Under the pieces are notes generated by a model. That model ran no database searches and was not told the origin of the DNA. It worked only from the letters and a program-made list of their open reading frames with translations. Shown piece by piece: positions 1-64,000 of a stretch of DNA of 64,000 bases. The position numbers and the translations under genes are program-made. Source of the stretch: Myxococcota bacterium. Lineage in GTDB: Bacteria > Myxococcota_A > Polyangia > Nannocystales > Nannocystaceae. Location of the stretch: NCBI GenBank assembly GCA_039028615.1, contig JBCCHT010000021.1, forward strand, positions 147,821 through 211,820. The letters are read 5' to 3'. How positions within the stretch are numbered: the first letter of the stretch is position 1; every line of letters begins with the position of its first letter.

Positions 1-1245
1 GAGCTGTTCGAGCCGGATCCCGCCGCCGTCGACCAGGGGTACGTGCCTCTACGTAGTGTGGCGCCCGAAATCGGTGCTCGCGTCGGCTTCTTCCCGGGAC
101 GGGTCGTGGGGCTGGAGCTGGAGGGGTCTTTGATGCCCACTCGCACGACGACCCGACGGTCCGCGCTGGTATGGGCAGTACGGGGTAACGTGCTCTTGCA
201 GCTGCCCACGTACTCCCTCACGCCCTTCGCCGTCGTCGGTCCGTCGCTGCTCGGGGTTGCATCGGGCGAAGGCGCGGTGGGGCACGACCAGGACTTCGGC
301 GTGCATTTCGGCGTGGGGCTCAGGGCCCAGCTCAACCGCCACCTCGGACTGCGGCTCGACATTCGCGACACGCTCACCTCCCGGCGAGGCCTGGACGCTG
401 GCTTCGCCCATACCCCCGAGGTCTTGCTGAGTGTGTCGGTCTCCCTGGGGCGCTCGCCCAGCCTGACCCCGCTGCCGACGTCCGGGCGCACGCGAGACGA
501 TGTCGATGGTGACGGCGTGCCGAACGAGGTCGATGCCTGCCCTTCGGTGGGCGGCTACGAGCAGTATCGTGGGTGCCTGGACGACCCCCTCGGCGACCGT
601 GACGGTGACGGCGTCGTCGATGCGGAGGACTTGTGTGTCGATACCCCGGGCGAACCAGACATCGGCTGTCCGTACATCCACGAGGCCTATGACATGGACG
701 GGGACGGCATCGACAACGAGTCCGATCGTTGTCCCTCGATCGCGGGGCTATCCCAGTACCAAGGCTGCCCGGATACCGATGGCGACGGAATCCACGACCT
801 CGACGACGAGTGCGCCGATCAGAGCGAGAACTACAACGGCTTCGCCGATGACGATGGCTGCCCCGACCAGCGACCGTTCGTTCTTCCGATCAAGCCGCTC
901 TTCTTCGATGACGTCAGCTTCGAGCGAGGCCGACACCGCATCGGCGCCGAGTCGTACCCCGTGCTGGACGATGCCGTGGAGAAGCTCGAGTCGTTCACCG
1001 AGGTCCGGCTGGAGATCCGAGGACACACCGACTCTGCGGGGCGTGAGGAGGACAATCTGCGGATTAGCCTCGAGCGAGCACAGGCGGTGAAGGACTACCT
1101 GGTCGAGCACGGCATCGAGCCCGAGCGGCTGGAGGTTCGCGGTGTCGGGTCGACTCAGCCGATCGCGAGAAACGACACCGACAGAGGGCGTGCGGCCAAT
1201 CGGCGGGTGGAGCTGAGGATCGTCTCGGCGTCGGATCGTCGGTGA
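1..1245 (+). CDS. OmpA-family outer-membrane protein with thrombospondin type-3-like Ca-binding repeats (5'-truncated by window edge)
   Basis: Frame is open from base 1. Beta-barrel-like N-terminus, repeated DxDGDG..D.CP motifs, and a C-terminal OmpA domain (IRGHTDS...NLRISLERAQAVKDYL...NRRVE). Confidence 0.9.
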   Translation, partial: ELFEPDPAAVDQGYVPLRSVAPEIGARVGFFPGRVVGLELEGSLMPTRTTTRRSALVWAVRGNVLLQLPTYSLTPFAVVGPSLLGVASGEGAVGHDQDFGVHFGVGLRAQLNRHLGLRLDIRDTLTSRRGLDAGFAHTPEVLLSVSVSLGRSPSLTPLPTSGRTRDDVDGDGVPNEVDACPSVGGYEQYRGCLDDPLGDRDGDGVVDAEDLCVDTPGEPDIGCPYIHEAYDMDGDGIDNESDRCPSIAGLSQYQGCPDTDGDGIHDLDDECADQSENYNGFADDDGCPDQRPFVLPIKPLFFDDVSFERGRHRIGAESYPVLDDAVEKLESFTEVRLEIRGHTDSAGREEDNLRISLERAQAVKDYLVEHGIEPERLEVRGVGSTQPIARNDTDRGRAANRRVELRIVSASDRR

Positions 1246-1766
1246 GGCGGGCACTGCCTGATCCTCAATCTATCGCATGAACTCGGCACGAGCGTTCGTT
1301 GCAATTTGGGCCGCGGCGTCGAGCAACGGAGGGTGACGACGATGGCCCCTACACCTACGCCGTGACTCGGGGTTGGCATGAAGGCGCACCCCCGAGGCTC
1401 GCGGTGAAACGACCACTCGCCTCGAGGACGAACCGGATCACAGTTCTGCGTAGGACGTGCTGTTTCATGTCACGTTGAAATCTACTCACATGCTCGTCGC
1501 TACATTCGCTCGCTTCCGATCGTACGAGTGGTCGTTGGATCGGTCTCGGGGCGTCGCGACGAACGTGAGACCGGCTCGGAACACGGTGAGAGGACGCGGC
1601 TTCGAGCGAGGTGTCCCGATCGAGTTCTGGCGTTCGGCCGGGTGTTGCTTGGGCTATCATTGGGTGGCTTGGGTCGGAGCTTGGTAGCCGTCGTCGCGCG
1701 TGCGCGAGTCGGAGTCCGGCGGAGCATGGATGCTTGGTCGAAGTTCGAGGCAGGAGGCAAACAACG

Positions 1767-4700
1767 GTGAGATCGGAACAGACTCGACATGGATGTACCG
1801 TCGTCGCGGTGAGCGGCACGCATGGGGTGGCGCTCGCGATGGGGTGGCCGCAGGGACAGACGCAGGACCTGCTGGGGTTCGCAATCTCGCGTCGTGATGG
1901 CGGGGGGGAGCCGACTTGGTTACCGGTGGTCGTGCAGTTCGAGGGTCGGCCGATCGAGACGGGCAAGCTCTACCCGTCGAACGAGTCGCCGATTCAGTCG
2001 ATGGTGTGGAACGACTTCGGGGTCTCGGACGACAAGACCAGCCACGGCCTGCCCCCGGACACCGAATTCACCTATTCGGTCGCACCCGTGCGCGGGACCC
2101 CGGACCAGTTCCAGGTGTGCGAGGACCAAGCGGTCGCGGTCACCGTGCGCACCGAGCCCGAGTACGCCGAGAAGGGAGCCTCGGTGTTCTTCAACCGCGG
2201 GCTGTCCGATTCGCAGGAATACGAGCGCCTATTCGGCGAAGGCCACGTGCCCGATCCAAACAAGCCCGAGGACGCCGAAGCGATGGCCTGGCTCGCGCGG
2301 GGGCTGGATGTCGCCATCATCAAGTTCATCGAAGAGGCCATCGACGACGAGAGCCTGACCCTCGACGCGGCCGTGTATCACCTGGACCATCAGGGGGTGA
2401 TCGATGCGCTGGCCAAGCTCGGCAAGCGTTGTCGGGTGTCGATGGACTGGGGCAGCGAGGAGGAGCACGCCGATCCTCCCAATACGGGCCCCAACCAGCC
2501 GGCCTACGATCGGCTGACGAAGGCGGGGGTGACGGTGCATCAACGCCGGCACGTCGCCATCAGCCACAACAAGTACATGCTGCTCAAGGGAGCCGACGGC
2601 AAGGGCAAGGCGATCCTCACTGGTTCGACCAACTTTACCAACGGAGGCATCAGCACGCAGTCCAACCAGAGCGTGATCGTGCGCGACCCCGAGGTCGCGG
2701 CGGTGTACCTCGAGGACTTCGAGCGCGTGCTGCAGGACGACAACAAGGGGCTGCGCGAGTTCAACGCGCAAGGGGAGGTCATCAGCGACTCTCTCGAGGT
2801 CTACTTTTCGCCGCACAGCGCCAGCGACACCCCCGATCTCGACCGCTTCAAGGCACTCGCTCGAGACGCCGAGTCGAGCATGCTGTTTTTGACCTTCCGA
2901 ATGACCTCGCACGAAGTGCTCTCGGAGATCTTCAGCCGCGGTGACTCGCAGGACGACGACCTGCTGGTCTTCGGCGTGGCCGACCGCGTCTATAAAGGCA
3001 ACGACGGCAGCGGCGACCGCCTGATCTACGACGAGTCCCTGGCGGGCGACCCCCGCGTGGTCTCGGCCGCGGACCCTCTCGACGACCTCTCGGAGGAACC
3101 GGGCGAGGACGTCCTGTACGACGAGCTCAAGCGCGAGGGCTACGACCCGCTGGTCCATCACAAGATCCTGCTGGCGGACTGGGACAGCCCCGAGTGCACG
3201 GTGGTGACGGGCTCGGCGAACTACTCCAACAACTCCAGCAAGAACAACGACGAGAACTCGCTGGTGATCCGCGGAGACCAGCGGCTGGCACAGCAGTACT
3301 TCGTGGAGTTCGCTCGGCTCTATACCCACTGGCGTGGTCGCTGGCTGGAGGAGCGCAACTACAAGCACGAGCATCAGGCGCTGACGCTCGCCGCTGACTC
3401 GAGCTGGACGAAGACCTGGTACTCGGGCAGTCGCAACACCGAGCTGCTGAAGTTGGCGCTCGGGGCGGAGGCATTCGCGCGGACGATGGAGCCCACACCA
3501 GCGGAAAAGGTCGCGCGGGAGGCCGCTCGCAAGGCCGCGGCGCCTCGGATGGAGCACGTCATCGTGCTGATGCTCGAAAACCGCTCCTTCGATCACATGA
3601 TGGGCTTCCTGCCCGGGGTCGAGGGCGTGCTGGGCGACGACGGCAAGGTCGATCCGGCTCGCTACAACTACGCCGATCCGCTCGACTCGACCTCCGCCAA
3701 GTACACGGTGGGCCAGGCGGAGTACTTCGCGATCCCTGCCGACGATCACAAAGACGAATACGGCGGGCCCTCGCACTCCTACCCGGCGGCGACCGAGCAG
3801 ATCTTCGGCCAGAAGTATCAGCAGTCGTCTCCACCGGGGAGCGAGCCGGCGGTGAACAACGGCTTCATCAAGAGCTACATCAAGGAGCTGAAGTTCTCGC
3901 AGAAGGTCGATGACCCCAAGGCGAAGCATGTCCGGGTGGCGATCGATGCGTTCTCGCCGACGCAGATGCCATCCATCAGCACGCTGGCCGAGGAGTTCTG
4001 CGTGTGTGACCACTGGTACTCCGAGGTCCCCGGGCCCACGGAACCGAATCGGCTCTTCACCCATGCGGCGACCTCCGAGGGGCTGACCCACAACGTGTGG
4101 GACCACGCGATCCAGTCGCGGACCATCCAGGAGAACTTGGCCGCCAAGGGCCACTCCTGGCGGTTCTACTACCAAGATCTGAGCGACTCGAATCAGTTCC
4201 CTGCGCTCAAGCGGGAGGTGGACCAGGTCCGGCCGTTCGAGAAGCTCTACGAGGACCTCCGAAGTGGGGATCTGCCGGCGTACTCGTTTCTGTGCCCCCG
4301 GTACTCGGACACCGACACGGAGTTCGCCAACTCGCAGCACGCGCCCTACGACGTGCGCTACGGCGAGCACCTCATCGCGGACGTGTACGAGGCGGTTCGC
4401 CGTAGCCCCAAGTGGAAGAACATCCTGCTCATCGTCACCTACGACGAGCACGGCGGGTTCTATGACCACGTCTACCCGCCGCGCGATGGCGTCCACAACC
4501 CGGATGGCCTGACTTCACCGACGGCCTACGATGCCGAGCTGAACAAGTCCAACCCCGACAAGTACGGCTACCTGATGGGGGACGACTACAAGTTCACCTT
4601 CCAGCGGCTGGGATGTCGGGTTCCCGCGGTGCTCATCTCACCGTGGATCGCCAAGGGCACGGTCGACTCCACTCGCTATCAGCACACCTCGATCGCGGCC

Positions 4701-5222
4701 ACGCTCAAGGAGGTCTACGAGCTGCCCGAGTTCCTGACGCGACGGGATGCGCAGGCCAACACGTTCACATCCGTACTCGCTCGAGCGACGGAAGCCCGCG
4801 ACGACGCGCCGCTCACCGTGCCGCGGCCGCCGTTGCCGGGGCAGGGGTCGAACGAGGCCGCGCCCGCTCCCGGGACGAAGCCGCTGGGGGTGCTGCAGCG
4901 AGGGGTCTACGCGACGCTGACTCACCTGGACGGTCACCCCGACTCCGGCAAGCCACCGCGCGTGCCCAAGACCCAGGCCGAGGCATCGGCGTACATCAAG
5001 GAGCGCTACGACGCCCACAACGCATTCCACCACGCGCTCGCGAAGAACGGCCGCTTCGAGGTCTACCAGGACAAGGCCGGGGAGCATCGGTGGCGCCTGC
5101 GGGACGGCGCCGGGCAGATCATCGCGAGCTCGGGCGAGGGCATGAAGACCAAGGCCGAGGTCGACGCCGAGATCGAGACCATCCGCAACCTGGCGCCGTC
5201 GGCCGACCGCGCAGACGTTTGA
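1767..5222 (+). CDS. Fusion protein: phospholipase D-like (two HKD-type motifs) + phosphoesterase/phospholipase C domain + C-terminal DUF1508/YegP-like domain
   Basis: PLD motifs HNKYMLLK..TGSTNFT and HHKILLAD..TGSANYS; phosphoesterase motifs EHVIVLMLENRSFDH and VTYDEHGGFYDHV; C-terminal FEVYQDKAGEHRWRL..GQIIASSGEG. Start moved from 1611 to the in-frame GTG at 1767, which follows a GGAGG RBS. Confidence 0.85.
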   Translation: MRSEQTRHGCTVVAVSGTHGVALAMGWPQGQTQDLLGFAISRRDGGGEPTWLPVVVQFEGRPIETGKLYPSNESPIQSMVWNDFGVSDDKTSHGLPPDTEFTYSVAPVRGTPDQFQVCEDQAVAVTVRTEPEYAEKGASVFFNRGLSDSQEYERLFGEGHVPDPNKPEDAEAMAWLARGLDVAIIKFIEEAIDDESLTLDAAVYHLDHQGVIDALAKLGKRCRVSMDWGSEEEHADPPNTGPNQPAYDRLTKAGVTVHQRRHVAISHNKYMLLKGADGKGKAILTGSTNFTNGGISTQSNQSVIVRDPEVAAVYLEDFERVLQDDNKGLREFNAQGEVISDSLEVYFSPHSASDTPDLDRFKALARDAESSMLFLTFRMTSHEVLSEIFSRGDSQDDDLLVFGVADRVYKGNDGSGDRLIYDESLAGDPRVVSAADPLDDLSEEPGEDVLYDELKREGYDPLVHHKILLADWDSPECTVVTGSANYSNNSSKNNDENSLVIRGDQRLAQQYFVEFARLYTHWRGRWLEERNYKHEHQALTLAADSSWTKTWYSGSRNTELLKLALGAEAFARTMEPTPAEKVAREAARKAAAPRMEHVIVLMLENRSFDHMMGFLPGVEGVLGDDGKVDPARYNYADPLDSTSAKYTVGQAEYFAIPADDHKDEYGGPSHSYPAATEQIFGQKYQQSSPPGSEPAVNNGFIKSYIKELKFSQKVDDPKAKHVRVAIDAFSPTQMPSISTLAEEFCVCDHWYSEVPGPTEPNRLFTHAATSEGLTHNVWDHAIQSRTIQENLAAKGHSWRFYYQDLSDSNQFPALKREVDQVRPFEKLYEDLRSGDLPAYSFLCPRYSDTDTEFANSQHAPYDVRYGEHLIADVYEAVRRSPKWKNILLIVTYDEHGGFYDHVYPPRDGVHNPDGLTSPTAYDAELNKSNPDKYGYLMGDDYKFTFQRLGCRVPAVLISPWIAKGTVDSTRYQHTSIAATLKEVYELPEFLTRRDAQANTFTSVLARATEARDDAPLTVPRPPLPGQGSNEAAPAPGTKPLGVLQRGVYATLTHLDGHPDSGKPPRVPKTQAEASAYIKERYDAHNAFHHALAKNGRFEVYQDKAGEHRWRLRDGAGQIIASSGEGMKTKAEVDAEIETIRNLAPSADRADV

Positions 5223-5234
5223 GGAGCAGTTTTC

Positions 5235-8200
5235 ATGACCGATCAGAATCAACCTGTGACCTTCCTCGACGGCGGCGGGCTCGACATCTCGAGCCAACAT
5301 GCCCAGGACCTGTCTGGAGAACGCGGCGAGCAGCGCTTGCTGGACCGCTATCGGCTGATGCAGCGCGGGCTGGTCTATCCCGCGCCCTACGCCCGTTTCG
5401 TGAGCTACTGGACGGCCGAGGGCAAGTCGATCACGCGCGCGGACATCACCGCCGTGATGAAGCAAGTGCGTGACGAAATCCACGAGCGCTTTGGCTCCAC
5501 CAACACGTCGGCCATCGTCGGCGTGAATTTCGATCTGTACCGGCAGTGGTGCGAAGACGATGGCGGCAGCATCCCGGCCGGTATGAAGCTGGCGTTCCCG
5601 GAGGACGGCAGCGAGCGTTCTTCGGTGTTCGACCGCTCGCGCGGGGTCTTTCAGGACTCCGAGGCCAGCCTGTGGTTCCACATCAAGTCGGACGAGCAGG
5701 CCAACCTCGAGGGGGTGAACGAGGTGGTGTCCAAGGCCCTCGGGGACTTGGTGGGGCGCAGCGTGTACCAGGACTGCAACCAACGGCTGCGGCCGGGGAG
5801 CGGGGACGCGGGGCGGGTGCTCGGCAAGCGCTTCGCCGAGAACCTCAACAACCCCACCGACCCGGTGACCATCGCTCACCACACGCTGGTGGGGCACGAC
5901 GACATCGAGCACCTGGGGGCGTCCTACGCCCTCGCTCAGCGCTTCTATATCAACTGGGAGCGCATCCACCAGATGGCGGAGGAGCAGGTCGAGGACATCA
6001 TCGGCCGCAACTCGAACGACGAATTCCTGCCGAACCGAGACACGCGGAGCCACATCAAGTCCGCTCGACAGCAGGACGCGCAGGGCAACACCACGTTCGT
6101 GATGCGGCTCGGGCTGCCGTTCGGAGCTTCGCCCTACGCTTCACGCCCCGACCTCGCGCTGGCCGGCAACAACCGCGGGGACGAGGCGGGAATCTACTTC
6201 GCCGGGTTCGCCAAGCGAGTGGACGTGTTCGAGACGATCATGAGCGCACAGATCGGCGACACGCCCGGCTTCATGAACGACCGGTTGTTCAACAACCTGC
6301 GCTCCGATCTGGGCGGGTTCTTCTACATCCCCAACCGTCGCGACCTGGGCCTCGTGCCCGAGCCGTGGGCGAAGGAGTCGGAGCGAGACTGGACGCGCTT
6401 CCCGGGCATCGACTGGTCGCGGCTGTCCCGTCACTTCACCGACAAGTCACCCAACGGGTGGATGTACTACAACCACAAGAACTATCTGTACGAGATGGCC
6501 ACGATGCCGACGGAGCGGCGGGCACAGCTGAACCCGCCCTCCACGCGCATCTTGACCTTGCTCATGGACATGTTCGCCCGCTGGCAGGACGCCTGGTACT
6601 TCGCCAAGGGCCAAGACGACATGGGGTCGCTATACGACCACATCGCCAGCGACCCCGACTTTGGCCCGGAGAAGGCCAAGGAGGTGCATGGGCTGTCCAT
6701 CATGGAGCGCAAGGGCTGGGCCACGCGCATGCAGTGCCGGCTCTACGCGACGGATGCCTATGGCTATCGAGGGCGGCGGAAGGTCGATGGGGTCGATCGC
6801 CCGGGCGCCGATACCTACCGGATCCACCCCGAGGAGATCATCGTGGGGGCGCTGCCGGATCTGAGCCTGGGGCAGGGCCGCTACTGCATGAAGTACCTGC
6901 GCGAGGAGGAGCGTCAGCCGGCGTTCTTCCGCGGCCTGACCGAGGCCTCCGGCGTGGGCCACGTGCTGCCCGACCATCAGAAGCTGGTCGACCTCGGGCT
7001 CGGCAGGCTCTTGGCCGAGATCGACGCCAAGGCCGAGTCGGTGGCCGATGACGACAAGCCGTTCTACCGTGCGTGCCGTTTGTCGCTCGAGGGCGTGCAG
7101 GACCACCTCGAACGCTACGCCGCGCTCGCCGACTCGATGGCGGCCGCGTGTGCGCACGGGCAGGCGGCGGAGCGCAACAACCTCGAGCAGATCGCGGCTC
7201 GCTGTCGGGCCCTACGCACCGACCAGCCATCGAGCATGGTCGAGGCGGCGCAGCTCATCTTCACCTATCACACGTGTCTGCACCTCAACGGTGAGCCGGT
7301 CTCGGTCGGGCGTCTCGACCAGTACCTCGGGCGCTTTCACGACGCGGACATCGAGGCGGGGCGCCTCACTCCCGAGGGCGCGCAGGAGATCATCGACGCG
7401 CTGTGGGTCAAGCTCTCGGAGAAGATCCTGCAGAACCGGATCTTCATTCATGACCACCAGCCCTACGGAAACCTGGCCATGGGTGGCGGCTCGGGGCCGT
7501 ACCCGCAGGGGGCGTCGCTCGGGCAGTGGATCATGCAGGTGACGGTCGGCGGCTGGGTTGCCGACGAGGAGAAGGTACCCACGCCCGCGTACAACGAGGT
7601 CACCCGGCTGTGCATTCGCGCCTCGGGCCGCCTGCCGCTGACGGCCCCGTGTCTGTCGCTACGGGTCAATGCCCACACCCCCGCCGACCTGCTCGAGGAG
7701 GCCGCACGCGCGGTCCTCTCTGGTGGCGCGCACCCGATCCTGCTGCACGACGACAAGATCGCGGCCGGGCTCGCGCAGTCGGGCGACGGGATCGGCGAGG
7801 GCGACCCGAACAACCCGACCGCGTCTACCCCGGTCGCGGCCAAGGCCCAGGGGCGCTGGGACAGCCAGGTCAGCATCGCCAGCGCGCGTAACTTCGCCAG
7901 CGACGGCTGCTACGAGCCGCTGTTCACCGGGCAGACCTGGTTTGCGCTGGGGGGCTTTTCAACCCTCAACCCCCTGGAGTGCGCGCTCAACCAGGGCCGT
8001 TCCTACGCGTCCGCGGGGGAGACCTTCCTGCACGGGCAGAACCTCTCGTTCCATACCCCCCCGGCGGAGCAGATCGAGAGCTTCGAGCAGCTCCTGGAGC
8101 TTTACTTCACGCACTTCCGACTGCTGTGGGCCAAGACCTTCGACGGCCAGATATCCACCTTCGACGCTCTGGCCGATATCTGCCCGGCGCCGCTGCTGTC

Positions 8201-9176
8201 GGTGCTGACGGACGACTGCCTGGCGAAGGGACAGGACATCTACGGGGGAGGGGCACGCTACAACGTCTACGCGCCGTGCTGGATCGGGCTCAGCACCACC
8301 ATCAACAGCCTGTGGAACATCAAGCGCATGGTGTTCGACGAGGACTCGATGGTCACTTCTCTGGCGGAGCTGCTCGAGTGCCTGATGTGCGACTGGGGCA
8401 ACAAGATGGTCGAGCCCATGGTCAGCTCGTTGATCGGGCCCAACCGCATCGCGGCCAAGGCGGTTCGGTTCCAGCGCCTGCGGGAGATTGCCTTGTCTAT
8501 GCCGCGCTACGGCGAGGGCAACCCCGAGGTGGACGAACTCGGTGATCGCATCGTGCACGAGGTCGCGAGGTTGACCGTCGACGTGCTGCGGAACCCGGCC
8601 GAGTCCACGGCCAAGAAGATGCTGGACTTCGCCAACCGGCACGGCACGCCGGAGCAGCCCTTCGGAGGCTTCCAGATCCACCCGGGCACGGGGACCTTCG
8701 AGAACTTCTCCGCGTTTGGTGTGGGCAGCGGGGCGTCGGCGGACGGACGGCGTCTCAACGCTCCCATCGCCAGCGACATGAGTGCGGCCCCGGCACGTTC
8801 CGATGCCCCGGCCGACCCCGCGTACGTGCCCTTCGATGCCGCTCTGGCCAGCAGCGAAGGCGATGGAGCCAGCGCGATGTGGGACGGAGCGCCCACCGAC
8901 TTCAACATCGACGAGACCTTTCCCGTGCAGACCCTCGCCGACATGTTCGGTCAGTTCGCCCGCGGCAAGGGCAGCAACATCCTGACGGTGACCGTCGCGT
9001 CGCGGGAGACCTTCACCGAGGCACCCAGCCACCCGGAGTCCTACGACCTACTCCGCGTCCGCATGGGAGGCTGGTCCGAGTACTTCACGTCGATGTTCCC
9101 CGTCAGTCAGGTCCAGCACCAGCGGCGGCCGGTCATGACTCCACCCCACGACGCCGCCGACACCAAGGAGGGATGA
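5235..9176 (+). CDS. DyP-type haem peroxidase domain fused to a PFL-like glycyl-radical enzyme domain
   Basis: First ~370 aa show DyP features (LWFHIKSD, RFAENLNNP, SHIK, MRLGLPFG, GIYFAGF, DRLF..GGFFYIP). The remainder shows GRE features (EEIIVG, SVGRLDQYL, QVTVGG, GCYEP, GASADGR, YDLLRVRMGGWSEYF). GAGGAG RBS upstream. Confidence 0.88.
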   Translation: MTDQNQPVTFLDGGGLDISSQHAQDLSGERGEQRLLDRYRLMQRGLVYPAPYARFVSYWTAEGKSITRADITAVMKQVRDEIHERFGSTNTSAIVGVNFDLYRQWCEDDGGSIPAGMKLAFPEDGSERSSVFDRSRGVFQDSEASLWFHIKSDEQANLEGVNEVVSKALGDLVGRSVYQDCNQRLRPGSGDAGRVLGKRFAENLNNPTDPVTIAHHTLVGHDDIEHLGASYALAQRFYINWERIHQMAEEQVEDIIGRNSNDEFLPNRDTRSHIKSARQQDAQGNTTFVMRLGLPFGASPYASRPDLALAGNNRGDEAGIYFAGFAKRVDVFETIMSAQIGDTPGFMNDRLFNNLRSDLGGFFYIPNRRDLGLVPEPWAKESERDWTRFPGIDWSRLSRHFTDKSPNGWMYYNHKNYLYEMATMPTERRAQLNPPSTRILTLLMDMFARWQDAWYFAKGQDDMGSLYDHIASDPDFGPEKAKEVHGLSIMERKGWATRMQCRLYATDAYGYRGRRKVDGVDRPGADTYRIHPEEIIVGALPDLSLGQGRYCMKYLREEERQPAFFRGLTEASGVGHVLPDHQKLVDLGLGRLLAEIDAKAESVADDDKPFYRACRLSLEGVQDHLERYAALADSMAAACAHGQAAERNNLEQIAARCRALRTDQPSSMVEAAQLIFTYHTCLHLNGEPVSVGRLDQYLGRFHDADIEAGRLTPEGAQEIIDALWVKLSEKILQNRIFIHDHQPYGNLAMGGGSGPYPQGASLGQWIMQVTVGGWVADEEKVPTPAYNEVTRLCIRASGRLPLTAPCLSLRVNAHTPADLLEEAARAVLSGGAHPILLHDDKIAAGLAQSGDGIGEGDPNNPTASTPVAAKAQGRWDSQVSIASARNFASDGCYEPLFTGQTWFALGGFSTLNPLECALNQGRSYASAGETFLHGQNLSFHTPPAEQIESFEQLLELYFTHFRLLWAKTFDGQISTFDALADICPAPLLSVLTDDCLAKGQDIYGGGARYNVYAPCWIGLSTTINSLWNIKRMVFDEDSMVTSLAELLECLMCDWGNKMVEPMVSSLIGPNRIAAKAVRFQRLREIALSMPRYGEGNPEVDELGDRIVHEVARLTVDVLRNPAESTAKKMLDFANRHGTPEQPFGGFQIHPGTGTFENFSAFGVGSGASADGRRLNAPIASDMSAAPARSDAPADPAYVPFDAALASSEGDGASAMWDGAPTDFNIDETFPVQTLADMFGQFARGKGSNILTVTVASRETFTEAPSHPESYDLLRVRMGGWSEYFTSMFPVSQVQHQRRPVMTPPHDAADTKEG

Positions 9177-9180
9177 GGCC

Positions 9181-11109
9181 ATGGAACGCGCATTCGATCG
9201 AATCCTCGTGATCATGTTCGAAAACCAGTATCGCGAGTACGTGATGGCCAACCCCTATATGCGTGGGCTCGCGCGGCAGGGGATCGACATGGCCAACTTT
9301 CACGGCGTGATGCATCCGTCGCAGACCAACTACATCGCCTCGGTGTCGGGCGAGCTGTGCAACGTCACCGACGACGACTCGCCGGGCCTGCTGCCGCAGC
9401 GCACCATCGTGGACCTCATCGAGGAGGCTCCCGGTGACCTACAGTGGAAGGCGTACATGGATGGCTATCGGCCGGCCAAGACGCCCTGGACCCCGGAGCT
9501 GGTGCCACAGGACGACTTCCCCTACGTCATCAAGCACAACCCGTTTTCATCGTACGGCAACATCGTGCGCAACGAGTTGCGGTGGAAGCGAATCGTGGAC
9601 CAGACGCAGTTCTTCCGCGACGTGCTCAACGGCGAGCTGCCCCACTACGCCTGGTTTACGCCAGACATGTGGAACGACGGGCACTACACCGACGGGACCC
9701 AGAGCGAGCCGGCGGAGCGCGCCCCGGCCCTGGTCGACCAGCTGGCGCGGTGGCTCGAGGAGTTCTTCGGGGCGCTCGACTTTCCTGGGCCCGACTCGAG
9801 GCTGCCCAAGGGCACCCTGGTCGTGGTGACCTTCGACGAGTCCGATTTCCTGAAGAAGTTCGATGCGGGCAAGAAGTACACCTACGACGGTCCGAACCAG
9901 GTCTATACCGTGCTGCTGGGCGACATGATCGAGCCCGGCGTGCAGGACGGGGCCTACAACCACTACAACTTGCTGCGCACGATCGAGCTGAACTTCGGGC
10001 TCGGCGACCTGGGCAAGAACGACGCGGGGGCGACTCCGCTGCGGTTTTTGTGGGGGCAGACCTTCGACTGGGAGCCGCCCGAGGATACGCCGATCCACAC
10101 CCATGGCCACGTCGCGAGCGCGGGCCTGGGGGATGTGCTGCACGTGGTCGTCCGTGATGAAGACGGCGGCTTGCGGCACACGACCTTCAACGGCCAGGCC
10201 TGGGGGGTGCCCCGACCGATCGGAGCTCGTTCGACCGGTCCGCTGTGCATGGCCGCGAGGGGCGACCAGCTGGTGCTGATGTTCGCGGGCGACAAGGGGC
10301 AGCTGTCGTCGTTGACCTACGACCTTCAGCACGGCTGGTCCTCCGAGCCCGAGGCCGTGGCCGTGGGGGAGAGCCGACACATCGCGTTGTGTGCCTTCGG
10401 AGGCGGCAGCGAGCTGATGGCCGTGTGGGTCGACGGGGAGGCGATCAAGTCGCGCCGCTACGACGGCTCGGGTTGGGCGCCCGACACGACCGACACCGGG
10501 CACACCACCCAAGGGGCGCTGGCCATCGGTGCGATCGGCCCTTCGCTGTTCTTGGTGTTCCAGAGCGAGGATGGGGGCCTGAGCGCGGTTACCTACAACA
10601 CCGCGGACTTCAACACGACGACCGTCGCCACCTCCAAGTACTCGGGACCGTGGGATGACACCGTGGCCAACCAGTGGTCGCCGAGCGCATTCGCGGTGGG
10701 GCGTTTCGGCGCCGCAGCGTTCGAAGGGACGCCGAAGGAACTCGAGCCCGTCACCGTGCCGGTCGAGTCCGGGGCCCCGGTGGTCATGGCCGCCCACGAC
10801 GGCACATTGCACCTCGCCCACGCGGGGGTGGCCAACCGTCAGCTGCTCACCGAGCGCTTCTCGGTGCCCGGTGTTCTCACGCCCAAGCTCCGCGTCTCGT
10901 ACAAGGCCACCGAGGACAAGACCACCAGCAACGGCTACGGCACGCTGGCCGAGGCCGGGTGGACGAGCTCGGAGCCCATCGACTTCAGCTGGGTCGGTGA
11001 AGGCGGGGCCGCCAGCATGGCGACCGTGGGCGACGAGCTGGTGCTGCTCGCACAGCCCGAGGCGGGCGGCCCGTTGCAGATCCTCGTGGCGGGCTACGAG
11101 CAAGAGTGA
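9181..11109 (+). CDS. Phosphoesterase (acid phosphatase/PLC family) with C-terminal beta-propeller-like repeat domain
   Basis: FDRILVIMFENQ, HPSQTNYIA, KHNPF, PDMWNDGH, VVTFDES, YNHYNLLRTIE; the C-terminal half has Trp/Gly-rich beta repeats. Starts 4 nt after the previous stop. Confidence 0.85.
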   Translation: MERAFDRILVIMFENQYREYVMANPYMRGLARQGIDMANFHGVMHPSQTNYIASVSGELCNVTDDDSPGLLPQRTIVDLIEEAPGDLQWKAYMDGYRPAKTPWTPELVPQDDFPYVIKHNPFSSYGNIVRNELRWKRIVDQTQFFRDVLNGELPHYAWFTPDMWNDGHYTDGTQSEPAERAPALVDQLARWLEEFFGALDFPGPDSRLPKGTLVVVTFDESDFLKKFDAGKKYTYDGPNQVYTVLLGDMIEPGVQDGAYNHYNLLRTIELNFGLGDLGKNDAGATPLRFLWGQTFDWEPPEDTPIHTHGHVASAGLGDVLHVVVRDEDGGLRHTTFNGQAWGVPRPIGARSTGPLCMAARGDQLVLMFAGDKGQLSSLTYDLQHGWSSEPEAVAVGESRHIALCAFGGGSELMAVWVDGEAIKSRRYDGSGWAPDTTDTGHTTQGALAIGAIGPSLFLVFQSEDGGLSAVTYNTADFNTTTVATSKYSGPWDDTVANQWSPSAFAVGRFGAAAFEGTPKELEPVTVPVESGAPVVMAAHDGTLHLAHAGVANRQLLTERFSVPGVLTPKLRVSYKATEDKTTSNGYGTLAEAGWTSSEPIDFSWVGEGGAASMATVGDELVLLAQPEAGGPLQILVAGYEQE

Positions 11110-11119
11110 CGGGCGGTGA

Positions 11120-11155
11120 CCGAAGCCGGGCGGACCGAGTCATGCCCGGCTTCGG
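11120..11155. terminator. GC-rich hairpin between convergent genes (possible bidirectional terminator)
   Basis: Perfect 12-bp inverted repeat CCGAAGCCGGGC / GCCCGGCTTCGG with a 12-nt loop; no U-tract. Confidence 0.55.
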
Positions 11156-11170
11156 CGGTTCATCGGCCGT

Positions 11171-14089
11171 TCAGCGAGCCGTGTCGCACGCCTCGAGCCA
11201 CTGCTCCACGTCTGCGATCTCATTGGACGCCCCAGGGCCGTATTCGACGTAGGCTTTGTGGGCGCGTCGGGCGAGGGCGCATGCCTCGTTCGAGGGGGAA
11301 GCCGTGCCGGTCATGACGCGGGCCTGAACGAACTGCACGCTGGCGAGAATGTCTGGGTGACCCTCGATCGCATCGGCGATTGCTGCGGCGTGGTCGGCGT
11401 GGTGCTTTGCCCGATCGAAGTCGCGCTGCTCGACCGCGACATCGGCGAGGCCCACCAGGGTCCGCGCCGTGGCGGGGTGCTCGGGACCCAGCGCCCATTG
11501 CTGGACATCAAACGCCCGCTGCAGGTGCTCTCGTGCGTCCTCTAGGCGCCCCATCTCGATGAGCAGGAGGCCGAGGTAGCAGTCGTCGTAGGCGACGAAG
11601 GGATGATTGGGGCCGAGGTGAGCCAGCTCGATCCGCCGGGCACTTCGGTAGGCCTGCTCGGCATCTTCGAATTTGTGCTGGGACATGAGGATATGGCCGA
11701 GGTTGGCGAGGATCGGAGCGAGCGTATGGTGCTCTCGCCCGTTTGCCCGCTCGACAAAGCGGAGCTTCTGGCGGGTGTGTGCCTCGGCCTCGGCATAGCG
11801 TCCCTGGAGCGCCTCGAGGTTGGCGAGGCGCCCCACGAGCCGCTCGGGAGCGAGCTCGGGGTCTGCAGAGAAACCCTCGGCCATCTCGATCGCCCGGCCA
11901 TAGGTGATCCGGGCGTCCTCGAGCTTGCTCTGGCAGAGCAGCACGTCGCCTAGCATGAGCTGGACCTTCGAGGCATCCGGTGACGTTGGGGACGGCAGCT
12001 GCCCGTGGATGTCTTCGGCCTCACGGAGCAGCCGTTCCGCGCCGACACAGTTCCCCTTCTGCTTGTCGATGCGGGCGAGCAAGAACAACGCGTTGGCGAC
12101 GGCGGGGTGATGAGGACCCAACGAATCCCGGCGGGCATCGAGGGCCCACGTGGCGTGTCCTGCGGCGGCCTCGAATCGGCCCTGCTCCATCAGCGTGGCG
12201 GCCAGGCCGTGGTGGGTGTTGCCGACGAGCTGGTGATGAGGCCCCAGTCGCGATGCTCGCTCGGTGAGCGCACGACGATGGAAGCTCTCCGCCTCGCGGT
12301 AGCGACCGTTGTCGTCGAGGATGGTGCCCAAGGTCTGATGGACCATGGCCTGCGCGAGCACGTCGTCACGACGTCGGGCTAGGGCCATCGCGCTGGAGGC
12401 CCACGTGATGCCGGCTTGGTGCTGGGACGCGACGAAGCCGAGCTCATGGGCGAGACGGATCGCACTCGAGAATGCCAGCCGGTCGTATCCGTGCTCGAGG
12501 GCGACGGGATAGGCACGCTCGAGGTCACCGCGAGCCCCGTCGAAGTCACCGAGGTCGGATCGCAGGGCGCCTCGTTGCACCCACGTCTCCACTTGCAGCT
12601 CGAGGTCCCCCGAGGCTCGTGCTCGCTCGGCGAGCGGTTCCAATCGTTCGAGCGCGTCGGCAAATCGCCCCACGTGCTGAAGCGCCTCCACGACGGCCAG
12701 CGAGTGTCGCACCTGAGTCGCGAGGACCGACGGCGGCTCACTCGAGCGCTCGTCCAGGTTTTCGCAGCGAGTGAGCGGCGGCAGGCCTTCGACCAGGGTG
12801 ACGGCCTCATCGACGATGCGATCGTCTGCATCAGCCAGGAGATCGACGGTCGCGGCGATGTGGGCCCGAAGGTCGCCGAGGCACCTCAGGGTGGGGTCAC
12901 TGACGGGCGCTTCGGCGAGCTGACCCTCGCAGGCCCCTCGGTAGCGGCGGGCCCACGCGCCCACGTATTGGCCGAGATCGGACTCGACCCGCTCCCACGT
13001 CTCGGAGGCGTAGGGACGGCTGGTGGCGAGCAGAGACTGCTGCACCTCGAGCTGTGTCTCCTCGCTCCACACCCCCTGCCGCAGGGCTCCCTCGTCGGGG
13101 CACGCCCCCCGCCCTTGGGCTCCGAACAGGGCACCCGCCGTCGCCATCGAGCCGAGCATGACGACCAGTGCGGCTCGTCGACGTCGGGAGCGTCGATGGC
13201 TGGCGTCGATCTCGAGCAGCAAGACCTCGAGCGAGGGCCATCGCGCGGCAGGATCTTCTCGGAGCCCTCGCCACAGCGCCCGGCGTAGCCACCGGGGCGC
13301 GGGGTGTCCCCACGGAGGCTCGGTGGGGGTGTTGCGATCGTCGTCGCCGAAGGGGAGCTTGCCGAACAGCGCCTCGTACAGGGATACGCAGAAGCTGAAC
13401 TGGTCGCTGCGATGGTCGGCGACCTGTCCGTGTCGCAGCTCGGGGGCGATGTAGCCTCGGGTCCCGACCACCACGCGGGTGGAGATGGTGGTCTCCGTCA
13501 GCGGGGAGCGGCCAGGATCGGCCTGGGCGAGGCCGAAGTCCAGGACTCGAACGCGCCCGTACTCGTCGCGGATGCAGTTGCTGGGCTTGAAGTCGCGATG
13601 CACCAGCCCGGCCGAGTGCGCGGCGGCGAGACCACGGCCCGCCTGCAGGTAGGCGTCGAGGCACGCGGACCAGTGGCGGCCCGGGCGTTGCCACTCGGCG
13701 AGCGTGGAGCCGGTGACCTGCTCCATCACGATGAACGGGGTCCCGTCGATCTCGCCCACTTCGTGGATCTGGACGACGTTGGGGTGAGACAGCTTGGCGA
13801 GCGCCTGCGCCTCGTGCATCAAGCGGCGGTCGTCGGCGTTTCGCAGGCGCTCTCGCAGGAGCTTGACCGCCACCGTTCGATCGAGCTTGGGGTCGTAGGC
13901 CTCGTAGACCTTGCCCATACCCCCTCGTCCGAGCTCGCGCTGGATGACGAAGCGGTCGATCTGCGTGCGGACGGGGCCTCCGTGGGACGGGAACAAGCGG
14001 GCTTTGATCGCGGAGCGCTGTCGCGTGCCGACCGGGTCGTCGATGGACACGCCGGCCAAGCACCGCTCGATGTCCTCGTCATGAAGCAT
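11171..14089 (-). CDS. Membrane Ser/Thr protein kinase with TPR repeats
   Basis: [38 protein letters not shown]; a TM segment; C-terminal TPR repeats. Confidence 0.92.
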
Positions 14090-14792
14090 CGTCGAGCTTC
14101 CGTACTCGAGCGGCCCACCCTTCGAGGGTCGTCATCGTGGAGTCCAGGGCCTGGCCGGATCGAGCCAAGCGCTCCATTTGCTGCTCGAGGACCTGCTTGG
14201 CGCGCAAGAGCCGGTTCTTCACGGTGGAGTCGGGAATCTCCAGCACTTCGGCGAGCTCTCGCAGCTTGAGCCCCTCCCAGTACCGCAGCTCGAGCAGGAC
14301 CTGCGTCTGCAGCGGCACGCTACGGAGCGCGGCGAGCATCATCCGCTTGCTCTCGTCGTCGGCGATGACGTCGCTCGGGGTCTGCCCCATGTCTTCCACC
14401 GACATGCTGCCGAGCGCGGCGTGGTTGCGCGGGCCGAAGGCTCGGCGGCATCGGGACAGCCAGATGTGGGTCGCAATTCCCAGCAAGAACGTGCGAAAGG
14501 ACGAGGTGCCGCGGAACCTCGCGGCCGACTCCACACACTCGAGGAAGGTGGTCTGGATGAGGTCTTCCCGCTCGCAGGGATCGAGGACCTTGTTGTGGAA
14601 GAAGCGCTCGGCGACGGGGTAATAGCGCTCGAACAGCGTTTCTCCGGCAGAGGAGGCGCCGCCCTGCCAGGCGGTCAAAAGTTCGGGGTCGGTGGGTGAG
14701 GGTCCCAAGTTCCTTCGACTCCAATCGACGCGGACCGTAGCCGATGGCCAATGGCCTGTCGACGTTCGATCACGCGCGCCTTTTTTTCGCAA
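14079..14792 (-). CDS. ECF RNA polymerase sigma-70 factor (start uncertain, may be further downstream)
   Basis: Region 2 EDLIQTTFL...SSFRTFLLGIA; region 4 LELRYWEGLKLRELAEVLEIPDSTVKNRLLRAK. Overlaps the kinase start. Confidence 0.9.
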   Translation of the reverse strand: MRKKGARDRTSTGHWPSATVRVDWSRRNLGPSPTDPELLTAWQGGASSAGETLFERYYPVAERFFHNKVLDPCEREDLIQTTFLECVESAARFRGTSSFRTFLLGIATHIWLSRCRRAFGPRNHAALGSMSVEDMGQTPSDVIADDESKRMMLAALRSVPLQTQVLLELRYWEGLKLRELAEVLEIPDSTVKNRLLRAKQVLEQQMERLARSGQALDSTMTTLEGWAARVRKLDDAS

Positions 14793-14936
14793 TCAAACCG
14801 AGGGCGGGCGCGACTCACTCGACCTGGCCGCACAGGGGGGCGGTGCTCGTTCCGTTTTGGTCGTTCAACTCGTGCAATCAAACGCCGGCGTCGCGCGACT
14901 CAACTACTCGGGGCTCGAGAGGCCTCGCACTCGCTC

Positions 14937-16625
14937 ATGAACGCACGCAGCTTCCTCCTGATTTGTTCTGTGCCCCTGGGATGCATCACGGACGTGCCAG
15001 GCCCTCCGCTCGGCTCGGGGACCTTTGGTTCGGACACGGGAGGCTCCGCTGACTCGGCCGAGACCGAAGCGGTGGACGACACCGCGGACGGAGGCGGAGA
15101 GGGGGGCGGCTGCTCGTCGATGGGAGATTGCTCGCCCGGGGAAGCCTGCGGTGACGCCGAAGATTGCGCCAGCGGGCACTGCGTCGACGGGGTGTGCTGT
15201 GCCTCCGAGTGTGACGCGGGCTGCTACTCGTGCGCGCCGGAGACGGGGGAGTGCGTGCCGGACGGGGCGGGCTCCGACCCGGCGGGGGACTGTGCATCGG
15301 GTACCTGCGATGGCGCGGGGCAGTGCACCTCGGGCGAGCCGCAGTGGGCGGACAGCTACGGGGCACCGCCCGACGGAGACGCCGACGGGAACGACGACGG
15401 AACCGGGATCACGGTCGATGGCGCCGGCAACGTGTATGTGGTGGGGGCGTTCTCGGGCTCCATCGACATCGCGGGCCCGACGCTGACCGCGGGGGGTGGC
15501 AACGATATGTTCGTCGCGAGTTTCGCCCCCGATGGTGCTCCCCGCTGGAGCATCGGGGTCGGCACGGTCGGTCACGATCGCGGCAACGGGATCGCCATCA
15601 CCAGCGAGGGCACGGTGGTCGCGGTCGGCATCATGGCGGACGACCCCGGCGTGGGTGCACCGTGGCCCGAGCAGGGCCCGCAGGGCCTCGTGCTGAATCT
15701 GAACCCCGATGGCACGGTCGTTGGGAGTACGGCGATCGTCGGCACGGAGTCCAGCCGGGCCATGGGGGTCGCGGCGGGCCCCGACGGCTCGGTCTACGTC
15801 ACCGGTGGTTTCTTCGGCACGCTGCAGGCGAACACCGAGCACGTCGGCGCGGGCAACGAGGATCTGTTCGTTGTGCGCCTCGATTCGTCGCTCGCCCCCG
15901 TGTGGTCCTGGACTCGCGGTGGCGCGACCAAGGACCTCGGCCGCGGGATTGCGGTGGGGCCCGGCGGCGAGCTGGCGGTGACCGGCTTCCTCGATGAAGG
16001 CCTCGACGAGGGCGTGGACTCCTCGGCCGACGTCTACATTGCCGTCTTTGGCGAGGGGCCCAACCCCGCGCCGACGTGGGATCGTCGCTATGAATCGCCG
16101 ACCGTCGCCCTCGACAAGGGGCACCACGTCGAGTTCACGCCCAACGGCGATCTGGTCGCCGCCGGCTTCTTCGGCGGCTCCATCGACTTCGACGACGGAG
16201 TCCAGACGACCGCGGGCGATCGCGATGGCTTTGTCGCGCGGCTGCGCGGCGACACGGGCGCGCCGCTATGGGCGACGACGTTCGGCGCGGCGGGCATCGA
16301 CATCGCCCACGGAGCGGTGCTCGATCCGGCGGGCAATGTGACCGTGGTGGGGCAGTTCAGCGAGCAGCCGTCGCTGGGCCCCGACACGCTCGCTGCGGTC
16401 GGAGAGCGGGATGCCCTCGTGGCGAAGTTGCGCGGGGACGATGGTGCGTTCCTGTGGAGCGCGGGCTTCGGGGGCACGGCGTCCGATCTGTTCAGCGACG
16501 CCGTCCACGACTCCACGGGGGCCGTGCTGGTGACGGGGCGGTTCTCGTCCAGCGCTCAGTTCGGCCCGAGCGACCTGACCGCGTCCGATGGCAGCGACGT
16601 TCTGATCATGAAGCTCGATCCTTGA
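14937..16625 (+). CDS. Putative lipoprotein with Cys-rich region and SBBP-like beta-propeller repeats
   Basis: Signal-like N-terminus ending PLGC; CASGHCVDGVCC..C motif; repeated GITVDGAGNVYVVGAF-type blades. Confidence 0.75.
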   Translation: MNARSFLLICSVPLGCITDVPGPPLGSGTFGSDTGGSADSAETEAVDDTADGGGEGGGCSSMGDCSPGEACGDAEDCASGHCVDGVCCASECDAGCYSCAPETGECVPDGAGSDPAGDCASGTCDGAGQCTSGEPQWADSYGAPPDGDADGNDDGTGITVDGAGNVYVVGAFSGSIDIAGPTLTAGGGNDMFVASFAPDGAPRWSIGVGTVGHDRGNGIAITSEGTVVAVGIMADDPGVGAPWPEQGPQGLVLNLNPDGTVVGSTAIVGTESSRAMGVAAGPDGSVYVTGGFFGTLQANTEHVGAGNEDLFVVRLDSSLAPVWSWTRGGATKDLGRGIAVGPGGELAVTGFLDEGLDEGVDSSADVYIAVFGEGPNPAPTWDRRYESPTVALDKGHHVEFTPNGDLVAAGFFGGSIDFDDGVQTTAGDRDGFVARLRGDTGAPLWATTFGAAGIDIAHGAVLDPAGNVTVVGQFSEQPSLGPDTLAAVGERDALVAKLRGDDGAFLWSAGFGGTASDLFSDAVHDSTGAVLVTGRFSSSAQFGPSDLTASDGSDVLIMKLDP

Positions 16626-16647
16626 GCGAGCCGGAGGCGGCCGAGCT

Positions 16648-17577
16648 CTAGGCTCGTTGCTCTGCTCGGTACCGTCCGGGGCCGACGCCGACGTGTCGCC
16701 GGAAGGCTCGGTTGAACGAAGCCTCGGACCGGTACCCCACGCTGGCCGCGACCTCGGCCAGCGGCACGCCTCGCGAGCGCAGGGCCGCCTTCGCCTTCTC
16801 CATGCGCCACTGGGTCACGTACTGGATGGGCGTGACGCCTACCATGCGGTTGAACTGCTCGGAGAAGCTGGTGCGGCTCATCCCCGCGCTCTTGGCCAGT
16901 CGTGCCACCGTCCAGTTCTCCGACGGTCGCTCGTGAATCTTCGCCAGTGCTCGCCCCAGGTGCGGATCACGGATCGCCGCCACCGGCCCGGCGACGTCTC
17001 CTCGCCGCTCGACCCACGCGCGGAGCACCTGGATGAACAGGATCTCGGCCATCCGAGAGGTCACCGCGTGGGCGCCAGGGCGGTCGACTCGGACCTCGTC
17101 CCCCAAAAAGCGCATGGCGTCGTCGAGCCAGCGGTAGTCGGAGCGGGCCCGGGCGGGAAAGTGAAGCACGGGGGGCAGCGCGTCGAGCAGCGGGTGCAAG
17201 GTGCCTCGCTCGAATGCGAAGTGGCCACAGACGAGCATGGTGAACTCACCCCCGCCGCCATGGACGAAAGGGGTCTCGCCCTCGAACTGGGCGTCTCGCA
17301 GGGCGTCATCGAGGTCCACGTAGTGCTCCGTGCTCGAGTCCGCGATGGTGTGCGCGCTCCCATGGGGCACGACGAGCAGGTCGCCACGGTTCAACGTGAT
17401 GGGCTCGGCTTCTGATCCGGCGACCCGGACCCGGCAGGAGCCCTCGAGGCCGATATGGAACCGAGCGGCATTGCCGAACTCGGGGACGGCGAGCCCGAAT
17501 GGGGCACTGAACTCCCCGCGGAAGTACAGCATGCCGGTCAGCTCGAAGGCATCCAGGATGTCGCTGAGTACGTCCAT
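16648..17577 (-). CDS. AraC-family transcriptional regulator with N-terminal cupin domain (RclR-like)
   Basis: MDVLSDIL start; WTVARLAKSAGMSRTSF and VGYRSEASFNRAFRR HTH motifs. Confidence 0.9.
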   Translation of the reverse strand: MDVLSDILDAFELTGMLYFRGEFSAPFGLAVPEFGNAARFHIGLEGSCRVRVAGSEAEPITLNRGDLLVVPHGSAHTIADSSTEHYVDLDDALRDAQFEGETPFVHGGGGEFTMLVCGHFAFERGTLHPLLDALPPVLHFPARARSDYRWLDDAMRFLGDEVRVDRPGAHAVTSRMAEILFIQVLRAWVERRGDVAGPVAAIRDPHLGRALAKIHERPSENWTVARLAKSAGMSRTSFSEQFNRMVGVTPIQYVTQWRMEKAKAALRSRGVPLAEVAASVGYRSEASFNRAFRRHVGVGPGRYRAEQRA

Positions 17578-17644
17578 CACCTCGGACCCCCGTGTGCGCC
17601 GAGGCAGAGTCGACCGCGATCGCTCTGCCTCGCGCGCGGGTCGT

Positions 17645-17998
17645 TCAGGGGTTGTAGTAGCGCTCGTGGACCACGACCCCGCCGCTCCACTGGCGACGAA
17701 TGACCTCGTTCCACACGATCGGGTTGCCGTCGCCCCCGACCATGTCGAAGGTCCACTCCGACAGGGTGACGCCATCGCCGACGCCAGAGCTGTGCAGCGT
17801 GGCGCCGTTGAACTTGGACAAGCTGCCCAAAAAGCCCTCTAGGCGGGTCTTGTTGGCCGCTCGTCCTTCGGTGGGGGCGGCGGTGCCTTCCTGCATCACG
17901 ACGTTCTTGCAGTAGAATTCGTCGAGGGCACCGAGCACGTCGCCGGCTTGAATGCGTGCATTGAGGGCGGCCTCGCGATCTTCGATTTTCGTACTCAT
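17645..17998 (-). CDS. SnoaL-like / NTF2-fold protein
   Basis: MSTKIEDREAALN..ALDEFY..VVMQE..EW..RQWSGGVVVHERYYNP; about 117 aa. Confidence 0.75.
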   Translation of the reverse strand: MSTKIEDREAALNARIQAGDVLGALDEFYCKNVVMQEGTAAPTEGRAANKTRLEGFLGSLSKFNGATLHSSGVGDGVTLSEWTFDMVGGDGNPIVWNEVIRRQWSGGVVVHERYYNP

Positions 17999-18200
17999 TC
18001 GACTGTTCCTCGTTCGGCTGCGTTGTCGTTGCAGCCGAGAGGAACACTGACACCGCGGATCGGGACGGACCATGCTCGAGCGTCCGCGGCCATTGCTCCA
18101 GCGTACGAGTCGAGGCGTTCGCGACGGACGACCGGTGGGGGGCGGGGGGCTCGCAGTGGCGCACGATGCCCATGGTGCCGCCGCTTCCTCGCGGCCGACC

Positions 18201-21176
18201 CTACCGAGGCTCCGAGTGTTTTTGCCGTTCGTCCACGGCGTCGGCCTGGGCTCGGCACTCGAGCGCTTCTTCGAGCAGCCGCTCGTGCTCCAGCGTCGTG
18301 GCCAGCTCGATGGCCTGGCCCACCAGATCGAGCCCCCGGGCCACGTCGTGCCCCGATCGGATCAGCACGCAGCCGAGTCGAGAGGTCAGCTCGGCCTTCT
18401 TGCGCTCGGTTCCGCCGCTCTCGAGCATGATCGCGTAGGCGCGCTCGAAGGTGGCGACCGCCTCGGAGTCCCGCGACACGTCGAGCAGGGCGTCGCCGAG
18501 GTTGCCGAGCACGATGAGCAGACCGGGGTGAGACGGACCCCAGGCTTTTTCGCGGATCTCGAGCGAGCGCTGGAACCAGGCCAGCGCGGCGTCGGAATCG
18601 CCCATGCGTCGTTTGGTGGCGCCGAGACTGTTGGCGCTACGGGCCACCATCGGGTGATCGGGCCCGTGGACCTCGATGCGCAGTGCCATGGCGCGTTGGT
18701 GGTGATCGAAGGCGGCCTGGAAGTCCTCGCGCTTGAGGGCCTGGTTGCCCAGCGTGCTCGCGATGAGGGCCTTTTCGAGGGGGTTGATCTCGGGCAGGCG
18801 ATCGGCGAGGTCGGCGGCTCGCCGGATGTAGTCGTCGGCGCCGTCGAGCTCGTTCATGGCCCCCAGGGCGTTGCCGAGGTTGCGGTAGTGGGCGAGCATC
18901 GCGGGGTGGTCGGGGCTGAGGTGGCGCTCACCGACCCGAATCGCGCTCTCGAAATGCGTGCGTGCGCGCTTCAGCTCGCCGAGCTGCGCGTAGACCGAGC
19001 CGAGGCTCGAGTAGACGCCGAGCATCTGGAAATCGTCGGGGCCATAGGCCCGAAGCGCAGCGGCGTGGGCTCGCCCCACGACGTCGATCGCCTCGGGTTT
19101 CATGCGCCACTGCACGAGGATCCACGCCCTACGACCCAACAAGGTGGACTGCATGACGGGCGTGGAGCCGAGCTGCTCGTCGGTGGCTTCGGCCAGGTCG
19201 GCCCAGGGCAAGCCCTCCTCGGGGCGCGCGAGGCTGCTGCCCAGGACCAGCGAGATTCGAGAAGCGGCGTCGCGAACCTGGGGGTCCATGCCCAGCGCCT
19301 GCGCACGATTGAGGGCCTGGCGGAGGGTCTCGAGTCCGGGCTCGAGCTTGCCCGCGTCGACGCGGGCGGCACCCAGCGCGAGCAGGTACTCGGCTTCGAG
19401 GGGAGGGTGGCCGATGGACTCGACGACCTCGGCGAGAGGCTCCAGGATGGCGAGCGCCTTTTCGTGGAGCAGCAGTCGCTTATCGGCGGTGGCACGCTCG
19501 AGCTGGGCCTGCACATCCGAGACCGCCCGCTGCGTCTCGGCATCCGGGGGCTCGGGGGCGTTGCGCTCGAGCGCGGTCCGGTCGGCGCACGCGTCGACCG
19601 ACGGGAGCTTCTCGACCGAGGCCAAGGCGTTCTTGACCACTTCGGGCTCGGCGGCGCTCAGCAGCTCGACCGAAGCATCGAGTCCGACGAGGCGGCGGTC
19701 GAGGCAGGCCATGCGCTTGTCGAGCAGGGCACCCGTCTGCTCGTGGCGCACATGGGTCGCCTCGCAGGCGTCGCGATGGGCGGCGGTCCACCGCTCGGCG
19801 TAGCGCTCCAAGGCGTCGCGCGTGCCTTCGGCGATGTGGGCGGCGTAGGGCAGGCTCTCGACGTCGAGGGCGCTCTGCACGGCCTCGGCTCGCTCGGGAT
19901 TCCACACCTCCAGCATGCGAGTGCGGCCGCCGTTACACACGTCGGGGGCGGGCGCGGTGGTGGGGTTGAGGAGCAGGTACCCCGCGGTGGCGAGCCCCGC
20001 GAGCGAGACGGTGCCGGCCAAGCCCCAGCGCAGTCGAGCGTTGCGCCGTCGGTCGCGGTCGTCGAGCATCGCCTCGACCAGCTCCGTCATCGACTCGAAG
20101 CGCTCCGCCGGGTCTCGCCGGAGGCCGCGGAGCACGACGCGATGCAGCCACGTGGGGACGGTGGTGCCCGTAGGGGGCGGGCGCAGCTTCTGCGCCATGA
20201 CGTGATAGGCGATGCTCCGCGCCGAGGTCCCCTGGAAGGGCCGATAGCCGTATAGGGCCTCGAAGAGCGTCACGCAGAAGCTGAACTGATCGCTGCGCGC
20301 GTCGGGAGCTTCGTCGCGGTACTGCTCCGGGGCCATGTAGGCCGGGGTCCCCAGGACGGTGCCGGTCTGCGTGAGATCCACCGACAGCGCAGAGTTCTCG
20401 AGGTCGATACCGGGGCCGTCGTCCGAGTCGATGGAATCGTCGAGCTTGGCGGCCCGGGCCAGGCCGAAGTCGAGCACCTTCACCACGCCGTCGTCGGTGA
20501 GCATCATGTTGGCAGGCTTGAGGTCGCGATGGACGAGCCCGGCCGCGTGGGCCGACGCCAGGCCGCGGCCCGCCTGCGCGAGGACCTCGACGACCTCGGT
20601 CCACGCCGGCTTGCTTCGGATCCACTGGGCGAGGTTCTGGCCGCGGATGAACTCCATGGCCACGAAGATCTTGCCGTCGGCCTCCCCGACCTCGTGCACG
20701 GTGACGACGTTGGGGTGCGACAGGCGGGCCATGGCCTGCGCCTCGCGCTGGAGACGGCGCTGGGCGGTGTAGCCATCGCGTCGGTGGGTGTGGATGACCT
20801 TGACGGCGACCTTGCGATCGAGCTGCTCGTCGTAAGCGGCATAGACCGAGCCCATGCCCCCTCGTCCGATCTCCTCGAGCACGGCGAAGCGGCCAATGAT
20901 CGAGGGAAGCGGCTCGTAGTCCTCGACGCCCTGGCCGGGGAATTGCGTCAGCGGCTCCTGATCCGAGTCTTCGAGGCGTGCTTCGGGGTGTTGTCGCGGG
21001 ACCGTGTCGTCGTTGGCGAAGCGAGGCGCGCCGTACTGCATGGTGACGTCGCGTCCCGGGTCGCCCTCCTCGTGCTGCCGTTTCAGCGGTGGCGCGCCCA
21101 CGCCTTGGTCGGTGCGATGCTCCGACTCGGAAGGCTCGGGCGCACCGTCACCGAGGGTATCTTCGTCGGAGGCCAT
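18201..21176 (-). CDS. Membrane Ser/Thr protein kinase with TPR repeats (paralogue of 11171-14089)
   Basis: IGRGGMGSVY, VAVKVI, HRDLKPAN, DFGLA, GTPAYMAPE, TM segment, TPRs. Start set at the ATG of MASDEDT to avoid overlapping the upstream gene. Confidence 0.92.
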   Translation of the reverse strand: MASDEDTLGDGAPEPSESEHRTDQGVGAPPLKRQHEEGDPGRDVTMQYGAPRFANDDTVPRQHPEARLEDSDQEPLTQFPGQGVEDYEPLPSIIGRFAVLEEIGRGGMGSVYAAYDEQLDRKVAVKVIHTHRRDGYTAQRRLQREAQAMARLSHPNVVTVHEVGEADGKIFVAMEFIRGQNLAQWIRSKPAWTEVVEVLAQAGRGLASAHAAGLVHRDLKPANMMLTDDGVVKVLDFGLARAAKLDDSIDSDDGPGIDLENSALSVDLTQTGTVLGTPAYMAPEQYRDEAPDARSDQFSFCVTLFEALYGYRPFQGTSARSIAYHVMAQKLRPPPTGTTVPTWLHRVVLRGLRRDPAERFESMTELVEAMLDDRDRRRNARLRWGLAGTVSLAGLATAGYLLLNPTTAPAPDVCNGGRTRMLEVWNPERAEAVQSALDVESLPYAAHIAEGTRDALERYAERWTAAHRDACEATHVRHEQTGALLDKRMACLDRRLVGLDASVELLSAAEPEVVKNALASVEKLPSVDACADRTALERNAPEPPDAETQRAVSDVQAQLERATADKRLLLHEKALAILEPLAEVVESIGHPPLEAEYLLALGAARVDAGKLEPGLETLRQALNRAQALGMDPQVRDAASRISLVLGSSLARPEEGLPWADLAEATDEQLGSTPVMQSTLLGRRAWILVQWRMKPEAIDVVGRAHAAALRAYGPDDFQMLGVYSSLGSVYAQLGELKRARTHFESAIRVGERHLSPDHPAMLAHYRNLGNALGAMNELDGADDYIRRAADLADRLPEINPLEKALIASTLGNQALKREDFQAAFDHHQRAMALRIEVHGPDHPMVARSANSLGATKRRMGDSDAALAWFQRSLEIREKAWGPSHPGLLIVLGNLGDALLDVSRDSEAVATFERAYAIMLESGGTERKKAELTSRLGCVLIRSGHDVARGLDLVGQAIELATTLEHERLLEEALECRAQADAVDERQKHSEPR

Positions 21177-21288
21177 GCGCGCGCCCGCGATGGTATCCGA
21201 CGCGATGCCCGGCGCGGCCAGCGGGCACCGGGCACCGGGCTTGGGCGCTGAAGGGCGACCGCGGGGGGCAATTGCGCGCGTGGGCGCC

Positions 21289-22677
21289 TCAGTCCTCGGG
21301 GTATGAGGTCCAGCCGGCAGTCCAGGGCTCGGTGCCCGGGGCGAAGGCGCCGGCGTAGCGCGCTCGTTCGTCGAAGCCGTCGAACAAGGCCGTCGGAGGA
21401 TCGATGCTGGCTTCGACGACCGCATTGCCCTGGGGAACCCAACCCGGGCTCGCCAGGTTGAAGGGGGAGGTCAGCGAAGGGTTGACGCCCAGCGTGAGGC
21501 CGGACAGGCCACGGAAATGAGCGTCTTCGTCGAAGCCTTCGTCATCGTCGGCGTCGGCGTCGAACTCCTCGGTGGGAAGCGGGAACCAGTGGTCACCACC
21601 GGACCCGACCGCGAACATCAGCGCTCCATCGATCGTCAGCTGGCCGTCTTCGAGGCGAGCCACCGTCTCGGCGTCTTGGATGTCGATCGCTTCGATGGGG
21701 TGACCGGTGACGAGCACGTTGTTGAGCGAGCCGCCGGTTCCGTCCTTGAGGGTCATGGCGCGCTGGCTGCCCTGGCCGCCGGAGCCGAGCAGGGTCACGT
21801 TCCACAGCTCGGGCATCGCGATCGGCATGGCTCCCGGCTCTCCGCTGCTCGCCTCGAACCCGTTGTCGCCATCGAGGTCCTGCTGAATGGCGACGAACTG
21901 AGCGGAGCCGCTCCAGCCGAGGTCCCAGTCCATCGAGTCGTCTTGGGCCCGGGTGATGACCACGTGTCGGAGGTCGACGGTTCCGCCGAACAGCTCCACG
22001 CCATCGTCGAGGCCGAAGTGCACCTGCACGTGGTCGACGAGCGTGCCCGTGCCGCAACCGCCGAGCGTGAGGCCGTTGAGTTCGTTGTCCTGCTCGAGCG
22101 GGAACCCGGCGAACTCGATGCGGGTGTACTCGATGACGCCGCAGGAGTGCGTGGGGTCGTTGCCGCCGAATCCGGCTCGGCTGGCGTCGCCCACCCCTTC
22201 GAGGGCCGAGCCGGGTGCGTTGATCGGGGCCGAGCCCAGCAGGGCCACGCCGCCCCAGTCGCCCGGGCTGCGCTCGCCGACCGGACGGGCACTGGTAAAC
22301 ACCACTGGCTCGGTCTCCGTGCCTCGTGAGCGCAGCTGGGCTCCCGACTGGGCCACCAGCGCCGAGCCTTCCTCACCCAGGATGCGCGTACCCGAGCGAA
22401 TGGTCAGCGTGGCGCCGGGCTCGACGTAGATGGTCTTCTCCAGGCGATAGGTCTGGTCCGAAGCCCACACGGTGTCTTCGGTGATGTTCTCGGCAATGTC
22501 GACGATTGCATCCTCGGCGGAGGTGCAAATCTGGGCAATGCACAGGTGCCCCGGATCGAGACAATGAGCGTCGACCGTACACTCTGCGAAATCGAGCATC
22601 GTCGTACATGCACTGTTGTTGAGCATGATTGCGATCGATGGGGGAACCAGGAAGGAGGGGGTCATCCGCGTTCGCAT
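21289..22677 (-). CDS. Putative surface lipoprotein with beta-helix-like domain (GDWGG..LLG.APIN family)
   Basis: Possible lipobox NSAC; VEPGATLTIRSGT, GDWGGVALLGSAPIN, YTRIEFAG, NELNGLTLGG, DDGVELFGG, WTAGWT. Start uncertain (22677 vs 22749). Confidence 0.7.
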   Translation of the reverse strand: MRTRMTPSFLVPPSIAIMLNNSACTTMLDFAECTVDAHCLDPGHLCIAQICTSAEDAIVDIAENITEDTVWASDQTYRLEKTIYVEPGATLTIRSGTRILGEEGSALVAQSGAQLRSRGTETEPVVFTSARPVGERSPGDWGGVALLGSAPINAPGSALEGVGDASRAGFGGNDPTHSCGVIEYTRIEFAGFPLEQDNELNGLTLGGCGTGTLVDHVQVHFGLDDGVELFGGTVDLRHVVITRAQDDSMDWDLGWSGSAQFVAIQQDLDGDNGFEASSGEPGAMPIAMPELWNVTLLGSGGQGSQRAMTLKDGTGGSLNNVLVTGHPIEAIDIQDAETVARLEDGQLTIDGALMFAVGSGGDHWFPLPTEEFDADADDDEGFDEDAHFRGLSGLTLGVNPSLTSPFNLASPGWVPQGNAVVEASIDPPTALFDGFDERARYAGAFAPGTEPWTAGWTSYPED

Positions 22678-22742
22678 GACGTTCGACAGGTTGCACGAAC
22701 GAGTGTCGATGACTAGTCCAAGTGCATAGTCGTCGTCGTTTT

Positions 22743-22758
22743 GTGACATTCACGTGAT
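22743..22758 (-). promoter_or_regulatory. Pho-box-like direct repeat
   Basis: Minus strand reads ATCACgtgaatGTCACaaaa: two (G/A)TCAC half-sites 11 bp apart in a divergent intergenic region. Confidence 0.35.
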
Positions 22759-22871
22759 GTGGCCAAGAGCGGGAGTGCGGGGTCGTTACCGTCCCGTTCC
22801 CGGAACTCCGTTGAATGTCGTTAGTCAGTGCGCTAGGGGAATGATCGTCGTTTGTTCGAAAGCAGGGACGA

Positions 22872-24404
22872 GTGATGCGAGATCCCATCATCGAGACTCT
22901 CCGAGAAAACCCGGTGGCGTCGAGTCACGAGCTGGTGCGGCAGCTCAGGCCGGACGCGCTGGGGTCTCACGCGCTGGTCCGTAGGCGGGGAAGCGGCCGC
23001 TTGGCTACGCTGAGGGCTCAGATCGTGTCCGATCAGGCGTGGCGGGACCGGCAGCCTCACCTGGCCCGGCTCGCCGAGGTTCGTCACAAAAAGATCTCGA
23101 GCCTGCTCGAATTCGGCCGCTACGACGATATCGCCTATACGATTCACGACTATGTCGACGGCCGCCGGTTGGCGGAGATCCTCGCAGAGCGTGGTCAATT
23201 GTCGTTGTCTGAATTTGTGCCAATCGTGTCACAAATATCGATGGGAGTCGCTGATGCCCACCTTCGTGGACTCGTGGTGGGCGGTGTTCGGCCTGAGAAC
23301 GTGACCCTCTTCGAGCACGACGGACGAGCTCTCGTCGTGAAACTGCGCGACTTCGGGCTCTCGGCGTTGCCGGGCACGGATGTGGCGATCCGCGGGGTGA
23401 CCGACGAACCCTCGGATTTCTGGGCTCCCGAGGCCGATCGTCTGGCCGACCCGAGCTCCGATGTCTTCGCGCTGGCCGCCCTGTGTGTACGAATGCTCGA
23501 TGGTGCGCTTCCGACCTTCGACTCGGCGGCAGACCGTTCGGCCCTGCTGCGGGCCCGCCTCGAACCGTTGAAGCGGGTCAACGCGAGCCTGCCCGACGCG
23601 TTCATCGAGCTGCTCCGTCGATCGCTCGACCCGGATCCGAGCCTGCGGCCGGCCGATGCCAACGCGCTGTTCGAAGAACTCATCGACGCAGTGCCGATGT
23701 CGGCGTTTCGCCTGCCGCGCGTCGGCCAGGATTCACCCCGAGACCTGTTTTCCAGCCCTCCCAGCGCCAGCATGAGCGCGATGACGCTGCTGGCGGGACG
23801 CTGGGGCGACGAGCCGGAGGAGGAGCCTCCGTCACCGAGCCCGCGGCCCTTGTCTGCCCCGCTGCCGTCGCCCAGCCCTCGACCACGGCGGCGAGGGTGG
23901 ATCGCAGCCGTCGCCGCGTTGGTGGTGGTGGCCACCGGAACGACGCTGGGGTTGGCGGCAGGCTCGTCGGCCCAGGAACGCGAGACGCAGTCGATGGAGC
24001 CCGCTCCGGTCGCGGTCGGTCACGCTCCGGTCGAGGTCCAACGGGCGCCCGAGCGCTCGGCACCTGCCGCGGTGCCCATCGTGGAGGCGCCGACGAGCGT
24101 GAGCCCTCCTCCCGTCGTCGAGCCGCCCCCGAGGGCCGAGCCCGCGGCTCAAAGCGTCGCGCTGCCCACCTCTGAAGTCGATGCCCCCCAAGCCGAACCC
24201 AGGCTTCCATCGTCGACGCGACGACGAAGTCGCGACCGGCGGGTAGTCGAGCCATTGCCTCGAGACGAACAACCCGAAGCTCCGCGGGCGGTCCCCGCGA
24301 GGAGTCGCTCGGCTGCACTCCTCGGGCGAGACTCCGCTGGCGGCATCGAGCCGTCTGCGCCGGACGACGGGGACCCGCTGCTGTCTCGCAGTTCGCACAA
24401 TTGA
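22872..24404 (+). CDS. Degenerate (pseudo)kinase domain protein with TM segment and Pro-rich tail
   Basis: DFG and APE retained; catalytic loop reads VVGGVRPENV instead of HRDLKPxN; no Gly-rich loop or VAIK lysine; TM WIAAVAALVVVA. Confidence 0.7.
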   Translation: MMRDPIIETLRENPVASSHELVRQLRPDALGSHALVRRRGSGRLATLRAQIVSDQAWRDRQPHLARLAEVRHKKISSLLEFGRYDDIAYTIHDYVDGRRLAEILAERGQLSLSEFVPIVSQISMGVADAHLRGLVVGGVRPENVTLFEHDGRALVVKLRDFGLSALPGTDVAIRGVTDEPSDFWAPEADRLADPSSDVFALAALCVRMLDGALPTFDSAADRSALLRARLEPLKRVNASLPDAFIELLRRSLDPDPSLRPADANALFEELIDAVPMSAFRLPRVGQDSPRDLFSSPPSASMSAMTLLAGRWGDEPEEEPPSPSPRPLSAPLPSPSPRPRRRGWIAAVAALVVVATGTTLGLAAGSSAQERETQSMEPAPVAVGHAPVEVQRAPERSAPAAVPIVEAPTSVSPPPVVEPPPRAEPAAQSVALPTSEVDAPQAEPRLPSSTRRRSRDRRVVEPLPRDEQPEAPRAVPARSRSAALLGRDSAGGIEPSAPDDGDPLLSRSSHN

Positions 24405-24423
24405 ACACACCAACACTTCCGTC

Positions 24424-25281
24424 ATGCGTGCCCGTAATTGTCCCATTGTTTCTGGACTCGGTATTGGTTTGATCTTCGTGCTCGGTGTTGCCGATGTACG
24501 AGCGGCCGAGCCGGGTTCTTCTTCGTCTACACTCGAGGCCTCCCGCCGCGACGCGGTCGACGAGCGGATCGAGGCCGGACGCTCCAAGTTTGACGCCGGC
24601 GACTACGTGGGAGCCGTGGCCGAGTTCGAGGCCGCGTACGAAATCGACCCCGATCCGAACTTTCTGTACAACATCGGTCGGACCTACGAAGAGGGGGGGC
24701 AGCTCGCGGCCGCGGCCGACTACTACCGCCGCTATGCTCGACAGCCCGGCATCTCCCTCGAGATGCGGCGCAAGACCAGCGAGCGCATCAAGGTGCTCGA
24801 CGAGGTCTTGGCGCAGACCGAGCCGGAGCAAGCACCCGAGCCCGAACCGGTCGTCGAGAGCGCGCCCCCGAGCGTGGCCGAACCCGAGTACGAGCCACGA
24901 CCACGTCCGGTGAGGTCGCTGGGCACGGATGACGGGCTCGAGCGAGCGGGCCGAGGGCTACGCATCGCCGGCTACTCGATGCTCGCGGTCGGGGCCTCCA
25001 CCCTCGCGGCCGGCGGAGTGCTGGGCGGGTTGGCCAGTCGAGATGCCTCGCAGCTCGAGACGACCGAAGAACCGCAGACTCGGATCGATCTCATCGAGCG
25101 TGGCCGAGCACGCAGCCTCGCGGCCGATGTGTCATTCATTGCCGGCGGCATCATTGCGACCACTGGCCTCGTCGTTGCGCTCGTGGGCGTCGGCCGTCGG
25201 AACCAAGGACGACGCCGAGCTTCGCTGGCGCCCGCCCTGGGCCGCCATGGCGCTTCGGCGAGCCTTCGCGTTCGGTTCTAG
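24424..25281 (+). CDS. Exported TPR protein with hydrophobic C-terminal region
   Basis: Signal peptide; TPR (FEAAYEIDPDPNFLYNIGRTYE); two hydrophobic segments; ends in LRVRF. Confidence 0.75.
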   Translation: MRARNCPIVSGLGIGLIFVLGVADVRAAEPGSSSSTLEASRRDAVDERIEAGRSKFDAGDYVGAVAEFEAAYEIDPDPNFLYNIGRTYEEGGQLAAAADYYRRYARQPGISLEMRRKTSERIKVLDEVLAQTEPEQAPEPEPVVESAPPSVAEPEYEPRPRPVRSLGTDDGLERAGRGLRIAGYSMLAVGASTLAAGGVLGGLASRDASQLETTEEPQTRIDLIERGRARSLAADVSFIAGGIIATTGLVVALVGVGRRNQGRRRASLAPALGRHGASASLRVRF

Positions 25282-25348
25282 CCGAGGCCGACACCGTCGG
25301 AGTTCGCCATGGGTTTTGTGATGCTCGTGCCTTCGGACGACACTCGTG

Positions 25349-25362
25349 ACACATCGATGTGT
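25349..25362. promoter_or_regulatory. Perfect 14-bp palindrome upstream of phoX (candidate operator)
   Basis: ACACATCGATGTGT equals its own reverse complement; about 130 nt upstream of ATG 25493. Confidence 0.35.
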
Positions 25363-25492
25363 AGAGCGTCGTTTTCATGGCTCCGAAATGGGCTCATGTT
25401 GTGGCGTCGTCGTGATGGGAGTGTGGCATCGCCTCCCTAGACTCCCGGCCGTTGCGCAGGACCGAACCCGCGCATTCGGGAGCAATCGACAC

Positions 25493-27784
25493 ATGAAAAA
25501 CTCTGCCATTTTCCCGCTGCTGTCGCTGGCGCTCGCACTGCCCACGGCATGTGGCGACGATACGTCCGGGACCGGGGGATCCAGCGATGACGGTGGCTCC
25601 ACGGGCACCGGGAGCGTCGACGTCACGACGGACTCGCCGATGGGCACCACCTCCGACGAGGAGGCCACCAGCCAAGGATCGACCGACGACGGCGAAGAGA
25701 CCACGGACACCACCGGGGAGCCCCCCGCCGCCCCCAGCGTTCCCGGGCTCATCAAAGAGCTGGTGGCGATGGAAGACGCCGGCACCGACGTCGAAGGGTT
25801 CCCCCTGGAGTACGTGGCCGGTAACGTAGACGTTCGCGTCATCCCGCAGCTGGAGTCGCGCACCCTGACCTCGTTCCTCGAGCCGCTCAGCGACGAGACG
25901 GGCCCCGAAGGACCGGTCTGGGGCTCGAACAACGACTTCATCGCCTATCTCGGCGACGGCTGGGAAGAAGACGGGAGCCCGTATTTTTCCGGCTCGGGTG
26001 AAGCCGGCTGGATGTGGACCAACTTCGAGTACATCAGCAATGGTCGGCCCTCCGAGGGCGCAGCACCCGTCGGGGTGGCGCTGCAGCTGGCCACCTGGTT
26101 GCTGAACCAAGGTGTGCCCGAGTTCCAGTTCGGCGTCGACGATTCCGCCGAGTGGACCGCTGAGCGCGTCGACGCCTACATCACCTGGCACAAGCGCATG
26201 GTCGGCGGAGCGCTGTACCGGGTCGAGCGTGGCGCGGACGGCTGGGCGATCGATACCTCGGCCGACAACGTTCGCTTCGACGCTTCCAGCGACACCTTGT
26301 TCCGCATCACGGGTCCGATCTCCATCGAGCCCGCGCTCGACGACGAGGGGAATGAGCTCCCCGCCAACGTCGTGCCCGGCACCTCGAGCAACTGCTCGGG
26401 CGGCGTGACGCCCTGGGGCACCTTCGTCAGCGCGGAAGAGAACACGCAGTTCGGCTACGGCGACCTGGAGGCGTGCTGGACCAGCTCGAACGTGTTCGTG
26501 CCCGGTGGCCCCTGCGACGACGGCTCGGCCATCGAGTGGGACACCACCCCGAACCCGAACAGCGACTTCACTCGGGGCACGGCCACCAACACGCGGCCGA
26601 ACTACTACGGCTATCTGGTCGAGATCGATCCCAGCGCTCCGTCCGATCGGGCCTATGACGCCGCGACGGGCGAGGGACACCAGAAGCTCGGCTCGATGGG
26701 CCGCGCGCGCTGGGAGAACGTGACCTTCCACGTCGGCCCCGACTGGGCGCTCGTCCCCGACCAGCCCATCGTGTTCTACAGCGGCAACGATCGCCGCGGC
26801 GGTCGTATCTACAAGTGGGTCTCGAACGGTAACTACACCGAGGGGATGACTCGAGCGGAGATCCGCAACTTGCTCGCGGACGGCTCGACCTACGTCGCGC
26901 ACTTCGAGGACCTCGACAACTCCGACGACGATGCGGGGGCCGAAGGCGGCCTGACGGTGGGCGGAAGCCTGCCCACCGCCGCGACCCCGGGCCAGGGGCG
27001 CTGGATTCGGCTGTCGGTGGACAACCAAGAGGACCTGGCACCCAACGCGGCCGCGCTCGGCCCCGCCACGACGGTGGGTGAGGCCCTCGGCGACAACGAC
27101 TGGAACGAGCTCGGCGGCTTCGCCAACGACGAGACCGTCTTGATGGGCCTGTTCACGGCAGCGACCAAGATCGGCGTTCGCGAGCTCAATCGCCCGGAGG
27201 ACCTCGAGTTCAACCCCGTCGACGGTAACGTCTGGATCGCGTTCACCAACCACGGGCGGGCCAACGCGCTGCGCGACGACGGCACGCTCAACCTGGACGA
27301 TCCGGAGACCAAAGCGGACGAGCACGACGACTTCGTGCGAGGTGATCGCGACGGTGCGATCTTCGTGCTGACCGAGGCGGACTCTGGCAACCCCGGGGAC
27401 TCGGATACCTTCACCTTCTACGCCGCGTGGCGGGGCTCCGCCGAGGGGACCACCTTCACCGCGACCGACCCCGACAACCTAGCCATCGATAGCGAGGGGG
27501 GGATCTGGTTCGGTACGGATGGCAACTTCTCCGAACAGACCCAAGACGCGATTTACTACCTACAGGTCGCCGAGGAACCGACCGAGAGCAGGGCCTGGCG
27601 CGTGGCCAGTGTGCCCTCCGACGCAGAGGCGACGGGTCCCAGCTTTTCCTCGGACGAGCACTCGCTGTTCTTCAATGTGCAGCACCCCCACGAAGACCTC
27701 GATGATTCGCCCGATACGGACTTCGAGGCCTTCGGCGAGCTCGGGCCGCGATCGGGTCAGGTGGTCCTGACCCCCGTGCCGTAG
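25493..27784 (+). CDS. phoX: PhoX-family alkaline phosphatase, lipoprotein
   Basis: Lipobox LPTAC; NNDFIAY, WTNFEY, NCSGGVTPWGTFVSAEEN, MGRARWEN, NRPEDLE, PDNLAID, EATGPSF, LFFNVQHP. Confidence 0.9.
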   Translation: MKNSAIFPLLSLALALPTACGDDTSGTGGSSDDGGSTGTGSVDVTTDSPMGTTSDEEATSQGSTDDGEETTDTTGEPPAAPSVPGLIKELVAMEDAGTDVEGFPLEYVAGNVDVRVIPQLESRTLTSFLEPLSDETGPEGPVWGSNNDFIAYLGDGWEEDGSPYFSGSGEAGWMWTNFEYISNGRPSEGAAPVGVALQLATWLLNQGVPEFQFGVDDSAEWTAERVDAYITWHKRMVGGALYRVERGADGWAIDTSADNVRFDASSDTLFRITGPISIEPALDDEGNELPANVVPGTSSNCSGGVTPWGTFVSAEENTQFGYGDLEACWTSSNVFVPGGPCDDGSAIEWDTTPNPNSDFTRGTATNTRPNYYGYLVEIDPSAPSDRAYDAATGEGHQKLGSMGRARWENVTFHVGPDWALVPDQPIVFYSGNDRRGGRIYKWVSNGNYTEGMTRAEIRNLLADGSTYVAHFEDLDNSDDDAGAEGGLTVGGSLPTAATPGQGRWIRLSVDNQEDLAPNAAALGPATTVGEALGDNDWNELGGFANDETVLMGLFTAATKIGVRELNRPEDLEFNPVDGNVWIAFTNHGRANALRDDGTLNLDDPETKADEHDDFVRGDRDGAIFVLTEADSGNPGDSDTFTFYAAWRGSAEGTTFTATDPDNLAIDSEGGIWFGTDGNFSEQTQDAIYYLQVAEEPTESRAWRVASVPSDAEATGPSFSSDEHSLFFNVQHPHEDLDDSPDTDFEAFGELGPRSGQVVLTPVP

Positions 27785-27808
27785 ACAACCCCCGCCGACG
27801 ACACGGTT

Positions 27809-27868
27809 GGACGGGGGCGGCGCCACTCGGCGTCGCCCCTCGTCCGCAATTTTCGAATTCGTTTTTCA
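27809..27868 (+). terminator. Probable intrinsic terminator after phoX
   Basis: GC hairpin GGACGGGGGCGGCGCC-actc-GGCGTCGCCCCTCGTCC followed by a T-rich tail. Confidence 0.55.
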
Positions 27869-27883
27869 GTGGTTGCGGAGCTA

Positions 27884-29635
27884 ATGCACCCCAAGACTCT
27901 CGTTCCTCTCTTGGCCCTGGGCTTGCCGCTGGCTTGCCACGGCCCCACCTCGTCATCGAAGCAAGCAGCCCCGGAGGCAGCACCCGTGCTCGCGGCCGCA
28001 GCGGCCGGCACTCGTGCCACCGATCTCGGACCGGGTGAGGGTGACTACCATCCGCTCGCGCAGGCCCGGGCGCGTGGCGATCGCATCGACAACCGCGAGG
28101 CGCCGATTCCCATCCAGTGCTACACGAAGACGCAGGGACGCTCGAATCCCTGCTGGACCTGTCATACCGACAGCACCTATCCCAACCTGCGCAACGACGC
28201 CGATCTGCAGCGCGAGTACTCGTTCTCCACCTACGGTGAGCAGAACCGGTGGTCGAATGCGTGGACCGATCACAGTGAGGCGATCGCGGCCATCTCCGAT
28301 GCCGATGCGCTCGAGTGGGTGCGCCACGACAACTATGGCGCGGCGCGCCGAGTGCTGGCCGGACAGATGCCACGGTGGGCCTACGGCTGGGATCTCGATT
28401 TTCACGGCGGCTTCGACGACGAGGGCTTCGCCCGAGACGGCAGCGGCTGGCGAGCGTTTCGCTACAAGCCCTTTCCCGGCGCGTTCTGGCCCACCAACGG
28501 CAGCACGGACGACGTGCTGATCCGATTGCCCGCGAGGTTCCGTCAGCGCGACGGCGTCGAGTCCCCGATCGTGTACAAGGCCAACCTCGCGCTGCTCGAG
28601 GCCAGCGTTGCCGCCGATCCGAACGTCGAAGACGCGCAGATCCTGTGGCCCACCGAGGCGCTGGACGAGCGCCTGGTGGGGTTGGATCTCGACGCCGATG
28701 GCGACCTCGGGGCCGAGGCTCGGGCGCTGCGAGGGCTACCCAGCACGTTCGTGGGAGACGCCCGCGACGTGGACCTGGAGCGGGGCGTATTCCCCGAGGG
28801 CACGGAGTTCCTGCACTCGGTGCGCTATCTCGATCCCGACGCGCCCGGGTTGATCTCGGTGCGCATGAAGGAACTCCGCTATCTGCGACGGGAGCAGCAG
28901 GTCCCGCGTCGTCGCTACTTCTCCAAGTACGAGCAGGAGGCCAACGACAAGGACAAAGGCATCTTGCCGCGCTACCAGGGCGACTCGGAGACGGGCCTGC
29001 TGAGCACCTTCGGCTGGCGCGTGCAGGGCTACATCGAGGACGCGCAGGGGCGGCTACGGCTGCAGACCCGTGAGGAGCACTATGCGTGCATGGGCTGCCA
29101 CTTCGGCATCGGGGTGACGGCAGACGGGACCTTCTCGTTTGCGCGCAAGGTCCCGGGCGCGGCGGGGTGGGGCTACCAGGCCATCGACGACCTGCCCGAC
29201 GTGCCGCAGCTGGGGCACGCGGAGCCCGAAGTGCTGACCTACCTGCGCCGCGTGGGCGGTGGCGACGAGCTGCGCAGCAACGACGAGATGCTCGCTCGGT
29301 TCTTCCCCCAGGGGAAGCTCGACGAGACGCGAGTGCGGCGGGCGGCCCCCGGCGGCCCGGATCGCCTGCCCGATCTCGTCGCGCCCAGCCGGGAGCGCGC
29401 CCTGTTGCTCGACAAGGCCTATATGGCCCTCGTGTCGGAGCAGTCCTTCGAGCGAGGGCGCGACACGATCATCAGCCCACCGGACAACGTCCATCGTCGG
29501 ATCGAGGAGACGTCCACGGGCCTGGCCGAGAACGGTCGTGATGTGCATGACGGGACGATTCGGCTCGACTGGACCAAGACCGAACTTTGGTGCGCTGCGG
29601 CGGCCTCGCTCGGTCTGGAGCCTTGCCCACGATGA
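27884..29635 (+). CDS. Lipoprotein with two CxxCH haem-binding motifs (putative di-haem c-type cytochrome, function unknown)
   Basis: Lipobox LPLAC; CWTCH and CMGCH motifs. Confidence 0.7.
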   Translation: MHPKTLVPLLALGLPLACHGPTSSSKQAAPEAAPVLAAAAAGTRATDLGPGEGDYHPLAQARARGDRIDNREAPIPIQCYTKTQGRSNPCWTCHTDSTYPNLRNDADLQREYSFSTYGEQNRWSNAWTDHSEAIAAISDADALEWVRHDNYGAARRVLAGQMPRWAYGWDLDFHGGFDDEGFARDGSGWRAFRYKPFPGAFWPTNGSTDDVLIRLPARFRQRDGVESPIVYKANLALLEASVAADPNVEDAQILWPTEALDERLVGLDLDADGDLGAEARALRGLPSTFVGDARDVDLERGVFPEGTEFLHSVRYLDPDAPGLISVRMKELRYLRREQQVPRRRYFSKYEQEANDKDKGILPRYQGDSETGLLSTFGWRVQGYIEDAQGRLRLQTREEHYACMGCHFGIGVTADGTFSFARKVPGAAGWGYQAIDDLPDVPQLGHAEPEVLTYLRRVGGGDELRSNDEMLARFFPQGKLDETRVRRAAPGGPDRLPDLVAPSRERALLLDKAYMALVSEQSFERGRDTIISPPDNVHRRIEETSTGLAENGRDVHDGTIRLDWTKTELWCAAAASLGLEPCPR

Positions 29636-29735
29636 GCCTTCCGGGCCGAGGTCTCGACGCAGTCGTGACCTCGGCGTCTCCAGAGTTTGCGTGGGTGTGA
29701 TCGGGCTGGCACCCGGGCCTGCGAGCCTGCCGAGC

Positions 29736-30287
29736 GTGAACATCCAAGTCCGCAACGTCGAGAGTGCCGACTTCGACGTCATCATGCAGCTGGAAGAGTC
29801 GATCTTCGGGGCCGATGGGGGGACCCTGCTCGGCCCCTACTACGTGCGACTGTGCTGCGACTTCTTCAATGACCACTGCTTCCTCGCGCTGGTCTACGAG
29901 GAGCCCGTCGGATACCTGCTGAGCTTCGTTCGGGACCGAGACGCGTACTGCACCACCTTGGCGGTGGTGCCCGAGCACCAGGGCCGTCGCGTGGTCCATC
30001 GCCTGATTCGCGCCTACGTGCCCCGGATCATCGAGAAGGTCGACCGCTGCTGGTTCACCGTGGACGAGGGCAACAAGGCCGCTCGCGATCTACACGCGGC
30101 CTTGGGTGCCCACGAAGTCGGCGTTCGGCCGGACTTCTACGGCCCCGGTGACGAGCGAATCGTGTCGTGCATCGACGCCGAGGCGGTCGCGCGCCTGCGG
30201 GGTCGCTACGAGCGACTGGGGTTGCTCTCGTCGACGCCGAGCCCGACGCGGGAGGTCATCCCGCTGGCGCAAGGGTTGATGCAATGA
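29736..30287 (+). CDS. GNAT-family N-acyl/acetyltransferase
   Basis: LAVVPEHQGRRV motif A; TVDEGNKAARDLHAALG; DFYGPG. Start set at GTG 29736. Confidence 0.8.
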   Translation: MNIQVRNVESADFDVIMQLEESIFGADGGTLLGPYYVRLCCDFFNDHCFLALVYEEPVGYLLSFVRDRDAYCTTLAVVPEHQGRRVVHRLIRAYVPRIIEKVDRCWFTVDEGNKAARDLHAALGAHEVGVRPDFYGPGDERIVSCIDAEAVARLRGRYERLGLLSSTPSPTREVIPLAQGLMQ

Positions 30288-31105
30288 GCCTCGCGGTCGT
30301 TCCAGGCGGCGCGCGGCCTCGACGGGGACCACGCTCGGTGATGTTCGAGGCCCCTCGGGCCGCGACTCGCTCGGGCCTCCGGGTGGCTCGCACCTCGTTG
30401 TTCCTGCTCGAGACGCTCGGCTGGGTTCGGGAGCGCCATCGTTTTCCCACCACCGAGATCACCTCCGACTTGCCTCGTCGCGCTCGGGACATGCAGTGGA
30501 TCGCAGAGAACATCTGCGCGATGCATGGGGTCTCGGTCGACGTGAGCGGGCCGGTTCCGCAGGAGCCCTGCTTGCTCGCGGCCAATCACCTGGGCTACCT
30601 CGATCCGCTGGCCATCGCGACCACGCTGCCCTGTGTGGCGATCGCCAAGCAAGAGGTCTCCCAGTGGCCGATCTTCGGCGAAGCCATGCTGCGCCTGGGC
30701 AACCTCTTCGTCACTCGTGGCTGTGCCCACAGCGGGGCCCGGGTGCTGCTGCGCTCGCGGCACTCGCTGGCGCGTGGCGTCAGCGTCTTGACCTTCCCCG
30801 AGGGCACGACGTCGGTGGGCGACGAAGTCCTGCCGCTGCAACGGGGCATCTTCGCGCTGGCCAAGATCGCGAACGTACCCGTCGTCCCCGTGGCGGTCCG
30901 GCACTGCCCCCGAGAATCCGCCTGGGTCGGTGATCAGAATTTCGTGCCTCACTACCTTCGGACCGCAGCGCGGACCACCACACGCGTGGAGCTGCGTTTC
31001 GACGTTCCGCTCGACCCCTCGGCAGCGAAGACGGCCGAGGGCCTCGCGAACTTGGCTCGGGTCCGCCTGCGGGCACGCCTTCGCGACCTCCGAGTTGTGT
31101 CATGA
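30284..31105 (+). CDS. PlsC/OlsA-like lysophospholipid acyltransferase
   Basis: ANHLGYLD (HX4D), IAKQEV..WP, FPEGT, VPVVPV; ATGA overlap with the GNAT stop. Confidence 0.88.
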   Translation: MSLAVVPGGARPRRGPRSVMFEAPRAATRSGLRVARTSLFLLETLGWVRERHRFPTTEITSDLPRRARDMQWIAENICAMHGVSVDVSGPVPQEPCLLAANHLGYLDPLAIATTLPCVAIAKQEVSQWPIFGEAMLRLGNLFVTRGCAHSGARVLLRSRHSLARGVSVLTFPEGTTSVGDEVLPLQRGIFALAKIANVPVVPVAVRHCPRESAWVGDQNFVPHYLRTAARTTTRVELRFDVPLDPSAAKTAEGLANLARVRLRARLRDLRVVS

Positions 31106-32040
31106 ACACCCAACAGAGTTTTCCTCAGTACATCGAACAGGGGCAGACCCCGTTCTTTCGCCTGCCCACGTCGGCACCCGACGCGGCGGAGGAGCGACCC
31201 GACTGCGTGCTGCTCGGGGTGACCTACGACGGCGGGACCACGTACATGCCGGGGGCACGCCTGGCGCCCTACCACGTGCGTCGAGTCAGCGCGTTGGTGC
31301 AGTCCTATCACCCGGCGCACGGGGTCGACGTGTTCTCCGAGCTGCGGGCCGTCGACGGCGGCAACATCATGGTGCCGCCCTTCAATGCGGGCGCGATGCG
31401 GGAGATGGTCCAACAGCGGGTCGCGGCTGTGCTCGGGTCCGGGGCGGTACCCGTGCTCGTGGGGGGTGACCACTCCATCACTCTGCCGGCTCTGCGTGCG
31501 GTCGCGGCCGAGCACGGCCCGCTGGCGATCGTGCACGTCGATGCTCACTTCGACACCAGCGACGGCGAGCTGTGGGGCGAGGCCTATCACCACGGCACGC
31601 CCATTCGTCACGCGCTGCTCGAAGGACTCGTCGCCGATCGTCAGCTGTACCAGATCGGCCTCCGAGGCCCCTGGCGTGATGCTTACGAGGCAGACCTGGT
31701 ACAGGAGCGAGGTGGGCACCGGTACTCGGCCGATCGCGTCGAGAGGGTCGGCGTCGCGTCGATCATGTCCGAGATTCGAGCCGGAATCGGCGATCGTCCG
31801 ACCTACCTGAGCTTCGACATCGATGCGGTCGACCCCGCGTTTGCCCCCGGCACGGGTACGCCGGTCCCGGGCGGGCTGACCTCCCGCGAGGCCTTGCGAT
31901 TGGTGCGAGCCACCGCGGGGCTGAACCTGGTGGGCATGGACTTGGTCGAGGTCGCGCCCGCCATGGACCACGCGGACCTCACCTCGATGCTCGCGGCCCA
32001 CCTGGTCTACGAAGGCTTGGCTGCGCTCGCGTGTCGTTGA
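31102..32040 (+). CDS. speB: Agmatinase (ureohydrolase family)
   Basis: GGDHS, HVDAHFD, HGTP, SFDIDAVDPAFAPGTGTP, DLVEVAP; ATGA overlap with the previous gene. Confidence 0.88.
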   Translation: MNTQQSFPQYIEQGQTPFFRLPTSAPDAAEERPDCVLLGVTYDGGTTYMPGARLAPYHVRRVSALVQSYHPAHGVDVFSELRAVDGGNIMVPPFNAGAMREMVQQRVAAVLGSGAVPVLVGGDHSITLPALRAVAAEHGPLAIVHVDAHFDTSDGELWGEAYHHGTPIRHALLEGLVADRQLYQIGLRGPWRDAYEADLVQERGGHRYSADRVERVGVASIMSEIRAGIGDRPTYLSFDIDAVDPAFAPGTGTPVPGGLTSREALRLVRATAGLNLVGMDLVEVAPAMDHADLTSMLAAHLVYEGLAALACR

Positions 32041-33074
32041 GGCTGTTGCTCGAGGCTGGAGCTGCGCCGTTGCCCGAGCTGACCGTGCTCGAGGCTCTGC
32101 TGACGCGGCTCGGTGACGATGCTCGGGTTCGGGTCTTGGCCGAAGTCGAGGATGGATCGTCGCGCTATCCAGTCCACGGCATCGTGCTCGGCCCCGATCG
32201 CCCGGGCCTGCCCACGCTCGGGATCGTGGGCGGGGTGCATGGACTCGAGCGCGTCGGGACCCAGGTGGTGCTGTCGTATCTCACCACGCTGGTGCAGCTG
32301 CTCCAGTGGGACACGCTCTTGCGGACGAGCCTGGAGCGCACACGCATCGTGCTGGTGCCGCTGGTCAACCCGGGCGGCATGGCTCGGCGGCGACGCTCCA
32401 ATCCCGATGGTGTCGATCTCATGCGCAACGCGCCCCCACGGATCGGCGGCCGAGGAAGCTTCGGAGTCGGCGGGCAGCGGTGGTCGTCGTTGTTGCCTTG
32501 GTACATGGGGGCGAGCGGGGAGCCGATGGTCACGGAGGCGCAGGCGCTGTGCGATTTCATGCGAGCGGAGGTCTTCGATGGCTCCCCGTCGATCGTGCTC
32601 GACGTGCACTCGGGCTTCGGGATGGCCGATCGGCTGTGGTTTCCCTACGCCTACACGCGTCGCCCCTTCCCGCGGTTGGCCGAGGTCTACGGGCTCGGGT
32701 GCTTGCTCGACCGCACGCTGCCCAACCACGTCTACCGGCTCGAGCCGCAGGCCAAGGCGTATACGATCGAAGGGGATCTGTGGGACTTCATGCTCGACGA
32801 GCACGAGCGGTCGCACCCGGATCGAGTGTTGATCCCGTTGACGCTGGAGATGGGCTCATGGCGATGGGTTCGCAAGAACCCGCGGCAGCTGGTCGATGCG
32901 CTCGGCATCTTCAACCCCATGCAGCCCCACCGTCTGCAGAGAATCCTGCGTCGCCATCTGCTCTTGCTCGACTTTCTGCATCGAGCGAGTGCGGCCGCGG
33001 ACGCGTGGTGCCCTCGCGACGATCGAGAGCGAGCTCGTCGCTACGACGCCGCCTTTGCTCGGTGGTACGGATGA
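32031..33074 (+). CDS. M14-family zinc carboxypeptidase
   Basis: GGVHGLE (HxxE), RSNPDGVDLMRN, LDVHSG, LTLEMG. Confidence 0.85.
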   Translation: MSLRLLLEAGAAPLPELTVLEALLTRLGDDARVRVLAEVEDGSSRYPVHGIVLGPDRPGLPTLGIVGGVHGLERVGTQVVLSYLTTLVQLLQWDTLLRTSLERTRIVLVPLVNPGGMARRRRSNPDGVDLMRNAPPRIGGRGSFGVGGQRWSSLLPWYMGASGEPMVTEAQALCDFMRAEVFDGSPSIVLDVHSGFGMADRLWFPYAYTRRPFPRLAEVYGLGCLLDRTLPNHVYRLEPQAKAYTIEGDLWDFMLDEHERSHPDRVLIPLTLEMGSWRWVRKNPRQLVDALGIFNPMQPHRLQRILRRHLLLLDFLHRASAAADAWCPRDDRERARRYDAAFARWYG

Positions 33075-33201
33075 TCGGGGCTCGCGCGCGCTGCACGGGC
33101 ACGCCCGACCCGAACCCTTCCGAAAGGGCTCAGAGCGTTGTTCCGCTCCCCGCGGTAGCAAGTCGGCTCGCCAACTGGACCCGAGCGATTTTGCCGGCAT
33201 C

Positions 33202-35289
33202 ATGGAGGGGATGGCGCAAGGCACGGGCTCAGGAGACGGCGATTCACCGTCACCGCCCGGTCTTCGCACGGCGCCCGCTGCCAGTCGAAGTGTCGTGCGG
33301 GGGTTCGACGACGACGACTTTCTCAGCGCAGTCGAGGAGGCCTCGCGGGTCGGGCCACTGCCGACCGCGCCCGATGAAGATGCCGCGAAGGCCGAACCCG
33401 AACCCAAGACCAAGCCGGCCGAGGCTCGGACGAGGTCGGGGAAAAAGGCGAGCGGGGGGAAGCTGCCCGCCATTCCGAAGATGCCGCCCGCCATCGGACT
33501 GCCGTCGGCGAAGCCGGGCGCGGTAGCCGAAGGGGCGCGGGCGCGACGACGGACACCCGCTCCACCTCCGATCGGCGGGGCGAACGAAGAGCCGCGAGCA
33601 CGCGTGAGCACGCCGGCTCCGCCTCCGATCGCGGGAGGGGACGAGCCGCGGGCACGCAAGCGAACGCCGGCTCCGCCTCCGATCGGTGGAGGGAAGGACG
33701 GTGCACGAGCTCGATCGAGCACACCGCCTCCGCCTGCGAGCGCGCCGCGGGCACGAGCGGCAACGCCAGCGCCTCCCGCGATGCCCCCAGCGGAAAAGAA
33801 GCCGCGGGCACGAGCCGCGACGCCAGCTCCACCGTCGACGAGCGCCGCGGAGAAGAAACCGCGAGCACGCGCCGCGACGCCAGCTCCACCGTCGACGAGC
33901 GCCGCGGAGAAAAAACCGCGAGCACGCGCCGCGACGCCAGCTCCACCGTCGACGAGCGCCGCGGAGAAGAAACCGCGAGCACGCGCCGCGACGCCGACCC
34001 CCGCGGCCAGTGCCGAGAAAAAACGCCCACGGACGAGCACGCCCGCGCCTTCGTCCTCGGACCGTGCGAAGCGTGCACGAGCGAACACTCCGGCCCCCGG
34101 TCGCACGGTGGTGCCCACGGCCGTCGTTCAGCCCAAGCCCGCGTCGAAGACGGTCGTTCCCTCGTCTTCGCCGCCGAAGCCGGCATCGACCGCCACTACG
34201 GAGACCGTCGTGGCGGCGACCGTGCCTCGCCCTCCGCCGGGAGCCGAGCCGATCGCGTCCGCATCGACGACGGTCCCTGCACCCGGCAGACCGACCACGC
34301 CCGTCGCTCCGGTCGCTGCCCCATCGTCGACGACGGCCCCTGCACCCGGCAGACCGACCACGCCCGTCGCTCCGGTCGCTGCCCCATCGTCGACGACGGT
34401 CCCGGCACCCAGTCAGCCCACGGCTCCGGCCGCGTCAGCGCCGGCTCCGTCGACGACCACGGTGGCGGTCCCCACCGTTCCGCTCGCGTCCCCGGATGCG
34501 CTCGCACCAGCTCCGTCGACCACCGTGCCCGCCGCCATCGTGCCGGCCACCCCCGCTGCCGCCCCGATCTCATCGTCCGCCGATCCTGCCCCGCTCGCCG
34601 CGGTCGATCCGGCGACGGGCGACCTCGACGACTACGAAGGGTCCATGGCGAAACGACGCCGTGCCGTGGTGTGGATCGGCGCGGCCGCAGCGTTACTGCT
34701 CACGGTGGGCTTCACCGTGTGGATGTTCTCGGGCGACGACCCGGAGACGTCGCCCGCGGACGACGTGGGTACGCTGGCGCTGAAGTCCGAGCCCGAGGCT
34801 CCCGAACCCGCCGTCGTGGAAGAGGAGCCCGAGCTTCCGGTCGAGCCCGCGCCCGAGCCGGAACCGGAGCCGATTCCCGAGATCGTGGCGGAGCCCGAAG
34901 AGCCCGAGGTGATCGAAGAGCCCGCACCCCGTCGCCGACGATCTCGGAGTGCCGAGCCGGAGCCGGAACCTGAGCCCGAATACGAGCCAGAGCCCGAGCC
35001 GGAACCCGAACCCGAACCCGCGCCGCCTCCCAAGGAGCCCTCGGCGTCCGAGCTGGTCAAGGAGGCGGGAGCGGCCCTGGCCCGTGGCAACGCCAAGGAA
35101 GCCTATCGCCTCGCTTCGCGGAGCCACCGCAAACGACCCAGCGAGGAAGCGGCGGCGCTCATGGGGCGGGCGGCCTGCCGCTCGGGCAACAAGGAAGCGG
35201 CCAAGTCGGCGCTCAAGCTGCTGCCCTTCGGCCAGCGCGGCTCCATTCGAAGCGACTGTCGGCGCAACGGCGCGCGCATCGGCCTCTGA
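33202..35289 (+). CDS. Pro/Ala-rich membrane protein with internal repeats and C-terminal TPR-like helix
   Basis: Low-complexity repeats, one TM segment (VVWIGAAAALLLTVGFTVWMF), a PE-rich linker, and a C-terminal helical domain with two Cys. Start uncertain. Confidence 0.6.
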   Translation: MEGMAQGTGSGDGDSPSPPGLRTAPAASRSVVRGFDDDDFLSAVEEASRVGPLPTAPDEDAAKAEPEPKTKPAEARTRSGKKASGGKLPAIPKMPPAIGLPSAKPGAVAEGARARRRTPAPPPIGGANEEPRARVSTPAPPPIAGGDEPRARKRTPAPPPIGGGKDGARARSSTPPPPASAPRARAATPAPPAMPPAEKKPRARAATPAPPSTSAAEKKPRARAATPAPPSTSAAEKKPRARAATPAPPSTSAAEKKPRARAATPTPAASAEKKRPRTSTPAPSSSDRAKRARANTPAPGRTVVPTAVVQPKPASKTVVPSSSPPKPASTATTETVVAATVPRPPPGAEPIASASTTVPAPGRPTTPVAPVAAPSSTTAPAPGRPTTPVAPVAAPSSTTVPAPSQPTAPAASAPAPSTTTVAVPTVPLASPDALAPAPSTTVPAAIVPATPAAAPISSSADPAPLAAVDPATGDLDDYEGSMAKRRRAVVWIGAAAALLLTVGFTVWMFSGDDPETSPADDVGTLALKSEPEAPEPAVVEEEPELPVEPAPEPEPEPIPEIVAEPEEPEVIEEPAPRRRRSRSAEPEPEPEPEYEPEPEPEPEPEPAPPPKEPSASELVKEAGAALARGNAKEAYRLASRSHRKRPSEEAAALMGRAACRSGNKEAAKSALKLLPFGQRGSIRSDCRRNGARIGL
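33790..33996 (+). repeat. 57-bp coding tandem repeat (~3.6 copies, AEKKPRARAATPAPPSTSA)
   Basis: Units start at 33790, 33847, 33904 and 33961. Confidence 0.85.
34264..34410 (+). repeat. 63-bp coding tandem repeat (~2.3 copies, STTxPAPGRPTTPVAPVAAPS)
   Basis: TCGACGACGG units start at 34264, 34327 and 34390. Confidence 0.8.
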
Positions 35290-35295
35290 CCGTGG

Positions 35296-35901
35296 TCAGG
35301 GCACGAGCAGCCGCGCGACGAACTCGGCGTGGCGTTCGATGGTCTCGTCGGCCTGCGGATCGACCCCGGTGAGCTGCTCGCACTCGGCTCCGACCACGAA
35401 CATCAACGAGGCCGCGCCCGCGAGCGTGTAGTAGTAGTGCGTGGCCATCGTGCGGTCGCCACCGAAGCCCATGGTGTCGCCCAGCTCGAGGAAGCGCTCG
35501 TAGGCCGGCCGCAGGTGGGTCTCGACCAGCCACCGCAGTCGCTCGTCGTCAACCTTGCCTTCGTCGAGCATCAGGCGAAAGAGGGTGGGGTTGTGGGCGG
35601 CGAAGCGCACGAACTCACGGGTGAGCGCGCGTGCCTGCTGTCGCGGGGGCGCGTCGACGATGGCACGACGTCGGTGGTCGAGGGCCTCGGTGAGCGCATC
35701 GAAGACCCCGCTCATCGCCTCGCGCCACAGCGCATCCTTCGTCCCGAAGTGATGCGTGATGAGCCCCTGGTTCACCCCCGCGCGCGACGCAATCTCCCGC
35801 GTGCTCGCCCCGTGGAATCCTCGCTCGGAAAAGGTCTCGGTCGCCGCTTCGACAATCCGCTGCCGGGTGTGGGCCCGTTGCTCCGCGCGAGTGACCATCA
35901 T
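35296..35901 (-). CDS. TetR/AcrR-family transcriptional regulator
   Basis: IVEAATETFSERGFHGASTREIASRAGVNQGLITHHFGTKDALW HTH. Confidence 0.92.
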   Translation of the reverse strand: MMVTRAEQRAHTRQRIVEAATETFSERGFHGASTREIASRAGVNQGLITHHFGTKDALWREAMSGVFDALTEALDHRRRAIVDAPPRQQARALTREFVRFAAHNPTLFRLMLDEGKVDDERLRWLVETHLRPAYERFLELGDTMGFGGDRTMATHYYYTLAGAASLMFVVGAECEQLTGVDPQADETIERHAEFVARLLVP

Positions 35902-35905
35902 CTCT

Positions 35906-35972
35906 TTGTTATTCGATTGACAAGCGAATGGCTACTGATATCTTTGGATTTGTCGCTGTTCGATCGAATAAG
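35906..35972 (+). promoter_or_regulatory. Sigma70-like promoter and candidate TetR operators
   Basis: TTGACA (35917-35922), 16 nt, TATCTT (35939-35944); two related imperfect palindromes TATTCGATTGACAA and TGTTCGATCGAATA flank or overlap it. Confidence 0.5.
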
Positions 35973-35986
35973 GAACGAGAAGCCAC

Positions 35987-36991
35987 ATGCGTATCGATCT
36001 CTCCTCGGGTGGGCGCCGGCCATGGTTCATCGGCGTCGTGCTGTCCCTGGCGCGCTGGTGGATGGGGGTCGACTCGGGGCCCCCCACGGCGATCTCCTAT
36101 CGGCCGGACTTGTTCGGCCGCGACGCGATTCGCTACCTGCAATCGGCTCATGCCTCGCCCGGTTGGAGCCGGGGCGAGCTCGAGATGTTCAGCGCGTTCG
36201 TCTCGAAGCTCAACAGCTGCTCGTTTTGAACGGGTGCTCATGCCGCGGTCGCGGCACTCAACATCGATCAAAATCTCGTCGACGCGGTGGTCGAAGACTG
36301 GACCACCGCGCCGGTCACCCCCCGGATCCGCGCGGCGCTGGGCCTGCTGGAGCTGATGACCGTGCACCCCTTGGATCTCGACGAAGCCCGCCTGGCCGAG
36401 CTTTGTGCGCAAGGGGAGCTCGACTCGGCCGCCGTCTACGGGGTGGCGGCGATCGGCTTCCACTTCAATTTGATGAATCGACTCGCCGACGCGTTCGATT
36501 TCCAGGTGCCCGATGCAAAGCAGAGGGCACGGATGGCCCGGCTGCTGAACATCAACGGCCTCCACGCGGGCCGCTTCCGGGTCGCCAACGAATACGTCAC
36601 GGGGCGAGATGGTCGTCAGCGGCCGCCGCAGCTGGAGCAGCTCCGCGAGGACTTGCTGAGCAAACCCGGCCTCACCGAGCCCGACGTGCGACGCCAGGCC
36701 GACCACTTCGTCCGCGAGCAGTGGGGCGTGGTCGAGCCGGGGACGGCCACCGTGGACGCCGAGGTTGCGCCGTACCTGAAGAAGCTGGCGCTGCACGCCT
36801 ATCGCATCATGGACGAGGACATGGAGGCGTTGCGCGAACACGGGCTGAGCGACGAAGCCATCTACGAGCTCACGGTCACGGGTGCAGTGTCGGTCGCGTG
36901 CATCGGGACCGAGCAGGTGATGGCTGCGCTCGAGCACCGAGCACGACGTGAAGGCCAACCAGCTGCGCCTTCTGCAGTGTCTCGGCACTGA
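35987..36991 (+). CDS. AhpD/carboxymuconolactone-decarboxylase-like peroxidase, predicted selenoprotein (CxxU; UGA at 36227-36229)
   Basis: ORFs 35987-36229 and 36287-36991 are in the same frame, separated only by TGA in ELEMFSAFVSKLNSCSF*TGAH, at the AhpD CxxC..H position; a SECIS-like hairpin follows. Confidence 0.85.
36241..36256 (+). promoter_or_regulatory. Bacterial SECIS-like element
   Basis: TGCCGC-GGTC-GCGGCA stem-loop starting after an 11-nt spacer from the UGA. Confidence 0.75.
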
Positions 36992-37047
36992 ACGATCCGG
37001 CACCGGTCTGCGGATCGGCGTGGTACGATCGGCCGAGGATTGGACTC

Positions 37048-37656
37048 ATGAAGTTGGCTTATCGATCGATAGTTGCGGCGCTGGTGCTCACGGTGGCCGT
37101 CGCCTGTGGTGACGATGCTACGGGCACCACCGCGTCGGGAGGCGGCACCTCCAGCGGGACGACCTCGTCCAACGACACGGGAGGGGCGACCCCCGCCACC
37201 ACCAGCGGAGCGACCGGCAGCGGCAGCGGGGGCGCGGAGGGGTCGACCAGCGACGCGGCCGATTCCACGGGCGGGACCTCGAGCGGCGGCGAAGGCTCGA
37301 CGAGCGACGGCGCCACCTCTACGGGCGAAATGCCGGAGGACACCGGATCGAGCTCTGACTCGGGCAGCTCGTCCGACTCGGACAGCTCATCCGACTCGGG
37401 TAGCTCCTCGGGCTCCGGCGGAGGCCTCGGCCCGGGCGAGTGCAACGAGACCCTCGGGGTTGCGTGTGCGATGGGCTCGTTCTGCGACTACCCCGACAAC
37501 CTGTGTGGAACGGGGGCCAACGGGGTCTGCACCGTGGCCGGAGGCATCTGCCCCGCCATCTTCGATCCGCAATGCGGATGCGACAACGTCACCCACAGCA
37601 ACGAGTGTGTGGCCAACGGCAACGGCACGGACATCGCGTCCCCCGGGCCCTGCTGA
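37048..37656 (+). CDS. Lipoprotein with Ser/Gly/Thr-rich linker and Kazal-like Cys-rich domain
   Basis: Lipobox AVAC-GDD; CPAIFDPQCGCDNVTHSNECVA. Confidence 0.8.
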   Translation: MKLAYRSIVAALVLTVAVACGDDATGTTASGGGTSSGTTSSNDTGGATPATTSGATGSGSGGAEGSTSDAADSTGGTSSGGEGSTSDGATSTGEMPEDTGSSSDSGSSSDSDSSSDSGSSSGSGGGLGPGECNETLGVACAMGSFCDYPDNLCGTGANGVCTVAGGICPAIFDPQCGCDNVTHSNECVANGNGTDIASPGPC

Positions 37657-37668
37657 GCCCACCCGGCT

Positions 37669-38154
37669 TCAGCCGGCGGCGCTTGCCCGGGCCACGCCCT
37701 GCAACCCCGCCGGCATGACGTCGCTCAGGCGCTCCCAGTCGAGCACGCAGTCCTGCGGGCGGTTGTTTCGTGTCACCCGCAGGTCTTCCGGCAGCGATGC
37801 CTGCTGACCCTGGTCGAGCAGGTCGGGGAAGAACACCACCGCGTCCTCGCCATCGGGTTTCCACTGGGTCAGCTTGCCGACCACCTTCGATCCGCAGCGC
37901 CCACAGAAGCACCGCGCCAGGCTGGCGCCTTCCCGCTGGTACTCGACCAGCAGCGACTCGCCCTCGGTGATGCGAAAGCGCTTGGCGTGCACGCCGATCA
38001 CCCGATACAGCGGGGCGGCGTGGGCCCGTCGACAGCTGTCGCAGTGACAATAGGCGCTGAAGACAGGGCCGCTACCCGCGGGTAGATCGACCTCGAAGCG
38101 CATGGAGCCGCAGTAGCAGTGACCGGTGAGTCGGAGGGGATTGGCCAGGGACAT
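37669..38154 (-). CDS. GFA (CENP-V) family Zn-binding protein
   Basis: GHCYCG, YCHCDSCRR, RCFCGRCGS. Confidence 0.88.
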   Translation of the reverse strand: MSLANPLRLTGHCYCGSMRFEVDLPAGSGPVFSAYCHCDSCRRAHAAPLYRVIGVHAKRFRITEGESLLVEYQREGASLARCFCGRCGSKVVGKLTQWKPDGEDAVVFFPDLLDQGQQASLPEDLRVTRNNRPQDCVLDWERLSDVMPAGLQGVARASAAG

Positions 38155-38191
38155 GGCGGGTGCTCCCGGGAAAGACAGTCGAGGCCGCGGG

Positions 38192-38479
38192 TCACTGGGC
38201 CGCGGTGACGACACTCATCGTGAACTTGGCCTTGCCTTCGCGGGCGGCGATGGCTTCCTGATAGCCGGGCGAGGCATGCCACTGTCGCGCGCGCTCGGGG
38301 GAATCGGCCTCGAGCAGGACCTGCAGCGTGCCGATGGGGGTCCCCTCCAGCGCTTGCGTGGGCCCCTTGCCGAGCAACCGGATCCCGTACTCCTCCATGG
38401 TGGGGCGCGCGAGGGCCTGGTAGTCGGCGAGGGCGGCGGGGGTCTCGAGCTCGATGTCGACGATGATGTAGGCAGCCAT
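38192..38479 (-). CDS. DUF1330 domain protein
   Basis: MAAYIIVD..Y..LEG..WHASPGYQEAIAAR pattern; 95 aa. Confidence 0.8.
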   Translation of the reverse strand: MAAYIIVDIELETPAALADYQALARPTMEEYGIRLLGKGPTQALEGTPIGTLQVLLEADSPERARQWHASPGYQEAIAAREGKAKFTMSVVTAAQ

Positions 38480-38567
38480 TTCGGGTTTCTCCTGGGGCTG
38501 AGTGTTGCTCCTGTGTTTTTGCAGGGCAATATCGAAAAACGCAGATCGGTTCTGCTATTTTGCAGAA

Positions 38568-39464
38568 ATGAACTGGGACGACCTGCGGGTGTTGCTGGAG
38601 GTCTCTCGCAGCACGACGATGACCCAGACGGCGCGTCGGCTCGGCGTGAACCAAACGACGGTCTCGCGGCGGCTGGGAGCGCTGGAACAGGCGCTGGGGG
38701 TCGAGCTGGTGCTCCGCTACCGCGACGGGGTGACCTTGACCGAGGCGGGGCTCAAGGCAGTGCGGGCGGTCGAGGGCATGGAGACCGCGGCGCACGACCT
38801 CGAGCGCGATCTGGTGGGGGGAGACACGCGGCTGGCCGGGAGCCTGCGCATCACCACCATCGACATGATCTCGAACTACCACCCCGACCTGTTCTCTAGC
38901 TTTGCCTCGCGCTATCCCGAGGTCGAGATCGAGCTGCACACGAGCTACGACCAGCGCTCGTTGGCTCGCCGTGAGGCCGACCTCGCGATTCGCTGGACGA
39001 GCCGCCCCGACGAGGGGCTCTTCGGTCGCAAGCTGGCCCGGGCCGAGTATGCGATCTACGCGTCGGCCGAGCTGGTCCGAGCCCACGGGCGGAGGGCCAA
39101 GCTCTCGAGCTTCCCTTGGCTGGCGTGGAGCGAGGCCAGCGGCGCCCGTAAGACCAGCGAGTGGATGCAGGGCAACGTCCCCGACGCGCGGATCGTATGT
39201 CGCTACGACTATGCGCTGTCGATGCACGCCGCGATCCGGGCCGGGTGTGGCATCGGGTTCATGCCCTGTGTCTACGCCGACGGTGATCCGGGGCTGGTGC
39301 GGCTACGCGGGGTGCAGGCGGGATTCGGGTACGACCTCTGGTGCCTCACTCACCTCGATCTCAGCCGAACCGGGAGAGTGCGGGCGTTTCTGGCCCACGC
39401 GGGGGAGTACTTCGACGCGCGGGGTCGGGCCTACGCGGGCAAGGGGCCGCGCGCGAAGGTCTGA
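38568..39464 (+). CDS. LysR-family transcriptional regulator
   Basis: MNWDDLRVLL..TARRLGVNQTTVSRRLGALEQALG; LARREADLAIR. Divergent from the DUF1330/GFA genes. Confidence 0.92.
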   Translation: MNWDDLRVLLEVSRSTTMTQTARRLGVNQTTVSRRLGALEQALGVELVLRYRDGVTLTEAGLKAVRAVEGMETAAHDLERDLVGGDTRLAGSLRITTIDMISNYHPDLFSSFASRYPEVEIELHTSYDQRSLARREADLAIRWTSRPDEGLFGRKLARAEYAIYASAELVRAHGRRAKLSSFPWLAWSEASGARKTSEWMQGNVPDARIVCRYDYALSMHAAIRAGCGIGFMPCVYADGDPGLVRLRGVQAGFGYDLWCLTHLDLSRTGRVRAFLAHAGEYFDARGRAYAGKGPRAKV

Positions 39465-39487
39465 GGCCGACGGGGGCGGGCGTCGGG

Positions 39488-43062
<3,575 letters not shown>

Positions 43063-43066
<4 letters not shown>

Positions 43067-43590
43067 GGCTTGGCGCTACCCGCTTGCCGGTACTGGTGCG
43101 TGCGCTTGACGTATTCGCGCCAGGAGAACTCGATGAACTCGCGGTCCTTGTCGGTGCAGGCCCGCAGTCGCTTGAAGGGGTTGCCCACCACCACCGAGCC
43201 GCCCGGGACCCGCTTGCCCGGGGCCACCAGGGCGCCCGCGCCCACGATGCTGCCGCTCTCGACGACCGCGTTGTCGAGGATGATGGAGCCCATGCCGATG
43301 ATGCAGTCGTCTTCGATGGTGCAGCCGTGCAGGATGACCCCGTGCCCCACCGTGACTCGGTTCCCCACCGTGGTCGTGGACAGGCCCTCGGTGTTGTGGA
43401 TGACGGTGCCGTCCTGGATCGATGTTTGCCGGCCGATGATGATCGGCCCGTCATCACCGCGCATGGTGACCTGTGGCCACACGCTGGACTCTGCACCGAC
43501 TTCCACCTGCCCGATGATCACCGCCGATGCATGCACGAAGGCCTCGGCGTGGATGGCAGGAATATGAGATCCAAAGGGCTCGGTCGTCAC
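43063..43590 (-). CDS. Gamma carbonic anhydrase family protein
   Basis: Hexapeptide repeats; [21 protein letters not shown]. Confidence 0.9.
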
Positions 43591-43691
43591 CGATCGGCGT
43601 CATACCACCGCGACGTCGGGTCCGCGATGTCGGCTGACGACGGCAGCGAGTCCGCGGCAAACCCACGGTGGGAGTGGGATATAGTGCGTGC

Positions 43692-45134
43692 ATGGCCATG
43701 GATGCGGGGATGATGATGGGTCGTGGAATGGCGGTGATGGCGGGGTGGCTCGCGATCAGCGGTTGCGGTGATGACGGGGCGGGGCCGGACACGGCCGGAG
43801 CCGCCACCGACGCGGCCACCAGCAACGTGGGCGAGGAGGAGTCCAGCGGCGAAGGAGCCGACGGCACCGAAGGTGCGCCCGCGGCTCGGCCCAACTGGCA
43901 CGAGGACATCGCCCCGCTCGTGGCTCGTAGCTGCGAGGGCTGTCACAGCGACGGCAGCATCGCGCCCTTCCCCCTGCAGAACTACGAGCAGACCTCGCCG
44001 CTCGGGGCCGCGATCATGCTACAGGTCGAAGCGGGGCTCATGCCGCCGTGGCATGCGGTCGAGACCGACGAGTGCCAGCCGCCTGCATCATTCAAGCACG
44101 ACGCTCGCCTCAGCGACGAAGAAATTCAGCTGCTGCGCGACTGGGTCGACGCGGGCACGCCCGAGGGTGATCCGGCCTTGGCCGCCCCGATCCCCGAGCC
44201 GCCCTCACAAGACCTGGTCGATCCCACGGTCACCGTGACCATGGAGGGCTCGCTGTCCATCGAGCCCCAGGACAACGTGCTGGACTTCTTCCACTGCCTG
44301 AGCTTCGACCCGGGCAACGACCAGGATGTGTACGTCAACGGGATGCAGGTGGTCCCGGGCAACCGCTCCATCGCCCATCACACGCTGATCTACGTCGACG
44401 TCGCGGGTGAGTCTGCGGCGTGGGAAAACGGCCAGTCCTTCGACTGCGGCGGCGGGGCGGGGGAGATCGACGAAGCCCTTCTCATCGGCGGCTGGGTGCC
44501 GGGGAGCCTCCCCATCGAGACGCCTTCCGACGTCGGCATCTTGCTGCCGGCCGGAGCTCGCATCGTCTACAACATGCACTACCACGCGTCGGTCACGGGC
44601 CCGGAGTCGGACGACTCGACCGGGATTGCGCTGCGCTGGACCGAGACTCCTCCCGAGTACGTCTCGCAGTTCCAGCTCATCGGTGCGCCTGCGGCCGGCG
44701 ACGTGATGACCGACCCGTTCATGATCCCGGCGGGCGCCTCGGGGCACGAGGAGATCGTGGAGTACGAGGTCCCCGACATCGGCTTGGCCGACGTGCGGGT
44801 GTGGTCGGTGCTCAACCACATGCACCGGGTCGGGGTCGACATGAAGACCTCGGTGATGCGGGGCAACGAGGAGACTTGTCTGCTGCAGACGCCGGGCTGG
44901 GACTTCGACTGGCAGCGCTTCTACGAGTACGACGTGGAGATCGGCGACACCTTCCGCGTGCAGAGCGGGGACGTGGTGAGAGTGCACTGCTCGTACGACA
45001 ACACGCTCGACAATCCGGCCGTAGTCGCGGCGCTGGCGGAGGTCGGTCTCGACGAGCCCCAGGATGTGTTCTTGGGCGAGGGCACGCTCGACGAGATGTG
45101 CCTGACCGGGGTCGGGGTCGCCTACCGCTTCTAG
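43692..45134 (+). CDS. Lipoprotein with CxxCH motif and copper type II ascorbate-dependent monooxygenase-like domain
   Basis: Lipobox ISGC-GDD; CEGCH; HHTLIY, MHYH, HMH, DEMC copper-ligand pattern. Start uncertain. Confidence 0.75.
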   Translation: MAMDAGMMMGRGMAVMAGWLAISGCGDDGAGPDTAGAATDAATSNVGEEESSGEGADGTEGAPAARPNWHEDIAPLVARSCEGCHSDGSIAPFPLQNYEQTSPLGAAIMLQVEAGLMPPWHAVETDECQPPASFKHDARLSDEEIQLLRDWVDAGTPEGDPALAAPIPEPPSQDLVDPTVTVTMEGSLSIEPQDNVLDFFHCLSFDPGNDQDVYVNGMQVVPGNRSIAHHTLIYVDVAGESAAWENGQSFDCGGGAGEIDEALLIGGWVPGSLPIETPSDVGILLPAGARIVYNMHYHASVTGPESDDSTGIALRWTETPPEYVSQFQLIGAPAAGDVMTDPFMIPAGASGHEEIVEYEVPDIGLADVRVWSVLNHMHRVGVDMKTSVMRGNEETCLLQTPGWDFDWQRFYEYDVEIGDTFRVQSGDVVRVHCSYDNTLDNPAVVAALAEVGLDEPQDVFLGEGTLDEMCLTGVGVAYRF

Positions 45135-45152
45135 CCAACGGAGCACTACGGC

Positions 45153-45842
45153 ATGCGAAGCGCACGACGAATCGCTCCCGCGCTGCTGCCCAAGGACGAG
45201 CCCCCCGCAGGGGCCTTGTTCTGGCGGCTGTGGGACAAGGCGCGCCCCATCGCCGAGGACGCGCTGGCGACCCCGTTCGTGCAGGGCATCGCCGCGGGGA
45301 CGCTGGACCCGGTGGTCTACGGCGCGTTCAACATCAGCGACGCGTACTACTGCTTTCACGGGGCAGACGACTACGCTGCGGTCGCGGCTCGGGCCGAGGA
45401 CGCGCCGCTGCGAACGTTCCTGGAGCACAAGCACCAGACCTACGCTTCCTACAACGCGACCTTCCCCGAGACCTGGCGGGTCCGCGATGGCGACTCATTG
45501 GTGCCGACGCCGACCTGCATCGACTACGCGGGGTTCGAGTCCCAGGTGGCTCGCGAGCGGCCCCCGATCTATTCACTGGTGGCCATGCTCCCCTGCGAGT
45601 ACCTGTGGGCGTGGCTGGCCGCTCAGCTGGCGCCCGCGGGCGAGGGCAACCTCTACGCGCCATGGATCACGGACAACGACGATCCCCACGGCGCGTATCA
45701 GATGGGCAACTACCTCGAGGACTTCGCGGCGCGTCACCCCGGCGAGCTCGACGAGAGCGAGGCGGAGTCGATCTACTTGCAGGCGATGAGTTATGAGCGG
45801 GACAATTTCGCGTCCGCGCTCGCGGCGAAATCGGGCGCGTAG
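45153..45842 (+). CDS. TenA/THI-4 family protein
   Basis: PFVQGIAAGTLD, DAYY, AMLPCEYLW, YAPWI, MSYERDNF. Confidence 0.75.
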   Translation: MRSARRIAPALLPKDEPPAGALFWRLWDKARPIAEDALATPFVQGIAAGTLDPVVYGAFNISDAYYCFHGADDYAAVAARAEDAPLRTFLEHKHQTYASYNATFPETWRVRDGDSLVPTPTCIDYAGFESQVARERPPIYSLVAMLPCEYLWAWLAAQLAPAGEGNLYAPWITDNDDPHGAYQMGNYLEDFAARHPGELDESEAESIYLQAMSYERDNFASALAAKSGA

Positions 45843-45843
45843 C

Positions 45844-46695
45844 TCAGAGCAGAAAGTCGCCCAGCGCGGGGCGCTGCAGCCAGTTGTGGGGCGCCCACGC
45901 GGCTCCACGCTCGGCCACGTGCATGGTGAAGGCATGCCGCGATCGACCCGAGCGGTTGGGCTGGCTGGAGTGCGGCAGGTGGTCGTGGAACATCACCACG
46001 CTGCCCGCCGGGACCTCGAGCGCCTGGCCTTGCCCCGCGCCTGGCCACGGCGTGTCGTCGAGCGCGTGCAGGACACCCCGTCGCCGCTCCCAGTCGACCT
46101 CGTAGCGCTCGCGCAGCGGGCTGCGATGGCCCCCCGGCTGCACCCACAGGCAGCCGTTGTCGACAGTGGCGTCCTCGAGCGCGACCCAGACCCCCATGAC
46201 CCCGGCCGGCTCGGTGATGAGGTAGCTGGCGTCCTGGTGCCACCGAACCTCGCCGCCGATGCGCGGTTGCTTGAAGATGTACATCGTCTGCCACAGCACG
46301 GGAGCGTGGTAGCCGGCCTCGCGTAGCAGCTGGCCGAACACGGGCATGCGGCAGAACTCGGTGAACGCGGGCACGAGGTCGTGCATCGCGTGGCCGATCT
46401 TGTTGATCGCCAGCCGCGGCTGCACGACCACCTGCCCGGCGGGGTCGAGCGCCTCTTCTTCGAGGACGCAGTGCACCGACTCGGCGGAGGCCAAGAACGC
46501 CTCGTCGCGGCCCCGGTCCCGATCCCGCGTGCTGAACACGCTGCGGTGGGCATCGAGATCGAAGCCGTCGACGATCTCGAGCGCGGCCGCTCGGATGGAG
46601 GCCAGCGCGCTCGCGGGCACCAGCTCGGGCAGCACCAGGAATCCCTGGGTGCGTAGCTGCTCGAGCTTCTGCGGGCTCGCGACGGGCTGCACCAA
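45844..46695 (-). CDS. Phytanoyl-CoA dioxygenase (PhyH) family Fe(II)/2OG enzyme
   Basis: MYIFKQPRIGGEVRWHQD, WVALEDATVDNGCL, HSSQPNRS..R. Confidence 0.9.
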   Translation of the reverse strand: MVQPVASPQKLEQLRTQGFLVLPELVPASALASIRAAALEIVDGFDLDAHRSVFSTRDRDRGRDEAFLASAESVHCVLEEEALDPAGQVVVQPRLAINKIGHAMHDLVPAFTEFCRMPVFGQLLREAGYHAPVLWQTMYIFKQPRIGGEVRWHQDASYLITEPAGVMGVWVALEDATVDNGCLWVQPGGHRSPLRERYEVDWERRRGVLHALDDTPWPGAGQGQALEVPAGSVVMFHDHLPHSSQPNRSGRSRHAFTMHVAERGAAWAPHNWLQRPALGDFLL

Positions 46696-46702
46696 TACGA
46701 CC

Positions 46703-48217
46703 TCAGCCGGGGTGGAAGGTGATGGTCGAGGTCGACTCGTTGTAGCCGGCCGCGCCGCAGCCGGGCGCCACGCTGGCGATCGTCTCGTAGCGGATCGTGT
46801 AGTCGGGACCCGCGATCGGGCCCATGAACAGGAAGCTCTCGTCGATGACGGTGTCGCCCTGCGCGATGGTGAACTGACCGACGACCTGGCCGTTGACGCT
46901 CACGTCGGCGGTCTGGAAGCCGCACGCGGACAGGCCGTTGGTGATGACTTCGACGTGGACGTCGAGCTGACCGATGCTCGGGAAGATGGAGGTGCGCACG
47001 CCCTCGAACCAGTCGCCGCCGTTCCAGGGCAGGGTGCCCGAGGTGATCATCCGGGGGTCGGCCGGCGTGGGGAAGTTGTGGTCCTCGGGCAGGCCGGGGA
47101 TGTCGCAGCCGTCGAAGTCGTAGCTGCAGCTGGCCTGGCAGGCCAGGTCGCCGCCGCCGAGCCCGAGCGAGGCGCAGGTGTTGCCGTTGAGGTTCACGCC
47201 GTCGCAGGCCTCGTGCCCGTCGACCACGCCGTTGCCACAGGTGCCGCAGACGCTGGTGTCGAACCCGCCGCAGGTGGCGTCACACATCAGCGTTCCGCTG
47301 TCGAAGCCCTGGGTCACGCAGGTCTCGGCGCCGGTCTGCGTGGTGTCACACATCTCGGTGCCGTCGATGACGTCGTTGCCGCAGAGGCCACAGCCGCTGG
47401 TGTCGAACTCGCACTCTTCCTGGCAGCCCAGCGCGCCGCTGGTGAAGCCTTGGGTCAGGCACGTCTGGGCGTCGAGGTCGGTGCCGTCGCAGGTCTCGGC
47501 GCCGTCGACGAGGTCGTTGCCACACATGCCGCAGGTGCTCGTGTCGAGCGAGAGGCAGTCGGCGGCGCAGGAAATCTCGCCGCTGGTGAAGCCCTGGCTC
47601 TCGCAGGTCTCGCCCAGGAACACCAGCGTGTCGCAGGCCTCTTCGCCCTGCACGATGACGTCACCGCAGATGCCACACTCGTCGGTGTCGAAGGCGGTGC
47701 AATCGAGAGCACAGGACAGCGTGCCGTTGTCGAAGCCTTCGCTCTGGCAGGTCGCGCCGCCGAAGTCGGTGCCGTCGCAGACCTCGCCCTCGGTGACCGC
47801 GTCGTCGCCACAGGTCGCGACCGAGCAGGTGGCAGTGTCGTAGCCGGCGCAGTTGGGCGCACAGCCCAGCTCGCCGCCCTTGAACCCTTGGCTGATGCAG
47901 TCCTCGCCCGCCAGATCGGCGCCGTCGCAGACTTCGCCATCCTCCACGACGTCGTTGCCACACTCGGCCATCGGTCCCCCCGACGAGTCGACGTCGGTCG
48001 TGGTGGGGCCTTCGGAAGTGGAGCTGGTGGACGGCTCGCCCGTCGAGTCCTCGGCCGGGGTGGGGGTCTCGTCCCCGCTGCTGCCCCCGCCGGTCGTGTC
48101 GGAACTCGACGTCGTGCCGTCGTCGTTCGCCGTCTCGGCCGGGACCGTCGTGTCGTCACCACACGCGAGAAGCAATACGCTCGCGCTCGTCAAAGCCAAG
48201 ACATGTCGAAGAGTCAT
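46703..48217 (-). CDS. Lipoprotein with ~6 myxobacterial Cys-rich repeats
   Basis: Lipobox LLAC-GDD; repeated CGN..V...E.CDG.D....C..QGF..G.L.C...C..DT..C. Confidence 0.85.
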   Translation of the reverse strand: MTLRHVLALTSASVLLLACGDDTTVPAETANDDGTTSSSDTTGGGSSGDETPTPAEDSTGEPSTSSTSEGPTTTDVDSSGGPMAECGNDVVEDGEVCDGADLAGEDCISQGFKGGELGCAPNCAGYDTATCSVATCGDDAVTEGEVCDGTDFGGATCQSEGFDNGTLSCALDCTAFDTDECGICGDVIVQGEEACDTLVFLGETCESQGFTSGEISCAADCLSLDTSTCGMCGNDLVDGAETCDGTDLDAQTCLTQGFTSGALGCQEECEFDTSGCGLCGNDVIDGTEMCDTTQTGAETCVTQGFDSGTLMCDATCGGFDTSVCGTCGNGVVDGHEACDGVNLNGNTCASLGLGGGDLACQASCSYDFDGCDIPGLPEDHNFPTPADPRMITSGTLPWNGGDWFEGVRTSIFPSIGQLDVHVEVITNGLSACGFQTADVSVNGQVVGQFTIAQGDTVIDESFLFMGPIAGPDYTIRYETIASVAPGCGAAGYNESTSTITFHPG

Positions 48218-48280
48218 GTCCTTACTGTACCCCTCCGAAGCGGGCTTCCGCGAGCCGTAGGCGGCGTCTCGGCATTCGTC

Positions 48281-49612
48281 TCAGAATGCGGGATCCACGG
48301 TCGGCGACTCGAGTGCGGCCCGCCATAGGTCACCCCAGGGGGCCGTAGCCCGCAGGTGGGCGAGCACCGAGTTCAGCCCCCACTGCAGACGGTTGAGAAA
48401 GAGCCACTGCGGGGGCATGGCGCTGGTTCGACGATTGGGGTTGTCGAAGATCATCATGCCGTAGCTCTCTTTGACGTAATCGTGGGTATAGGTAAATGGC
48501 GTGGTGGAGAGGAATGGGCGGTACAGATAGTTCATCATCGCCCACTGATGGTCCCAGTCGAACTTCTTGGGGTTGCCCACCATCCCCAAGGCCGGGAAGG
48601 TCTCGCGGAAGCGAGCTTCGTCGCCCGCGATGACCGAGCGCGCCATCCGTTTCCAGGCTTCGATCATTTCTGGTGTAAACCGCCGTACACATCCGAAGTC
48701 TAGGAATGTGACGTCACCCTGCGGAGATAGCAGGTAGTTCCCCGGGTGCGGATCGGCGTTGTAGACGCTGTGGCGAAAAAGGCAGTCGAAGCAGACGCGG
48801 AAGATGATCTCACCGGCCCGGTTCCGTGTTTCTTCCGATGCCTCGTCGCAGAACGGATAGAAGCTCTGCCCCGCGTCCAGCTCGCTGGTGAGCACCCGCA
48901 GCGCGCTGCGCTCGGGGACCACCGCGGGGACATGCGCGCCCGGCATCGACTCGAAGAGCCGAGCGAACGCGGTCTGGTTGTTGGCCTCCAGTCGATAATC
49001 GCACTCCTCGAGCACCCGATCGCGCAGCTCGGTGACCAGGCTCGCGCCGTCGATGCTGCTGCCGATGGAGCCGAGCCGACCCATCAGGGTGGCGGTCTTG
49101 AGGTCGGCGCGAAGCGCATCCTCGATGCCCGGGTACTGGATCTTGACCGCGACATCGCGACCTTCGAAGCGGGCGCGATGAACCTGTCCGATCGAGGCGG
49201 CGGCCAAGGCCTCGGTCTCGAAGCTTTCGAACAACTCTTCGGGTGGACGGCCGAGCTGCTCCACGAGGACCTGCTCGATCTGCGGATACTCCATCGCCGT
49301 GGTGTTGGCCTGGAGCTTGGTCAGGACGCGCTGCGCCTCCGGGGGCAGACTGCCCGGCATGTAGCTGGCGATCTGCCCGATCTTCATGACCAGGCCCTTG
49401 AGCGCGCCGAGCTCCTTCACGAGTTCGGCGGCGCTCTTCACTGCCTCCGAGTCCTCGACCGGTTCGGCCTCGGGTTCGCCAGCCTTGGGGCGCACGAGGC
49501 TGCGCTTGACGAAGCCCGCGCCCATCTTCGAGGCCAGCTTGGCGGTGACCAGCGTGCGCTTGCGAAAGCCGCGGGCGATGCCGCGGAGAGGAGCGTCGTC
49601 GTCGTCGTTCAT
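48281..49612 (-). CDS. ABC1/AarF/UbiB-family atypical kinase
   Basis: AAASIGQVHRA, VAVKIQYP, ECDYRLEA, NADPHPGN, LDFGC. Confidence 0.92.
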   Translation of the reverse strand: MNDDDDAPLRGIARGFRKRTLVTAKLASKMGAGFVKRSLVRPKAGEPEAEPVEDSEAVKSAAELVKELGALKGLVMKIGQIASYMPGSLPPEAQRVLTKLQANTTAMEYPQIEQVLVEQLGRPPEELFESFETEALAAASIGQVHRARFEGRDVAVKIQYPGIEDALRADLKTATLMGRLGSIGSSIDGASLVTELRDRVLEECDYRLEANNQTAFARLFESMPGAHVPAVVPERSALRVLTSELDAGQSFYPFCDEASEETRNRAGEIIFRVCFDCLFRHSVYNADPHPGNYLLSPQGDVTFLDFGCVRRFTPEMIEAWKRMARSVIAGDEARFRETFPALGMVGNPKKFDWDHQWAMMNYLYRPFLSTTPFTYTHDYVKESYGMMIFDNPNRRTSAMPPQWLFLNRLQWGLNSVLAHLRATAPWGDLWRAALESPTVDPAF

Positions 49613-49767
49613 GGGGCGTTCGCGGCGACTCGTTGATACTCGATGACGGTTGGATTGGCGATGGCCGGCCGCACACTTGGCCGTCGAGTGACCAACCGCG
49701 ACCGGCTCCGCGCCGCGGTGGAATTCTCAATCCGAGTTCCAAGGGGAGTGACTCGAGCGCGGTTTGT

Positions 49768-50712
49768 TTAGCCGCCCGGAGCCCATCCGAGGGTGTCGAG
49801 GCCACGGTGCAAAGCGTTCAGGTAGACCCGCTCGTTATCATCAATCTCGTCGTCTGCCGCCCATTGGTTCAAGGTGGCAGCGAAGATTCGAGCATGTACG
49901 GCCCGAATCTCTCTTTCGGTGATTCCCAGCTCCTTGGCGATCTCGCGTGCCACACGAGCTTCCTCTGGGCTCACCACGAAGTCTGATAGCAGCGCGAGGA
50001 CCATTTGCTGGTATTCGCGAATCCTCCATCGGTCGTCGCGGGGGCTAGACGACTCCAGGACTCGGGAGATTTTCTCGACAGGGGCCTCGGCGGACGGGAA
50101 TCGCGGAAGCTCGAGATCGAAGCTCTTTAGGAATTTGTACCGCTTGCCTCGCCCTCGAAGGTCCTGGAACGTCGATATCTGGAGCCGTTTCATGGCTTCC
50201 AGGTATTCCTGCATCAGCTCTGCGGCCGCGAGCACGTCACCCGTTGCCGAGTGGCCGCCAAGATGCTCGATGTCGTGATCCTGGCACGCGAGCCTAAGCG
50301 TGCAGCGGCGCCCAAGCCCTAGGAGAGGGCGCGCGTACATTGCACAAAGATACGGGATGTCCAGCTCGTGACCGATTCGGCCGAGTTAGTATTTCAGAAA
50401 TCTCAGGTCGAAGTAGACGTTGTACGAGACGAGGACAGCACCATCCATTGCTTCCAGCACTTCAGGAGCGAGGTGTCGGAATGTGGGGGCCGACTCGACG
50501 TCAGCGTCGGAGATGCCGTGGACCTCGGTACCTGCCATGCGGCGTTGGGGATTGACGAGGCTGTCGAGTACGACGTGCGCACTTCCATCGGGATCGAGTC
50601 GAATGACACTGATTTCTACAATGCGGTCCAGGCCCGGCGAGAGGCCTGTAGTCTCCAGATCGACGATGCAGAACGGCACGTCGCCTACGGGGAGCTGCGC
50701 GACAGTCGGCAT
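49768..50712 (-). pseudogene. DEDDh 3'-5' exonuclease (DnaQ-like) with TerB-like C-terminus, interrupted by in-frame TAA at 50386-50388
   Basis: ExoI VDLETTG and ExoII YNVYFD lie in the upstream part; ExoIII HSATGD lies in the downstream part. The frame continues FLKY*LGRIGHELDIPYLCAMY without a shift. Confidence 0.75.
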
Positions 50713-50804
50713 GGGTTCGAGACTCTACCCGCCATGCACCCTTCGGAGGCAGGCTCGAAGGTTCCATTGCGGCTGATCCTCTCGAAATCTGCGGACGCGG
50801 ACCT

Positions 50805-52684
50805 TCAGTCCGGTCCCCACAGCGCTTCACGCAGCCCCGACGCGCGATCGATTCGCCGATGCACCGCGTGCTGGAGCACACCCGGGCTCCCGTAGACCAC
50901 GATCTTCTCTCGGGCTCGCGTCACCGCGGTGTACACGAGCTCTCGGGTCAGGATGGGCGAGACCGAGGGCGGCAAGGCCAGCGCAATCTCGTCGAACTCC
51001 GAGCCCTGGCTCTTGTGCACGGTCATCGCGAAGACGGTCTCGTGCGGTGGCAGCCGGGCGGGGGCCAGCCATCGCAGGCCCCCCGCCGCGGTCTGAAACA
51101 CGGCTCGGGTCTGCCCGTTGTCGTCGCGGTGAATGAGCCCGACGTCGCCGTTGTACAGCTCGAGCTGGTGGTCGTTTTCCGTGACGATGATCGGACGACC
51201 GTCGTACCAGGCCTCGCGCGGGTTGATGAGGTCGGCCTGGGCCAGCAGCTGTTCGACCAAGCGGTTGAGCGAGACGACGCCGTAGCGACCGCGCCGATGG
51301 GGCGACAGCAGCCGGAACTGAGACAGCGCCCGCATGCGCTCGGCTGGATCGCGGCTTCGCAGCAGGTCCGCGAAGCCATCGAGCACGAGCGGGCGCAGCA
51401 CCTCGGGCAGGTCGTCCTCCTCGCGCAGGGGCACGAGGGCGACGGGGTTGCGCTGGCGGGGCGCGGCATCGGGCCCGATGGGGCGGCCGAGCGAGCGCAC
51501 GCTCGCCGTGCCGTCACCACCGTTGATCGCCCGCGCCAGGCCGCCGATGCCCCCCTTGGCCGAGAAGCGGTAGCTCGTGGCCAGCTCGACAATGCAATCG
51601 CCGATCCCGGGAGGGCCGGGCTCTTGCGATTGCTCCGGCACCGCGTCGGGCCCGGCGAGCTCGGTCAGCTCCTGCGTGAACTCCCGCGAGTAGGCCGGTC
51701 GCCCCTCGGTGCGGCAGATGTCGCCCAAGATGGCTCCCGCCTCGACGGAGGCGAGCTGGTTCTTGTCGCCGAGCAGGATCAGGCGCGCTTGCGGAGGCAC
51801 GGCGGCGACGAGCTTGGCCATCAACGCGAGGTCGACCATCGAGGCCTCGTCGACCAGGGCGAGATCGACGGGCAGCGGGTTGTCGGTGCCGTGGGCGAAG
51901 TGGGTGGGCGTGGACGGTCGGTAGCCGAGCCCGCGGTGGATGGTGGAGGGCTGGGTGGGGATGGTCCGTCGCACGGCTTCGTCGACGGGCAGCTCGTCGA
52001 CCCGCGCGACGATGGACTCACCCAGTCGCGCGGCGGCCTTGCCCGTGGGGGCGAACAGCTGCATCCGCAGCGGTCGGCCGCGGTGGGTCAGCGCCTGCTG
52101 CTGCAACAGCGCCAAGATCCGCACGACGGTGCTGGTCTTGCCCGTGCCCGGACCGCCCGAGATCACGGTGAGCCCCCGCCGGGTGGCCACGAGTGCGGCG
52201 AGCCGCTGCCACGGGTCGGCCTTCAGTCCCTTGCTGGGCGCGAAGAGCCGGTCGAGCCCCGTCCGCAGCAGGCTGGCGTCGACGTCCTGCGGGCGATGTT
52301 CGACCCGGGCGCGCAGGCTGTCGGCGAGCGCGGTCTGGTACTGCCAATAGCGGGCCAGGTACAGCCGAGCCCCGCCGTCGAATACCAGCGGCGTCGGTCG
52401 TTCCCCCGCGCTCACCAGCGGGCTGGCGCTCAGGTCCATGACCCACTGAAAGCGGTTGGGCAGCTCGAGATCCAGCGGCTGGGCCTCGTCGTCGAGCAGC
52501 GGCTGCTCGAGCACGCGTCGCAGGTCGGCGCAGACGTGGCCGTGCCGAACCGCTCGGCTGGCCAAGGCGGCACCCAAGAACACCGAGCTCGGCTCGTCGG
52601 GGTGCAGCCGCGCCAAGCCGCGGGCGAAGTGCATGTCGAGCACCGAGATGACGCCCGCCTCGAGCAGTCGCTGCAGCAGGGGAG

Positions 52685-52688
<4 letters not shown>
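50805..52688 (-). CDS. recD: Exodeoxyribonuclease V alpha subunit
   Basis: ISGGPGTGKT, APTGKAAARL, VDEASM, QLASVEAG, TVHKSQGSEF. Confidence 0.95.
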
Positions 52689-56376
<3,688 letters not shown>

Positions 56377-56380
<4 letters not shown>

Positions 56381-59300
56381 TCACCCTCCCGGAGGTGGTC
56401 GAGCAAGGGGCCGAACACGCGGCGGGACAACGACGCGAAGTCGCCTCCGACCAGCGGCGGTGACAGCAGCGAGAAGCCCTCGTGCAGCGGATCTTGGTCG
56501 CCGAAGATACGGGCGAGGTGGGGGTCGTCGCGCTCGGCGAAGCCCCGGCCTTCCCAGGCCCCGCGTGCGGCGATGCGAGCCTCGGTGTCGCCCTTGTCCT
56601 CGCGCAGGGCCTCGACGTAGGCGAACGAGGCCCGGGGAAAGAGCAGCAGCGGGCGCTGCTGGCCCGTGACGTACAGCCGCGCCAGGTCCTCGAGTCGAGC
56701 TCGGGCGTCGTCGACCGGCTGCAGACGGCAGATCTTCGCGCCGCCCGGCTTGCCCGGACGCCCCACCAGCACCGATTGCCGTGTCTGGTCCGAGGGGGAG
56801 AGCACGCACAGCACCAGGTGCCGGATCCACGCCGAGAGCAGGTGCTTGGGGCGGACCATGCCGTACTGCGCGTGCACGATGGCGTTGGGCCAGCGGCGGT
56901 CGAGCTGCCCCACCAGCCGCAGGTCGGTCAACGACAGGTCGATGGGGAGGTTGGCGAGCCGCGAGCCATCGCGAAGCCGTCGCGCCACCGCGGCGATGGG
57001 GTCGGTGTCCATCGCGATCGCCTCGTACAGCGAGTCGCCCGCGGCCCCCAGCGGCAGCAGCCCCATCCCCCGCAGCAGCTCGCGTGAGCGCAACGAAGGC
57101 AGGTTGTCGAGGCGATGCTCGAGGATCTCGGTGCCCGCGCGCCACTGCTCTAGCGGGTCGAGCTCCATCGGCTCGCGGTCGCTGCGGTCGCGGACCCACT
57201 CGTCGAGGTTGATGCCCAGCCGCCGCTTGAGCAGCTGGGCCGCGGGCTGCTGGAAGAACCGCACCAGGCGATCGAGCTCGAGCGGTCGAGCCTCGCTGCC
57301 CTCGTCGTCCTCGGACGGCGGCAGCAGCTCCTCGAACAGCTCGATGCGATGGTCACCCCCGCCTTCCGAGTGCAGGGCGCGGGCGCCCTCTTCGTAGGCC
57401 TTGGCGTAGCTCCATAGCCGCGGGTCGGGATCGGCCCCGAAGTAGCGCGGGGAGAAGGGCTGCATCGGGTGCCGTAGCACCAGCTGATCGCGCAGCGAGC
57501 CCTGCTCCGCCACGAAGCTCTCGTCGAGCACGTCGAGCAGCTCGCTGACCACGACCGAGGGCGGCAGGTCGGAGTTGTCCTGGATGCTCTGGCCGACGTA
57601 GCTGACGATCACGCGGCGACGGGCGGCGAGCAGGGCCTCGAGGAAGAGGTAGCGGTCGTCCGAGCGGCGCGAGCGGTCGCCCGGCTGCGGGCGCTCGGCC
57701 ATGAGGTCGAAGCCCACCTTGCGGTCGCCACGGGGAAAGGCGCCGTCGCTCATGCCGATCATGCAGACCACCTCGAAGGGGATGGTGCGCATGGGCAGCA
57801 TGGCGCAGAAGGTGATGCCGCCGGCCAAGAAGCGCTGGGCGGGTCGCTCTTCTTCGAGGCGCTCTTCGACCAGGGCGCGCATCGACTCGAGCGTCAGTGA
57901 CCCGGTGAACCCGGCCTCGCGAGCGTCGGTGACGAGGCCGTCGATGGAGCGTCGCAGCTGCTGGTGCTCGAACGCGGCCTCGCCCACCGTGGCCAGCATG
58001 TCGTCGAGCAGGGAGGTCAGCGCTTCCTGCCACTCGCCGGGCGTGCGCGGGGTGACGAGCCGAGCGAGGTGGTCGAATAGCTGCTCGCAGAACTCGGCCA
58101 GCTTGCCCAGAAGCTCGGCGTCCTGGCCCTCGATCTCGTCGTAGGGCAGTACGCCCGCGAAGGTCTCGCGCCCCTGTCCGGGCAGGCCGTAGCCCAGCAG
58201 CAAGCGCTGGAGCCCGAAACGCCACGTGTTCTGGTCGTAGCGGGGCTGACCGTGGTCGCCGCGATGCTGCGAGTCGATGCCCCAGCGCACCCCGGCCGCC
58301 CCGACCCACTCGGTGACGCGGTCGAGGTCGTCGGCCGAGATCTCGAAGCGCGTATGCACGGCCTCGACGGCGAGCAAGTCGAGGATCTCCGAGACGGTGA
58401 CACGACCGCCCACCAGCCCGAGCAGCCGATGGAACGCCTCGATGGCCGGGCTCTCCGCGCGCACGCGTCGGTCGGCGATGCAAAAGGGGATGAAGCTGGC
58501 TTCGCCTTGCTCGCGACCGAACACCGCCTCGACCAGCGGGGCATAGGTGTCGACGTCGGCCATCAACACCACGACCTGGTGGGGCGCGATGCCGAGCGCC
58601 TTCGGCCCGGCGAGGATGTCGAGCAGCTGGTCGTGCAGCATCTCGACCTCGCGCATCGGCGAGTGGCAGGCGTGGAAGGTGATGGAGCGGTCGTCGGGCG
58701 CGACGGTATGGGGCGGCGGTCGTGACGGGTCTTCGGCGTCCTCGGTCTCCGCGCCGCGATGGCGCAGGTGCAGCACGTCCGACTGCATCAGCTCGAGCAT
58801 TGTGGCTGCTTCCGGCTCGTGATAGAGCGAAGCGTCCGCCTCCTCGTAGTCGAGCTCGCGCTCGAGCACGAGCTGGAAGTCCCGGCCGACGCCGCCGAAC
58901 GAGGCCAGCAAGGGGTTGCCGAGATCGGTGGTCGAGGGCAGGGGGGTCTCGGGGTCGCGGAGGGCTCGCAGCGCCTGCCGCCCCGATCGAAGCTCGGCCC
59001 AGTACTCCTGCGAAGGCGAGAGCACGAACATGTGCACGGGCACATGGCGCGCCAGCGCACCCAAGACTTGTACGTAGAAGGGAGGGAGGGTGGAGACCCC
59101 GAACACGCTGATGCGGGCGGGCAGCACCGAGCGATCGAAGTCGCCGGAGTCGAGGCAACGGAACACGTCGCGGGCGAGGGCGGGGGCGTGGTCTCGCCCC
59201 TGGCGCTCCACGATCGCGCGCCACAGCCGAGCCTGCCAGTGATCGTCGGCGCCGCCGTCCCACGACAGGATCTCGCGCGGGCGGTAGATGGCGTAGCGAT

Positions 59301-59703
59301 CGAGGACCTCGGCGATGCGCTGGGCGAGCTGGAAGCGGGCCTGACCGCGCGGGTCGGTGGCGACGTAGCGGCGCAGCTCTTCGAAGGCGGGCGTCGCGAG
59401 CAGCTCGGGGAGCGCGGCCATCACCGACCACAGCAGGCGAGATCGGGTGAAGCCCTCGGTGGCGTCCGCCCGGGGGCCGAGCACCCCGGTGAACAGGTCC
59501 TGCACGAAGCGCCGCGGGAAGGGGAAGGCCCCGCCGACCCAGCCGTCGAAGCGTTCCGCGAGTCGCATCGACAACCACACCGCCATCGCGCGGCTGTGCA
59601 CCATGATCGGCTCGGACTGCATGGGCCCGGCCGCGGGCTCCCGCAGCATCTCGGTCAGTGCGTCGAGCAGCGCCTCGACGCGATTACTGCGATAGACCTT
59701 CAT
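56377..59703 (-). CDS. recC: Exodeoxyribonuclease V gamma subunit
   Basis: MKVYRSNRVEAL, NPLLASFG, CHSPMREVE, PMRTIPF, DDRYLFLEALL, HPMQPF. Confidence 0.95.
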
Positions 59704-60012
59704 CCGGGCGGGCCGTGGCTCGAAAACGAGGGCAGCGACCGAGCGTGCCGCCGAGGCTCACGACAAGCAAGGCCCGCAACGGCCGTGAGCGGGGCCGCAC
59801 GGGCTGCAGCGCCACCGAAGGCCGAGATCGTCCCGATTCCCGGGTACGGGCGACCCTTGTCGCGCCGCCGCCACCGGCCCCGAACCGGGTGAAATCGAGG
59901 TGGGGCGGCTCGCCCCCGGTGACGGTCCCGAGCCGGCCGCGGACCGCCCGCGCCGCGGCGAGACGCCACACGGGGACTTGTTGCGACCGGTCGCCTGCTC
60001 TACCGTCGAAGC

Positions 60013-60651
60013 GTGAGCACGCGTGTTTGGGCATCGGGGTCGGGAGCGTTGGCAATGGTCTTCGCGCTGCAGGTGGGCTGTGTGGTCGACGACGGCAACG
60101 ACGACGCGAGCGCCGAGGGCAGCGCGGTCGACGACGAAGGCAACGACGACGGCAACGATGACGGCGGAGTCGGGGCGGACGTGCCCGACAGTCCGTACTG
60201 CTCGGGCGTCTCGGCTTGGGGCGCTTCGGAGACCAGCTTCGAGGTCGCGGTGCTCGACCTGGTGAACCTGGCGCGAGCCTCGGCCCGCAGTTGCGGCGGC
60301 CAGAGCTTCGCCGCCACCGGTCCCGTGGTGATGGAGCCGCGGCTTCGCTGCGCGGCGCGGGTCCACAGCCTCGACATGGCCGAGCGCGGGTACTTCGATC
60401 ACACCAACCTCGAAGGCGAGTCGCCCTTCGATCGGATGGAGCGCGCGGGCTACGAGTTCCGGGCCGCGGGCGAGAACATCGCGGCGGGGCAGCCCACGCC
60501 CGAAGAGGTCGTCAACGGCTGGCTCGACAGCCCGGGGCACTGCTCCAACATCATGAGCCCGGACTTCCAGGAGCTGGGCGTCGGGTACTACGCCACGCAG
60601 TCGGGTCAGTTCCCCCACTACTGGACGCAGGTCTTCGGAACTTCGCTGTAG
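60013..60651 (+). CDS. CAP/SCP domain lipoprotein
   Basis: QVGC lipobox; AARVHSLDMA, GENIAAG, WLDSPGHCSNIM, YWTQVFG. Confidence 0.9.
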   Translation: MSTRVWASGSGALAMVFALQVGCVVDDGNDDASAEGSAVDDEGNDDGNDDGGVGADVPDSPYCSGVSAWGASETSFEVAVLDLVNLARASARSCGGQSFAATGPVVMEPRLRCAARVHSLDMAERGYFDHTNLEGESPFDRMERAGYEFRAAGENIAAGQPTPEEVVNGWLDSPGHCSNIMSPDFQELGVGYYATQSGQFPHYWTQVFGTSL

Positions 60652-60653
60652 TG

Positions 60654-61316
60654 ATGCCGGACGAGGGGGCGGAGCCGGGCTCGGTCCAGGCGGCCATCGA
60701 GCGAGGCGAGCGCGCGGCCGCGTCGATCACGGTGCGACGGCTTCGGCGTGAGCTGGGCCTGTGGCGAACGGCGCGGGTCTTGGCCCGCGTGGCGGTGGGG
60801 CGCGCTCGTGGTGCGCCCTTCGCCGAGTTGCCGCCACCCGACGACGAGCGTGATCGACTCTCGCGGCGTCAGTGTGGCCCCGCGGTGCTGCTGTATCGGG
60901 CGCTCCTTCGCGAGACCACCCAGCCCCACGCGCTGCAGCTGACCCGGGCTTCGATCCAGGCGGGGGCGCTGCCCTTCCTCGAGCGCATGATCCCGCCGCT
61001 GTCCCTCGAGCGCTTCGCCGTCGAGGGGCCAGCTTTGGCCCAGCGCTTCTTCAACGCGGAGGGCGAGGCGCGCATGATCGACGAGCGCACCATGGGCTTC
61101 GATGTGCGGCGCTGTCGCTTCGTGGAGCTGCTCGAGGCCGCGGGGGCCGCGGAGCTGTCGCCGCTGATGTGCGAGGTCGACGGTGAGTTCTTCGATGGCC
61201 AACGCCGTCCGGTGACGTTACGACGACGTCACACCCTCGCCGCGGGCCACGACCGTTGCGATTTTCGCTTCGTGGCCCATGGGAACGATGACGCGGGACG
61301 AGGCGGGGTGGGTTAG
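60654..61316 (+). CDS. L-2-amino-thiazoline-4-carboxylate hydrolase-like family protein
   Basis: FDVRRCRFVE..MCEVD..LRRRHTLAAGHDRCDFRF; start set at ATG 60654. Confidence 0.7.
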   Translation: MPDEGAEPGSVQAAIERGERAAASITVRRLRRELGLWRTARVLARVAVGRARGAPFAELPPPDDERDRLSRRQCGPAVLLYRALLRETTQPHALQLTRASIQAGALPFLERMIPPLSLERFAVEGPALAQRFFNAEGEARMIDERTMGFDVRRCRFVELLEAAGAAELSPLMCEVDGEFFDGQRRPVTLRRRHTLAAGHDRCDFRFVAHGNDDAGRGGVG

Positions 61317-61331
61317 CCTTTCGCCATTACC

Positions 61332-62960
61332 ATGCCCGCCCGTCCCAAGCTCCCCCCCGCTTCCACCTCGCCCGACCTCGTCCCCGCCCCGCTTCCTCGC
61401 CGCGCCTTCTTGGGTCTCGCCCTCGGTGCATCGGCGGCGTGGCTGAGCGGCTGTGGCGACGACTCTCCGGCGACGGGCGGCGAGGGCGAGACCGAGGGCA
61501 GCAGCGGGAGCGAGTCGGGGGACGTGCCGTCCGCGATGACCACCACGGGCCCCACCGGTCTCGACGATACCTCGGGCGATGGTTCCGGCGACGAGAGCAC
61601 GGGCGGCACGGGTGATCCGGCTGCGTGTGACGACGAAGGCACGCTGCTGCGCTTCGACCCCGACGCCGTGCCCCAGGACGACGCTGCCTTCCCGTACACG
61701 ATCTTCGCGGGCGAGATGCAGATGACCTCGGTCTTGCTCTCCGTCCAGATCCCCGACGCTCAGCCCAAGTGGCTCCGCGTATGGCGACCGGCCGAGGAAG
61801 AGGGCTCGAGCATCGTGGTGGCCGAGCTCGAGGTGACGCCCGACGCCGACGGCTACGTCAAGGTGCCCATCGATGGCCTATGCCCCGGCACCTGGTACCA
61901 GTACGCGTACTTCGTCGGTGACCCGGACGCTCCCGATGCCCGCAGCCCCATCGGCGAGGTCCGAACCGCTCCCGAGGAGGACGCGCTCGAGCCCCTGACG
62001 GTGGCGATGACCGCCTGCAACGGCAGCAGCCTCAACTGGCCCGCCCTCGCCCGCACGGCCGACGAGTACTACGACGTGTTCATGCACCTGGGCGACATGG
62101 TCTATGCCGACGGCTCGACCTCGCTCGAGGACTATCGGCAGGTGTGGCGGGAGTACACCGCGGCCGAGGACTACCGCATCTCGCTGTCGCGCTCGGGGCT
62201 GTTCGTGACCTGGGACGACCACGAGATCGACGACAACAGCAACTTCGATCGGGAGACCATGGCCCCCGATCAGCTGCAGAAGCGCCAGAACGCCATGGAC
62301 GCGTTCTTCGAGGTGCTGCCCATCGAGGCGGAGGGCCCCGACTACCAGCTGTGGCGGAGCTTTCGCTGGGGGCGGACGGCCGAGATCATCGTGCTCGACT
62401 GTCGCTACGAGCGGCGCCCCTCGATGAACCAGTACATCAGCCCGGCCCAGATGGAGTGGCTCCAAGATCGGCTGCTCAACAGCCCCTGCCACTTCAAGAT
62501 CGTCATGAACTCGGTGCCCATCACCAACATGCCGGTCATCTGGGACTTCGCGGCGTTCGACCGCTGGGAGGGCTACATCGACCAGCGCGGCGAGCTTCTG
62601 AGCTTCATCGACCAGAACCTCATCACCAACGTGTGGTTCGTGTCGGGCGACTTCCACACCAGCTTCGTCTCGCGCATCGAGCCGGGGGGCACGCTGACCT
62701 CGAACACCTACGAGATCGCGATCACGGGCGGCAACACCAACCCGCTGCCCGACATCACGACCGGCTTTTCCGGCGATCAGTTCGACTACGGCGTCACCGA
62801 GGCGCGCGGCTGCATCCTCATGTTCGACCCGGAGGCCAACGCGGTGAACGTGCGCTTCATCGACCCGGACACGGGCGAGGACCTGTACAACGAGACGTTG
62901 TCGCAGACCTCGGGCAGCATGGGGCCGCGCCCGCGGGTGCCGGCTCGCCGCCGCGAGTGA
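61332..62960 (+). CDS. phoD: PhoD-family alkaline phosphatase, Tat lipoprotein
   Basis: PRRAFL twin-arginine motif + LSGC lipobox; HLGDMVYAD, WDDHEI, LDCRYER, DRWEGY, SGDFH. Confidence 0.9.
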   Translation: MPARPKLPPASTSPDLVPAPLPRRAFLGLALGASAAWLSGCGDDSPATGGEGETEGSSGSESGDVPSAMTTTGPTGLDDTSGDGSGDESTGGTGDPAACDDEGTLLRFDPDAVPQDDAAFPYTIFAGEMQMTSVLLSVQIPDAQPKWLRVWRPAEEEGSSIVVAELEVTPDADGYVKVPIDGLCPGTWYQYAYFVGDPDAPDARSPIGEVRTAPEEDALEPLTVAMTACNGSSLNWPALARTADEYYDVFMHLGDMVYADGSTSLEDYRQVWREYTAAEDYRISLSRSGLFVTWDDHEIDDNSNFDRETMAPDQLQKRQNAMDAFFEVLPIEAEGPDYQLWRSFRWGRTAEIIVLDCRYERRPSMNQYISPAQMEWLQDRLLNSPCHFKIVMNSVPITNMPVIWDFAAFDRWEGYIDQRGELLSFIDQNLITNVWFVSGDFHTSFVSRIEPGGTLTSNTYEIAITGGNTNPLPDITTGFSGDQFDYGVTEARGCILMFDPEANAVNVRFIDPDTGEDLYNETLSQTSGSMGPRPRVPARRRE

Positions 62961-62964
62961 GCCT

Positions 62965-63912
62965 TCAGTCCGCGTCGAGCACGGCCCGGCCCGCGCTCGC
63001 GAGGTCGGCCACGCGCTCCCGCGCTGCTTCCGGCAGCGTGAACGCGAAGTGCTGGTCGGACTCGGAGCCGAAGCAGACGCAGCGCTCTTCGACGGTGGCC
63101 AGGGTATAGCCCGTCTCCACGTCGAGCAGCATGCGGTCGAGCACCAGCGGCAGGTTGCACTCGCTCAGGGGCTCGTGGGACTCGCGATGCAGGACCTCGA
63201 TGCCCTTGCGGCGCAGGACGAACTCGCCCGAGGTCATCATCAGCTCGATGGGGCTCCGATCGGTGCCGCGGTCCTCGAGGTCTTCGAGGTCCTCCTCGTC
63301 ACGGATGACCCGGATGCCGGCCTCTTCGGCGGAGATCATGCGTCGCCACTGCGTCTTGGGCAGGGCGGCGTTGATGCGCTCGATGCCCTCGACCATCAGC
63401 GGCCGGAGCTTGCGGCAGTGGATGCGCCCATCGGGATGGTGGGGAAGCGCCGCCTCGGAGACGACCGGCGCGAGCCAAGTGGTGGTGCCCGTCGTCAGGT
63501 CGACCAGCGCCAGGCCGTCCTGCCGTAGCGGCTCTTGGTCGAGGTAGTCCTCCCAGCCTTCACCGCCGTCGCTCTCCCAGTACTCGTCGTGGAGATCGTG
63601 GACGGCCCAGCGCCCATCAGTGCTCACGGCCGGGGCGGCGAGGAGGTCGACCCCGAAGGCGCAGCTGTCTGTGCCCGCCCAGGAGCCTCCGTCCCACGAA
63701 AAGCGCAGACGCGGCTGCGTGCGATCGGGGGTGACGGAGGCGGCAGCCGGGGCTGTATCGCTGGGGCGCTGGCCCGCAGCCTGCTCCCCGTACGACACGA
63801 ACGCGTCCGGTGCGCTGGAGGAGGGCTCGGGCTCCGCCTCCAGCGCGAGCGCGACGGGGCTTTCCGCCGCGCACCCGAGGGCCGTCAGCAGCAGCACGAT
63901 GGGCAAGCGCAT
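62965..63912 (-). CDS. Hypothetical lipoprotein
   Basis: MRLPIVLLLTALGC lipobox; no family recognised. Confidence 0.6.
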   Translation of the reverse strand: MRLPIVLLLTALGCAAESPVALALEAEPEPSSSAPDAFVSYGEQAAGQRPSDTAPAAASVTPDRTQPRLRFSWDGGSWAGTDSCAFGVDLLAAPAVSTDGRWAVHDLHDEYWESDGGEGWEDYLDQEPLRQDGLALVDLTTGTTTWLAPVVSEAALPHHPDGRIHCRKLRPLMVEGIERINAALPKTQWRRMISAEEAGIRVIRDEEDLEDLEDRGTDRSPIELMMTSGEFVLRRKGIEVLHRESHEPLSECNLPLVLDRMLLDVETGYTLATVEERCVCFGSESDQHFAFTLPEAARERVADLASAGRAVLDAD

Positions 63913-64000
63913 GCCCGACGGACGCCCGAGTGCAAAGGGATATTCCGCACCCGGGCGGGACGGGGCTCAGCCCTCGACGCACTCGACGAGCACGGGCTCC

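Follow-up and report, generated by a model that had tools for sequence, protein, structure and literature searches.

DyP-PFL ("DyP B-PFL") fusions, in which an N-terminal B-type DyP is joined to a C-terminal PFL-like glycyl radical domain, have been described from fungi and bacteria (PMC5041501). The passages of that paper on DyP-PFL treat the proteins as hypothetical and state that the meaning of the fusion "remains elusive". These passages also report the strongest induction by H2O2 and peracetic acid for the fungal gene, assign a putative activase to the fungal system, and mention no phosphoesterase or nuclease neighbours. Known glycyl radical diol dehydratases are stand-alone, strictly anaerobic enzymes that need a radical-SAM activase and often reside in microcompartments. 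PF04185 enzymes include plant NPC4, PlcH/PlcN, and AcpA, while Nuc, NucT, and Zucchini are nucleases of the PLD superfamily. A lysosomal toolkit for nucleic acids, consisting of DNase II, PLD3/PLD4, RNase T2, and acid phosphatase, is the subject of PMC5449587, PMC8497607, PMC11470960, and PMC12684396.

Here, we analysed a predicted operon of three genes, g1, g2, and g3, within a 64,000-nt stretch of DNA (the window). Its central gene, g2, has the same layout as the DyP-PFL fusions and encodes a DyP-type peroxidase fused to a glycyl radical enzyme (DyP-GRE). Carriers of the DyP-GRE are aerobes. In contrast to the published passages, some g2-type loci have phosphoesterase and nuclease neighbours, and this link is recurrent, beyond chance adjacency.

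Anatomy of the predicted operon and domain content

The genes g1 (1767–5222), g2 (5235–9176, 1313 aa), and g3 (9181–11109) are co-oriented on the forward strand with gaps of 12 nt and 4 nt. The g1 reading frame (1611/1767–5222) gives 1151 aa from the GTG at 1767, a start that agrees with the N-termini of homologues and lies 9 nt downstream of a ribosome-binding site, AGGAGG (1752–1757, forward strand). GGAG (5223–5226) and GGAGG (9167–9171) precede g2 and g3, respectively. GC3 of the three genes is 0.87–0.90, similar to that of the other genes in the window. An intergenic region of 521 nt (1246–1766), with an OmpA-family gene 5′ of it, lies upstream; neither a sigma-70-like promoter nor an Rfam family was found in this spacer, and it could not be aligned with the locus of a congener. 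Between g3 and the Ser/Thr kinase gene that converges on it, a 61-nt spacer folds at −43.4 kcal/mol and contains a hairpin with a perfect 12-bp stem (11120–11131/11144–11155). This hairpin is likely a bidirectional terminator; a T-tract is lacking, and the hairpin was not called in the terminator scan. The co-orientation, gaps, ribosome-binding sites, upstream region of about 520 nt, and closing hairpin reported in the earlier note were thus all confirmed. By eye, the N-termini of g1, g2, and g3 show nothing resembling a signal peptide, again as noted earlier, in contrast to the twin-arginine/lipobox-like start of a PhoD-like gene at 61332–62960.

g1 comprises a beta-sandwich, two PLDc_2 domains (a two-HKD PLD), PF04185, and DUF1508. 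The N-terminal beta-sandwich (aa 1–142, 1767–2192; model pLDDT 89.1) is common to a stand-alone PLD family, c18. In the two-lobed PLD domain (2193–3431), HxK motifs at aa 267/269 and 464/466 are both invariant across 40 aligned family members. The best solved relatives of the c18 profile are Nuc (7e-17), Zucchini/MitoPLD (2e-11), and NucT (3e-10), with a phospholipase only at 0.0035; a fold search with the g1 PLD model left PLD4/PLD3 exonucleases, vaccinia F13, and phospholipase D unseparated, all at ~1e-13. The PF04185 phosphoesterase domain (3549–4727) covers the whole profile with 257 bits, and its ENRSFD, TEPNR, and DEHGGFYDH motifs align with NPC4, a lipid phospholipase C that is also its best solved relative (8hav, 1.8e-66). 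Its scores are below the equivalog cut-offs for PC-PLC (TIGR03396, 141.8 vs 580) and Burkholderia-type acid phosphatase (97 vs 362.75). Unlike NPC4, PlcH/PlcN, and AcpA, g1 has no secretion signal by eye and is fused to the PLD module and to a C-terminal DUF1508/UPF0339 domain (5070–5216).

The N-terminal domain of g3 (aa 1–295, 9181–10065) is a divergent PF04185-type domain that matches profile positions 109–355 only, with 61 bits, and is strongly conserved, with ~110 invariant columns in 15 sequences. The remaining ~350 aa match no Pfam family and form a C-terminal beta-propeller (aa 296–642 and stop codon, 10066–11109) resembling fucose-binding lectins (5eo8, E 1.2e-12, TM 0.68 on target). 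This combination of a partial profile and a lectin-like propeller distinguishes g3 from the known PF04185 enzymes.

In g2, which is 50–76% identical to ~1300-aa homologues in many phyla, a DyP domain (aa 45–369, 5367–6341; TIGR01413, 105.6 bits, cut-off 100.5) precedes the GRE domain (aa 553–1285, 6891–9089; PFL-like, 334.6 bits, plus Gly_radical). The best solved relatives are glycyl radical diol dehydratases and C–O lyases, namely propanediol dehydratase (5i2a), glycerol dehydratase (1r8w), YbiW, and PflD (2e-41 to 2e-33). His576, Cys892, Glu894, and Gly1279, invariant in 15 diverse homologues, align to His166, Cys438, Glu440, and the radical Gly of propanediol dehydratase, and GVGH, GCxE, and RVxGGW are conserved. 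In common with diol dehydratases, g2 retains the GCxE Cys loop, the radical Gly, and a His at the position of His166 of propanediol dehydratase and His164 of glycerol dehydratase; residue roles, including that of the proton-donor His, follow passages of PMC13450708. The GCxE Cys loop bears out the eliminase-type GRE proposed in the earlier note, and on its sequence we assign g2 to the eliminase/dehydratase type. It scored 116.6 bits against the CutC equivalog (cut-off 1050) and 226.6 bits against TIGR01774 (cut-off 678.2). Since the CutC score is far below its cut-off and the diol-dehydratase His is present, conversion of choline to TMA is unlikely; glycerol or another diol is a possible substrate. 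Unlike the diol dehydratases, g2 is fused to a haem peroxidase, and in contrast to the fungal DyP-PFL no activase was found for it. The window's own genome (96.7% complete) gave at most 32 bits for TIGR02494 and 54 bits for TIGR02493, both under cut-off, and TIGR02494 was above cut-off in none of five complete DyP-GRE genomes.

Neighbourhoods, congener, and mobility

In metagenomes, a DyP-GRE lies directly downstream of a g3-family gene on the same strand in 10 of 21 loci with a readable downstream flank, or in 9 of 20 if the identical loci L089 and L090 are counted once, with gaps of 55–360 nt. It lies directly upstream in 2/49. Where both flanks were readable, the DyP-GRE was present on either side of g3 in nine of 17 loci and absent in eight. 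Among 64 genome loci of the DyP-GRE, g3 is directly upstream in two, both Reyranella, and a c18 PLD of the g1 type is found at four (Chloroflexota, Longimicrobium, Solirubrobacteraceae, and a Flavobacteriia MAG). Seven distinct loci have a PLD3/4-type exonuclease homologue (2e-57 to PLD3) downstream of the DyP-GRE. DNase II adjoins g3 in four loci, two of which (L071 and L073) encode it as a fusion with a complete PF04185 domain, in the order PF04185-DNase II, g3, DyP-GRE. Full-length PF04185 genes also adjoin the DyP-GRE in two Pedobacter loci and stand upstream of g3 in 5/49. Conservation of the synteny, the check suggested by the earlier note, was accordingly positive for g3, PLD-superfamily, and PF04185 genes in several phyla.

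The partner genes elsewhere encode DNase II, PLD3/4-like proteins, RNase T2, XendoU, S1/P1, Endonuclease_NS, EEP, and 5′-nucleotidase, with true homologues of DNase II (Pfam 1e-79), PLD3, and RNase T2 among them. Members of the lysosomal toolkit are thus DyP-GRE partners in other lineages; unlike the lysosomal set, these bacterial homologues, predicted to be nucleases, lack a signal peptide and are encoded next to a radical enzyme. Signal peptides are absent from g1, g3, and the c18, PLD3-like, DNase II, and PF04185 partners, and are present in the 5′-nucleotidase, S1/P1, sulfatase-type, and HAD phosphatase neighbours. These mixed compartments fit co-regulation and a pathway equally well.

Overall, a nuclease or phosphoesterase gene lies within two genes of the DyP-GRE in 21/64 genome loci. 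None is so near in the other 43, so the DyP-GRE does not depend on such neighbours. Nuclease/phosphoesterase clusters accounted for 19 of 171 near clusters (within two genes) and 4 of 133 far clusters (rank 4 or more, a random draw from 290), an odds ratio of 4.0 (Fisher p = 0.008) for clusters that were dereplicated and are not phylogenetically independent. On the DyP-GRE tree (66 rows), the linked state required at least nine changes, g3 adjacency at least five, and c18 adjacency at least five, so the association has been acquired or retained on many occasions.

A congener (G005, 94% complete) carries g1 with all four domains (62–70% identity), followed after 31 nt by g3 (83%/61%). No DyP-GRE lies between them, and a search of the whole congener genome found no PFL-like domain; the two hydrolases can therefore do without the GRE. 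The flanks of the congener locus differ from those in the window. Among 40 relatives, the DyP-GRE occurs in none, g3 in three, and the g1 PLD module in one. The three genes form a genuine block, predicted to be an operon, that is horizontally mobile.

Proposed mechanism and competing readings

Gene order, domain content, conserved catalytic residues, recurrent neighbourhoods, and the negative activase search are direct observations. We tentatively favour, at less than even confidence, a module that breaks down phosphodiesters in the cytoplasm and includes a radical C–O cleavage step primed by peroxide. The g1 fusion of nuclease-like PLD and PLC/phosphatase, together with the g3 phosphoesterase-lectin, would probably act in the cytoplasm, cleaving a sugar- or polyol-phosphodiester, most likely a nucleic acid, and removing its phosphate. 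g2 is predicted to catalyse radical C–O cleavage (dehydration) of the released vicinal diol or sugar. The haem domain of g2 probably uses peroxide to generate the radical, since searches with the two activase models found no activase. The class of substrate, the sequence of the steps, priming by peroxide, and any passing of metabolites from the hydrolases to the GRE are our inferences. The pairing likely marks an undescribed breakdown route for nucleic-acid-type rather than membrane-lipid phosphoesters.

The earlier note had proposed a cytoplasmic route from phospholipid to head group, in which PLD frees glycerol, choline, or ethanolamine, the PLC-type domain frees phospho-head groups, g3 dephosphorylates them, and the GRE eliminates water or amine. 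Its link between phosphoesterases and the DyP-GRE held, as did its type of GRE, but not phospholipid head groups as the specific substrate, and we consider this route unlikely. PLD and PLC-type domains do share one protein, an eliminase-type GRE could dehydrate glycerol, a patatin or lipase gene occurs in a few flanks, and with NPC4 closest to the g1 PF04185 domain a lipid substrate may stand. However, the g1 PLD profile groups with nucleases, equivalent positions elsewhere hold DNase II, a PLD3/4-like exonuclease, RNases, and nucleotidases instead of lipid enzymes, and the CutC and PC-PLC scores fall far short. The operon also has no head-group transporter, head-group kinase, or aldehyde-handling gene, and an aldehyde dehydrogenase adjoins the DyP-GRE in only one of 64 loci (L060). 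The note's own alternative, a PLD domain acting as a nuclease, fits better. As part of a peroxide-stress or conflict (defence) module with no catabolic hand-over, nuclease and phosphoesterase would be effectors or clear damaged nucleic acids, while the DyP-GRE would sense or use H2O2; we hold this to be possible, if somewhat doubtful. The sporadic distribution and mobile location suit it, DNase II and exonucleases of the PLD3 type would be harmful in the cytoplasm unless gated, and the fungal induction by H2O2 and peracetic acid in the passages of PMC5041501 points the same way. Some flanks hold conflict-type genes (trypsin-nuclease fusions, TPR-S, caspase/CHAT, AAA-PDDEXK, helicase-PLD, a CBASS-like cyclase, and an Avs1a-like MBL), and stress genes adjoin the DyP-GRE in Acinetobacter (ClpB, CinA), Taibaiella (KatG), and Pedobacter (Usp). 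Nevertheless, PADLOC matched no known defence system, leaving g2 and g3 unmatched and giving g1 weak generic PLD matches only (DrmC, 1.6e-6, 26 bits). The operon has no sensor NTPase, immunity gene, or antitoxin, its flanks in the window (the OmpA gene and kinases) are no defence island, and in the GRE the active site of a small-molecule eliminase is fully preserved.

Nucleases, phosphatases, and PLC/PLD-type enzymes are classic phosphate-starvation classes, and NPC4 is a phosphate-starvation enzyme in plants. The DyP-GRE might then merely share the regulon of phosphate-scavenging hydrolases, which we consider improbable. The partner classes match, the partners mix secreted and cytoplasmic proteins, and PhoX and PhoD-like genes occur in the same window. 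Those genes are 14–50 kb distant, however, and a Pho-box-like repeat (at least 11/14 matches to the consensus) was found within 600 nt upstream of the DyP-GRE in 0/13 gammaproteobacterial loci. Shared regulation would also not account for the tight translational packing of a radical enzyme gene between those of two hydrolases. Adjacency by chance, or simply by inheritance, without any link in function is disfavoured and very improbable. Two thirds of the loci lack such neighbours (43/64), and the neighbourhood counts come from related genomes, but the same families stand beside the DyP-GRE in at least five phyla with varied gene orders and fusions, and both the tree changes and the near-far comparison speak against it.

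A five-gene order at other loci

Loci L097, L089/L090, and L067 share the order g3, DyP-GRE, PLD3-like, a 645-aa protein, and an MBL-fold protein. The window has only g3 and the DyP-GRE in common with them; PLD3-like, 645-aa, and MBL queries gave no tblastn match within it. It has instead the fusion of c18-PLD, PF04185, and DUF1508, in the order g1, g2, g3.

The DyP-GRE enzyme and its predicted operon

The fusion of a DyP peroxidase with a glycyl radical enzyme (DyP-GRE) was labelled a hypothetical protein no later than 2016, in PMC5041501, which presents it as "DyP-PFL" and says that its significance "remains elusive". Our search of the literature on DyP/GRE fusions found nothing beyond this source, and the words "peroxidase" and "DyP" were absent from the 2026 glycyl radical enzyme review PMC13450708 in a term search. 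The fusion is known yet uncharacterised, and the literature searched does not mention that phosphoesterases and nucleases are its conserved partners.

In the window (65% GC; contig C21 of a 12.3 Mb genome in 94 contigs, 96.7% complete), DyP-GRE is the middle gene of three co-oriented open reading frames, g1 (1767-5222), g2 (5235-9176) and g3 (9181-11109), which fill 1767-11109 with a GC3 of 0.87-0.90. On the plus strand, g1 starts at the GTG at 1767, 9 nt after AGGAGG; an alternative, longer frame opens at 1611, but the N-termini of homologues match 1767 instead. The gap is 12 nt from the g1 stop to the g2 start and 4 nt from the g2 stop to the g3 start, and a GGAG-type ribosome-binding site precedes both g2 and g3. 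A 521-nt spacer separates g1 from an OmpA-family gene on its 5' side, a perfect 12-bp hairpin (11120-11155) stands between g3 and a convergent Ser/Thr kinase gene, and no signal peptide-like N-terminus was found by eye in the three products. On every point checked, the description of the genes in the earlier note was borne out. A promoter scan of 1100-11400 gave no sigma-70-like promoter. Terminator-like sites in this interval showed no excess (8 versus 4.2 +/- 2.1 expected), and all but one were intragenic; one stem of this kind, followed through at 10024-10049 within the g3 coding region, has a T-run. Rfam returned nothing credible as a riboswitch or leader at 1150-1850 (single match, E 0.64). 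Elsewhere in the window are PhoX-type (25346-27784) and PhoD-type (61332-62960) phosphatase genes, the PhoD-like protein having a twin-arginine/lipobox-like N-terminus, and a complete RecBCD-type operon on the minus strand (50805-59703) with RecC-like, UvrD/PD-(D/E)XK RecB-like and RecD-like genes.

DyP-GRE is widespread and highly conserved, with at least 50% identity across phyla among the 120 matches listed. Each of the 120 contains both domains in a chain of 1284-1354 aa, and identities range from 50 to 76%; named sources include Myxococcota, Bacteroidota, Gamma- and Betaproteobacteria, Cyanobacteria, Chloroflexota and Actinomycetota. The window's enzyme, g2, has 1313 aa. Its DyP-type peroxidase was recognized by TIGR01413 (105.6 bits versus a cut-off of 100.5, residues 45-369) and Pfam Dyp_perox_C (47.6 bits). 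Inspection by eye showed H273 and R291, candidates for the proximal His and distal Arg of DyPs, to be invariant in 15 aligned DyP-GREs, and residues 199-206 read RF[AS]ENLNN in 15/15, with E202 invariant. The canonical DyP distal motif is GXXDG, with Asp. By eye, RF[AS]EN may occupy this position, with E202 where canonical DyPs carry Asp.

The glycyl radical part of g2 retains the catalytic signature of its class. The C-terminal radical glycine motif RVxG[FWY] is present, RVRMGGWSEYF aligning to VRVAGYSALF of propanediol dehydratase 5i2a. Across 15 sequences, R1274, R1276, G1278, G1279 and W1280 do not vary, and the Pfam Gly_radical score of 20.6 bits is under the cut-off of 22.2. The Cys loop DGCYEP (C892, E894), likewise invariant in 15 sequences, aligns to GCVEP of 5i2a and contains the CXE motif, which is defined in section 5.6.1 of PMC13450708. 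His576 is also invariant in 15 diverse DyP-GREs, and the residues of 5i2a aligned with His576, Cys892, Glu894 and the radical Gly are His166, Cys438, Glu440 and its own radical Gly. This dehydratase was the best solved relative (2e-41), followed by YbiW, PflD, glycerol dehydratase and CutC. In the same review, C1-OH deprotonation and protonation of the leaving hydroxyl are the roles given to the CXE glutamate and to His164 in glycerol dehydratase, and YbiW and PflD are described as sugar-phosphate C-O lyases (PMC13450708). The g2 score is below the cut-off for the PFL2/dehydratase group (TIGR01774, 226.6 bits versus 678.2). Nor does g2 qualify as a choline trimethylamine-lyase of the CutC/CutD type, scoring 116.6 bits versus 1050 with TIGR04394, and no activase was found.

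By the prevailing view, a glycyl radical enzyme works only under anaerobic conditions and needs a radical-SAM activase. DyP-GRE occurs in organisms generally known as aerobes. No radical-SAM activase for such an enzyme was over cut-off in the window or in its own genome, the best scores in this genome being 32.3 bits with TIGR02494 (cut-off 174) and 53.8 bits with TIGR02493 (cut-off 232). TIGR02494 was over cut-off in 0/5 other complete carrier genomes.

The partner proteins g1 and g3

The first gene encodes a protein of 1151 aa in which a beta-sandwich at the N-terminus is followed by a two-lobed PLD domain, a complete PF04185 phosphoesterase (PLC/AcpA) domain and, at the C-terminus, a DUF1508/UPF0339 domain. 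Membership in the PLD (HKD) superfamily follows from two PLDc_2 stretches with both HxK motifs in one chain, and H267/K269 and H464/K466 are invariant across 40 sequences. The predicted structure is a two-lobed PLD fold (pLDDT 89.1). The family profile gathered 160 representative clusters (E <1e-30), and most members are stand-alone proteins of ~555 aa. Against solved proteins, this profile scored 7e-17 for Nuc, 2e-11 for Zucchini, 3e-10 for NucT and 0.0035 for a phospholipase. A fold search with the PLD model returned PLD4, F13, PLD, PLD3 and PPK1, all at ~1e-13, and so did not discriminate nuclease from lipase. The PF04185 domain of g1 is full length (257 bits, profile positions 1-356), with catalytic motifs aligned to the plant non-specific phospholipase C NPC4, its best solved relative (1.8e-66). 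It is below the cut-offs for phosphocholine-specific PLC (TIGR03396, 141.8 versus 580.25) and Burkholderia-type acid phosphatase (TIGR03397, 97 versus 362.75).

The third protein, g3, has 642 aa and combines a divergent yet very strongly conserved PF04185-type domain with a beta-propeller. The domain matches profile positions 109-355 only (61 bits), and its motifs are altered (ENQYRE, SQTNY, DESD) but invariant inside the g3 family. The predicted structure has a pLDDT of 78.9 overall and >90 in the propeller, whose model is nearest to fucose-binding lectins, AOL 5eo8 (E 1.2e-12) and then AFL, AAL and PLL.

The two partners also occur together apart from DyP-GRE. In a congeneric genome (G005, 94% complete), the minus strand of locus L130 (G005:C158:50000-69000, 7545-13098) encodes a g1-like protein of 1201 aa with all four domains (62-70% identity) and, 31 nt after its gene, a g3-like protein of 638 aa (83%/61% identity). 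The pair has no DyP-GRE in between, searches of this genome gave neither a DyP-GRE nor a PFL-like domain, and its flanks bear no relation to those of the window. This adjacency with different flanks therefore indicates that g1 and g3 form a mobile pair by themselves, which DyP-GRE may or may not join as a third member. DyP-GRE likewise stands alone in most genomes, and the coupling is facultative.

Linkage of DyP-GRE with nucleases and phosphoesterases

Conservation of the gene order was a check proposed by the earlier note. DyP-GRE was found in 0/40 relatives searched (same genus, 5; same family, 19; same class, 16; completeness 71-100%). Because close relatives were therefore uninformative, conservation was sought in distant genomes and metagenomes. 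A set of 64 loci was drawn from one-genome-per-species contigs among 168 confirmed matches, and open reading frames in high-GC loci were called with GC3 weighting and tblastn. A nuclease or phosphoesterase recurred at most two genes from DyP-GRE in 21/64 of these loci, with no neighbour universal. Within this distance, a g1-type PLD was found in four loci from four phyla, g3 in two, a PLD3-like gene in three and a full-length PF04185 in two. A 5'-nucleotidase with Endonuclease_NS and/or S1/P1 was found in four loci and a trypsin-nuclease fusion in two. The remaining linked loci had RNase T2, XendoU, metallophosphoesterases or alkaline-phosphatase-superfamily genes.

We compared dereplicated gene clusters at most two genes from DyP-GRE with those at least four genes away in the same loci (Pfam E 1e-8 or better), the far set being a random 133 of 290 clusters. 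Nuclease/phosphoesterase clusters made up 19/171 near and 4/133 far (odds ratio 4.0, p = 0.008). The reverse test, seeded with g3 in 53 metagenome loci, is firmer evidence of linkage: DyP-GRE stood directly after g3 in 10 of the 21 loci with a readable downstream flank and directly before it in 2/49. On a FastTree phylogeny of 66 DyP-GRE proteins, read without L009 and L067 owing to artefactual long branches that are probably frame errors in the extracted sequences, the linked state requires at least 9 changes. Chance adjacency has a very faint probability.

Some of these operons are variations on the window's theme. A PF04185-DNase II fusion precedes g3 and DyP-GRE in L071 and L073 (GC 0.47), and DNase II takes this place in L100 and L093, with a PLD3-like gene after DyP-GRE in L100. 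In L097, L089/L090 and L067, the order is g3, DyP-GRE, PLD3-like, a 645-aa protein and an MBL-fold protein. L037 has a g1-type (c18) PLD, DyP-GRE and a PLD3-like gene. The PLD3-like partner is genuinely homologous to PLD3, a 5'-3' exonuclease (2e-57), and DNase II belongs to the PLD-superfamily nucleases according to PMC5449587. Signal peptides are missing from all the core partners but present in the nucleotidase and S1/P1-type neighbours of Bacteroidota and Hahella. Given these partners, and with Nuc, Zucchini and NucT nearest to the g1 PLD profile, the common thread is hydrolysis of phosphodiesters and phosphomonoesters with a nucleic-acid flavour. The window's operon and its relatives provide the first concrete handle on the target of DyP-GRE, since the recurrent partners cleave phosphodiesters or phosphomonoesters, mostly of nucleic-acid type.

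Candidate reaction sequence and alternatives

A three-step route can be proposed. The PLD module of g1 would cut phosphodiester bonds and its PF04185 module would strip the terminal phosphate. g3 would then act on a sugar-bearing phosphoester held by its propeller, and the vicinal diol or sugar so released would undergo radical C-O cleavage or dehydration by g2, whose radical the haem domain would generate with peroxide. The anatomy, conserved residues, neighbourhood statistics and missing activase are direct observations, and the rest of this mechanism we infer. Taken as a whole, the route with its peroxide-made radical is a tentative proposal that falls somewhat short of probable. A more specific version is unlikely: an activase-free glycyl radical enzyme, primed by H2O2 through its fused haem peroxidase in an aerobic cytoplasm, would complete a nuclease/phosphatase pathway by opening or dehydrating a ribose/deoxyribose-type sugar (or polyol) freed of phosphate by PLD-type nucleases and PF04185 phosphatases. 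If true, the nucleic-acid-sugar reading would reveal a radical route of nucleic-acid sugar catabolism without a described counterpart. If real, the peroxide-primed radical would represent a new way to a glycyl/thiyl radical, and radical catabolism under aerobic conditions would gain a new class.

A peroxide-stress or conflict module is a somewhat doubtful alternative reading; PADLOC 2.0 matched no known anti-phage defence system, g2 and g3 matching no family and g1 giving weak PLD-type matches only (DrmC at 26 bits, DpdK, ZacB and PbeA). The earlier note had favoured a phospholipid head-group route. The hydrolysis theme of the partners does not point to head groups specifically; a lipid substrate is possible for the NPC4-like domain of g1, and the route as such is rather improbable. 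Co-regulated phosphate scavenging, in which the phosphoesterases would respond to phosphate supply, has a small chance, as consensus-like Pho boxes lay upstream in 0/13 gammaproteobacterial loci. The three-step route remains our preferred working scheme.

Several related loci carry additional genes. Rfam on eight of them gave nothing except two tRNA genes, both in the Chloroflexota locus L007 (1515-1703), 430-600 nt upstream of DyP-GRE at a typical island insertion site. In L097, the cassette of 645-aa protein and MBL-fold protein occurs twice (4079-7134 and 17333-20742; 44% and 33% identity), and the N-terminus of the MBL protein weakly matches Avs1a (41 bits). In a low-GC lineage (L074, 8775-9824; L076, same coordinates; L099, 7434-8483), the protein encoded before g3 is a radical SAM protein of the PA0069 family (454 bits), a relative of Rv2578c and the "radical SAM mobile pair". 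It is a second kind of radical enzyme adjoining g3, probably in this one lineage only. The far flanks of the DyP-GRE loci L021 (~22131-23892), L027 (17785-23860) and L013 (3-4292) contain conflict genes, comprising a CBASS-like combination of DncV-like cyclase and prokaryotic E2, Cap17-like and nSTAND genes and a TcA-like toxin-complex ORF.

Follow-up and report, generated by a model that had tools for sequence, protein, structure and literature searches.

A DyP haem peroxidase fused to an intact glycyl-radical enzyme, mostly without an encoded activase: a candidate peroxide-started radical enzyme

How might a glycyl-radical enzyme (GRE) acquire its radical in a bacterium that seems to encode no activase for it? 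O2 cleaves the glycyl radical, a drawback for aerobes, and to our knowledge all characterised GREs depend on anoxia. All of them also depend on a cognate radical-SAM activase (PMC7077986). The 64,000-nucleotide stretch of a Myxococcota genome analysed here (the window) holds a gene in which a GRE is joined to a DyP haem peroxidase. The host is, as previously supposed, probably aerobic: haem-copper oxidase subunit I is present, and neither a pyruvate formate-lyase (PFL) nor a class III ribonucleotide reductase was found in the genome.

The fusion gene and its two active sites

The single 1313-aa reading frame of the preliminary description translates without an internal stop, follows a ribosome-binding-like GAGGAG, and lies between two genes of the same strand. 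The features are:

1611..5222 (likely start 1839), + strand: upstream gene, probable operon with the fusion gene; two PLD-like domains, a phosphoesterase and DUF1508; 12 bp gap to the fusion gene
5235..9176, + strand: DyP-GRE fusion gene, 1313 aa, with no export signal recognisable by eye
5340..6344, + strand: class P DyP haem peroxidase domain, about residues 36-370, from Pfam/TIGRFAM profiles and structural alignment of the P0134 model (below)
5838..5840, + strand: Glu202, distal acid, equivalent to the Asp of GxxDG in other DyPs; E/D in 133 of 138 alignment rows
6051..6053, + strand: His273, putative proximal haem ligand; 136 of 138 rows, the remaining two lacking the DyP part
6105..6107, + strand: Arg291, putative distal arginine; 133 of 138 rows
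6522..9143, + strand: complete GRE fold, about residues 430-1303; the P0134 model aligns over whole GRE chains
6582..6596, + strand: Trp450 and Trp454, both early in the GRE domain and candidates for a relay; each in 138 of 138 rows
6960..6962, + strand: His576, aligned with the GHV His of diol/glycerol dehydratases, where CutC has Asp; 138 of 138 rows
7293..7295, + strand: Glu687, where 5i2a has His283; E/D in 137 of 138 rows
7902..7916, + strand: Cys loop D890-G-C892-Y-E894; D890, C892 and E894 each in 138 of 138 rows
9054..9074, + strand: Gly loop R1274-V-R-M-G-G1279-W1280; G1279 and W1280 in 134 of 138 rows, the four exceptions ending early or diverging at the C-terminus
9181..11109, + strand: downstream gene; phosphoesterase and PLL-like beta-propeller; 4 bp gap from the fusion gene

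The protein does combine a DyP domain with an intact GRE. Misassembly is ruled out by relatives that carry both domains, some of them in closed chromosomes; all 120 of the homologues listed, out of 346 found, have both (coverage 96-100%). A fixed operon around the fusion was rejected, as neighbours differ between loci: full-length orthologues of the downstream gene (46-49%) lie beside the fusion in five of 80 other loci, with one partial copy at a contig end, and the downstream phosphoesterase is present in two of five congeners in which no fusion was found. A search of 1200-11300 found no sigma-70-type promoter, and terminator-like sites occurred at about chance level.

In the peroxidase half, Pfam places Dyp_perox_C at residues 205-367 (PF20628 score 47.6, cut-off 20), and the TIGR01413 DyP score of 105.6 exceeds the family threshold of 100.5. 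His273, Arg291, Cys892 and Gly1279 are each found where they had been claimed. The distal acid Glu202 had been overlooked. A distal Glu is recorded for DyP subclass P2 in the accessible text of PMC9719856, and the residue set of that subclass is complete here (proximal H273, distal E202 and R291); from these conserved residues we infer that the domain binds haem.

The GRE half is likewise intact, as had been described, the alignments keeping both the Cys loop, with its C-x-E, and the C-terminal Gly loop. Pfam assigns PFL-like to residues 553-1122 (E 1.8e-99) and Gly_radical (PF01228) to residues 1208-1285, the latter at 20.6 bits, just below the 22.2 cut-off. Cys892 and Glu894 align with the Cys loop of 5i2a (Cys438/Glu440, counted along the alignment), and the Gly loop with RVAGY. 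The Trp after the radical Gly is present in 68 of 68 fused versus 21 of 41 unfused rows; Arg1276, which we take to be the residue recognised by activases, is retained whether or not the GRE is fused. Pyruvate formate-lyase is marked by an adjacent Cys-Cys pair, and the fusion is not one, having a single Cys in GCYE and a TIGR01255 score of 29.4 versus 994.2 bits. Nor is it CutC (116.6 versus 1050 bits; in 9f3w the Asp of GGDTCP stands opposite His576) or, by family score, HypD (135.7 versus 1100 bits). His576, Glu687 and Glu894 may correspond to the HypD acid-base set His160/Asp278/Glu436 (PMC7077986).

For the fold we used an AlphaFold2 model of P0134, a relative 37% identical to the 1313-aa protein. 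With pLDDT 93.6 and pTM 0.94 across both domains, P0134 is confidently predicted to fold as one particle. Residues 10-310 of the model superpose on class P DyPs (Z about 32, rmsd 2.4, 288 aligned) and residues 350-1191 on whole GRE chains (Z 33-35, rmsd 2.7-2.8, about 710 aligned), 9rcp giving Z 35, rmsd 2.7 and 713 aligned. A single-sequence fold of residues 36-1235 (pLDDT 34.5) was set aside. Docked as two chains, the P0134 DyP (10-304) and a GRE with its N-terminal GRE helices cut off (482-1186) scored 0.00, and noise-dominated mutual information (211 rows, effective 89) gave no inter-domain excess, with 38 of the top 100 against 37% expected.

The suspicion that this domain pair was already annotated proved right: DyP-PFL fusions are in print as DyP subclass P2 (accessible text of PMC5041501 and PMC9719856), to which the 1313-aa protein belongs by architecture, with a C-terminal PFL-like domain on a class P DyP. 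A search of mostly non-subscription literature found no functional study of DyP-PFL. Intact copies are annotated in Patiria (sea star) and Hydractinia (hydroid), and others occur in Mastigamoeba and Pelomyxa, which we take to be anaerobes, most named carriers presumably being aerobes. The animal copies appear to be new here, going unmentioned in the accessible text of PMC5041501 and PMC9719856.

Activases in carriers of the fusion and in unfused relatives

The 64-kb window holds no radical-SAM protein, as had been noted: none of the seven CxxxCxxC matches in its six frames falls within one, and none of the genome's 66 PF04055 matches is on the fusion contig. In the source genome (96.7% complete), whose sole GRE is the fusion, TIGR02494, TIGR02493 and TIGR02491 had no match above cut-off, and an HMM of sister-lineage activases reached at best 39.7 bits versus 236-314 for four true activases; among recognisable families, a cognate radical-SAM activase of the kind that marks GREs was not found there. 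An NrdG-like gene (84.8 bits) was rejected as the activase, being present in 22 of 24 family relatives, none with a GRE match, and in only seven of 50 carriers. The other weak PflA match in the source genome is an AmmeMemoRadiSam enzyme (627 bits), and similar weak matches in G029, G033, G035 and G050 were read as AmmeMemoRadiSam by length and model range.

We chose 50 carrier genomes from 78 loci, preferring isolates; they are not independent, many being Pedobacter and Acinetobacter. Four family searches found no activase-like gene in 36 of the 50, including six chromosome-level records (G002, G005, G009, G022, G029 and G034), and no other GRE type was seen in 46. The other 14 carry an activase (seven, two of them broken) or an NrdG-like gene (seven); G042 has an intact PflA, and no PFL was found in it. 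Within the locus, an activase accompanies one of 81 fusions, where a PflA neighbours a true PFL, versus 57 of 79 unfused GREs, or 44 of 66 unfused loci outside the HMM training set, though unfused loci are shorter than fusion loci. The fusion is patchily distributed across phyla, with no linked radical-SAM gene, and we know of no GRE activases in animals.

In the closest unfused clade an activase gene sits directly upstream of the GRE, where fusions have the DyP, at nine of 11 loci; the remaining two start inside the GRE gene. All four of the upstream activases tested score above the TIGR02494 cut-off, and across 401 Flavobacteriales genomes an adjacent activase was found at four of four unfused GREs. 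A second fusion, in 13 clusters, joins a class V DyP, matched best by 5c2i (E 1.5e-76), to a GRE and has invariant haem, Cys and Gly residues in 13 of 13. Its GRE groups with the unfused clade, and a single clade of all fusions is rejected (p-AU 7.6e-6); the sequences show two separate DyP-GRE fusions. Class V fusions and unfused clade A have Arg in place of Trp450 and share Trp454 with the class P fusions. In G115, the one class V fusion genome tested, no activase scored above cut-off. The class V fusion also appears to be new, to judge by the accessible text of PMC5041501 and PMC9719856, which does not mention it. The branch leading to the class P fusions is long (0.92). As candidates for a DyP-free class P GRE, 28 shorter matches were rejected, covering at most 74% of the GRE region and looking like fragments. 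P0138, at 860 aa, may be a genuine DyP-free copy; lengths of 722-1100 were seen only in homologue listings.

Gene content and tree, with the neighbourhood and genome searches run, give good support to the activase independence proposed earlier, and the genomics favour it. The peroxidase half probably does the switching, since carriers are mostly without an activase and their closest unfused relatives keep one. Shielding alone, the other role that had been proposed, fits poorly, because the source of the radical stays unexplained when no activase is encoded.

How the radical might arise

Sequence comparison indicates that both sites are intact and co-conserved and that the activase is absent. 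On balance, we think it somewhat probable that the fusion is a radical enzyme that activates itself: haem oxidised by peroxide would provide the Cys/Gly radical by way of Trp/Tyr and so take the place of the radical-SAM activase. Its conserved residues suggest that the DyP domain would bind haem and form compound I on meeting H2O2 or an organic peroxide. DyP compounds pass holes to Trp/Tyr at about 1 V (accessible text of PMC10646903), and here the oxidising equivalent could hop in the same way, candidate residues being W241, Y364, Y412, W450, W454, W765, Y893 and W1280. The hole would end on Cys892, and Gly1279 would serve as a store, transient or re-chargeable; at the eliminase-type site (His576, Cys892 and Glu894, with Asp890 and Glu687), the thiyl might then drive a 1,2-elimination or related C-H activation of a small, polar substrate. 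A radical lost to O2 could be restored by the next peroxide. We infer, that is, oxidative radical generation from H2O2. In a fungus, H2O2 induces the DyP-PFL gene 3-fold and peracetic acid 18.5-fold (accessible text of PMC5041501), which is in keeping with self-activation and fits a plain antioxidant role equally well.

The activase might instead have been lost because it was no longer needed, no radical forming in the barrel and the GRE half having been repurposed as a two-electron thiol enzyme, with Cys892 as nucleophile or peroxide-reactive thiol, or as a binding module that holds the peroxidase's substrate or product. This would explain the loss of the activase equally well; given the long branch to the class P fusions, function may have shifted, Gly1279 conservation may be steric only, and the peroxide induction of the fungal gene suits it. 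We nonetheless consider it rather unlikely: the eliminase set (His576, Cys892, Glu894 and R-x-R-x-G-G-W) varies little or not at all from bacteria to animals, and a loose partnership would not predict two DyP classes joined to sister GREs. What cleaves the radical is O2, whereas a peroxidase removes H2O2, and this counts against a division of labour in which the glycyl radical comes from a separate radical-SAM protein and the DyP does no more than clear H2O2. Such protection is the published model (accessible text of PMC9719856), and it can draw on the cognate activase used by every characterised GRE (PMC7077986), on the 66 radical-SAM matches of the source genome, one of them NrdG-like, on the retention of Arg1276, and on a putative PFL activase reported in a fungal carrier (accessible text of PMC5041501). 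With no standard activase, the task would fall to a radical-SAM protein that is unrecognised or moonlights, for instance the NrdG-like orphan or some housekeeping enzyme; that orphan is common in relatives without a GRE match and scarce among carriers, and the fusion is scattered across phyla with no radical-SAM gene linked to it, and we judge this model improbable.

A primed dioxygenase, by analogy with cyclooxygenase/psi-producing oxygenase, would share the first three steps with self-activation and use O2 as co-substrate: peroxide would start the radical, the substrate radical would take O2, and the haem domain would reduce or recycle the hydroperoxide. A peroxidase-fused oxygenase has a precedent, stated for a P450 fusion (accessible text of PMC9719856). 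The site residues here are those of eliminases of small polar substrates, and a lipid channel is without evidence. The presumably aerobic lifestyle of most named carriers and the phospholipase- or phosphoesterase-type neighbours at 12 of 80 fusion loci suit a dioxygenase, whereas the copies in amoebae that we take to be anaerobic do not, and we hold it very improbable.

Returning to self-activation by peroxide, we advance tentatively, at somewhat less than an even chance, a wider proposal: that the fusion is the first glycyl/thiyl radical enzyme to dispense with SAM, an Fe-S activase and anoxia, a haem peroxidase and peroxide making the radical; that this arrangement arose twice, from two DyP classes and sister GRE lineages; and that an enzyme from an anaerobe could thereby disperse among aerobic bacteria, fungi and protists and reach animals (sea star, hydroid) as a functional GRE. 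If true, a peroxide-started GRE would overturn the rule of a radical-SAM activase and anoxia and make GRE chemistry available to biocatalysis in air. It would also mirror the transition between class III and class I ribonucleotide reductase, provide a role for a family so far published without a function, and place GRE-type chemistry in animals.

Comparison with known systems

The fusion resembles DyP-PFL subclass P2 (accessible text of PMC5041501 and PMC9719856) in its architecture, its class P DyP with a distal Glu and its bacterial and fungal spread. Those papers, in the same text, assume a PFL-type domain and a separate activase, whereas here the GRE half is eliminase-like and most carriers are activase-free.

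With the GRE eliminases (5i2a and 1r8w diol/glycerol dehydratase, CutC, HypD and PflD/YbiW) the fusion shares the whole fold, the CxE loop, the Gly loop and the GHV His. It is only 20-24% identical to them, however, falls far below every NCBIfam cut-off, and differs in having GGW for AGY, Asp890 with Glu687, an N-terminal haem domain and no activase. Its nearest unfused relatives, the DGCWE / RVGG[WF] clade (P0172, L099, L100, L105 and kin), have the D-G-C-aromatic-E and G-G loops in common with it; unlike the fusion, they lack a DyP and have a TIGR02494 activase directly upstream.

In its proposed way of working, the fusion can be compared with class I ribonucleotide reductase, which does aerobically what the glycyl-radical class III enzyme does without air, and with cyclooxygenase/psi-producing oxygenase; in these, an oxidised metal or haem centre creates a radical on the protein, and a relay takes it to a catalytic residue. 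The oxidant domain and the substrate differ from those of the fusion, which has kept its Gly loop.

The fusion gene and its surroundings

As the preliminary description held, a single ORF, translated to 1313 aa, joins a DyP haem peroxidase to an intact GRE; family profile scans place the DyP domain first, followed by a PFL-like domain that ends in a Gly loop at the C-terminus. Both domains were present in 120 of 120 homologues among the matches listed, of 346 found, and the fusion is therefore real and not a misassembly. Alignment to diol dehydratase 5i2a (residue numbers counted along the printed alignment) set Cys892 and Glu894 on its Cys loop, RVRMGGW on RVAGY, His576 on His166, and Glu687 at the position of His283. 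The haem-site and barrel residues are co-conserved across the fusion family: of 138 alignment rows, E/D202 is kept in 133, H273 in 136 and R291 in 133, and H576, D890, C892 and E894 are each kept in 138. G1279 and W1280 are kept in 134/138; the Cys and Gly on which the preliminary description depended are thus conserved among homologues. PFL, CutC and HypD were ruled out as identities of the GRE half by family score.

A structure was predicted for a relative in place of the window protein: P0134, of 1192 aa, shares 37% identity with it and retains its key residues. In the model (mean pLDDT 93.6, pTM 0.94), residues 10-310 form a complete class P DyP and residues 350-1191 a complete GRE, joined by a linker about 40 residues long. 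As the DyP makes up a quarter of the chain, such a high pTM suggests that the two domains are fixed relative to each other.

Genes around the fusion (from a domain scan, except the last line, assigned by eye):
43-1245, OmpA-family protein
1611-5222, a fusion in three parts: a pair of PLD-like domains, a phosphoesterase and DUF1508
5235-9176, + strand, the DyP-GRE fusion
9181-11109, phosphoesterase fused to a PLL-like beta-propeller
11171-14792 and 16648-18073, genes read as kinase-TPR, ECF-sigma-like and AraC-like

The 9181-11109 phosphoesterase is also present in 2 of 5 congeners in which no copy of the fusion was found. Phospholipase- or phosphoesterase-type neighbours, as in the window, flank 12 of 80 other fusion loci, a count without a control set that gives a weak hint of a head-group or phosphoester-derived substrate. 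Peroxide-linked neighbours, each an uncontrolled single-locus observation, are a LodA lysine oxidase (L078:16505-18589) and an FMN-dependent dehydrogenase (L083:1385-3763); at another, a 742-aa haem peroxidase lies directly upstream of the fusion (L023:7185-9413). Six Acinetobacter loci (L013, L024, L027, L030, L032, L034) carry a lone fusion at one site, with an 859-aa gene, presumably clpB, just downstream.

Activases in carrier genomes and unfused relatives

The absence of an activase from the 64 kb extends to the whole contig, on which there is no radical-SAM gene. Profile searches of the source genome, G000 (12.3 Mb, 96.7% complete), found no activase family at its cut-off, as the preliminary description would predict; the best two weak matches were an AmmeMemoRadiSam enzyme and an NrdG-like radical-SAM orphan (G000:C1:464443-465204, L007). 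The genome search identified the fusion as the sole GRE and found no class III RNR; a haem-copper oxidase is encoded. The orphan was present in 22 of 24 family relatives, which gave no GRE match, and the fusion matched in 0 of 40 relatives. The orphan's distribution therefore does not follow that of the fusion, which looks to have been gained by horizontal transfer. Separately, 21 of the 66 radical-SAM matches in G000 are concentrated on one contig in a stretch of about 88 kb (G000:C17:21792-109715), perhaps a large peptide-modification cluster.

A genome scan for the fusion gave 217 matches at 78 loci, and the carriers of 50 of these loci, chosen with a preference for isolates, were searched for four activase families. 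Nothing activase-like was found in 36 of these 50; in 7 the sole match was of the NrdG-like orphan type, and the last 7 had a true or broken activase. Because the genomes are related in groups, these counts are given without a significance test. The activase adjoins a canonical PFL in 4 of the last 7; G001 has NrdG2, PflA is broken in G026, and G042 (Saccharothrix) has an intact PflA-type activase (L091:4688-5431) with no PFL found in the genome.

Relatives were searched as 50%-identity representatives, and in the two trees built, class P fusions (the window gene's type) sit beside a clade of unfused GREs and a second fusion set. The uncharacterised unfused clade (L096-L105, L116, L118; P0172, P0187, P0190, P0195; motifs DGCWE and RVGG[WF]) has an activase gene directly upstream in 9 of 11 metagenome loci; at the remaining 2, the contigs begin inside the GRE gene. 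Its activases exceeded the TIGR02494 cut-off in 4 of 4 tested, and the genome searches would therefore have detected a cognate activase. An activase HMM scored 50 bits or more at 1 of 81 fusion loci, against 57 of 79 for unfused GREs; with the loci used in training left aside, the latter count is 44 of 66. Among 401 Flavobacteriales genomes, 10 matched: 4 have an unfused GRE, each next to an activase, 5 have a fusion (2 called from frame length only), and 1 has a lone DyP; a genome-wide search found an activase over cut-off in 0 of the 5 fusion genomes. The L098 copy of the unfused-clade GRE is split across two frames. P0138, an 860-aa GRE that branches basally in the class P fusion clade, has no DyP part; encoded on a contig of 146 kb, it is either genuinely unfused or one piece of a split gene.

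A second DyP class and eukaryotic members

The second fusion set (P0168, P0169, P0288-P0298; L095, L185:7388-11326), whose source names include Flavobacterium, Chryseobacterium and a Deltaproteobacteria MAG, has a class V architecture common to 13 clusters, in which the GxxDG Asp, His, Arg, Cys and GGW are invariant. P0168 and P0169 have a DyP_N domain, and the best solved matches of P0169 are Anabaena 5c2i and DyP2 4g2c, unlike those of the window protein, which are class P DyPs. In the class V fusions, the GRE half clusters with the unfused clade that bears activases (SH-aLRT 100). A topology uniting every fusion was rejected (p-AU 7.6e-6, from 28 rows under LG+G4 with a quick search, the test having been picked after an earlier tree had been seen). 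Two independent fusion events are the simplest reading of these trees; a single fusion event, with a later exchange of the DyP domain and a loss, may also account for them. An N-terminal DyP has taken the place of an upstream activase gene, probably twice.

The fusion family also has named members in a choanoflagellate, in three amoebozoans and in a mussel, with animal-annotated proteins P0130, P0333, P0334, P0337, P0338, P0339 and P0143. For Patiria miniata, five full-length and two partial loci are annotated (longest contig 8.3 Mb), as a tandem set of copies 98-99.8% identical, which could partly be assembly duplicates; for Hydractinia symbiolongicarpus, one member is annotated, on a 40 Mb contig. 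The haem, Cys and Gly residues are kept in both species, and the mussel (Mytilus) gene model is broken at the Gly loop. Extra domains occur in P0123 and P0146: C2 (choanoflagellate) and DUF2278 (Pelomyxa). Vitiosangium and Archangium have a second, shorter paralogue of about 1215 aa (L089:8093-11749, L090:7288-10929).

Radical source and comparison with described fusions

GREs need a Gly radical, which is handed to Cys (PMC7077986), and DyP ferryl states send holes to Trp/Tyr at about 1 V (PMC10646903). Invariant aromatic residues are available in the 138-row family alignment, and Trp1280 is fixed in fused forms (68/68) but variable in unfused ones (21/41). We lean, with modest conviction, towards the haem domain as the radical source: it would supply the GRE radical and take the activase's place. 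It is rather doubtful that the GRE half is instead a repurposed barrel working without a radical. Protection by the DyP domain has a published counterpart in a guess, in PMC9719856, that DyP guards PFL and its activase against H2O2; here it would leave an unrecognised activase to install the radical, which we consider unlikely. That the fusion is a primed dioxygenase seems very improbable.

The domain pair had been expected to be annotated already, and it is: it was noted in Chaetomium as DyP-PFL, its significance called 'elusive', with 3-fold induction by H2O2 and 18.5-fold induction by peracetic acid, in a genome that encodes a putative PFL activase at another site (PMC5041501), and was later named DyP subclass P2 (PMC9719856). 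The literature searched, with figures, supplements and most subscription papers outside its scope, held no functional study of the fusion and no proposal of haem-driven GRE activation. The window gene is a new member of a published, uncharacterised fusion family; the lack of an activase, the use of a second DyP class and the copies in animals make it a GRE variant without a described counterpart in that literature.
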